In this document: positions 1 through 12,962 of the stretch, piece after piece
How the letters are laid out: each line of letters starts with the position of its first letter
Position numbering within the stretch: the stretch's first letter is position 1
Assembly: GCA_001818775.1 (NCBI GenBank)
Contig: MHKD01000019.1
Location: 47,802-60,763 of the forward strand
Source: Candidatus Kerfeldbacteria bacterium RIFCSPHIGHO2_12_FULL_48_17
GTDB taxonomy: Bacteria; Patescibacteriota; Patescibacteriia; HO2-48-17
Direction: 5' to 3'
DNA length: 12,962 bases
Position numbers and translations under genes: made by a program
Notes under the pieces: generated by a model
The model's input: only the letters and a program-made list of their open reading frames with translations
Databases searched by the model: none
What the model was told of the DNA's origin: nothing

Positions 1-145
1 GGTGGGGCGGACGTCTTTTTTGTTGATGGCCGCTGGCGGTTTGTAGTTGACAAGATAGCAGAATTGTTTTACTACACAGTGGCTGCGGAAGAGCAAAAAA
101 AGTAGTTTTGTAGGCATATTAACAATCAAAGAAGGAGAAAAGGCT

Positions 146-2311
146 ATGTTTCAAGAATATGGAGTACTCAATTACTATGACCACATGAATTTGGAGAGAA
201 CGGGAAAGCAGGTCGTGGGACCGGTACAGGGGCAAATGGAAGTGCTCACCGATCAGGTTTCGGGAATGACGGGTGATATGCAGACGGCAATGGAAAATGC
301 CAATGAGCAGATGAGGGATGCGATTTCGGACGTGATTGCTTCACAGGAACGGATTGCTGCTCAGAGACAGGAAATGTTTTTTGAGTTAACCAACATGTTG
401 GGGAGCATACAGGATTCTATAATTGGTGGTTTCACTGACATGCTGTCAGTCCTCGATGACATGAATGACAGTTTAGAGCAGCTCCTGGAAATTGCGCGGA
501 CACCCAATGAAACGGCTGCGATGGAACATTTCGTTCATGCAAGGGACAATTTTGACAAAAGTTTATATCCTGAAGCAATGAAGCGGATTGATTTTGCTAT
601 TTTTGGTGATGGCAGGCGTTGTTCCGGTCATCCGGAAGAATGGCGGTTTCACTACCTTCGTGGGCTTCTGTTTTCCGATCCTTTGGCTGGGTATAACGAT
701 AGTAAGCAGGCCGAAGCGTGTTTTCTGACGGCGGCTCGTTATGCCAAAGCGGATGATTACACAGAGGATGCGGGTATGCATATGCTGTCAGCTTCCTGGA
801 TGTCGTATGTCCAAAAAGATTTTATTCGCTCGGCGCAACAATGCAGCGAGGCTTTACAGTTGATCCCGGGATTTGCTGAGGCGTTGTATCATCAGGCAAA
901 ATTGCAGATAGAGATGGAGAAAGTTCCAGACGCTTTGCAATCGCTTGAAGCCTTGGTGAATGTATCCCCAAAGCATTTTCTCAAAGTCGCTGCTGATTCG
1001 GTGTTTGCTGCGAAATCGCTGGAACTCACGCCGTTTTTTGTGAAACTTCGCGACGAGAAAAAGCGGGTGCTGCGGAAAATAGTTTCAGAGGATCTTACTG
1101 AGGCGGAACTGTGGTTGAGTCGTGGTGTCGAAAATGATGCGAAACTTCAATACGTTATTTTTCTGCGTAATTTTTTGGAATGCACACCGAATGATCTGGT
1201 CACGTTGTTTGAACAGGAAGGAGACGTTGTTTTTTATGTTGTAGAATTAAGTAAAGACAACACTTGCTGGAAACGAGCATGGGAAATTTTGAAAATTTTT
1301 GAAGAGAAGATTCCAAATTTTACCAGGCAGCAGAAGGAAGGGTTGTTTTTAGAATTTTATGGCTGGTCTGACTTACCCGGCATGGTTCATCGGTTTTGCG
1401 AGGCGATGGTGAATTGTGGTATTAAGGAGATTGCATTGAGGGCTGAGAAGATTCGGGATACTGACTGGTGCACTCAAGAAATGCAACGTCTTATTTCTGA
1501 TCGGGAAAAAAGGCTAGAACAAAAGAGAAAGGAGCAAGAAAGACAGAAAAAAGAGGCGAATTTCGGAATCTTTGCTTGGTATTATAATTCTTTTTCCAAG
1601 AAAAATCATATTGTAGGAGATATAATTTACTCCTACAACAGCTGGTTTTTTTGGCTGCTGTTTTTCGACATGTTTTTGTGGGCCCTCTCTTTGGTAGCTC
1701 TGTGGTTTTACCTGCCATTTGTTAGTGTGGGATGGCGCATAGGTGCATATCTGACAGGTTTCGCCTGGGTTCTGTTTAATGCTATTTTATGGACCATTTT
1801 TCTTTTCAGTTTTGTTGTTGTTCGGAAAACTGAAGTGGCGCTCTTTAGAATTGGTGGAGTTGTTCAGAAATGGCCGGGTTTGGGGGAATCAATTTTTTGG
1901 AAAGCGCCAGGTGTTGGGGTGATAATCATCTCTGTGGCGCCAGTGGATTATATTTTTCCCAGTATCGAAGTTGAAGTTTCGTCGGGGAAAAAATTATGGT
2001 TCGATCAAGTCCACGTTACCAGCACTGTTTGCAAGCAGCGGGCTTATCTTCAAATGGAGATAGGTGACGAAGACCCGGTAAAATTTGCTCAAAAGCGGAT
2101 TGCTCTAAAGCTTCATGACGCAATCCAGAAATGGATTGCGGATAACATAAGGGAAAATGACGGGCAAAAAAATGAGGATTACAGGCAGATCCAACTGTGT
2201 AGAGAGGAAGTAAAGCTGGCTATGGAACAGGCAGCTGCTGCAGAGCTACGGAGCTATGGATTCGATATTCGGGTTATTTCACCAGGGAATATGCGCCTAT
2301 CTCCAAAGTAA
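146..2311 (+). CDS. Multidomain membrane protein: N-terminal soluble TPR-like/helical region, basic coiled-coil, 2-3 TM helices, C-terminal divergent SPFH/band-7-like domain
   Basis: ATG at 146 follows GAAGGAG (131-137) with an 8-nt spacer, opening a 721-aa ORF. Residues ~1-470 are hydrophilic and helical with TPR-like stretches (EALQLIPGFAEALYHQAKLQIEMEKVPDALQSLEALVNVSPKHF). A basic coiled coil DREKRLEQKRKEQERQKKE precedes the hydrophobic segments WFFWLLFFDMFLWALSLVALWFYLPF and AYLTGFAWVLFNAILWTIFLFSFVVV. The C-terminal ~170 aa align to the SPFH cores of the two downstream paralogs (GGVVQKW..GESIFW..VDYIFPSIEVEV..YLQME.., ending SYGFDIRVISPGNMRL versus QYGVLARVISLGDITL in the 4719 gene). Confidence 0.8.
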   Translation: MFQEYGVLNYYDHMNLERTGKQVVGPVQGQMEVLTDQVSGMTGDMQTAMENANEQMRDAISDVIASQERIAAQRQEMFFELTNMLGSIQDSIIGGFTDMLSVLDDMNDSLEQLLEIARTPNETAAMEHFVHARDNFDKSLYPEAMKRIDFAIFGDGRRCSGHPEEWRFHYLRGLLFSDPLAGYNDSKQAEACFLTAARYAKADDYTEDAGMHMLSASWMSYVQKDFIRSAQQCSEALQLIPGFAEALYHQAKLQIEMEKVPDALQSLEALVNVSPKHFLKVAADSVFAAKSLELTPFFVKLRDEKKRVLRKIVSEDLTEAELWLSRGVENDAKLQYVIFLRNFLECTPNDLVTLFEQEGDVVFYVVELSKDNTCWKRAWEILKIFEEKIPNFTRQQKEGLFLEFYGWSDLPGMVHRFCEAMVNCGIKEIALRAEKIRDTDWCTQEMQRLISDREKRLEQKRKEQERQKKEANFGIFAWYYNSFSKKNHIVGDIIYSYNSWFFWLLFFDMFLWALSLVALWFYLPFVSVGWRIGAYLTGFAWVLFNAILWTIFLFSFVVVRKTEVALFRIGGVVQKWPGLGESIFWKAPGVGVIIISVAPVDYIFPSIEVEVSSGKKLWFDQVHVTSTVCKQRAYLQMEIGDEDPVKFAQKRIALKLHDAIQKWIADNIRENDGQKNEDYRQIQLCREEVKLAMEQAAAAELRSYGFDIRVISPGNMRLSPK

Positions 2312-2359
2312 GCCATTTTTTAGACACGTATCCCAAATTTGAAAGTTGTTAAATTTACC

Positions 2360-2438
2360 CTAAGGAGGTGATTTTTCACTGCACATTCAAGAAACCTGAC
2401 GTATGTTTTATAACATATACTCAGGTTTTTTGTTTTTT
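2360..2438 (+). repeat. Copy A (degenerate) of a thrice-repeated operon-end element: perfect SD TAAGGAGGTGATT + intrinsic terminator
   Basis: TAAGGAGGTGATT at 2361-2373 is a 12-nt complement of the 16S 3' end. It is followed by cactgcacattcaagaaaCCTGAC...TCAGGttttttg, which shares flanks with the copies at 4462-4541 and 6969-7049. The ATG of the mini-ORF seen in those copies is absent here (cactGcac versus cactTATGcac). Confidence 0.6.
2395..2438 (+). terminator. Rho-independent terminator after the 721-aa gene
   Basis: Hairpin CCTGAC-GTATGTT-ttat-AACATATAC-TCAGG (2395-2425) followed by TTTTTTGTTTTTTG (2426-2439). Confidence 0.65.
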
Positions 2439-2482
2439 GTAAGCGGCTTTATATGCACGTAAGCAGCGGTAGCGAGGGTTTG

Positions 2483-2511
2483 TTGACTTTCTTGTGGATT
2501 TAGTATCTAAT
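2483..2511 (+). promoter_or_regulatory. Sigma-70-like promoter for the short-SPFH operon (TTGACT-17 nt-TCTAAT), paralogous to the promoter at 4573-4601
   Basis: TTGACT at 2483-2488 and TCTAAT at 2506-2511 are separated by a 17-nt spacer. The spacer-to-leader region aligns without gaps to 4573-4629, and the predicted TSS near 2518 starts the conserved leader cactttattggggtaattgtgcc (2517-2539). Confidence 0.5.
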
Positions 2512-2582
2512 GTAGGCACTTTATTGGGGTAATTGTGCCTTTAATAAAGCGTACTTCGACAATACAGAAAAAGGAGAAAGAC

Positions 2583-3227
2583 ATGAACAGAAGCTTTGCA
2601 CGCGGAGCGTTGATAACAGCCTTAATTTTCATTCCGGTGTTGGTGCTGGCTGCACTATTTATGGAGCAGTATTGGGCGGGTTCGGAATTTTTTCCGGGTT
2701 TGGACTTGGTTTTGTCCGGTTTGGCGTCGTTGGCCGTTCTCTTTGTCATTTTTGGTATAGTGGTGGTGCCCATCAATCATGTCGGCGTTATCGTTCTCAT
2801 GGGTCAGATTCAGAATTCGACACCCCTTCGTGAGGGTATATGCTGGGTACCGTTTTGGGCACAGGTGTTTTTTGAGTCGTTGGCGCCCAGAAAGGTGCAA
2901 ATTGACCCCATTGAATTCGAGTTTGAGGGGTCATTTTCCAAGCTTTCAAATATCCGCGTAGAGGTCAATGTGGATCCGGAGCGCGCGTTTCAATATTTCC
3001 GGCTTGATGAGAAAATTCGCGCCGAGCAGATAGATGCAAGGGTCTACAGTATTGCAAAGAAGACGCTGCAGCGCTTTATTGATGGTACTGATCGCCCCGG
3101 AACAAAAAGAAGAACCGTTCGGGAATTTAAGGCTGCCAGTGAAGACGCCAAGACTCGGCTTAATGAGGCTTTGAATGACGAGCTTTACGAGCATGGTGTC
3201 CAGGCTTGCGTTGTTTCTTTGGAGTAG
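2583..3227 (+). CDS. Short SPFH/band-7 (HflKC/flotillin-like) membrane protein, truncated relative to its paralog
   Basis: ATG 2583 follows AAGGAG (2571-2576) with a 6-nt spacer. The ORF track's GTG at 2535 has no SD. A short basic N-terminus is followed by two hydrophobic segments (ALITALIFIPVLVLAALF, LVLSGLASLAVLFVIFGIVVV). The core VPINHVGVIVLMGQIQN..EGICWVPFWAQV..IDPIEFEF..IRVEVNVDP..YFRLDE matches the band-7 pattern and aligns with the 4719 gene. It ends at HGVQACVVSLE*, where the paralog continues YGVLARVISLGDITLPDRIKQAIE. Confidence 0.75.
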   Translation: MNRSFARGALITALIFIPVLVLAALFMEQYWAGSEFFPGLDLVLSGLASLAVLFVIFGIVVVPINHVGVIVLMGQIQNSTPLREGICWVPFWAQVFFESLAPRKVQIDPIEFEFEGSFSKLSNIRVEVNVDPERAFQYFRLDEKIRAEQIDARVYSIAKKTLQRFIDGTDRPGTKRRTVREFKAASEDAKTRLNEALNDELYEHGVQACVVSLE

Positions 3228-3271
3228 CGTAGAACTTGATCATGTAACGGGAAAAAAGAAAGGAAATAGTT

Positions 3272-3892
3272 ATGTCGCAAAACAAATGGAAATATGGTGA
3301 TTTGCTCTTTGGGCAAGGGTGGTTGTCGGTCCTGGTGTGGGTGGTGTTGGTCCCTGTTTTTTGTTTTTTAGTCTCGGTTGCGATGGGGTATTTAGAGTAC
3401 CGCGATTGGGTCGCCACCAACCGTTTCCCGGAACCTGTTAAGGCGCCGATTGACCCAGCAGTGGTTGCTGAGCAGGTAAAGGAGGAAGCTAAACAAAGAG
3501 CCGAAAATCTTAAAAAAATCGAATCGCTGATCAAGCAGGCAGCGGCTTACGAGCGGCAGGCTAAGTACGCTGCAGGGGAAGAAAAGTTCTTCCTTTACCC
3601 TATTGTATGGAAGCATTGCCAGGGGCCTGTCTTAGGACCTGGTCTTTGGCATGTCATTATTTATAAGTGGGTATCAGACCGGCCATTCAAATTTGATCTT
3701 ACCAAGGGCCCGGCTGATGGCGAGGCTGAAGAATACACCAACTTCACCCTCGACACTATCGTAAAACCGGATGCCGGTCGCCAGATAGGTATTCCAGGCG
3801 GTTTTAGCGAGCCGGACTCGTTGTTTTTTTATCATTTAACAAATAAGGCACCGGGTCCATCTTGGGTGAGCGTGCCGCCGCAATGTCAATGA
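3272..3892 (+). CDS. Small membrane-anchored protein, paralog 1 of a conserved SPFH-associated family of unknown function
   Basis: ATG 3272 follows AAAGAAAGGAAA. It lies 44 nt downstream of the SPFH gene. The N-terminus MSQNKWKYGDLLFGQGWLSVLVWVVLVPVFCFLVSVAMGYL is a single TM anchor, followed by a charged helical linker. The C-terminal ~110 aa carry EEKFFLYPIVWKHCQGPVLGPGLWHVIIYKWV ... SLFFYHL..PGPSWVSVPPQCQ, shared with the ORFs at 3928 and 6352. Confidence 0.8.
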   Translation: MSQNKWKYGDLLFGQGWLSVLVWVVLVPVFCFLVSVAMGYLEYRDWVATNRFPEPVKAPIDPAVVAEQVKEEAKQRAENLKKIESLIKQAAAYERQAKYAAGEEKFFLYPIVWKHCQGPVLGPGLWHVIIYKWVSDRPFKFDLTKGPADGEAEEYTNFTLDTIVKPDAGRQIGIPGGFSEPDSLFFYHLTNKAPGPSWVSVPPQCQ

Positions 3893-3927
3893 GGGGTTTG
3901 TCAAAAAAAAATAGAAAGGAAAGTAGT

Positions 3928-4455
3928 ATGCCACAGAAGAAATGGAAGTATAGTGATTTGCTGTTTGGGCAAAGGTGGTTGTCGGTGGTGGCTTGGGTTG
4001 CGCTGGTGGTTTTTGGTTATTTGTTCCTGAGCCTGGTTGGCTCCTACATGATAAGTCGTGAAAACCGGGAAAAATCTGGCGAGATGGCAGCGACCATTGA
4101 TTCCAGTCAGAGGCAGAGGTTCGCGCCTGGCGAAGAGAAGTTTTTTAACTTCCCCTTTAGGTGGTATTCCTGTACTGGTGCCCATTTTGGGCCAGGCAGG
4201 TGGCATGTTGCCATCTATAAGTGGGTTTCGGCAGAGTCGATTTCTGCCTTCGAGCCTAAGGTATCAAAGAAAACCCATCTCAAATTGTATGTCGACAATA
4301 AGTTTCCACTCCTTGTCGACAACCGGGACGGGGTACTGCATCATATCCCACTTGGGCATGATGACCCAGATTCTTATTTTCTTTATGAAATAAAGAATTT
4401 GGGAAAGGACCCTGGTTGGGTTCAGCTCCCCCGGTCATGTCTCAAGGGGGATTAG
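3928..4455 (+). CDS. Small membrane-anchored protein, paralog 2 of the SPFH-associated family
   Basis: ATG 3928 follows GAAAGGAAAG (3914-3923). The TTG extension to 3862 in the ORF track has no SD and overlaps the previous stop. The N-terminus MPQKKWKYSDLLFGQRWLSVVAWVALVVFGYLFLSLVGSYM is a TM anchor. The C-terminus carries GEEKFFNFPFRWYSCTGAHFGPGRWHVAIYKWV ... SYFLYEIKNLGKDPGWVQLPRSC. Confidence 0.78.
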   Translation: MPQKKWKYSDLLFGQRWLSVVAWVALVVFGYLFLSLVGSYMISRENREKSGEMAATIDSSQRQRFAPGEEKFFNFPFRWYSCTGAHFGPGRWHVAIYKWVSAESISAFEPKVSKKTHLKLYVDNKFPLLVDNRDGVLHHIPLGHDDPDSYFLYEIKNLGKDPGWVQLPRSCLKGD

Positions 4456-4461
4456 CAAAAA

Positions 4462-4541
4462 CAAACAGAAAGGAGGTGATTCACTTATGCACATTTAAAA
4501 AAATCTGACAGCGTTTTACGAAGCGTCTGCTCAGATTTTTT
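4462..4541 (+). repeat. Copy B of the operon-end element: AAAGGAGGTGATT SD + mini-ORF ATG-CAC-ATT-TAA + intrinsic terminator
   Basis: caaacagaaAGGAGGTGAttcacttATGcacattTAAaaaaatctgacagcgttttacgaagcgtctgctcagattttttg. Roughly 95% identical to 6969-7049. SD at 4471-4479, with a 7-nt spacer to ATG 4487-4489 and stop at 4496-4498. Confidence 0.7.
4503..4541 (+). terminator. Rho-independent terminator ending the short-SPFH/partner operon
   Basis: Imperfect hairpin TCTGACAGCG-ttttacgaa-GCGTCTGCTCAGA followed by TTTTTTG (4535-4541). Confidence 0.65.
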
Positions 4542-4572
4542 GTTTATTTTTAGCCTTTTTTGGCGTTTTGTA

Positions 4573-4601
4573 TTGACTTTTTCTTTATTTTTCTGTATAA
4601 T
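4573..4601 (+). promoter_or_regulatory. Sigma-70-like promoter for the flotillin-like operon (TTGACT-17 nt-TATAAT)
   Basis: TTGACT at 4573-4578 and TATAAT at 4596-4601 (preceded by TG) are separated by a 17-nt spacer. The predicted TSS near 4608 starts the conserved leader cactttgttggggtaattgtgcc (4607-4629), leaving a leader of about 110 nt before ATG 4719. Confidence 0.6.
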
Positions 4602-4718
4602 ATAGCCACTTTGTTGGGGTAATTGTGCCGCAGCAAAGGGTTGTTTGACAACTTAAAATCAATAGAGGCCCACGCCGTGCGGCGGAGGAGCTGAATATAA
4701 AGAAAGGAGATTGATTTT

Positions 4719-6350
4719 ATGATTAAAATTAATCTTCATACAGAAAAGAGGAAGAAAATGAAAAAAAAGAACTCCGCCAAGGCCGAAACCCTGGGAGATT
4801 TTTTAAAGAGACTGTTTTTTGTTCTGCTGTGGGTGACAGGGTCGACGCTGGCTACTGTGCTTGTTTTCCTTCTTGTTAAGAAGGGATTAGTTTTTCTGCC
4901 AGAAGTTTCACTCCAAGATTTTTCGGGTGTCTGGTCTGTTCTGGGGATGGTGGGGCAGGGAGTTGCCTTGATAATTGGTGCCTTTGTTTTATTCGGTATA
5001 AGGCCCATACCCACCAATTATGTGGGGGTCACTACGCTTTTTGGAAAGATTCAAAACCGTGTCCTCCATGAAGGTATCAACTTGGTGTGGTTCTGGTATG
5101 ACTATCAGAAAGCCTCCACGGCGCCTCGGACTGTCAAGCTGGAACCGACGGAGTTTGAGTTTAGGGATGCACCTTCGAAGATTGCGGGGGTGCATATTCA
5201 GGTGCAGGTCAATCCAACTTGTCCGCAGGGTTACTTTCGTCTCACCGAGGAGACGCGGGAGACGGAAGTGGACGGGGCCGTGCGCAGTGTTGTGCAAAAA
5301 GTGCTGCAGAACCTGATTGACAATGCCGGGTCCCAGATGACCGTGGACGAGTTTAAGGGCGTCTCAGATAAAGTCACAAAGGAGCTGAGTAGAACGCTCA
5401 ACTCCCAAATTTCTCAGTATGGCGTCCTGGCGCGTGTTATTTCCCTTGGTGACATAACGTTGCCTGATAGAATCAAACAGGCAATTGAGTCGGTGAAGAC
5501 GCGTGAGAGGATGGCTGTGACTCTCAAGGCGCAGGAGGGTCATATTCGGAAGCTTGTTGAGGAGGGGCTTGATGCCAGGAGGATTCAACCGCCAGTCGAG
5601 GAAACTCCGGACCAGCTGCAAAAGCGGATAATTCCGTTGGTTCTTGAGAATCTTAAGGAGGCTGGGTATTTTCCCCCACTTCAGGAAACCCTAGAGCAGT
5701 TTGAGGCCCGTCTCAAATCTTTGGCATCGCAGCGCTTGAGGAACAGGGGAATTTCCGAGCCAACCAGAGAATCTGCAGAAGACCATAAAAAAAGGTTGGA
5801 AACAGATGTCCTGGCGACTTTGCAGCTGCAGGGTGTTGTGCGGCCCGTGGCTGAAGATCTGGCGACACGGGAAGCTCGTTTGGCCGGAATTGTCCGGGCC
5901 AGTTTTCTCATTTCTTCTACTGAGCCAGTGCCTCCAGCGGTCGCCAGTATTTTTTCTAAAGAAATGCAGACGCTGCGGCAGTTGGAAGAGCAGAAGTTCC
6001 TTGGCTATGCTGCCGCTTTTTCTAAGGAGCTGGAGCGACTTGAGGCTATTGACGCAGCAGTAGCCGACCGTTTTTATTCTGTTTTTGAGGAGGAAGTTGC
6101 GCGTTTGCGCAGTGCCCAGGAAAAGCAGATAAAAGATTTCAATGCCGCTTTTTCTAAGGAGCTGGGGGACCTAAAAGCAGAAGAACGGCGTCGCTATGAT
6201 GACGCCAAAAGAACTTATGATGAGCAGGTTGAGCGCTTGGAGGCTTCGTTCCAGCATGAGCAGGAAGAGGCTACCAAGCAGGAGTTGTATTCCAAAAATC
6301 CAAACTTCCTGTTGGGACTTGACCCCACAGGTAAAAAGAAAGGAAAATAA
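4719..6350 (+). CDS. Flotillin-like SPFH/band-7 membrane protein with long C-terminal coiled-coil carrying three FSKE(L/M) repeats
   Basis: ATG 4719 follows AAAGGAG (4703-4709) with a 9-nt spacer. An alternative ATG at 4758 follows GAGG. The basic N-terminus and hydrophobic segments (LFFVLLWVTGSTLATVLVFLLV, VWSVLGMVGQGVALIIGAFVLFGI) lead into the SPFH core NYVGVTTLFGKIQNRVLHEGINLVWFW..LEPTEFEF..IQVQVNP..YFRLTEE..QYGVLARVISLGDITLPDRIKQAIESVKTRERMA, which resembles HflK/HflC and flotillin. An E/A/R/Q-rich coiled coil follows, with ASIFSKEMQ, AAAFSKELERLEA and NAAFSKELGDLKA repeats. Confidence 0.85.
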   Translation: MIKINLHTEKRKKMKKKNSAKAETLGDFLKRLFFVLLWVTGSTLATVLVFLLVKKGLVFLPEVSLQDFSGVWSVLGMVGQGVALIIGAFVLFGIRPIPTNYVGVTTLFGKIQNRVLHEGINLVWFWYDYQKASTAPRTVKLEPTEFEFRDAPSKIAGVHIQVQVNPTCPQGYFRLTEETRETEVDGAVRSVVQKVLQNLIDNAGSQMTVDEFKGVSDKVTKELSRTLNSQISQYGVLARVISLGDITLPDRIKQAIESVKTRERMAVTLKAQEGHIRKLVEEGLDARRIQPPVEETPDQLQKRIIPLVLENLKEAGYFPPLQETLEQFEARLKSLASQRLRNRGISEPTRESAEDHKKRLETDVLATLQLQGVVRPVAEDLATREARLAGIVRASFLISSTEPVPPAVASIFSKEMQTLRQLEEQKFLGYAAAFSKELERLEAIDAAVADRFYSVFEEEVARLRSAQEKQIKDFNAAFSKELGDLKAEERRRYDDAKRTYDEQVERLEASFQHEQEEATKQELYSKNPNFLLGLDPTGKKKGK

Positions 6351-6351
6351 A

Positions 6352-6954
6352 ATGTATGATCTTTTGTTCAAATCGGGGATTGTGTCGGTGGGGGCGTGGA
6401 TTGCTCTGGTTGTTCTGGTGTATTTGGCCCTCAGTCTGACGGGATCATGTGTAAGGAGTTGCGAGATGCGGGCACAGCAGGACCCGAATACTTCTTATCC
6501 CACTCCTGTCACGACCGAGGAGCAGGTCAAGCGGGCCGAGAAGCTGGCCGCGCACCAGGCGGAAATTCTGAAAACGTTGCCGCAGACTATTGAAGAAGCG
6601 GCATCGTATCCCCGAAGCCAGGATTATCCGGCCCAGGAGAAATTGTTCCTCCTTTACCCCTTCAAGTGGGATCATTGCTGGGGGCCGCTCTTGGGCCCGG
6701 GGGTGTGGCACGTCGTAATTTATAAGTGGAAGGCTGCCGGGTCCCTGCAGATGGAAGATTTGAAGGAAGGGCCCGCTGTTGAAGATTACGAGCTTGTCTC
6801 CAACTTCCGGGTCAACACGGTGGTTGATAAGCGTGAGGGCAAGCAGGTGATTGTACCGGAGGGGTGGAAAGACAAAAACGCTCTTTATTTTTTTCAGCTG
6901 GAGCGCATAAGTGACTCGCTCGGCTGGGTCAGCGTTCCCCCTCAATGCCGCTGA
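6352..6954 (+). CDS. Small membrane-anchored protein, paralog 3 of the SPFH-associated family
   Basis: ATG 6352 follows AAGAAAGGAAA and sits 1 nt after the flotillin-like TAA (6348-6350), which suggests translational coupling. The N-terminus MYDLLFKSGIVSVGAWIALVVLVYLALSLTG is a TM anchor. The C-terminus carries QEKLFLLYPFKWDHCWGPLLGPGVWHVVIYKWK ... ALYFFQLERISDSLGWVSVPPQCR. The ORF-track extension to 6196 lies inside the upstream gene and has no SD. Confidence 0.8.
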   Translation: MYDLLFKSGIVSVGAWIALVVLVYLALSLTGSCVRSCEMRAQQDPNTSYPTPVTTEEQVKRAEKLAAHQAEILKTLPQTIEEAASYPRSQDYPAQEKLFLLYPFKWDHCWGPLLGPGVWHVVIYKWKAAGSLQMEDLKEGPAVEDYELVSNFRVNTVVDKREGKQVIVPEGWKDKNALYFFQLERISDSLGWVSVPPQCR

Positions 6955-6968
6955 GAGAGAGGCAAAAA

Positions 6969-7049
6969 TAAACAGAAAGGAGGTGATTCACTTATGCACA
7001 TTTAAAAAAACCTGACAGCGCTTTACGAAGCGTCTGCTCAGGTTTTTTT
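6969..7049 (+). repeat. Copy C of the operon-end element (SD + MHI mini-ORF + terminator)
   Basis: aaacagaaAGGAGGTGAttcacttATGcacattTAAaaaaacctgacagcgctttacgaagcgtctgctcaggttttttt. SD at 6978-6986, ATG 6994-6996, TAA 7003-7005. Confidence 0.7.
7011..7049 (+). terminator. Rho-independent terminator ending the flotillin-like/partner operon
   Basis: CCTGACAGCGC-tttacgaa-GCGTCTGCTCAGG hairpin followed by TTTTTTT (7043-7049). Confidence 0.65.
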
Positions 7050-7071
7050 ATTCTCAATCGCGCAGAATTTT

Positions 7072-7080
7072 GGTATACTA
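7072..7080 (+). promoter_or_regulatory. Extended -10 promoter (TGgTATACT) for the NHL/FG-GAP gene
   Basis: TGGTATACT at 7072-7080, with a weak -35 TTCTCA at 7051-7056. The ~22-nt leader ATCTACATAATCATTCGCCTTTTTTTCT carries no SD before ATG 7110. Confidence 0.4.
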
Positions 7081-7109
7081 TATCTACATAATCATTCGCC
7101 TTTTTTTCT

Positions 7110-10100
7110 ATGCTCAAAAGATATTTATCGTCAGTCTTCGCGGCGGTCATCATCGGCCTGATCGCGCTGCTGCCCCAGGTCACCCTCGCCACATTTGGCG
7201 ACACCACTACCTACGTCGGTAAAATCATCGGCGGTGACGGCAAGGACAAACTCAGCGCGTACCTCGACCAATCGGCTGATTTTGCCGTTGACAGCTCCGG
7301 TAATTTTTATCTGGCTGACACGCGCAACAACGTCATCCGCAAAATTTCATCGAGCGGCACCGTTTCCACCGTGGCCGGTACGGGTGCGTATGGCGATGTC
7401 ACCGGCAACAAAAGCGACGCTAAATTCGCTGGCCCGGAAGCACTGGCCCTCGACGGCAGCACCATCTTCGTGGCCGACACCGGCAACAACACCATCAAGA
7501 AAATTTCCGGCAGCACCGTCAGTACCCTGGTCAGCTCCGGCCTCAGCGGCCCCAAAGGCCTGTATGCCGACACATCGGCTGACATTCTCTACATCGCCGA
7601 CACCGGCAACAATAAAATCAAGAAAGTCGCTTTTGGAGGCGGCAGCGTCAGCACCGTGGCCAGCGGCCTCAACGCGCCCACCAAATTCACGAAAAATGGC
7701 GGCACCCTTTATGTGAATAACACCGGTGACAGCAAAATCAAATCGGTTGTCATTTCCAGCGGCGCAGTGGCGACTGTGGCCAGTGATTTTCTCGATCTCG
7801 GCGGCATAACGTACCACGAAGGTCACCTCTACAGTGTTGATGGTGATGGTCTGTTTGATTATCTGCAGAGCATTGATCCATCCACCGGTGCCAAATCTTT
7901 GCTGGCTGAAGACGGTTCCATGATTACCCTTAATACTTCTTCACAGGTCCTGGTGTATAACAGTAAGATTTACGTCCTCAACCGCGGCTCGAGCAGTATT
8001 TATAGATTTGACCTTGACGGCTCAAATCCTGTTCATTTTGCTGGCAAAGACCGTTTTGGCAATGATAACGGCACCGGAACCAACGCGCTCATCGGCGCTC
8101 CCAAAGATATCGTCATTTCCGATGATCGCGCCTTTATGTATCTGGCGGAAAACAACAAGATTCGCAAAATCACCCTAGACAGTGGCAAAGTTGAATCACT
8201 CATCGGCAATGCCGTGGATAATTACAAAGAAGGCAGAACCGGTTCGGACGGGCGTTTCAGTGATATCACCTCCATTGCCGTTTCACCGGATGGCGCCACA
8301 CTCTACGTCACTGATCGCAACAACAACCGTGTCCGCGGGATAGATATTGCTGCCAAAATTGATTTTCTTATTTCCGGCGCCGGAGAAATCAATTCCCACG
8401 GTGAATCCGATAACGGCTACCAGGAAGGTACCAAGTGTTTGGCTGAGTTTGACGCTGGTGTTTCCGGTTGCGCGTATTTCAATCGTCCCACGGGTATTGC
8501 GATTTCATCGGATGGGAAGTTTCTCTACGTCACCGATACGGGCAATCACCGCATCCGCCGCGTGCGCGTGAGTGATGGGCAAACGACACTTATCGCCGGT
8601 TCAGGTGCTGCGGGTTTCACCAATGGCGTCGGTTCGGCGGCAAAATTCAATTCACCGTACAGTGTCACCATCGACGCGGCCGGTGATTTCCTGTATGTCG
8701 CTGACAAGGGCAATCACGCCATCCGTAAAATTGACCTGGCAACCCGTGAAGTCACCACCCTTACGGGCACCGGTTCCTTTGGCTATAATGATGCCACCTT
8801 TGATAAGGCGGTGTTTTCTTTCCCCGAGTACATTGAATTCGGTGGCGATGGTCACCTGTATGTTTCGGAAGTCGGCAGTCAGCGTATTCGCCAGCTTGAT
8901 CTGGAAAACGAAGTGACGAAGCTTGTGGCCGGTTCCGGTGATCGTGGTTTTCTGAACGGCAACCGCAGTGATGCGGAGTTTAATAACCCCAAGGGCATGG
9001 CTGTTGATGCGCCGTCAGACACTATTTATGTTACCGATAACCAAAATGATCTTATCCGTAAAATGGACATTGAGGGTGAAGCGCCATTCACCGAACTCTC
9101 ACCGACCGTGACCCGTGTTGATCCCAATACCAAAACCCTCGCTGACCGCGGCGATCAGACAATTCCCATTGATCTGTACGGTTCGAATATTCGTCATGGC
9201 GCCATAGCCTATGTCGGCGCGTTTCAGGCATTGAAAACATATGTCACTGATTATGGCGCGGTGCTGGAGTTGCCGTTTGGCTTGCTTGATCCGGGGCATT
9301 ATGACATTACCGTGAAGAATATCGATTCACAGTCGTACACCTTGCTGAAAGGTTTTCGCGTGACACGGAAAGACGGTGTATTGCCCGGTACCTATTATAA
9401 ATATGATGGGTCGGTGGTTGGTGGCGACGGCGTGGCTCCGTTAAGCGCTAACTTTTTTCCGTATGATTCGGCTCTGCGCGGCGGGTTTAACAGTTCCACG
9501 TGTGATGTGAATAAAGACGGGGTTGATGAAATCATTGTGGGTACGGGTGTGGGTTTTGGTCCACAGGTCAAGGTCTTTACCAAGTCAGGGGATTTGCTGT
9601 TCAGCTTTTTTGGCTTTGCGGAGACGTTACGCGCTGGTGTGCGTACTTCGTGCGGTGACCTTGACAAGGACGGTAAACCGGAAATTGTGGTGACGGCCGG
9701 ACCCGGAGGCAGACCGCATGTGCGTATTTTTGACAACGAAGGCAATCTCAAGCATCCGGGTTGGTTTGCGCTGGATGGAAAGTTCAAGGGCGGAACGTAT
9801 ACCACGATTGGCGATGTGAACGGCGATAAGGTTGGTGATATTATTGTCAGCGCCGGCAAGGGCGGCGGGCCCCACATTACCGTTCACAGGATGGACGGTC
9901 GGTTGCTGGCCACATTCTTTGCCTACAGCAACACATTCCGTGCCGGTATTCAGCCGGTGGCGATGGATTTTGATAATGACGGTCGGGATGAAATTGTGGT
10001 GGTGCCCGATACCGGTACATCGCATGTGCAGACATTCAGCATTCAGCCGAATGATATCAGGTTGTTGAATCCCGGTTTCTTCGCCTTTGGCACGACTGAC

Positions 10101-10364
10101 GCCAATGGTTTCAATATTGCCGGCGGTGACATTGATGGTGACGGCAAAGATGAGATCATTGTGGGTACCGGTCCGAACAATATAGCGCGCGTGCGTGTCT
10201 TTAACAAAGATGGTTCGGTGATACTCAAAGATGAGCAGGTGTTTTCAAGTTCGTATAAGGGGGGAGTGAACGTCTCGGCCGGGGATGTTGATGGGGACGG
10301 TGACGATGACATTATTGTTTTGCCGCGTTCCAGCGGAGTTCCTGATCTGCGGGTTCTGAAGTAA
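7110..10364 (+). CDS. Secreted 1084-aa NHL-repeat beta-propeller / IPT(TIG) / FG-GAP-repeat protein
   Basis: Signal peptide MLKRYLSSVFAAVIIGLIALLPQVTLATFG. At least 8 NHL-type blades (YLADTRNNVIRKI, FVADTGNNTIKKI, YIADTGNNKIKKV, YVTDRNNNRVRGI, YVTDTGNHRIRRV, YVADKGNHAIRKI, YVSEVGSQRIRQL, YVTDNQNDLIRKM). An Ig-like IPT segment (TVTRVDPNTKT...YDITVKNIDSQSYTLLKGFRVT). Six FG-GAP/VCBS repeats (CDVNKDGVDEIIVGTG..PQVKVF, GDLDKDGKPEIVVTAGPGGRPHVRIF, GDVNGDKVGDIIVSAGKGGGPHITVH, MDFDNDGRDEIVVVPDTGTSHVQTF, GDIDGDGKDEIIVGTGPNNIARVRVF, GDVDGDGDDDIIVLPRS). Codon usage is strongly biased toward C-ending codons. Confidence 0.85.
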   Translation: MLKRYLSSVFAAVIIGLIALLPQVTLATFGDTTTYVGKIIGGDGKDKLSAYLDQSADFAVDSSGNFYLADTRNNVIRKISSSGTVSTVAGTGAYGDVTGNKSDAKFAGPEALALDGSTIFVADTGNNTIKKISGSTVSTLVSSGLSGPKGLYADTSADILYIADTGNNKIKKVAFGGGSVSTVASGLNAPTKFTKNGGTLYVNNTGDSKIKSVVISSGAVATVASDFLDLGGITYHEGHLYSVDGDGLFDYLQSIDPSTGAKSLLAEDGSMITLNTSSQVLVYNSKIYVLNRGSSSIYRFDLDGSNPVHFAGKDRFGNDNGTGTNALIGAPKDIVISDDRAFMYLAENNKIRKITLDSGKVESLIGNAVDNYKEGRTGSDGRFSDITSIAVSPDGATLYVTDRNNNRVRGIDIAAKIDFLISGAGEINSHGESDNGYQEGTKCLAEFDAGVSGCAYFNRPTGIAISSDGKFLYVTDTGNHRIRRVRVSDGQTTLIAGSGAAGFTNGVGSAAKFNSPYSVTIDAAGDFLYVADKGNHAIRKIDLATREVTTLTGTGSFGYNDATFDKAVFSFPEYIEFGGDGHLYVSEVGSQRIRQLDLENEVTKLVAGSGDRGFLNGNRSDAEFNNPKGMAVDAPSDTIYVTDNQNDLIRKMDIEGEAPFTELSPTVTRVDPNTKTLADRGDQTIPIDLYGSNIRHGAIAYVGAFQALKTYVTDYGAVLELPFGLLDPGHYDITVKNIDSQSYTLLKGFRVTRKDGVLPGTYYKYDGSVVGGDGVAPLSANFFPYDSALRGGFNSSTCDVNKDGVDEIIVGTGVGFGPQVKVFTKSGDLLFSFFGFAETLRAGVRTSCGDLDKDGKPEIVVTAGPGGRPHVRIFDNEGNLKHPGWFALDGKFKGGTYTTIGDVNGDKVGDIIVSAGKGGGPHITVHRMDGRLLATFFAYSNTFRAGIQPVAMDFDNDGRDEIVVVPDTGTSHVQTFSIQPNDIRLLNPGFFAFGTTDANGFNIAGGDIDGDGKDEIIVGTGPNNIARVRVFNKDGSVILKDEQVFSSSYKGGVNVSAGDVDGDGDDDIIVLPRSSGVPDLRVLK

Positions 10365-10395
10365 TCACTGGCTTACGCGTTTGGCGCGTTTCAAT

Positions 10396-10428
10396 AAAAA
10401 AAACGCCACTTTTTACGGTGGCGTTTTT
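10396..10428. terminator. Bidirectional Rho-independent terminator between convergent genes
   Basis: AAAAAAAACGCCAC-tttttacg-GTGGCGTTTTT has an A-run upstream and a T-run downstream. It serves the + strand NHL gene (stop 10364) and the - strand histone-fold gene (stop 10445). A smaller hairpin ACGCGtttggCGCGT sits at 10369-10383. Confidence 0.7.
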
Positions 10429-10444
10429 ATATCTGGAGAAAGTT

Positions 10445-10621
10445 TTACAAATCCTGGCCCTTGACGGTGGTGCGCTTGTTGCCCTGGGTGCGCTTGCAGG
10501 CATCGTCGAGCACGCCCATCACCTTTTTATTAAGAGCTTCGAGAACCTCGGAAGAAGTTTTGCACTTCTTGGATTTAATATAGGCTTTTACTTTTGAGCC
10601 TACAATTAACAGGTCAGCCAT
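10445..10621 (-). CDS. Bacterial histone-fold protein (HMf-like / DUF1931-type singlet histone), 58 aa, absent from the ORF track
   Basis: Reverse-complement ORF ATG(10619-10621)..TAA(10445-10447). It translates to MADLLIVGSKVKAYIKSKKCKTSSEVLEALNKKVMGVLDDACKRTQGNKRTTVKGQDL. This fits the histone-fold pattern: L-I----I-K, an S-E---L first helix, and the C-terminal A-KR--GNKRTTVKG-D-L matching the A--HAGRKTIKAEDI motif of archaeal HMfB. No SD precedes the ATG. Confidence 0.6.
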   Translation of the reverse strand: MADLLIVGSKVKAYIKSKKCKTSSEVLEALNKKVMGVLDDACKRTQGNKRTTVKGQDL

Positions 10622-10731
10622 GAGTTTCTTATTAATAATTAAGGCTTACAAATCCGCGGGCACTTTTTTCGCGGCACTTTAGGGGGGCAAATGCTCAGAT
10701 TTGTGAGTCTTAGGTCTTAATATATCGGTTT

Positions 10732-11316
10732 TTATTTTTTAACGCAGCGATTGTTTCGGCACAGACAACTGGGTATGGCATCCTTTTCCTGCTGTGTGCA
10801 AATGGCGTTGCACGATACACGGTTTATCTGGCTGTATACTTCTTCATTCAGACAGGAATAGCCGCAGCTGCAGTTGCTGAAAAGGGGCGTGCAGTCAGCG
10901 TCGGTCTCACAGCTGAGGGCGGATGGGGTTTTATTTCCTCCTGTGTCAGTTTGAGTATTTACGTTTTGATTGGCGCTGTTTTCGGTTTCTGTGCCGCTCG
11001 ATGCATCTATACTAGCACCGTTCACGTTTTTTGTTAAGCTGCTCTCGGTCTTTTGCGGGTTGATGGGTTTTTTTGTCGAGATAATGCCGCTCATCACAAT
11101 CACAAGCTCTAAACACAGAAAAACGAAAACAAGAACGAACCCAAGTGCCAGATTGATGGCTTTGGCGTATCTATTTTTATCAGGATTTCCCTGTGCTGTT
11201 TTTTTTCGACCGCGTTTTGTTTTTTTGCCCGTGTTGTTATGGCTTTTTACCATACCTTTTATTTTCGTTGTTATTGTACCATTATATTTCTCCTTGTTCA
11301 ATTTTTTGTTTTCCAT
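10732..11316 (-). CDS. Lysine-rich N-terminus / single-TM / Ser-Thr-Asn-rich linker / 12-cysteine C-terminal domain protein, unknown function
   Basis: 194-aa ORF. The N-terminus (KKTKRGRKKTAQGNPDKNRYAK) is strongly basic, followed by the TM segment AINLALGFVLVFVFLCLELVIVMSGII and a low-complexity linker (TESSLTKNVNGASIDASSGTETENSANQNVNTQTDTGGNKT). The C-terminus is SCETDADCTPLFSNCSCGYSCLNEEVYSQINRVSCNAICTQQEKDAIPSCLCRNNRCVKK. The start is uncertain: M1 overlaps the PduO gene by 35 nt, and an alternative M22 (ATG 11251-11253) does not. No SD precedes either. Confidence 0.55.
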   Translation of the reverse strand: MENKKLNKEKYNGTITTKIKGMVKSHNNTGKKTKRGRKKTAQGNPDKNRYAKAINLALGFVLVFVFLCLELVIVMSGIISTKKPINPQKTESSLTKNVNGASIDASSGTETENSANQNVNTQTDTGGNKTPSALSCETDADCTPLFSNCSCGYSCLNEEVYSQINRVSCNAICTQQEKDAIPSCLCRNNRCVKK

Positions 11317-11851
11317 TCCAGGTATGCTCGGTTTGATTGTAATGCTTGTTGAGTATCCGGGCGAGAATAAAAAACCAATCAGAAAGTCTGTTCATATATT
11401 TGAGGATTTCCGGATCGATTTCTTCCTGTTGATCAACGCTGATGATGCTTCTTTCAGCCCGGCGGCATATGGTGCGGCAGATATGGGCAACGGCGGCTGA
11501 TCGGTCGCCACCCGGCAGGATAAAATGGGCGAGTGGAGGCAGATCGTGTTGCCAGGCATCAATCTCTTGTTCGAGTGTTTGAACATGGTGTGGTTGTATG
11601 TGGGGCGTATGCAGTGGTGAGTCCTTTGGCGTGGCGAGTTCTGCCCCAATAATGAACAGATTTTCTTGCACTGCCATCAGTTTTTTGTTGATGCCATCAT
11701 CATTTATTCTCGAAATAAGAAAACCAATGAACGAATTGAGTTCATCCACTTCACCGTACGCGACCAGGCGCGGATGGTTTTTCCGCACGCGTTGGTTGCC
11801 AAACAATCCCGTTTCACCCTGATCGCCGGTTTTGGTGTAAATTTTTGTCAT
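11282..11851 (-). CDS. PduO-type ATP:cob(I)alamin adenosyltransferase
   Basis: N-terminal MTKIYTKTGDQGETGLFGNQRVRKNHPRLVAYGEVDELNSFIGFL is the signature motif of the PduO/MMAB/EutT-like adenosyltransferase family (KIYTKTGDxGxT...R..K...R..AYG..DELNS). The 189-aa length fits the family. Confidence 0.85.
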   Translation of the reverse strand: MTKIYTKTGDQGETGLFGNQRVRKNHPRLVAYGEVDELNSFIGFLISRINDDGINKKLMAVQENLFIIGAELATPKDSPLHTPHIQPHHVQTLEQEIDAWQHDLPPLAHFILPGGDRSAAVAHICRTICRRAERSIISVDQQEEIDPEILKYMNRLSDWFFILARILNKHYNQTEHTWNGKQKIEQGEI

Positions 11852-11884
11852 ATGCCGTATATTAGACAGTTACTTAGTACATGT

Positions 11885-12739
11885 TCATAATGTCTTGACG
11901 GTTTCCATTGTCGGTGTTGCCCCATCTTTCACCGTCGCCGCGTCTGCTGCGGCTGCCGTTCGGTTTTCCGTGTCTTTTTTCTTGGCCATGGCGTAGTGTA
12001 TGATGGCGTGCACCGCCTGGGCGCCGGAAACAAGTCTTGGCCCGGGACGGTTCAAAAGCGAGTCATCAATGCGGTAGACATTTTCCGCGCGCACCGCTCG
12101 CATGTGGTTCCAATTTTTTCTTTCCTTTATACTCCCGACATCACTCCGGTTGGCACGACCGCACCAATGGGCCACGATGATTTCCGGATTGAACACGAGT
12201 ATCTGTTGATCACTCACTTTTTTGCTTGGCTGTCCGGGTTCCACGAATTTTGTTCTCCCACCAGCGAGGCTGATGATTTCCGGTACCCAATTCCCGCCGG
12301 CCATGAAAGGTTTTGACCATTCCTCGGCGTACACACTCGGTCGTTCCTCGTGATTTTTCGAACAGACACTGATTTTCTCGAATTCCGTTTTCATGGAATC
12401 TGTCAGGGCTTGCGCTTCCGTTTGCTTACCGACGAGTTCGCCGAGCTCAATTATGGATGTGAATACATCCGTCAATGTTTTTGCCTGAAAATGGTAGATC
12501 TCCCCGCGGCCGTTATAGTTGTGGAGTTCTTTGGGGAAATAATACGAGGTGAGGATGATGTCAGGTTCAAGCGCGGCGATTTTGGCCGTGTCGGTCCCAG
12601 TCCAGGTGCCGATTTTTTCTTTGGCGGCGACTCCGGCGGGAAAGTCGCACAGTTTCGTCACGGCAATCGTTTCTGCCTGACAGCCAAGCGCAAAAAGGAT
12701 TTCCGTGTTACTTGGGGCCAGTGAAACGATTTTCAGCAT
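11885..12739 (-). CDS. BtuF-like (class III periplasmic-binding-protein fold) cobalamin/siderophore-type substrate-binding protein, no signal peptide
   Basis: MLKIVSLAPSNTEILFALG....IVAVT..CDFP...........W....D...IAALEPDIIL parallels E. coli BtuF (RVITLSPANTELAFAAG...GVS.YSDYP...W.G...E.I.ALKPDLVI). It sits next to the PduO-type adenosyltransferase. The start lies 21 nt after the upstream gene's stop, and in-frame stops upstream rule out an N-terminal leader peptide. Confidence 0.7.
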   Translation of the reverse strand: MLKIVSLAPSNTEILFALGCQAETIAVTKLCDFPAGVAAKEKIGTWTGTDTAKIAALEPDIILTSYYFPKELHNYNGRGEIYHFQAKTLTDVFTSIIELGELVGKQTEAQALTDSMKTEFEKISVCSKNHEERPSVYAEEWSKPFMAGGNWVPEIISLAGGRTKFVEPGQPSKKVSDQQILVFNPEIIVAHWCGRANRSDVGSIKERKNWNHMRAVRAENVYRIDDSLLNRPGPRLVSGAQAVHAIIHYAMAKKKDTENRTAAAADAATVKDGATPTMETVKTL

Positions 12740-12760
12740 AAAGGCGGATAAAAAAATTTG

Positions 12761-12962
12761 CTATGAAAGCTCGTCGCGTTTTTCCTTCATATAGGAGAAC
12801 CATTGCTCGAGGATTTCCACGATCAGCTGGAACGGCGCTTCAATGAGCACATCAAGGATGAATATGAATACATTGATCCGCGAGAATTTGCGGGAGATCC
12901 AGTTCCCGACGCGCAGGAATGGTGTCGTGAGAAAGCCGATGAAGGTGGTGATGATGTTATCA
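12761..12962 (-). CDS. 3' end of a membrane-protein gene (partial, continues beyond window)
   Basis: Open reverse-strand frame to the window edge, ending ...IITTFIGFLTTPFLRVGNWISRKFSRINVFIFILDVLIEAPFQLIVEILEQWFSYMKEKRDELS* (TAG complement at 12761-12763). The hydrophobic C-terminal region suggests a membrane protein. Family not recognised. Confidence 0.5.
   Translation of the reverse strand, partial: DNIITTFIGFLTTPFLRVGNWISRKFSRINVFIFILDVLIEAPFQLIVEILEQWFSYMKEKRDELS

Follow-up and report, generated by a model that had tools for sequence, protein, structure and literature searches.

Here we describe three co-oriented units, each encoding an SPFH protein, that lie side by side at positions 146-7049 of a 12,962-nucleotide window (the whole stretch of DNA analysed) from Candidatus Kerfeldbacteria, a groundwater CPR bacterium. 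This SPFH operon array is specific to its lineage and combines an orphan partner family with unusual cis elements. We lean, by a modest margin over even chances, towards an ancient tandem duplication of an operon made up of an SPFH scaffold and a single-pass partner, with units that were conserved as separate cassettes and a 3' end that parks a ribosome. The duplication would have given rise to three transcription units, whose products most likely form SPFH-partner membrane assemblies in which the partner probably touches the SPFH anchor through its conserved Lys-rich N-tail and TM helix. Conserved cis signals would keep the units as separately expressed cassettes, namely a near-consensus sigma-70-type promoter, a 5' stem-loop in units 2 and 3, SD-led translation of every gene and a composite 3' end.

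Organization and origin of the array

Unit 1 consists of P1 alone, unit 2 of the SPFH gene P2 followed by the partner genes P3 and P4, and unit 3 of the SPFH gene P5 followed by the partner gene P6; these genes, their promoters and their 3' elements are on the plus strand. The open reading frames originally placed at 146-2311, 2583-3227, 3272-3892 and 4719-6350 were all recovered, and two other starts (P4 and P6) were corrected. Units 2 and 3 share one order of parts (promoter/leader, SPFH, partner or partners, 3' element) and are linked by the collinear DNA repeats D6, D8, D3 and D2, and they are most simply explained by duplication of an entire transcription unit. The tandem duplication proposed in the original prediction thus stands for units 2 and 3 but fits unit 1 poorly, as this unit lacks a partner, differs in its 5' region and carries a mini-ORF that has decayed.

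The paralogous coding DNA of units 2 and 3 has a nucleotide identity of 0.50 and a third-codon-position identity of ~0.35, which is saturated, whereas between the same units identity reaches 0.93 in the 3' element and 0.81 in the core of the promoter/leader. The shared 3' element and promoter/leader had been anticipated and are found as repeats at the DNA level. Passive inheritance through duplication as the cause of the identical ends is excluded by the saturated coding DNA, and selection or gene conversion is therefore needed to account for the identity of the 3' element.

SPFH proteins

Three SPFH paralogs in a row, as first proposed, are supported by Pfam for P2 and P5 and by a local profile together with the predicted fold for P1. 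P5 (OGY83722.1; 4719-6350; 543 aa) opens with a Lys-rich N-tail and two hydrophobic segments, followed by an SPFH domain at residues 97-272 (Band_7, 73.7 bits, 2.4e-20, cut-off 23.6 bits) and a charged tail of ~270 aa with internal repeats, which is assumed to be helical. The label flotillin-like did not hold for P5, as only Band_7 and Band_7_1 match and no flotillin-domain model does. P2 (OGY83719.1; 2583-3227; 214 aa) has TM segments at residues 9-27 and 43-61 and an SPFH domain (Band_7, 39.8 bits, 6.4e-10) straight after which the chain stops; it is 38% identical to P5 (E = 6e-37). P1 (OGY83718.1; 146-2311; 721 aa) comprises a helical N-terminal domain, predicted to be cytoplasmic, that includes a long coiled coil (~28-117) and repeats weakly resembling TPRs; a pair of hydrophobic segments (~501-519 and ~541-559) leads to the SPFH domain at the C-terminus (~560-720), and the chain again stops straight after this domain, without a coiled-coil tail. 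Pfam Band_7 gives P1 only 12.6 bits (E = 0.14) against the same cut-off. The C-terminus of P1 is homologous to SPFH: it matches P2 by BLASTP (E = 7e-7), the protein scores 17.8 bits with a profile of soluble SPFH parts only (maximum of 7.4 among 2000 shuffles), and for an AF2 model of residues 550-720 (pLDDT 75-88) the best 48 Foldseek matches are all SPFH structures, led by stomatin (8.6e-8).

Each SPFH protein is predicted to be anchored by a two-helix hairpin, with the SPFH domain facing the cytoplasm, on account of hydropathy and of the large N-terminal domain of P1, which has no signal peptide. In solved SPFH assemblies the C-terminal coiled coil builds the cage. As P1 and P2 lack this coiled coil, homo-oligomeric rings are not assured.

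Partner family

P3, P4 and P6 belong to one family with 39-40% pairwise identity, arranged as two copies and then one, in line with the original prediction. The first copy, P3 (OGY83720.1; 3272-3892; 206 aa), begins with a short N-tail rich in Lys and a single TM segment (20-38), which are followed by a long helix; its C-terminal domain is rich in beta structure and carries two conserved Cys (C116 and C205) together with a GPGxWHVxIYKW motif. The second copy, P4, is best read from 3928 to 4455 (175 aa), because the ATG at 3928 carries the GAAAGGA SD common to all partners; the database version (188 aa) uses the alternative ATGA-overlap start at 3889. The third copy, P6 (OGY83723.1), spans 6352-6954 (200 aa). 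Its SD is encoded by the Lys-rich C-terminus of P5, the P5 stop and the P6 start are 1 nt apart, and the two genes are read as translationally coupled. The partner had been called non-NfeD, and indeed PF01957 gives no match at E<=1 and a structure model of moderate quality (pLDDT 72) does not show an OB fold. We infer that the partners are type-II-like single-pass proteins; the modelled beta-sandwich C-domain with the two conserved cysteines would probably be outside the cell, an orientation weakly indicated by charge.

The SPFH-partner pairing recurs in other organisms. In one relative (L010) the order is a Band_7 gene (5.3e-7), the partner P0004, the 3' element and an NHL gene, with overlapping SPFH and partner genes, and in another (L011) the SPFH gene P0009 (6.9e-11) is followed by a partner start, MSQNRW.

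Promoters, leaders and SD sites

The promoter and leader of unit 2 (2483-2552) consist of TTGACT (2483-2488), a 17-nt spacer, TCTAAT (2506-2511) and a stem-loop (2516-2552) with the core TTGGGGTAATTGTGCC. Those of unit 3 (4573-4638) consist of TTGACT (4573-4578), a 17-nt spacer, TATAAT (4596-4601) and a stem-loop (4609-4638); with 11 of 12 consensus matches this is the best promoter-like site in the window. The segments 2483-2539 and 4573-4629 match at 46 of 57 positions. The unit 2 -10 hexamer has a C at the normally invariant A2 and is not among the consensus-scan results. The stem-loop is also kept in L011 with one compensatory pair, and the leaders as a whole do not fold significantly better than shuffled sequences (z = -1.7 and -1.0). 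Being near the predicted 5' end of the transcript in units 2 and 3, the stem-loop may act as a stabiliser. The promoter of an NHL/FG-GAP gene (7051-7079) lies directly after the third 3' element.

SD sites are found in 6/6 array genes vs 0/26 neighbouring genes (Fisher p = 1.1e-6), and eight of the nine plus-strand GAAAGGA copies in 32.6 kb fall inside the array. This confinement would be expected of a foreign island recently imported from an SD-using donor (a Firmicutes-like bacterium or a mobile element), in which consensus promoters and strong SDs are donor-type signals and not adaptations; some synonymous codon preferences unlike those of the flanks (e.g., GGG, AGG and ACT) and the match of P5 to the phage SPFH family phrog_200 (9e-24) favour the same origin. 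However, GC and GC3 of the array genes are inside the flanking-gene range, no integrase, transposase or tRNA borders occur in 32.6 kb, the SPFH domain has a single phage match, a prohibitin at 27% identity, and no partner relatives were found outside the Kerfeldbacteria-like lineage among 1.84 billion representatives. Moreover, SDs are retained in relatives with proteins just 49-70% identical, indicating that they have long been kept in the Kerfeldbacteria lineage. Recent import thus appears very improbable.

Composite 3' element

The 3' element has three parts: a 12-15-nt perfect complement (14 nt in AGAAAGGAGGTGAT) of the canonical 16S rRNA tail; a 3-codon mini-ORF, ATG-NNN-ATT-TAA, with its start 10 nt from GGAGG; and an A-tract/hairpin/U-tract terminator beginning at the mini-ORF stop codon. 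Copy 2 (4455-4541) has AGAAAGGAGGTGAT at 4467-4480, the mini-ORF at 4487-4498 and the terminator at 4498-4541; in copy 3 (6962 to 7048 or 7050; MFE -26.3 kcal/mol, z = -4.9) these parts lie at 6974-6987, 6994-7005 and 7003-7050. Both mini-ORFs read ATG-CAC-ATT-TAA, and the copies are 95% identical over 87 nt. Copy 1 (2351-2432), ~70% identical to both, carries the SD-like AAGGAGGTGAT at 2362-2372 and a hairpin and U-tract at 2388-2432 (MFE -24.4 kcal/mol, z = -5.0), and its mini-ORF start and stop are mutated (CTG-CAC-ATT-CAA-GAA-ACC-TGA at 2379-2399, again 10 nt from GGAGG). As ATG became CTG and TAA became CAA while SD and hairpin were kept, the mini-ORF may be dispensable. AAGGAGGTGAT occurs three times in 20.6 kb vs 0.00 expected, and nowhere outside the three copies in 32.6 kb of contig. 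With the canonical 16S tail, which may not be that of the host, the duplex reaches -23.9 kcal/mol in copies 2 and 3 and -18.7 kcal/mol in copy 1, compared with -9.3 to -15.4 kcal/mol for the SDs of the array genes, and the element SD is far longer than that of any real array gene. Part of the Parcubacteria are without the anti-SD motif (PMC9297842).

We prefer the reading that the anti-SD complement and the mini-ORF, whose stop abuts the terminator stem, hold a ribosome just upstream of the hairpin. Such a ribosome would keep nucleases away from the AU-rich junction and from the message 3' end; if translation is tightly coupled to transcription, it could in addition make termination less efficient, so that transcription can continue into the next unit.

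The element could instead be an ordinary intrinsic terminator joined to a vestigial translation-initiation region, left over from a gene start truncated during unit duplication and kept near-identical by gene conversion; the array would still be a duplicated SPFH operon. We consider this unlikely, at roughly one chance in four. Its SD-to-ATG half does resemble the regions upstream of P4 (p = 0.0005), P5 (p = 0.0015) and P6 (p = 0.01) when compared with shuffles, aligning to the P5 upstream region as AATA-A-AGAAAGGAG..TGATT..TTATG (repeat D7), and copy 1 lacks start and stop. Identity between copies 2 and 3 is even from stop codon to U-tract, loop and linker included, as gene conversion gives, and gene conversion could explain much of their identity. 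Against this, the SD is perfect (11/11) in all four copies (the three here and that of L010), even in the diverged copy 1, and exceeds the SDs of real genes. Between copy 3 and L010, substitutions concentrate in the linker, spacer, codon 2, loop and trailing bases (12/30), with just 1/64 in the SD, ATG, codon 3, stop, A-tract, stems and U-tract (SD 0/14; ATG, third codon and stop 0/9; A-tract and stems 1/29). The element is 0.89 identical across species, better conserved than the adjoining NHL coding DNA (0.80) and the NHL promoter region (0.67). Its hairpin has three pairs with compensatory changes, and fold z-scores range from -2.8 to -5.0. Judged by this very small comparison (four copies of the element and three leaders, all taken from close relatives), the non-coding ends are under constraint and far better conserved than the array genes. 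The original prediction mentioned neither the mini-ORF nor the persistence of the element in another species, nor that SD sites are restricted to the array.

The mini-ORF and terminator could also form a translation-sensing read-through switch, pyrBI-like in logic. The ribosome that ends the partner gene would re-initiate at the super-SD, translate three codons and stop with its leading edge within the 5' arm of the terminator, blocking the hairpin and leading to read-through; when translation lags behind transcription the units would be insulated from one another. The geometry suits such a switch, since the TAA stop is the first triplet of the A-tract/hairpin, the stop codons of P4 and P6 precede the SD by just 11 and 19 nt, respectively, and the ~50 nt from the P-site codon to the U-tract end leave room for a ribosome behind RNA polymerase, as judged from general ribosome footprints; in copy 1 the extended frame ends at a TGA inside the stem. 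However, a strong promoter lies in front of each downstream unit, 30-50 nt past the terminator, so read-through control seems redundant; no alternative antiterminator structure is found; known attenuators sit between a promoter and the genes that they regulate, which the element does not; and transcription-translation coupling in CPR bacteria must be presumed. We regard a switch as improbable, at about one chance in eight.

Comparison with known systems

The E. coli pyrBI type is a leader-peptide, ribosome-mediated attenuator. The array element resembles it in having a short ORF on which a translating or terminating ribosome would reach into the 5' arm of an intrinsic terminator, and differs in its place at the operon 3' end, in its ORF of three codons only and in having no alternative structure and no regulatory codon run. 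The ribosome parking that we prefer resembles the STAB-SD of the B. thuringiensis cryIIIA 5' UTR and B. subtilis hbs mRNA, for which ribosome-dependent protection is described (PMC5737220). As there, a long SD-like GAAAGGAGG... complementary to the 16S 3' end starts no real protein, and a bound ribosome or 30S subunit is proposed as an RNase shield. Those examples block 5'-to-3' decay into the coding region from the 5' UTR, in contrast to the array element, which follows the final stop codon, is joined to an ORF of three codons and directly abuts a terminator hairpin. Literature searches yielded no example of an SD that stabilises a message from its 3' end, STAB-SD elements being known from 5' UTRs.

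Adjacent SPFH paralogs are familiar, as in E. coli hflK-hflC, and the SPFH domains of HflK/C are periplasmic, unlike those of the array, which are predicted to be cytoplasmic. Genomes with many SPFH proteins also exist, P. aeruginosa PA14 having nine (PMC13086221). The array shares with these systems diverged neighbours that arose by duplication and are presumably specialised, and differs from them in that each paralog has its own promoter-to-terminator cassette with common cis elements. Its architectures differ radically, with one form having a 480-aa helical N-domain, one minimal form and one long-tail form.

The original prediction had called the locus unusual because SPFH-NfeD pairs were taken as canonical; this was overstated, since a survey ties NfeD partners to SPFH1, 2 and 5 only, with none for SPFH3, 4 and 6-12 (PMC2636767). 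Like the SPFH-NfeD operons E. coli QmcA-YbbJ (PDB 8z5g), Pyrococcus PH1511-PH1510 and B. subtilis FloT/YuaG-YuaF, the array places directly behind an SPFH/Band_7 scaffold gene, within one operon, the gene for a small membrane protein whose soluble domain is rich in beta structure, with partial translational coupling and a pairing kept across relatives. Unlike in those operons, the partner has no PF01957 signal, one TM helix, a probably extracytoplasmic domain and two conserved Cys, its family is limited to a few Kerfeldbacteria-like genomes, and two of the three SPFH proteins have no C-terminal coiled coil. By analogy, the assemblies encoded here are most likely similar in logic to SPFH-NfeD pairs and built with an unrelated partner.

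Results

The array (positions 146-7049) lies in the genome of a CPR bacterium from Rifle aquifer groundwater and encodes six proteins on the plus strand (OGY83718.1-OGY83723.1, locus tags A3F54_05040-05065). Unit 1 consists of the SPFH protein P1 (146-2311, 721 aa), unit 2 of the SPFH protein P2 (2583-3227, 214 aa) and the partner proteins P3 (3272-3892, 206 aa) and P4 (3928-4455, 175 aa counted from the Shine-Dalgarno (SD)-led ATG), and unit 3 of the SPFH protein P5 (4719-6350, 543 aa) and the partner P6 (6352-6954, 200 aa). Each unit is closed by a copy of a common 3' element (copies 1, 2 and 3 at 2351-2432, 4455-4541 and 6962-7050). Genes for a DsbA-like protein and Lgt lie upstream of the array, and the plus-strand gene downstream of it (7110-10364) encodes a 1084-aa protein with NHL (4.4e-40) and C-terminal FG-GAP (5.7e-25) matches. 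This protein has a signal-like hydrophobic N-terminal segment and many NHL repeats and is likely a large surface protein; its gene has its own extended -10 promoter at 7051-7079 and no SD. Further along, a minus-strand cluster (10445-12739) encodes four products, namely a 58-aa Lys-rich protein and a 173-aa Cys-rich membrane protein, both without a family match, a PduO-type cob(I)yrinic acid a,c-diamide adenosyltransferase (3.6e-61) and a BtuF/Peripla_BP_2-like binding protein (9e-22). Neither mobility genes nor a phage signal turned up around the array. A reading of the array as a defence system was rejected, PADLOC giving only coiled-coil-type noise with E values of at least 0.008.

The original prediction of three SPFH paralogs in a row is borne out, for P2 and P5 by Pfam Band_7 (PF01145; 39.8 and 73.7 bits, cut-off 23.6) and for P1 by a local profile, BLASTP and the predicted fold. 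Against Band_7 itself P1 reached 12.6 bits (E=0.14), which is under the 23.6 cut-off. BLASTP aligned P1 with P2 (E=7e-7, 25% identity over 208 residues), and a family-specific profile, built from the soluble SPFH parts of P2, P5 and the SPFH proteins of two contigs of relatives (P0009 of L011, and that of L010), gave 17.8 bits on P1 residues 560-721, the maximum of 2000 shuffles being 7.4. The fold was tested by structure model for P1 alone: in the AlphaFold2 model residues 550-720 had a pLDDT of 75-88 and the N-terminal 480 residues were poor, and a Foldseek search of the C-terminal model against the PDB returned SPFH structures for all of the top 48, with stomatin best (8.6e-8) and prohibitin, erlin, HflK/C, QmcA and flotillin among the others. 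As judged from the profile and the predicted model, the C-terminal third of P1 is homologous to SPFH despite its sub-threshold Pfam score. UniRef labels P1, P2 and P5 as 'Band 7 domain-containing', and searches for homologs of the SPFH proteins returned, among the matches listed, self or near-self only.

Two hydrophobic 19-mers (Kyte-Doolittle 1.7-2.8) precede the SPFH domain in P1, P2 and P5. Since the 480-residue N-terminal domain of P1 has no signal peptide, the simplest topology places the SPFH domain in the cytoplasm behind a hairpin anchor, and we infer that the SPFH proteins are hairpin-anchored cytoplasmic scaffolds. P1 and P2 terminate at most about 10 residues past the SPFH domain and have no C-terminal coiled-coil region of the type that forms the oligomeric cage; P5 alone carries a long charged tail of about 270 aa with internal repeats. 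Within this tail (window 5951-6165, residues about 411-482) an exact 23-nt DNA repeat occurs at 6011 and 6143, 132 nt apart, and the peptide motif 'AAFSKEL' recurs at 22- and 44-residue spacing; helical repeats of about 25 residues can be seen by eye at residues about 290-400. The earlier description of P5 as flotillin-like is not supported, as Pfam at E<=1 shows Band_7 and Band_7_1 and no flotillin model; an NCBIfam scan of P5 gave no match, and its best solved relative by sequence is a Pyrococcus stomatin (E=0.004). Of the TPR-like domain proposed for P1 a weak signal is present, but all Pfam TPR matches are sub-threshold and the pLDDT is <50.

The partner proteins P3, P4 and P6 are 39-40% identical to one another and share a Lys-rich N-tail (KWKYxDLLF), one transmembrane (TM) helix, a GPGxWHVxIYKW motif and two invariant cysteines. 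They matched nothing in Pfam, NCBIfam, PADLOC or PHROGs, and the absence of any PF01957 match and of the NfeD OB-fold agrees with the expectation that the partner is not NfeD. A word-indexed profile search of 5.8 billion clusters recovered six proteins of the family and an exhaustive hmmsearch of 1.84 billion representatives recovered four, all from this lineage; no relatives were found in scans of genome, metagenome and viral contigs or by tblastn of phage records, and a fold search in BFVD gave nothing at E<=0.001. The partner family is an orphan, with members known from this organism and a few of its close relatives. The DNA at the start of P3 and P4 (window 3252-3369 and 3908-4025), covering the SD, the N-tail and the beginning of the TM-coding region, is 76% identical over 118 nt, against 51% for the two genes overall, which marks the N-tail and TM helix as the most constrained part of the partner. 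The partners would cross the membrane once, with contact to the SPFH anchor made by the conserved N-tail and TM helix; their beta domain would be disulfide-bonded and lie outside the cell, and such an extracytoplasmic domain fits the neighbourhood of DsbA, Lgt and surface-protein genes.

The order of SPFH gene and then partner, proposed as a pairing to be sought in other genomes, recurs in both L010 and L011. In L010 a Band_7 gene (5.3e-7) overlaps the start of the partner P0004, and in L011 the SPFH protein P0009 (6.9e-11) is followed by the start of a partner. The stop of P5 and the start of P6 are 1 nt apart, and both here and in the overlapping L010 pair the SD of the partner lies within the codons for the Lys-rich C-terminal end of the SPFH protein; the two pairs are predicted to be translationally coupled. 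L010 (1-1905 of a Logan SRR19238504 contig from a close relative) also encodes an NHL protein that is 87% identical over the first 183 aa. In place of unit 3 it has a fourth SPFH type, which is short, ends in KKRRK, is 21-36% identical to P1, P2 or P5, and is paired with a P3-like partner (59% identical) and not a P6-like one. This different SPFH and partner at the same position suggests that units may have been replaced or shuffled between conserved boundary elements. On a further contig of a relative (L007 52-1064, ENA ERZ4903070) a P4-like partner of 176 aa precedes a P3-like one, which reverses the order seen in the window.

The proposed duplication of a complete transcription unit holds for units 2 and 3, which are collinear throughout, from promoter/leader through SPFH gene and partner(s) to 3' element (repeat families D6, D8, D3/D4 and D2), P2 and P5 being 38% identical (E=6e-37). 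It does not extend to the whole of unit 1, which corresponds only in its TM-SPFH part and, with divergence, in its 3' element; unit 1 has no partner and differs in its 5' region. Aligned codons of the paralogs show 50% nucleotide identity, with third positions at 35% and thus essentially at saturation, which makes the duplication an old one. Copies 2 and 3 of the 3' element are 93-95% identical over 85-87 nt, and the promoter/leader cores of units 2 and 3 are 81% identical. Between relatives, the 3' element of L010 is 89% identical to copy 3, the DNA of the adjacent NHL gene being 80% and its promoter region 67% identical, and L011 has both promoter and leader, in which TTGGGGTAATTGTGCC is invariant. 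Both 3' element and leader occur at unit boundaries only within 32.6 kb of the source contig, and zero further copies were found in genome, metagenome or viral contigs. These comparisons show the promoter/leader and the 3' element to be maintained by selection or conversion.

The leader contains a stem-loop that begins about 3 nt into the predicted transcript and has one compensatory pair; its fold statistics are not significant, and one can only conjecture that it might serve as a 5' stabiliser or operator. The -10 hexamer of unit 2 (2506-2511, TCTAAT) has C at the normally invariant second position, where the orthologous promoter in L011 reads CATAAT and unit 3 reads TATAAT, and this genome may have a weakened promoter at unit 2. 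A 16-codon ORF at 2455-2505 (ATG-CAC-GTA-...-TAG) begins with ATG-CAC like the short ORF of the 3' element and crosses the unit-2 -35 box, probably by chance.

The 3' element lies 11-50 nt beyond the last stop codon, directly ahead of the terminator, and contains AGAAAGGAGGTGAT, a 14-nt stretch with full complementarity to the canonical 16S rRNA 3' tail. This is invariant at 14/14 in three of the four copies (three in the array and one in L010) and its 11-nt core is present in all four, copy 1 having the 11-nt version AAGGAGGTGAT. Pairing of AGAAAGGAGGTGAT with a generic anti-SD tail, which may not be that of the host, is worth -23.9 kcal/mol (-18.7 to -23.9 for the three elements of the array). 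Exactly 10 nt past GGAGG stands a three-codon mini-ORF, ATG-CAC-ATT-TAA, which reads ATG-TTC-ATT-TAA in L010 and CTG-CAC-ATT-CAA..TGA in copy 1, and its TAA is the opening triplet of an A-tract/hairpin/U-tract terminator (MFE -20.6 to -26.3 kcal/mol; z -2.8 to -5.0). Compensatory changes occur at three stem pairs among the four copies. Comparison of the copies establishes the hairpin/U-tract structure as genuine, and its termination activity is predicted. Rfam 15, searched with the whole window at a permissive threshold, gave nothing relevant, the one match inside the array, to CsrC, being at chance level (18 bits; threshold 61). Between the convergent NHL and 58-aa genes a strong bidirectional terminator hairpin (AAAAACGCCAC...GTGGCGTTTTT, 10381-10435), to which a sub-threshold and apparently chance STnc320 match falls, has no SD-like sequence, so that ordinary terminators of this genome do not carry the super-SD. 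The hairpin of the 3' element was also considered as an integron-cassette attC site and rejected: A-tract/U-tract flanks like these usually belong to a bidirectional terminator, GTTRRRY/RYYYAAC core sites are missing, and the 32.6 kb contain no integrase. Pairing between 5' and 3' UTRs in the style of hbs or icaR was set aside, as the leaders have no CCUCC or ACCTCC, and so was a short complementarity between leader AATTGTGC and element GCACATT, which is not kept in L010.

The array is also an island of SD-led genes. With the window positions 146-7049 set against the source-contig stretch (contig ERZ27254756 k141_174261, 50553-83146), duplex energies for the six array genes are -9.3 to -15.4 kcal/mol and for the 26 flanking genes in 32.6 kb +1.1 to -8.5 kcal/mol, mostly weaker than -5 and with no recognisable SD, the tail used again being generic and possibly not the host's. 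SD sites thus lead 6/6 array genes and 0/26 flanking genes (Fisher p=1.1e-6). The array SDs are of the AGAAAGGA(G) type, and 8/9 plus-strand copies of GAAAGGA in the 32.6 kb fall inside the array. SDs are found in relatives whose proteins are only 49-70% identical, indicating that this lineage has kept them. In GC and GC3 the array genes stay within the range of the flanks, and some synonymous codon preferences differ. A phage origin was rejected, since nothing beyond a generic family of phage SPFH proteins and a single prohibitin of 27% identity was matched. The anti-SD motif is reported to be missing from part of the Parcubacteria (PMC9297842).

Discussion

Among the readings of the 3' element, the one that we favour, at somewhat short of an even chance, is that of a site at which ribosomes are parked. 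The extremely strong SD and three-codon ORF would tether a ribosome above the AU-rich junction just 5' of the terminator, where it would shield the junction from endonucleases and halt 3' exonucleases short of the coding region. The same layout makes a translation-coupled switch for read-through into the next unit geometrically possible; such a switch seems redundant, because each downstream unit has a strong promoter of its own. The dullest explanation, less probable in our view, takes the element for the remnant of a gene start made uniform by gene conversion. In its favour, the SD-ATG half of the element resembles the ribosome-binding regions of P4, P5 and P6, and copy 1 has neither the ATG nor the TAA. 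Against this speaks the pattern of substitutions between species. From copy 3 to L010 there are 3/12 changes in the linker, 2/6 in the spacer, 2/3 in codon 2, 2/4 in the loop and 3/5 in the bases past the U-tract, and 0/14 in the 14-nt SD, 0/9 in the ATG, third codon and stop, 0/5 in the A-tract, 0/14 in the 5' stem, 1/15 in the 3' stem (G-C to G-U) and 0/7 in the U-tract. This is as expected if SD, start, stop and hairpin were all selected, for categories that were set after the sequences had been seen and in a small sample. The evidence on the cis elements comprises four element copies from very close relatives and is sequence data throughout.

Taken further, ribosome parking by super-SD, three-codon ORF and terminator together might be an undescribed class of 3'-end control, tying message stability or read-through to ribosome availability in a CPR genome whose other genes are SD-free. 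The SD-led array would then be a small regulon with a ribosome regime of its own, and its orphan extracytoplasmic partner would help to build SPFH membrane assemblies of new kinds. We regard this combined picture as unlikely.

SPFH scaffolds are universal, and their choice of clients is poorly understood. With a lineage-specific, non-NfeD partner that is repeatedly paired, and by prediction translationally coupled, with SPFH proteins that have diverged, minimal, long-tailed and N-terminally extended forms can be compared as a natural set; as far as the proteins go, the array varies a familiar theme within one restricted lineage. More may hang on the cis elements than on the proteins. Non-coding transcript ends are kept almost invariant while the genes that they enclose diverge to 40% identity, and the 3' elements point to messages that use a putative ribosome-binding site at their 3' ends. 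The SD-led genes, as an island in an SD-lacking neighbourhood, bear on how translation is initiated in CPR, some of which have no anti-SD. The argument for significance draws on few sequences, all from a single narrow lineage; within it, the apparent 3' ribosome-binding mini-ORF with its terminator, and the SD island in an SD-poor CPR genome, are curious and testable.

With regard to known systems, the array is, like the SPFH-NfeD type, an operon of SPFH protein and partner, yet its partners do not belong to NfeD. The original prediction overstated the contrast with 'canonical' SPFH-NfeD loci, because SPFH loci commonly lack NfeD: none can be identified for subfamilies SPFH3, 4 and 6-12 (PMC2636767), and genomes with multiple SPFH proteins are documented (PMC13086221). 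We found no equivalent of the 3' element described in the literature, which is weak evidence of absence. The element resembles STAB-SD, an mRNA stabiliser of the 5' UTR, in that a long stretch complementary to the 16S 3' end is present without initiating any real gene; however, STAB-SD guards the RNA downstream of it, whereas the 3' element stands at the other end of the message. It is similar in geometry to leader-peptide attenuators, but does not lie in a leader. Finally, SD-dependent control of rpsU has been described in SD-blind Bacteroidia (PMC13000453), and the reading of the array as an SD-led SPFH regulon would be comparable to it in logic.

What the first reader, a model, noticed from the sequence alone, without database searches (positions are those of the whole stretch)
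3272..4455. Candidate novel SPFH-partner protein family (three paralogs: 3272-3892, 3928-4455, 6352-6954) with conserved W-HV-IYKW and GWV-P-C motifs and two invariant cysteines
All three share several features. Each has a K/W-rich short N-terminus and one long hydrophobic anchor, then a charged helical linker. The C-terminal ~110-aa domain has invariant features: E(E)KFF--P--W--C-G---GPG-WHV-IYKW, then an aromatic-rich stretch (LFFYHL / YFLYEI / LYFFQL), then PGWV-(V/L)P--C near the C-terminus. Nucleotide identity between copies is also high (compare 3595-3672 with 6652-6730). The domain does not resemble the OB-fold of NfeD/YuaF, the usual SPFH operon partner. The two invariant Cys, one in W-HC-GP and one in the C-terminal PPQC, could form a disulfide, which would imply an extracytoplasmic domain. 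This is positionally the cognate partner of the SPFH proteins and may be an undescribed family.
Basis: partly seen in the sequence, partly recalled or inferred. Interest (0 to 1): 0.7.

Follow-up and report, generated by a model that had tools for sequence, protein, structure and literature searches.

The report
Orphan membrane proteins paired with SPFH genes
Three related small membrane proteins of a groundwater candidate-phylum bacterium (Kerfeldbacteria) form a real family with no known relatives, always sit just after SPFH membrane-scaffold genes, and were duplicated together with them. The family is confined to a few closely related uncultured genomes, so it is a modest local novelty.

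Summary
Genes A (3272-3892), B (3928-4455) and C (6352-6954) encode paralogs that are 35-40% identical (BLASTP 6e-46). Each has one transmembrane helix and a ~115-aa C-terminal domain carrying the motifs described and two invariant cysteines.

No Pfam, NCBIfam, PHROG, PADLOC or PDB sequence match exists. An exhaustive HMMER scan of 1.84 billion representatives found only the family itself, all from Kerfeldbacteria-like contigs.

Linkage to SPFH genes is real but narrow:
- SPFH2 is followed by A and B, and SPFH3 by C.
- The window holds a tandem duplication of a whole unit: terminator, promoter, leader, SPFH gene, partner.
- Three related contigs keep an SPFH gene directly upstream of a partner gene.

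dN/dS is about 0.1.

Best reading: a lineage-specific, non-NfeD partner or client of SPFH scaffolds. It is probably anchored N-in, with a disulfide-stabilised domain outside the cell. Topology, disulfide and physical interaction remain untested.

The parts
3272..3892 (+). Paralog A, 206 aa. It has the N-terminal motif MSQNKWKYGDLLF, a TM helix at about residues 17-41, a Pro-rich and charged helical linker, and a C-terminal beta domain (nt 3539-3889).
   Evidence: ORF. Family alignment. Hydropathy. AF2 model of the domain has pLDDT 80.9 and pTM 0.76 and is all-beta.
3928..4455 (+). Paralog B, 175 aa. It has the same N-terminal motif and TM helix, almost no linker, and a C-terminal beta domain (nt 4090-4452).
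   Evidence: A ribosome-binding site supports the start at 3928. The full-length AF2 model has pLDDT 72.9, with helix 8-13, TM helix 16-52 and a beta domain at 62-166.
6352..6954 (+). Paralog C, 200 aa. It has a short N-terminus (MYDLLF), a TM helix, a linker, and a C-terminal beta domain (nt 6598-6951). It starts 1 nt after the SPFH3 stop codon.
   Evidence: It is identical to P0001, annotated 'hypothetical protein A3F54_05065, Candidatus Kerfeldbacteria bacterium RIFCSPHIGHO2_12_FULL'.
2583..3227 (+). SPFH2, 214 aa. It has two TM segments and then a Band_7/SPFH domain, with no coiled-coil tail. It lies 44 nt upstream of A.
   Evidence: Pfam PF01145 at 7.5e-10. TM segments. It is 38% identical to SPFH3, E 6e-37.
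4758..6350 (+). SPFH3, 530 aa (an alternative start is at 4719). It has a basic N-terminus, two TM segments, a Band_7/SPFH domain and a long helical tail. It lies directly upstream of C.
   Evidence: Pfam PF01145 at 2.4e-20. Also.
146..2311 (+). SPFH1, 721 aa. It has a ~470-aa N-terminal region with weak TPR matches, then hydrophobic segments, then a diverged SPFH-like C-terminal domain (nt 1736-2311).
   Evidence: BLASTP against SPFH2 gives 25% identity over 177 aa, E 1e-7. Pfam Band_7 was not detected; there are only weak TPR hits.
2483..2539 (+). Promoter-like site (TTGACT-N17-TCTAAT) plus a conserved leader with the inverted repeat GGCAC...GTGCC, upstream of SPFH2.
   Evidence: Direct repeat D6, 77% identical to 4573-4629. 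Alignment.
4573..4629 (+). Second copy of the promoter-like site (TTGACT-N17-TATAAT, 11 of 12 matches) plus the same leader, upstream of SPFH3.
   Evidence: The matching stretch on L011 is 85% identical.
4455..4541 (+). 87-nt intergenic element directly after B. It consists of a Shine-Dalgarno-like box, the mini-ORF ATG CAC ATT TAA, and a hairpin followed by a T-run (terminator-like).
   Evidence: 95% identical to 6962-7048 (D2). Fold energy -20.6 kcal/mol.
6962..7048 (+). Second copy of the 87-nt terminator-like element, directly after C. It closes the second SPFH+partner unit.
   Evidence: D2. Fold energy -26.9 kcal/mol, z -4.5. It is also present after P0004 on L006 at 86% identity.
2351..2440 (+). 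Diverged third copy of the terminator-like element, after SPFH1. It marks the start of the first duplicated unit.
   Evidence: D5 and D10. Fold energy -26.7 kcal/mol, z -4.5. The inner stem has a different sequence but remains paired.

Best explanation
A, B and C belong to a lineage-specific family of single-pass membrane proteins. Each has a short conserved juxtamembrane N-terminus, one TM helix, a variable linker, and a ~115-aa jelly-roll beta-sandwich domain.

Shown:
- The genes are co-located with SPFH scaffold genes and were duplicated together with them.

Inferred:
- They are dedicated partners or clients of the SPFH assemblies. They fill the genomic niche that NfeD fills elsewhere, but they are not homologous to NfeD.

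Proposed topology and mechanism (inferred):
- The N-terminus is in the cytoplasm and the beta domain is outside the cell, stabilised by a disulfide between the two invariant cysteines.
- The SPFH domains lie on the cytoplasmic face, because each follows two TM segments and a basic N-terminus.
- SPFH oligomers would therefore corral the partners through their TM helices and the conserved N-terminal D-L-L-F segment. This would cluster the external domains into membrane patches.
For: Family reality and constraint:
- The paralogs are 35-40% identical, E 6e-46.
- dN/dS is about 0.1 and the C-terminal domain is the most constrained part.

Orphan status:
- No hits.
- The exhaustive HMMER search found only the family itself.

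Fold:
- Two AF2 models agree on strand order.

Coupling to SPFH:
- SPFH2 to A is a 44-nt gap, A to B 35 nt, and SPFH3 to C 1 nt.
- Terminator-like hairpins occur only after SPFH1, B and C.
- The units 2351-4454 and 4455-6961 share terminator, promoter and leader.
- SPFH followed by a partner is kept on L006, L007 and L011, which are 71-90% identical in nucleotides to the window.
- The window holds three SPFH genes and three partner genes.

Topology:
- The net-charge bias favours N-in for A, B and P0005. It is neutral for C and P0006 and opposite for P0004.
- SPFH2, SPFH3 and P0011 each have two uncharged stretches of 20 or more residues after a basic N-terminus.
- The organism encodes a DsbA-like protein 3.4 kb upstream (L001 1891-2676) and a Cys-rich membrane-anchored protein in the window. 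Extracytoplasmic disulfides are therefore plausible.
Against: - The family is known from only about four closely related genomes or strains. Conserved adjacency could therefore reflect shared ancestry rather than function.
- There is no evidence of interaction.
- The charge rule is weak, and P0004 points the other way.
- The distance between the two cysteines in the model could not be measured.
- If the SPFH domains are cytoplasmic and the beta domains external, the two conserved domains cannot touch. That is unlike the NfeD OB-fold, which binds flotillin in the cytoplasm (PMC11222466).
- The AF2 models rest on a 6-sequence alignment.
Confidence: 0.55

Rival explanations
1. Same family and same SPFH coupling, but the opposite topology (N-out/C-in). 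The jelly-roll domain would be cytoplasmic and would dock directly on the cytoplasmic SPFH domains. This would make it a true functional analogue of the NfeD OB-fold. The invariant Cys, His and Cys would then form a metal site in a cupin-like fold rather than a disulfide.
For: - The SPFH domains are predicted to be cytoplasmic, and NfeD binds flotillin on that side (PMC11222466).
- K+R counts are slightly higher C-terminal of the TM helix in 4 of 6 members.
- H127 is invariant along with C116 and C205.
- The short N-tails (7-16 residues) are compatible with N-tail translocation.
Against: - The N-tails of A, B, P0005 and P0006 carry 2-4 Lys/Arg, which disfavours translocation.
- The net-charge difference favours N-in in three members and N-out in only one.
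- The two classical cupin metal motifs are absent on inspection. Only one His is invariant.
- No cupin Pfam model matches, even at E<=10.
Confidence: 0.2
2. The adjacency to SPFH genes is historical rather than functional. On this view the family consists of independent surface-exposed ligand-binding or adhesin-like proteins of an episymbiotic CPR bacterium. They happened to lie beside an SPFH gene when the segment was tandemly duplicated.
For: - All examples come from one narrow clade.
- The locus is fluid. Paralog order is swapped on L007, and the 5' ends are homogenised between copies.
- A large NHL/FG-GAP surface protein lies next door and is conserved on L006.
- The jelly-roll hits include carbohydrate-binding modules.
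Against: - Gaps of 1-44 nt, with terminator-like hairpins only at unit ends, argue for co-transcription.
- Adjacency survives although the SPFH proteins have diverged to 36-61% identity and the partners to 48-70%.
- The partner is retained in every unit despite rearrangement.
Confidence: 0.2
3. The proteins are extremely diverged NfeD homologs.
For: - They share an operon with SPFH genes.
- They are membrane-anchored proteins with an all-beta C-terminal domain, which is the general NfeD plan described in PMC2636767.
Against: - There is no NfeD Pfam hit at E<=10.
- hhalign against E. coli YbbJ gives a probability of 0.1%.
- They have one TM helix instead of 3-6.
- The gene lies downstream of the SPFH gene, not upstream.
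Confidence: 0.03

Closest known systems
NfeD / YuaF / YbbJ / YqiJ (PF01957), the classical SPFH operon partner
   Same: - It is a small membrane-anchored protein with an all-beta C-terminal domain.
- It is encoded in the same operon as an SPFH/Band_7 gene and co-evolves with it (PMC2636767, PMC11222466).
   Different: - There is no sequence relationship.
- This family has one TM helix, against 3-6 in NfeD.
- The predicted fold is a jelly-roll sandwich, not a five-stranded OB barrel.
- The gene lies after the SPFH gene, not before it.
- The soluble domain is probably external, whereas that of NfeD is cytosolic.
SamG/SamH (YdjG/YdjH) with the SPFH protein SamI (YdjI) of Bacillus subtilis
   Same: These are non-NfeD integral membrane proteins. 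They are encoded in one operon with an SPFH protein and act as its membrane partners (bioRxiv 10.64898/2026.02.06.704340; PMC8581546).
   Different: - The partner proteins match no curated family.
- In B. subtilis the SPFH protein is soluble and is recruited by its partners. Here the SPFH proteins have their own two TM segments.
- No pspA-like gene was noted among the called genes and their Pfam labels on L001.
HflK/C-FtsH type client corralling by SPFH cages
   Same: This is the proposed mechanism. An SPFH oligomer encloses the TM anchors of a client whose main domain lies on the other side of the membrane. This rests on established knowledge of HflK/C-FtsH and is summarised in PMC12624060 and PMC13086221.
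   Different: - The client here is a small non-enzymatic beta-sandwich protein, not a protease.
- The sides of the membrane are inverted: SPFH cytoplasmic, client domain external.
- There is no experimental support.
Jelly-roll / double-stranded beta-helix domains (cupins, PirA, GOLD domain of p24/SEC14L2)
   Same: - Foldseek gives probabilities up to 0.99 but TM-scores of 0.45 or less.
- p24 proteins share the overall plan of GOLD sandwich, helical linker, single TM helix and short tail.
   Different: - The cupin metal motifs are absent.
- The domain order is reversed relative to p24.

Membership tests
NfeD (PF01957) | Sequence match to the NfeD profile or to a bona fide member | tested here: not met
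   There is no Pfam hit at E<=0.1 for the full proteins or at E<=10 for the domains. hhalign of the family profile against E. coli YbbJ gives probability 0.1%.
NfeD (PF01957) | C-terminal five-stranded OB-fold beta-barrel (PMC4208085, PMC11222466) | tested here: not met
   [not shown]
NfeD (PF01957) | Multi-pass N-terminal membrane region (3 to 6 TM segments) | tested here: not met
   Every member has a single uncharged stretch of 24-33 residues. AF2 predicts a single helix at 16-52.
NfeD (PF01957) | Same operon as an SPFH/Band_7 gene | tested here: met
   Gaps are 44, 35 and 1 nt, and terminator-like hairpins occur only at unit ends. The gene order is SPFH first, unlike typical nfeD-SPFH operons.
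NfeD (PF01957) | Soluble domain is cytosolic and binds the SPFH protein | not testable with these tools
   The charge bias leans weakly towards an external domain. No multimer prediction or experiment was possible.
SPFH / Band_7 (the neighbouring genes, not the finding itself) | Match to PF01145 above the gathering score | tested here: met
   SPFH2 scores 39.6 bits and SPFH3 73.7 bits, against a cut-off of 23.6. SPFH1 is linked only by BLASTP to SPFH2, E 1e-7.
Cupin superfamily | Double-stranded beta-helix fold with a significant structural match | tested here: inconclusive
   [not shown]
Cupin superfamily | The two cupin sequence motifs with their His/Glu metal ligands, or a cupin Pfam match | tested here: not met
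   There is no Pfam hit at E<=10. Only one His (H127) is invariant. The motif definitions come from general knowledge.
New family proposed here | One TM helix plus a C-terminal domain with E-x-x-F...P..W..C.G...GPG.WHV.I(Y/F).W ... WV..P..C | tested here: met
   This is present in A, B, C, P0004 and P0006. P0005 is truncated and carries only the first half.

The most novel reading that the evidence does not exclude
A previously unseen type of SPFH partnership that works across the membrane. Cytoplasmic SPFH rings would capture the TM helix and the conserved N-terminal D-L-L-F segment of small proteins. The disulfide-locked jelly-roll domains of these proteins would thereby be clustered on the outer face of a CPR cell. 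This could build attachment or sensing patches for its episymbiotic lifestyle, next to a giant NHL/FG-GAP surface protein. The partner genes would act as a recombining, variable cassette.
Probability: 0.15. Interest if true: 0.6.

Novelty: new variant of a known kind. Interest (0 to 1): 0.35.

Why it matters
SPFH scaffolds are universal, but their bacterial partners are known mainly as NfeD. For most SPFH subfamilies no partner is known (PMC2636767).

This locus offers a clean genetic case of a non-homologous partner family that was duplicated in step with its SPFH genes. That supports the idea that SPFH proteins recruit lineage-specific clients.

The value is limited. The family is restricted to a few uncultivated Kerfeldbacteria-like genomes, nothing about interaction or function is demonstrated, and lineage-specific hypothetical membrane proteins are common in CPR genomes.

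Tried and rejected
- Word-index homolog search with the family profile found only 6 clusters, three of them the window's own proteins.
- Exhaustive HMMER found nothing beyond the family. Two weak hits were short beta-strand matches to unrelated repeat proteins and were judged spurious: an animal Ig-repeat protein with 7 stretches and a VCBS-type adhesin.
- Pattern scans with the partner domain found nothing in GTDB species genomes, JGI metagenomes or IMG/VR.
- Pattern scans with the SPFH domain found nothing in GTDB species genomes or JGI metagenomes.
- One alignment was too diverged for pattern design.
- The full-length SPFH3 search was swamped by coiled-coil words and returned only itself.
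- The SPFH-domain profile search returned only P0010 (a strain variant) and P0011. I therefore could not ask what sits downstream of more distant SPFH relatives.
- tblastn against phage and plasmid collections found nothing.
- The AFDB Foldseek library was unavailable.
- Rfam found nothing in the window.
- Weak ZorA, HerA and GajB PADLOC hits on neighbouring genes are coiled-coil noise, all at E>0.002.
- The Cys-Cys distance could not be measured because model coordinates are not exposed.

Full report
OBSERVATION

The window holds seven co-directional genes on the + strand between 146 and 10364.
- A: 3272-3892, 206 aa.
- B: 3928-4455, 175 aa.
- C: 6352-6954, 200 aa.

They align end to end at 35-40% identity. 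BLASTP of A against C gives 6e-46.

The motifs quoted are present: E(E)KFF..P..W..C.G...GPG.WHV.IYKW, an aromatic strand, and WV.(V/L)P..C. The two cysteines (C116 and C205 in A) occur in every full-length member.

Each protein has one long uncharged hydrophobic stretch.

- C lacks the K/W-rich N-terminus. The common N-terminal motif is D-L-L-F.
- B lacks about 35 residues of the linker.
- The 'high' nucleotide identity is 70-72% over 44-94 nt. That is no more than the protein conservation implies.
- The start at 3928 for B is preferable to the gene callers' 3889. It carries the same GAAAGGAAA box as A and C and yields the shared N-terminus.

THE FAMILY IS REAL, CONSTRAINED AND ORPHAN

The window is identical to part of a 100-kb metagenomic contig. 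Proteins B and C carry the NCBI label 'hypothetical protein, Candidatus Kerfeldbacteria bacterium RIFCSPHIGHO2_12_FULL'.

Homologs outside this genome are few:
- P0004: 59% identical to A.
- P0005: 70% identical to A, truncated.
- P0006: 48% identical to B.

Against these, dN/dS is about 0.1. The C-terminal domain is the most constrained part, with pN 0.14 against 0.51 in the TM region.

Nothing matches in any of these:
- Pfam, even at E<=10 for the domains.
- NCBIfam, PADLOC and PHROGs.
- PDB sequences.
- Phage and plasmid records.

A profile of the C-terminal domain was run with HMMER against 1.84 billion cluster representatives. It recovered only the family, plus two short spurious matches to repeat proteins. 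Pattern scans of GTDB species genomes, JGI metagenomes and IMG/VR found nothing.

The family is therefore confined to a few closely related organisms.

STRUCTURE

An AF2 model of the A domain has pLDDT 80.9 and pTM 0.76, and it is all-beta. A full-length model of B (pLDDT 72.9) shows these elements:
- a short helix over Y-S-D-L-L-F;
- one long TM helix;
- a low-confidence connector;
- the same order of strands as in the A domain.

- a designed double-stranded beta-helix;
- cupins, including the CENP-C cupin;
- PirA;
- the GlfT2 N-terminal sandwich;
- alpha-2-macroglobulin MG domains;
- GOLD domains;
- small viral capsid jelly-rolls.

Foldseek against the PDB gives no hit at E<=1e-3, and TM-scores are 0.45 or less.

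The domain is a generic jelly-roll-type sandwich with no specific relative. It is not the five-stranded OB barrel of NfeD. hhalign against E. coli YbbJ gives 0.1% probability.

CONTEXT

Two neighbours are SPFH/Band_7 proteins by Pfam:
- SPFH2: 2583-3227.
- SPFH3: 4758-6350.

The 721-aa product of 146-2311 ends in a diverged SPFH-like domain, 25% identical to SPFH2 with E 1e-7. That makes three SPFH genes and three partner genes.

Gaps between genes:
- SPFH2 to A: 44 nt.
- A to B: 35 nt.
- SPFH3 to C: 1 nt.

Strong hairpin-plus-T-run elements occur only after SPFH1, after B and after C. Two of the copies are 95% identical over 87 nt. The third keeps the stem through different bases.

Each of the SPFH2 and SPFH3 units is preceded by the same promoter-like site and the same leader, GGCAC-N15-GTGCC.

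The window therefore contains a tandem duplication of a complete unit: terminator, promoter, leader, SPFH gene, partner or partners. The two copies are 2351-4454 and 4455-6961. The SPFH gene and its partner were copied together.

RELATED CONTIGS

- L006 is 78% identical in nucleotides over the neighbouring NHL gene. It reads: short SPFH gene, then P0004 overlapping its stop, then the same terminator element, then the NHL gene.
- L011 carries an SPFH2 ortholog (61% identical) followed by a gene starting MSQNRW.
- L007, L008 and L009 begin with the last codons of SPFH2 and the intergenic spacer. They then carry a B-like gene followed by an A-like gene, which is the reverse of the window's order.

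An SPFH gene followed by a partner gene is kept wherever it can be read, although the partner cassette itself is rearranged. All of this comes from one narrow clade. It is therefore consistent evidence, not a strong statistical test.

TOPOLOGY AND MECHANISM (INFERRED)

SPFH2, SPFH3 and P0011 each have a basic N-terminus followed by two hydrophobic stretches of 20 or more residues. The second directly precedes the Band_7 domain. This places the SPFH domains in the cytoplasm, as in flotillins.

For the partners, the net charge of the N-flank minus the C-flank gives a weak lean to N-in/C-out:
- +2 for A.
- +4 for B.
- +2 for P0005.
- 0 for C.
- 0 for P0006.
- -2 for P0004.

The following fit an external, disulfide-stabilised domain:
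- Two invariant cysteines in an otherwise Cys-poor domain.
- A DsbA-like gene 3.4 kb upstream.
- A Cys-rich anchored protein in the window.
- The adjacent secreted NHL/FG-GAP protein.

My preferred model is that cytoplasmic SPFH oligomers hold the partners by their TM helices and the conserved N-terminal segment, and so cluster the external jelly-roll domains. HflK/C-FtsH is a precedent for an SPFH assembly corralling a client whose main domain lies across the membrane.

The main rival keeps the coupling but flips the topology. It puts the jelly-roll in the cytoplasm as an NfeD-like docking domain with a Cys/His metal site. A second rival treats the adjacency as historical.

I could not measure the Cys-Cys distance, run a topology predictor or model complexes. 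These points remain open.

COMPARISON WITH KNOWN SYSTEMS

NfeD is the classical SPFH operon partner. It has 3-6 TM segments and a cytosolic OB domain that binds flotillin, and it is usually the upstream gene (PMC2636767, PMC4208085, PMC11222466).

This family shares only two things with NfeD: the operon logic and the general plan of a membrane anchor followed by a beta domain. The sequence, fold and TM-number tests all fail.

Non-NfeD partners are already known in principle, for example SamG/SamH with SamI in B. subtilis (bioRxiv 10.64898/2026.02.06.704340). For SPFH subfamilies 3, 4 and 6-12 no NfeD was found (PMC2636767).

VERDICT

This is a genuine, previously undescribed family that is not NfeD and is genetically tied to SPFH genes. 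It is restricted to a handful of related uncultivated genomes. Its topology, disulfide and interaction are untested.
- It is a new variant of a known kind, namely an SPFH-plus-partner operon.
- Interest is moderate to low, at 0.35.

Noticed in passing
window 4455-4541 and 6962-7048; diverged copy at about 2351-2440; also L006 1192-1275: An 87-nt intergenic element is 95% identical between two copies, far above the 35-40% identity of the flanking proteins. It consists of a perfect Shine-Dalgarno-like box AAGGAGGTGAT, a three-codon mini-ORF (ATG CAC ATT TAA), and a terminator-like hairpin with a T-run. The third copy keeps the stem through different bases. There is no Rfam match.
   Followed up: partly
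window 2483-2539 and 4573-4629; L011 1-93: A promoter-like site (TTGACT-N17-TATAAT/TCTAAT) is followed by a conserved leader with the inverted repeat GGCAC-N15-GTGCC. It occurs before both SPFH2 and SPFH3 and is 85% conserved on a contig that is otherwise about 71% identical. It could be an operator or a 5' UTR hairpin.
   Followed up: partly
window 3252-3369 vs 3908-4025; L007 1-1071; L010 about 1240-1449: The 5' ends of A and B (RBS plus the first ~30 codons) are 76% identical, more than the rest of the genes. On L007 the order is B-like then A-like, and the B-like gene carries A's N-terminus. The 99%-identical strain variant L010 has B-like N-terminal codons on the A gene and a stop as codon 2. 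This suggests recombination or gene conversion among the paralogs.
   Followed up: partly
L007 612-1064: P0005 (A-like) ends at an in-frame stop after 150 aa and so lacks the second half of the beta domain. The stop is 7 nt from the contig end, so either an assembly artefact or a pseudogene is possible.
   Followed up: no
window 146-2311: This 721-aa protein fuses a ~470-aa N-terminal region (weak TPR matches, no signal peptide) to hydrophobic segments and a diverged SPFH-like domain that Pfam does not detect. This is an unusual SPFH architecture.
   Followed up: partly
window 6011-6033 and 6143-6165: An exact 23-nt direct repeat lies inside the helical tail of SPFH3. It corresponds to a repeated AAFSKEL...L.A peptide, so it is an internal duplication in the tail.
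   Followed up: no
window 4758-6350: SPFH3 matches phrog_200, a phage protein family labelled 'lipoprotein', at E 1.8e-23. SPFH2 matches it at 4.9e-5. Relatives of this SPFH subfamily therefore occur in phage genomes.
   Followed up: no
window 10732-11316 (- strand): This 194-aa protein has a very basic N-terminus, one TM segment, and a C-terminal region with 10 of its 11 cysteines in about 60 residues. It has no meaningful family match (only sub-threshold NCBIfam hits, E 0.013 or weaker). It is probably an external disulfide-rich domain.
   Followed up: no
window 7110-10364; L006 1354-1905: This 1084-aa protein has an N-terminal hydrophobic signal or anchor, NHL repeats and FG-GAP repeats. 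It follows the last SPFH+partner unit both in the window and on L006 (87% aa identity). It is separated from that unit by the terminator-like element.
   Followed up: partly
L001 1891-3618 (upstream of the window): A DsbA/thioredoxin-like gene and lgt (prolipoprotein diacylglyceryl transferase) lie immediately upstream of the SPFH cluster. These are envelope-biogenesis genes next to the locus.
   Followed up: no

Follow-up and report, generated by a model that had tools for sequence, protein, structure and literature searches.

The window analysed here is a stretch of 12,962 nucleotides in which a cluster of genes is arranged in three units, each closed by a copy of the same short element. The first unit holds a 721-aa TPR/TM/SPFH-like gene followed by copy A; the second holds a promoter, the SPFH-214, 206-aa, and 188-aa genes, and then copy B; the third holds a promoter, the SPFH-530 gene, a 200-aa gene, and copy C. 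Beyond copy C lie a further promoter and a 1084-aa NHL/FG-GAP gene. This gene order supports the claim of an earlier note on this DNA that the elements lie at operon ends. The paralogous proteins of the cluster are only 30–42% identical to each other, and searches with PADLOC and NCBIfam returned no significant family for the cluster proteins. Protein searches placed the small-paralog family in only five clusters and found one real relative of the 721-aa protein, while the search with the NHL protein was dominated by repeat proteins; viral contigs held no relative of the small paralogs. Within the SPFH-530 gene there is an exact 23-nt direct repeat, TGCCGCTTTTTCTAAGGAGCTGG, at 6011–6033 and 6143–6165, which encodes a repeated AAFSKEL peptide in the coiled C-terminal half of the protein.

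The surroundings of the cluster were extended to 32.6 kb by merging two loci of the ENA metagenome contig ERZ27254756 k141_174261, which is identical to the window. The proteins of the window are identical to those of a metagenome assembly of Candidatus Kerfeldbacteria, which belongs to the CPR/Patescibacteria. Among the 32 genes called in these 32.6 kb (window 146–12739 plus L046/L043), SD sequences of at least 6 nt are found only on genes of the SPFH cluster, namely the 721-aa, SPFH-214, 206-aa, and 200-aa genes and, weakly, SPFH-530. All of the housekeeping neighbours have A/T-rich, SD-less starts, and the NHL gene also starts without an SD, both here and in the related lineage L040. The genome is SD-poor, with one SD-led gene island. 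Cluster genes and their relatives carry AGAAAGGA, AGGAGGT, or GAGGTGA at the correct spacing, and more distant Patescibacteria show mixed SD use that includes AGGAGGT and GAGGTGA. In one of these more distant genomes (L050, 4516–7163), genes for DsbA, LGT, DsbA, and NHL are adjacent; judged by that order, the 721-aa gene and both SPFH operons (~146–7050) seem to have been inserted in the window between lgt and the NHL gene. The G + C content of the cluster is slightly lower, at ~0.47 versus 0.50. A promoter and 5′-UTR module is repeated before both SPFH operons (2483–2539 and 4573–4629), with TTGACT, 17 nt, and TAT(C)TAAT followed by a GGCAC/GCCAC...GTGCC hairpin. The two modules are 77% identical overall and 91% identical in the last 32 nt, and the divergence of the coding sequences is far larger.

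The three copies of the element in the window are as follows:

2351–2440, plus strand: copy A, the degenerate element, after the 721-aa gene (nhmmer E = 8.8e-19)
4455–4541, plus strand: copy B, after operon 1; its first base is the last base of the TAG stop codon (4453–4455)
6962–7049, plus strand: copy C, after operon 2 and upstream of the promoter of the NHL/FG-GAP gene

In a repeat alignment, copies B (4455–4541) and C (6962–7048) are identical at 83 of 87 positions (95%), and the 2351–2394 portion of copy A aligns to both at 68–70%. A profile HMM built from the copies recovered all three in the 32.6 kb at E = 9e-19 to 1e-27. That the window holds three copies, two of them ~95% identical and one degenerate, had been noticed before; the alignment and the profile E-values bear this out, and the likeness is not due to chance. 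Three of the four sites that differ between B and C fall in the stem of a hairpin described below, and pairing is preserved at all three. Each element begins where the last cistron ends, at its stop codon or only a few bases beyond it, and the whole SD/start/stop/terminator unit is placed 31–39 nt past that codon.

The first part of this unit consists of an SD of unusual length and a very short reading frame:

2362–2372, plus strand: SD of copy A, AAGGAGGTGAT, an 11-nt anti-SD complement with a predicted duplex energy of −19.3 kcal/mol
2379–2390, plus strand: dead mini-ORF of copy A, CTG-CAC-ATT-CAA, with start and stop mutated and frame and spacing kept
4467–4480, plus strand: super-SD of copy B, AGAAAGGAGGTGAT, 14 nt, predicted duplex energy −28 kcal/mol
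4487–4498, plus strand: mini-ORF of copy B, ATG-CAC-ATT-TAA, as read from the sequence
6974–6987, plus strand: super-SD of copy C, AGAAAGGAGGTGAT, 14 nt, predicted duplex energy −28 kcal/mol, with 14 of 14 bases kept in L040
6994–7005, plus strand: mini-ORF of copy C, ATG-CAC-ATT-TAA, whose counterpart in L040 is ATG-TTC-ATT-TAA

The 11-nt sequence AAGGAGGTGAT occurs exactly at 2362, 4470, and 6977 only, and allowing at most one mismatch there are six matches against 0.2 expected from shuffles. Scored against a canonical Bacillus-type 16S tail, which may not be the host's own, the genic SDs have predicted duplex energies of −9 to −11 kcal/mol, compared with −28 for copies B and C and −19 for copy A. 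These energies agree with the original observation that the SD is stronger than any genic one, and no other anti-SD complement in the 32.6 kb region comes close to those of the elements in strength. Reading them as SDs requires a 16S tail of ...AUCACCUCCUUUCU. For about half of the 16S genes of Parcubacteria, no CCTCCT motif could be detected (PMC9297842).

In copies B and C and in L040, the SD is followed by 6 nt and ATG-NNN-ATT-TAA, and the TAA lies 5 nt from the G + C stem. The mini-ORF had been described correctly in two copies, with a spacing of 7 nt that becomes 6 nt when counted from the 14-nt SD; likewise, copy A does lack the ATG (CTG), a description that was incomplete since the TAA has gone as well (CAA). 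The proposal of a functional tripeptide is unlikely to hold because codon 2 switches from His to Phe in L040. Small structures also occur around these sequences. A small hairpin (AGGUG-AUU-CACUU) covers the 3′ part of the SD at 4474–4486 in copy B and 6981–6993 in copy C; L040 retains it, with one G-C pair replaced by G-U and a change in the loop, and in copy A (2367–2380) it appears in a shifted register as GGUGA-UUUU-UCACU. In copy C only, a perfect 10-bp inverted repeat, GCATAAGTGA / TCACTTATGC (6905–6914 and 6988–6997; rough chance expectation ~0.006), has one arm in the coding region of the 200-aa gene and the other in the spacer and ATG of the mini-ORF. Pairing of the two arms could mask the start of that mini-ORF unless the upstream gene is under translation.

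The second part of the unit is a hairpin with a T-run:

2395–2438, plus strand: terminator of copy A, CCTGA...TCAGG with interior GTATGTT/AACATAT, then T6-G-T6, from folding
4497–4541, plus strand: terminator of copy B, with an A-tract, a stem at 4504–4535, and a T-run at 4536–4541; U:A stands in place of the C:G of copy C
7004–7049, plus strand: terminator of copy C, with an A-tract, a stem at 7011–7042, and T7 at 7043–7049; 43 of 46 positions are kept in L040

Hairpin and T-run fold in all three copies (shuffle z-scores of −4.5, −2.2, and −4.5), with core stems of −10.5 to −15.5 kcal/mol that begin 13–58 nt after the stop codons and are followed by T6–T7. By sequence criteria, the element qualifies as an intrinsic (Rho-independent) terminator. 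The structure had been reported as a CCTGAC...TCAG hairpin with a T-run in every copy; it is indeed present in every copy, but the letters differ in B, which has TCTGAC...CTCAGA against CCTGAC...CTCAGG. The stem was also said to be upheld by compensatory change, and this is confirmed by the comparison of B with C, which shows an exchange of C:G for U:A and one G-U wobble. Among the sequences compared (B, C, L040, A, and L042), only a few of which are independent, the L040 stem has one G-U wobble plus loop changes, and copy A and its counterpart in L042 have a different stem interior in which pairing is retained. The base pairs were analysed from individual folds, since MAFFT offset copy A by one column.

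Full and partial folds that included 120–150 nt of upstream RNA retained the terminator and revealed no antiterminator or other competitor of the 5′ arm. Predicted promoters sit 3′ of the T-run (TTGACT-17-TATAAT at 4573–4601, with others from 2483 and at 7051–7079), and no conserved promoter was found upstream of the SD. Rfam 15 contains no family that reaches its gathering score, the best matches being 17–25 bits against cut-offs of 54–60. Upstream of distant NHL homologues in Patescibacteria (L049, L050, L051), the terminators are without an SD and without a mini-ORF. Elsewhere in the window, a strong bidirectional terminator, AAAAACGCCAC...GTGGCGTTTTT, at 10399–10428 separates the NHL gene from a 58-aa gene that converges on it; this terminator too is without an SD or mini-ORF, and has a weak, meaningless Rfam match to STnc320.

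The lineage L040 allows the conservation of the element to be assessed. Its gene order is SPFH, a 206-like gene (58% amino acid identity), the element with the sequence AGAAAGGAGGTGATCTACTTATGTTCATTTAAAAAAACCTGACAGCGCTTTTCAAAGCGTTTGCTCAGGTTTTTTT, and the NHL gene (87% amino acid identity). Copy C and the L040 element are identical at 77 of 87 positions (88.5%), against 52 of 87 for four-fold sites in the NHL gene next to it (p = 2e-5 by Fisher's test). For the segment from SD to stop, the figure is 28 of 33 (p = 0.01 against the same four-fold sites). All 17 bases of the SD and ATG are kept, versus changes at 4 of the 12 bases of the spacer and codons 2–3 (p = 0.02), and the chance of 17 out of 17 at a neutral identity of 0.6 is 1.6e-4. 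The TAA is unchanged too, a conservation that is confounded with that of the terminator A-tract, and changes in this segment and the hairpin are confined to the spacer, codon 2, and the loop. With L040 as the single independent comparison lineage, the alignment demonstrates purifying selection on the SD and the hairpin. The A-type counterpart in L042, TAAGGATGA...CCTGATGTATG...TCAGG-T8, keeps CCTGA-GTATG...TCAGG; in both it and copy A, the SD and mini-ORF are degenerate and the terminator is kept. The loss of ATG and TAA from copy A and the decayed SD in L042 indicate that at least one copy is unconstrained as a mini-ORF. The feature itself is real and conserved.

The origin of the element can be traced within the cluster. 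An ATG-anchored alignment matches its 5′ half to the initiation regions of the small paralogs, in which an A-rich tract is followed by AGAAAGGA:

3247–3274, plus strand: initiation region of the 206-aa small paralog, made up of an A-rich tract, AGAAAGGA, 7 nt, and ATG; the element's 5′ half is homologous to it
3903–3930, plus strand: the same initiation motif inside the 5′ end of the 188-aa gene, with an alternative start at 3928, from the repeat alignment
6327–6354, plus strand: initiation region of the 200-aa small paralog, from the repeat alignment

The distance from AGAAAGGA to the ATG is 7 nt in the genes and 12 nt in the element, where five extra bases, GGTGA, lengthen the SD to 14 nt. 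In a related locus, L041, the sequence GCCAAAAACAAATAGAAAGGAAAATAGTTATG, which matches GCAAAAACAAACAGAAAGGA of copy B, comes after the orthologous 188-like gene and leads into a real 206-like gene; at the corresponding place in the window, GCAAAAACAAACAGAAAGGAGGTGATTCACTTATGCACATTTAA and the terminator come after the 188-aa gene. With a 206-like gene behind this sequence in one locus and a terminator in the other, the SD and ATG can be identified as what is left of a paralog gene start. As read from these alignments, the element is a small-paralog gene-start stump joined to an intrinsic terminator. Compared with window 3221–4474, L041 (1–1071) carries the small paralogs in reverse order, 188-like and then 206-like, and the chimeric 5′ end of its first gene is 91% identical to the start of the window's 206-aa gene. 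This order and the chimeric end indicate that cassettes recombine at the conserved initiation region and N-terminal codons.

The relationship between copies B and C is a separate matter. They differ at 4 sites, compared with 10 between C and L040, and the paralog operons are older than the L040 split. The closeness of B to C shows recent copying or conversion, and the two are therefore not independent evidence. The earlier note's suggestion that the element travelled with the duplication unit is not supported, given proteins that are 30–42% identical beside elements that are 95% identical.

A profile search of the 32.6 kb found only the three copies, all inside one gene cluster. Scans of 185,579 GTDB species genomes, JGI metagenomes, and IMG/VR used exact conserved-block patterns. 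The pattern AAGGAGGTGATT-N5-9-GCACATT gave 28 matches in GTDB, none of which is the element. Ten of the 28 are Treponema rpsU gene starts (L002, L008, L011–L014, L021, L024, L027, L028), matched through the search pattern only; in termite-gut Treponema, rpsU (S21) starts with GGAAAGGAGGTGATT, 4–7 nt, and TTG-GCG-CAC-ATT, which provides a very strong SD. IMG/VR gave one match, a true gene start, and a second viral pattern gave 0 matches; a tightened pattern applied to JGI metagenomes recovered only the same unrelated gene start and no element. Within the 32.6 kb and, by pattern, the three collections, the element is not a dispersed repeat, which settles for this scope the check for a genome-wide MITE/REP-like repeat that had been proposed. 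Other identities were considered and rejected. Programmed frameshifting at A-AAA-AAC is disfavoured, with a +1 frame that stops after 3 more codons and a −1 frame that is not conserved between B and C. An integron attC site would not fit an element without R′/R″ cores and without an integrase, and for a fragment of 16S rDNA the identity to rRNA ends at 14 nt.

From these features we infer that ribosomes of this organism bind the element, that the mini-ORF is translated, and that termination may be affected. The super-SD would capture a ribosome finishing the last cistron 31–39 nt upstream, or a free 30S subunit. Once captured, the ribosome would initiate at the ATG, and two translocations would bring it to the UAA, which overlaps the A-tract and lies 5 nt from the G + C stem. 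There it would cover or unwind the 5′ arm of the terminator; enclosing the first 4–5 stem bases, it would keep the terminator from forming, and the stem would stay free if the ribosome were held at the AUG. The presence or absence of a ribosome would decide whether the hairpin forms, and with it whether transcription terminates or reads through into the next unit and in what state the 3′ end is left.

That a ribosome-capturing mini-ORF makes termination or 3′-end fate translation-dependent is the reading that we tentatively prefer. A fuller version holds that a gene-start stump was exapted as a 3′-end cis-regulatory module in an SD-poor CPR bacterium, where a ribosome caught by the super-SD on leaving the last cistron and parked by the 3-codon ORF on the 5′ arm of the terminator couples termination, read-through into the next paralogous operon, or 3′-end stability to translation; this is possible, if doubtful. 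In favour of coupling, besides the anatomy, the origin from an initiation region, the conservation in L040, and the compensatory and wobble changes in the stem, the SD is strengthened, not decayed, relative to genic initiation regions (−28 versus ~−10 kcal/mol), and there are precedents that suggest, by analogy, interplay of ribosome and terminator on very short ORFs (mccA and vmlR). Against it count the lack of an alternative antiterminator fold, the dead mini-ORF of copy A, and the SD-less starts of most genes here together with the assumption of a canonical tail. The downstream units would not depend on read-through for their expression, as each has its own predicted promoter on the far side of the terminator.

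A serious rival, though on balance an unlikely one, is that the elements are ordinary operon-end terminators that still carry the ribosome-binding site and start codon of a small-paralog gene since deleted. The SD and mini-ORF would then be inert, and the likeness of B and C would reflect recent copying or gene conversion. The homology of the 5′ half to an initiation region is what a vestige would show, and the paralog cassettes are clearly reshuffled by recombination (the L041 order and chimeric 5′ end). Concerted evolution, with 4 differences between B and C versus 10 between C and L040, the decay of copy A and its L042 counterpart, and the similar homogenization of other short regulatory modules between units fit as well. 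A decaying stump, however, should weaken, and here the SD is longer and ~18 kcal/mol stronger than functional genic SDs. All 14 of its bases are kept across a split over which four-fold sites are only 60% identical, and the substitutions in the spacer, codon 2, and loop are those expected for a working SD, start codon, and hairpin. The element would be a ribosome–terminator module if functional, and a gene-start vestige if not.

A role in stabilizing the 3′ end is rather improbable. A ribosome or 30S subunit parked on the super-SD would shield the AU-rich, single-stranded stretch before the hairpin from endonucleases and, after 5′-to-3′ decay, may leave a stable ribosome-bound 3′ fragment, with translation of the mini-ORF being incidental. 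The SD is the best-conserved part of the element and the sole part retained in copy A, and −28 kcal/mol suggests retention of the subunit over efficient ribosome clearance. There are also relevant precedents, as ribosome binding gives the short mccA RNA exceptional stability (PMC4231749) and, on hbs mRNA, ribosomes that initiate at a strong SD act as a barrier to RNase J1 (PMC5737220). Known SD stabilizers are found at 5′ ends, however, where they protect downstream RNA, and here only the terminator is downstream; moreover, on reaching the UAA, a ribosome would break the A:U pairs at the foot of the hairpin and leave the 3′ tail exposed.

It is very unlikely that an RNA of ~85 nt, made up of the SD and terminator, acts as an anti-SD decoy or a 3′UTR-derived sRNA. 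Such an RNA would compete for the 16S tail or for a CsrA-like GGA binder, and would tune the translation of the few SD-led genes, which are the cluster's own. The restriction of SD-led genes to the cluster among the 32 genes in 32.6 kb, the strength of the elements as anti-SD complements in the region, and a csrA gene (PF02599) on a related Patescibacteria contig with a gene for an NHL homologue (L051 1779–1967) are compatible with this idea. It is purely speculative. Neither a promoter nor a processing site can be made out, Rfam has no matching family, and three copies could hardly titrate the ribosome pool.

That the element is a small mobile element (MITE/REP-like) or a recombination site is highly improbable. 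Its homology boundaries are sharp, its flanks, one A-rich and one T-rich, are similar to weak terminal inverted repeats (GCAAAAACAAAC ... GTTTATTTTTAGC for copy B), and the whole cluster looks inserted relative to L050, but many copies in unrelated contexts would be expected, and those found are 3 copies in one cluster in 32.6 kb, with none by pattern in GTDB, JGI, or IMG/VR. Target-site duplications are absent at the boundaries of B and C, where the flanks are of low complexity, and no transposase or integrase lies nearby.

A conserved peptide on the minus strand (M-C/N-I-S-x-S-P-P-F...), with the SD being the antisense of TCA-CCT-CCT-TTC, is scarcely credible: a minus-strand ATG (AATGTGC or AATGAAC) exists in A, B, C, and L040, even where the plus-strand ATG of A is lost, and its T-rich context resembles the SD-less gene starts of the genome, but neither the length (8, 19, 19, and 12 codons for A, B, C, and L040) nor the C-terminus is conserved, third codon positions are conserved as much as first and second, the ORF would lie directly downstream of a minus-strand terminator and antisense to the upstream gene, and coincidence alone would have to account for the exact 14-nt match to the 16S tail. 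The near-palindrome ATGCACAT (2382–2388, 4490–4496, and 6997–7003, minus strand) yields this ATG and was judged incidental.

If translation-dependent termination or 3′-end fate does operate here, coupling of ribosome and terminator would extend beyond 5′ leaders to operon ends, and the ribosome-binding site of a deleted gene would have been recruited and sharpened for regulation. It would also be among the very few hints on the control of gene expression in CPR bacteria, in this case one with a handful of SD-led genes. CPR bacteria cannot be grown in pure culture. Even a mere vestige would be a record of cassette-like shuffling in a CPR gene island whose short regulatory modules evolve in concert.

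Several known systems share features with the element. Like an ordinary Rho-independent terminator, it has a G + C stem and a T-run after the last stop codon, with compensatory changes in the stem; we know of no ordinary terminator with a 14-nt anti-SD complement and a start codon ahead of it. The lambda bar minigenes read AUG AUA UAA, and the mini-ORF of the element also ends in Ile-stop. Start-stop and minimal ORFs, as mapped in E. coli by Ribo-RET (10.1101/520783), are similarly SD-led, too short for a useful product, and presumed to be regulatory. Unlike the element, which has two sense codons between start and stop and lies in a 3′ UTR by a terminator, start-stop ORFs are sited inside a gene or in a 5′ UTR.

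In the microcin C operon of E. coli, ribosome binding to the short mccA ORF sets termination and stabilizes the RNA (PMC4231749). The resemblance lies in a very short SD-led ORF directly before an intrinsic terminator inside a gene cluster. The mccA arrangement differs in that it has its own promoter and a 7-codon ORF encoding a used peptide, and in that upstream RNA antagonizes the terminator and the ribosome restores termination (PMC4231749). The element, by comparison, has three codons, is placed in the 3′ UTR after the last cistron, and has no antagonizing fold that could be found; the promoter of its own and the terminator-attenuating upstream RNA that mark mccA are both lacking.

Leader attenuators provide a further comparison. 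The vmlR attenuator of B. subtilis contains a predicted three-codon uORF (PMC9226507), and vmlR and bmrB-bmrCD (PMC4191407) share with the element the order of SD, mini-ORF of few codons, and terminator. In these leaders, the position of the ribosome on the mini-ORF decides whether the terminator forms (PMC9226507; PMC4191407). They differ in being 5′ leaders downstream of a promoter, with alternative antiterminator folds and control of resistance genes. The element has the SD-led ORF before a terminator, and lacks the 5′-leader location and the antiterminator. Direct occlusion of the terminator by a ribosome would need no antiterminator fold.

The cry3A transcript of B. thuringiensis carries a STAB-SD stabilizer. 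In STAB-SD and other strong-SD stabilizers (cry3A; hbs, PMC5737220), as perhaps in the element, an extended SD serves ribosome or 30S binding and not protein synthesis, and the SD of copy A is likewise without a start codon. These stabilizers lie in the 5′ UTR and guard downstream RNA from 5′-to-3′ decay, whereas the extended SD of the element lies in the 3′ UTR, at the 3′ end. Lacking defining features of each, and a member of none, the element is by analogy best described as one that would work like these ribosome–terminator systems.

What the first reader, a model, noticed from the sequence alone, without database searches (positions are those of the whole stretch)
10445..10621. Unannotated 58-aa histone-fold gene (bacterial histone-like) below the ORF-track length cut-off
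The reverse strand encodes MADLLIVGSKVKAYIKSKKCKTSSEVLEALNKKVMGVLDDACKRTQGNKRTTVKGQDL, flanked by a clean bidirectional terminator. Helix lengths and the C-terminal (G/N)(R/K)(K/R)T(I/V)K..D(I/L) signature match archaeal HMf histones and the recently characterised bacterial singlet histones, such as the Bdellovibrio/Leptospira-type DUF1931 proteins. Bacterial histones are rare and were only recently shown to be major nucleoid proteins. Finding one here hints at the host lineage and at a nucleoid-associated function. It has no SD and a short AT-rich upstream region, consistent with leaderless or high-level constitutive expression.
Basis: partly seen in the sequence, partly recalled or inferred. 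Interest (0 to 1): 0.7.

Follow-up and report, generated by a model that had tools for sequence, protein, structure and literature searches.

The report
Tail-less face-to-face bacterial histone gene
This 58-codon gene encodes a true histone-fold DNA-packaging protein of the recently described bacterial "face-to-face" type (closest solved relative: Leptospira HLp), here in an uncultured Kerfeldbacteria-like ultra-small (CPR) bacterium, so it is a new member of a known family and not a new kind of protein.

Summary
The ORF at 10445-10621 (-) is real and encodes the stated 58-aa peptide. It has a histone fold of the alpha3-truncated family, face-to-face (FtF) subfamily. Evidence: phmmer hits the HLp crystal structure from Leptospira perolatii (9QT0) at E=3e-15. 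A family profile reaches HLp (8e-28), archaeal HTkC, Bdellovibrio HBb, and then archaeal histones and NF-YB. A confident AF2 model (pLDDT 91) superposes on HLp at TM 0.92-0.95 and rmsd 0.8 A. All FtF sequence discriminators are present: R44, N48 and R50-x-T52-xxxx-D57. The protein is not a Pfam DUF1931 member (DUF1931 proper are pseudodimers), not HMf-like in helix lengths, and not HBb-type. The host is a Kerfeldbacteria-like CPR/Patescibacteria bacterium, judged by conserved synteny with a Kerfeldbacteria MAG. The bidirectional terminator and the missing SD are confirmed; leaderless expression is untested. The likely mechanism, inferred by homology, is dimer to torus-shaped tetramer, with sequence-nonspecific wrapping of about 50-60 bp. 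CPR singlet histones already appear in published supplementary tables but are not discussed in the papers read.

The parts
10445..10621 (-). CDS of a 58-aa alpha3-truncated (FtF-type) histone, stop codon included; 6.3 kDa, pI 9.75, net charge about +6.5
   Evidence: ORF; PDB sequence and profile matches to HLp, HTkC and HBb; AF2 pLDDT 91.4; TM 0.92-0.95 to 9QT0; charge
10571..10600 (-). alpha1 helix (residues 8-17), with S9-K10 at its N-terminal end and K12, K16. These equal HLp S14, K15, K17, K21, which contact the DNA backbone
   Evidence: DSSP H8-17; HLp DNA contacts and residue mapping; S9 171/192, K10 168/192, K12 152/192, K16 136/192 in the family
10481..10552 (-). alpha2 helix (residues 24-47). 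It carries the dimer-interface hydrophobics L30, V34, V37, C42 and the dimer-dimer residue R44
   Evidence: H24-47; mapping to HLp L35, L39, L42, L47, R49
10478..10492 (-). R44...N48 (K-R-T-Q-G-N), the two residues that distinguish FtF (tetramer-forming) from 'bacterial dimer' histones
   Evidence: Schwab 2024: R48/N52 of the FtF HMM; absent in bacterial dimers; R 170/192, N 169/192; alignment (HBb has S and D at these positions)
10451..10474 (-). RxTxxxxD motif (R50-T51-T52-V53-K54-G55-Q56-D57). It comprises loop L2 with the DNA-contacting T51/T52, the R50-D57 'RD clamp', and the one-turn alpha3 (residues 55-57)
   Evidence: definitions; HHH at 55-57; R50 186/192, T52 180/192, D57 185/192
10391..10433 (.). 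Bidirectional intrinsic terminator shared with the convergent gene 7110-10364(+): GC-core hairpin CGCCAC/GTGGCG with an A-run on one side and a T-run on the other
   Evidence: terminator scan, - strand 10428..10399; fold -15.8 and -17.9 kcal/mol, z -4.05 and -3.3
10622..10731 (-). 110-nt upstream intergenic region. It has an AT-rich, SD-less leader, with ATTAAT at 10636..10631 (-15 to -10 from the ATG) conserved in position in the Kerfeldbacteria ortholog. An imperfect hairpin lies further upstream. Promoter not identified
   Evidence: sequence and comparison with L007/L008; no sigma70-type site; upstream fold z -3.0

Best explanation
The gene encodes a minimal, tail-less histone of the alpha3-truncated family, face-to-face (FtF) subfamily. 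It is the ortholog-level relative of Leptospira HLp in a Kerfeldbacteria-like CPR/Patescibacteria bacterium.

Shown here: it has the alpha1-L1-alpha2-L2-short-alpha3 histone fold, it is strongly basic, and it retains the residues that in HLp contact DNA, clamp loop L2 and join two dimers.

Inferred by homology: two chains form a head-to-tail handshake dimer through alpha2. Two dimers close into a torus-shaped tetramer through R44, N48, R50 and the C-terminal turn. The continuous basic rim binds the DNA backbone without sequence specificity through S9/K10, K12/K16, T22 and T51/T52. About 50-60 bp are wrapped per tetramer, compacting the nucleoid.

The gene is a monocistronic unit with its own terminator and an SD-less, AT-rich leader. 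That is compatible with, but does not prove, abundant constitutive expression as a nucleoid-associated protein.
For: Sequence: phmmer to PDB 9QT0 (HLp) gives E=3.1e-15 over residues 3-57, against about 1e-3 for HTkC and HBb. The 87-member family profile reaches HLp at 8e-28, HTkC at 1.5e-16, HBb at 4e-16, and then HmvA, archaeal histone A, NF-YB and HMfA.

Structure: AF2 run without templates gives pLDDT 91.4, with helices 8-17, 24-47 and 55-57. Foldseek gives TM 0.92/0.95, rmsd 0.8 A and 57% identity to the HLp crystal structure. HBb, HTkC and eukaryotic H3 follow.

Discriminating residues: R44, N48, R50, T52 and D57 are present and are the most conserved positions of the family. They are the residues Schwab 2024 and Hu 2025 assign to the FtF dimer-dimer interface and the RxTxxxxD/RD clamp. 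Of 25 named HLp functional residues, 16 are identical and most others are conservative. Net charge is about +6.5 and pI 9.75.

Real gene under selection: 1,146 family clusters; 19 synonymous versus 17 nonsynonymous codon changes against the syntenic ortholog.

Chromosomal, not mobile: no phage match. The convergent 1084-aa neighbour is conserved (66% identity) next to the ortholog in a Kerfeldbacteria MAG.

Mechanism for HLp (tetramer in solution, about 60 bp wrapped, nucleoid reorganisation in E. coli): PMC12701072.
Against:
- Three HLp interface or contact positions differ: S52->G47, T61->Q56 and M26->K21.
- The protein lacks the N-terminal tail present in Leptospira FtF histones.
- Neither Pfam nor NCBIfam recognises the protein.
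- Abundance and any role as the main nucleoid protein are untested. Whether the genome also encodes HU, IHF or another histone is unknown. The related Kerfeldbacteria MAG has a second, 113-aa histone-fold protein in Hocher 2023's table.
Confidence: 0.8

Rival explanations
1. It is a histone of the alpha3 family that functions like Bdellovibrio HBb. It stays a dimer and bends or coats DNA instead of forming a wrapping tetramer.
For: Same fold and size as HBb (TM about 0.9). The family profile hits HBb at 4e-16. Three HLp tetramer-interface or neighbouring positions are substituted (G47, Q56, K21). Oligomeric state was not tested here.
Against: HBb-type histones lack the R and N that mediate dimer-dimer contacts; HBb has S and D at those positions (alignment). 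The window protein has R44 and N48. Its similarity to HLp (58 bits, 57% identity) far exceeds that to HBb (21 bits, about 33%).
Confidence: 0.13
2. It is a histone-fold protein with a non-chromatin role, for example a protein-protein adaptor or a specific transcription factor. In that respect it would resemble DUF1931 pseudodimers or NF-Y-like factors.
For: Histone folds are used for non-DNA roles, and DUF1931 proteins lack DNA-binding residues. 35 of 87 relatives give weak DUF1931 hits. No functional partner genes are linked to it.
Against: It is a singlet, not a pseudodimer. It gives no DUF1931 hit. The DNA-contact residues S9, K10, K12, K16, T22, T51 and T52 are conserved, and net charge is +6.5. 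Its nearest characterised relative binds DNA nonspecifically.
Confidence: 0.05
3. It is a chance ORF, or a gene carried by a mobile element or phage, and not a host chromatin gene.
For: It is very short, has no SD and no recognisable promoter. Phage histones exist within the alpha3 family.
Against: 1,146 homologous clusters, a confident fold, and synonymous-biased divergence. No phage hit by tblastn. Composition is ordinary. Synteny with a Kerfeldbacteria chromosome contig of 320 kb is conserved.
Confidence: 0.02

Closest known systems
HLp, the FtF histone of Leptospira perolatii (PDB 9QT0/9QT1/9QT2; Hu et al. 2025, PMC12701072) and its L. interrogans ortholog
   Same: Same alpha3-truncated histone fold (rmsd 0.8 A, 57% identity). 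Same R/N/R dimer-dimer triad, RD clamp and RxTxxxxD motif. Most DNA-backbone contact residues are the same. Single-domain protein of about 60 aa.
   Different: No N-terminal tail; HLp has about 7 disordered residues and other Leptospira proteins about 15 acidic/polar ones. More basic core (+6.5 vs +1.8). Substitutions S52->G, T61->Q, M26->K, F25/L47->Cys/Cys. SD-less leader, whereas the Leptospiraceae genes have AAGGAG. Different neighbourhood (no SMC/MAP/DUF350). The host is a CPR bacterium.
HTkC of Thermococcus kodakarensis and archaeal FtF histones (PDB 9F2C; Schwab et al. 2024, PMC11390915)
   Same: Tail-less, about 58-59 aa, torus-tetramer family, same conserved R, N, R-x-T-xxxx-D positions. 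TM about 0.89.
   Different: Only about 32% identity. The window protein clusters with bacterial FtF sequences (55-71% identity to CPR, Planctomycetota and Leptospiraceae versus 34-38% to archaeal loci).
HBb (Bd0055) of Bdellovibrio bacteriovorus, 'bacterial dimer' histones (PDB 8CMP, 8FVX, 9EZZ)
   Same: Alpha3-truncated fold, similar size, RD clamp, alpha1 lysines.
   Different: HBb lacks the R and N needed for dimer-dimer contacts, stays dimeric, and bends or coats DNA. About 33% identity.
Archaeal nucleosomal histones HMfA/HMfB (Pfam PF00808)
   Same: Histone fold; RxTxxxxD motif; handshake dimer.
   Different: HMf has a 10-residue alpha3 and an alpha2 that is 4-5 residues longer, forms hypernucleosomes through a four-helix bundle, and is recognised by PF00808. 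The window protein is not.
DUF1931 (PF09123) pseudodimeric histones (Thermus 1WWI, Aquifex 1R4V)
   Same: Distantly related histone folds; weak sub-threshold Pfam cross-hits in relatives.
   Different: DUF1931 proteins are about 140-aa tandem doublets lacking DNA-binding residues. The window protein is a singlet that has them, and it gives no DUF1931 hit.

Membership tests
alpha3-truncated histones (Schwab et al. 2024) | Histone fold alpha1-L1-alpha2-L2-alpha3 | tested here: met
   AF2 pLDDT 91.4 with helices 8-17, 24-47 and 55-57. Foldseek top hits are all histones, TM 0.86-0.95.
alpha3-truncated histones (Schwab et al. 2024) | Alpha3 reduced to 3-4 residues and alpha2 4-5 residues shorter than in nucleosomal histones | tested here: met
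   Alpha3 is 3 residues at the C-terminus and alpha2 is 24 residues. Criterion.
alpha3-truncated histones (Schwab et al. 2024) | RxTxxxxD motif (RD clamp) | tested here: met
   R50-T51-T52-V53-K54-G55-Q56-D57. R50 186/192, T52 180/192 and D57 185/192 in the family.
Face-to-face (FtF) histones | Conserved dimer-dimer residues R48 and N52 of the FtF HMM (HLp R49, N53) | tested here: met
   R44 and N48 are present. They are near-invariant among relatives.
Face-to-face (FtF) histones | Closest sequence and structure relationship to experimentally verified FtF members | tested here: met
   HLp E=3.1e-15 versus about 1e-3 for others. TM 0.92-0.95 and rmsd 0.8 A.
Face-to-face (FtF) histones | Torus-shaped homotetramer (the feature the category is defined by) | not testable with these tools
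   Only single-chain AF2 was available; no multimer prediction or biophysics. Inferred from conserved interface residues, with three substitutions (G47, Q56, K21).
Face-to-face (FtF) histones | Sequence-nonspecific DNA binding and wrapping of about 50-60 bp | not testable with these tools
   Supported only indirectly: conserved DNA-contact residues and net charge +6.5.
Bacterial dimer histones (HBb type) | Absence of the FtF R and N interface residues; sequence clustering with HBb | tested here: not met
   The window protein has R44/N48, where HBb has S/D (alignment). 21 bits to HBb versus 58 bits to HLp.
DUF1931 (Pfam PF09123) pseudodimeric histones | Match to PF09123; two fused histone folds (about 140 aa); DNA-binding residues lost | tested here: not met
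   No PF09123 hit even at E<=10. Single 58-aa fold. DNA-contact residues retained. Definition.
Archaeal nucleosomal histones / CBFD_NFYB_HMF (PF00808) | Match to PF00808; full-length alpha3 forming a four-helix-bundle tetramer interface | tested here: not met
   No PF00808 hit. Alpha3 is a single turn. The family profile reaches HMfA only at E about 0.015.
HU/IHF 'histone-like' proteins (PF00216) | Bac_DNA_binding fold | tested here: not met
   No such Pfam hit. The fold is all-alpha histone. 'Histone-like' in the finding's title should read 'histone'.

The most novel reading that the evidence does not exclude
Tail-less FtF histones may be a vertically inherited and possibly principal chromatin protein in several CPR/Patescibacteria lineages (Kerfeld-, Falkow-, Andersenbacteria and others). 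That would mean some ultra-small, episymbiotic bacteria package their reduced genomes with histone tetramers. The main texts of the bacterial-histone papers read here do not discuss this. It would bear on whether bacterial FtF histones are ancient or were exchanged with co-occurring DPANN or other archaea.
Probability: 0.3. Interest if true: 0.55.

Novelty: new member of a known kind. Interest (0 to 1): 0.3.

Why it matters
Bacterial histones occur in under 2% of genomes and were characterised only in 2023-2025. Each new, clearly classified member refines where and how histone-based chromatin exists outside archaea and eukaryotes. This one places an HLp-type (tetramer/wrapping) histone in a Kerfeldbacteria-like CPR genome, in a conserved chromosomal position. 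It also shows that the closest relatives form a tail-less, very basic group found mostly in Patescibacteria MAGs. In practical terms, the family is missed by Pfam and NCBIfam, and the protein carries no name in any public source. Annotation pipelines will therefore keep labelling such genes hypothetical or dropping them. It does not change the concept of bacterial histones.

Tried and rejected
1. Direct Pfam and NCBIfam scans of the protein gave no histone family, only a chance MC6 hit at E=0.22. Classification therefore rests on PDB sequence and profile searches and on structure.
2. The first AF2 run, with a 6-sequence alignment, gave only pLDDT 65.6. It was superseded by the 87-sequence run.
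3. The genome scan with the broad alignment A2 failed because no stretch was conserved enough. It was repeated with the tighter A3, whose pattern is biased toward close relatives, so the taxon tally is not an unbiased census.
4. Phage origin: tblastn against 50,697 phage records found nothing.
5. Structured RNA or riboswitch in the window: no Rfam hit at gathering thresholds.
6. Promoter: no sigma70-type site in 10200-10900. Manual comparison with L007/L008 showed only a positionally conserved ATTAAT at -15..-10. I could not assign -35/-10 boxes or a TSS, so 'leaderless' stays speculative.
7. Cys20/Cys42, invariant among the nearest relatives, were considered as a possible disulfide or metal site. 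These positions are generally hydrophobic (M/L/C/F and I/V/A/C). Co-occurrence is only modestly enriched (OR 4.2, p=1e-4, not corrected for phylogeny). They are most simply core packing residues replacing HLp F25/L47.
8. Functional linkage to neighbours: only the convergent 1084-aa NHL/FG-GAP gene is conserved next to the ortholog. The upstream 173-aa gene is not. No SMC/MAP/DUF350 linkage as in Leptospira.
9. The second Kerfeldbacteria histone-fold protein (OGY84332.1, 113 aa) is not encoded in the window or in any held locus.
10. P0159, a 678-aa ATPase in P0005's cluster, is an unrelated clustering artefact.

Full report
OBSERVATION. It is convergent with a 1084-codon gene (7110-10364, +). 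Between the two stop codons lies a GC-core hairpin (10399-10428) flanked by an A-run and a T-run. A terminator scan calls it on the - strand. It folds at -15.8 kcal/mol (z -4.05) on the - strand and -17.9 kcal/mol (z -3.3) on the + strand, with a U-tract after the stem in both directions. The 'clean bidirectional terminator' is therefore real.

The 21 nt before the ATG (ttaattattaataagaaactc) contain no Shine-Dalgarno sequence. Several other genes in the window have AAGGAG-type sites, so 'no SD' is also correct. Other genes here lack an SD too, so this is not unique to the histone gene.

IS IT A GENE? Yes.
- The identical protein is called on 13 metagenome contigs. The six I fetched are identical at the DNA level, so this is one population seen in several samples.
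- An exhaustive HMMER search with a profile of the closest relatives finds 1,146 clusters (50% identity) at E<=1e-3 and 133 at E<=1e-10.
- Against the syntenic ortholog (71% amino-acid identity), 19 codons differ synonymously and 17 nonsynonymously. That indicates purifying selection.
- No public source gives the protein or its close relatives a name.

WHAT IS IT? Pfam and NCBIfam do not recognise it. Other evidence is unambiguous.
- Sequence against solved structures: phmmer hits HLp of Leptospira perolatii (9QT0) at E=3.1e-15 over residues 3-57. Weaker hits go to HTkC of Thermococcus (9F2C) and HBb of Bdellovibrio (8FVX/8CMP).
- Family profile: a profile of 87 diverse single-domain relatives (A2) hits HLp at 8e-28, HTkC at 1.5e-16 and HBb at 4e-16. 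It then reaches HmvA, archaeal histone A, NF-YB, HMfA and even H4.
- Pfam on relatives: members give weak, mostly sub-threshold hits to DUF1931 (35/87), CBFD_NFYB_HMF (28/87) and core Histone (12/87).
- Structure: AF2 with the shallow alignment was mediocre (pLDDT 65.6). With A2 it is confident (pLDDT 91.4): alpha1 8-17, alpha2 24-47 and a one-turn alpha3 at 55-57. Foldseek against the PDB puts HLp first (TM 0.92/0.95, rmsd 0.8 A, 57% identity), followed by HBb, HTkC and eukaryotic H3.

The alpha1-L1-alpha2-L2-alpha3 arrangement is therefore present, in its alpha3-truncated form.

WHICH HISTONE FAMILY? Schwab et al. 2024 (PMC11390915) define the alpha3 histones by a 3-4-residue alpha3 and a shortened alpha2. 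Within them, the face-to-face (FtF) category is defined by a torus tetramer. Its sequence signature is the RxTxxxxD motif plus R48 and N52 (HMM numbering) at the dimer-dimer interface. 'Bacterial dimer' histones (HBb type) lack that R and N.

Hu et al. 2025 (PMC12701072) solved HLp. They showed tetramers in solution, about 60 bp of DNA wrapped, and nucleoid reorganisation in E. coli. They named three sets of residues:
- dimer-dimer network: R49, S52, N53, R55, T61, F63
- RD clamp: R55-D62
- DNA contacts: A13, S14, K15, K17, K21, T27, G29, T56, T57

HLp residue n+5 equals window residue n. The window protein has R44, N48, R50, T52 and D57, and these are the most conserved positions across 192 family domains (170-186 of 192). 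Of the 25 named HLp residues, 16 are identical and most others are conservative. The exceptions are S52->G47, T61->Q56 and M26->K21. HBb has S and D where the window protein has R44 and N48 (alignment).

The protein therefore meets every sequence and structure criterion for an FtF histone. It fails those for the HBb-type, for DUF1931 (pseudodimeric, about 140 aa, DNA-binding residues lost) and for HMf-type nucleosomal histones. The tetramer itself and DNA wrapping could not be tested with the tools available.

HOST AND CONTEXT. A scan of species-representative genomes found 50 loci. By record title they are:
- 15 Patescibacteria/CPR
- 12 Planctomycetota
- 9 Leptospiraceae
- 5 uncultured 'Pseudomonadota/Gammaproteobacteria'
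- 2 Actinomycetota
- 1 Myxococcales
- 4 unclassified bacteria
- 2 archaea

The search pattern came from close relatives, so this tally is biased. Some 'uncultured Saccharibacteria' labels are coarse.

The best match (71%) is in Candidatus Kerfeldbacteria RIFCSPLOWO2_02_FULL_42_19, on a 320-kb contig. There the same 1084-aa NHL/FG-GAP protein (66% identity) sits convergent to the histone gene. The periplasmic-binding-protein (58%) and cobalamin adenosyltransferase (49%) genes are nearby. The window thus comes from a Kerfeldbacteria-like member of the Parcubacteria/Patescibacteria group, and the histone gene is in a conserved chromosomal position. There is no phage match and no compositional anomaly.

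The CPR-type proteins have no N-terminal tail. Leptospiraceae carry about 15 acidic/polar residues, and Planctomycetota and many others carry Lys-rich tails. The window protein's core is more basic than HLp's (+6.5 vs +1.8).

Most homologs have a strong AAGGAGGTG SD. The window, Kerfeldbacteria and Falkowbacteria genes do not. The window and Kerfeldbacteria genes share ATTAAT at exactly -15 to -10. This could be a -10-like element giving a very short leader, or simply an AT-rich unstructured leader. No sigma70-type promoter was detected, so leaderless expression remains a hypothesis.

MECHANISM (shown versus inferred).
- Shown: the fold, the conserved interface, clamp and DNA-contact residues, basicity, monocistronic organisation with its own terminator, and selection.
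- Inferred from HLp and HTkC: handshake dimer, then torus tetramer via R44/N48/R50 and the C-terminal turn, then sequence-nonspecific backbone binding around the basic rim, then wrapping of about 50-60 bp and nucleoid compaction.
- Unknown: cellular abundance, whether HU or IHF are present, and the effect of the missing tail.

KNOWN OR NEW? The family and mechanism are known (2023-2025 literature). The supplementary tables of Hocher et al. 2023 already list alpha3-type singlets from Andersenbacteria and a Patescibacteria MAG. For the very Kerfeldbacteria MAG above, the part of the table held here lists only a different 113-aa histone-fold protein. None of the main texts read mention CPR/Patescibacteria. 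No paper in the library combines 'Patescibacteria' with 'histone fold', or with 'histone' and 'nucleoid'.

The finding is therefore a new, well-classified member of a known kind. Its taxonomic context is mildly novel and not discussed in the papers read here.

VERDICT. Corrections: it is an FtF/HLp-type alpha3 histone, not DUF1931 and not HMf-like in helix lengths. The host is a Kerfeldbacteria-like CPR bacterium. The expression claims are untested. Interest is modest (0.3).

Noticed in passing
relatives P0007, P0008, P0009, P0010, P0013, P0014 and others: 41 of the 150 best family hits are 110 aa or longer (most about 115-150 aa), and 33 of these show two tandem alpha3/FtF-type histone folds. 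Both halves keep S-K...R..N.R.T....D. They fall below Pfam's DUF1931 threshold, and such fused FtF doublets are not described in the main text of Schwab 2024.
   Followed up: partly
relatives P0057, P0153, P0116, P0073, P0029 and others; loci L020-L022, L039: Many bacterial FtF singlets carry Lys/Arg-rich N-terminal tails (up to about 40 aa, 55-59% K/R, e.g. (AKKAP)n). The window protein and its CPR relatives have none.
   Followed up: partly
window 10631-10636 (-); L007 at the same offset upstream of 6001: ATTAAT lies at exactly -15 to -10 from the ATG in both the window and the Kerfeldbacteria ortholog. Both lack an SD, whereas most homologs have AAGGAGGTG. It may be a -10-like element implying a very short leader.
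   Followed up: partly
window 10650-10705 (-): An imperfect long-range hairpin (ACAAAUCUG...CGGAUUUGU) lies in the 110-nt spacer between the upstream 173-aa gene and the histone gene (fold z -3.0). It could terminate the upstream gene or be 5'-UTR structure. The terminator scan did not call it.
   Followed up: no
window residues C20 and C42 of the histone (nt 10562-10564 and 10496-10498, -): Both cysteines are invariant among the six closest relatives and replace HLp F25/L47. Their co-occurrence across the family is modestly enriched (OR 4.2, p=1e-4, not corrected for phylogeny). They are probably core packing residues; a redox role is not excluded.
   Followed up: partly
Hocher 2023 supplementary table; not in window: The Kerfeldbacteria MAG syntenic with this window is listed with a different 113-aa histone-fold protein (OGY84332.1). 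The lineage may therefore encode two histone-fold proteins. No copy exists in the window or held loci.
   Followed up: partly
window 2583-6954 (+): A cluster of two SPFH/Band-7 genes (214 and 530 aa by public gene calls) is interleaved with three small genes that have no Pfam match (206, 188 and 200 aa). It is preceded by a 721-aa protein with no Pfam match (146-2311).
   Followed up: no
window 7110-10364 (+): A 1084-aa NHL-repeat plus FG-GAP-repeat protein (beta-propeller-rich, likely surface or extracellular) is 66% identical to the Kerfeldbacteria neighbour. It is the only gene whose adjacency to the histone gene is conserved.
   Followed up: partly
window 10732-12739 (-): A periplasmic-binding-protein gene (Peripla_BP_2), a PduO-type cobalamin adenosyltransferase gene and an unknown 173-aa gene lie in one orientation upstream of the histone gene. 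This suggests corrinoid salvage in a CPR genome. No cobalamin riboswitch was detected, but the window ends only 223 nt upstream of the first gene.
   Followed up: no
protein database cluster of P0005: A 678-aa Bacteroidales 'AAA family ATPase' (P0159, MDP1621200.1) is listed in the same 90% cluster as the 55-aa histone P0005. The sequences are unrelated, so this is a clustering artefact.
   Followed up: yes
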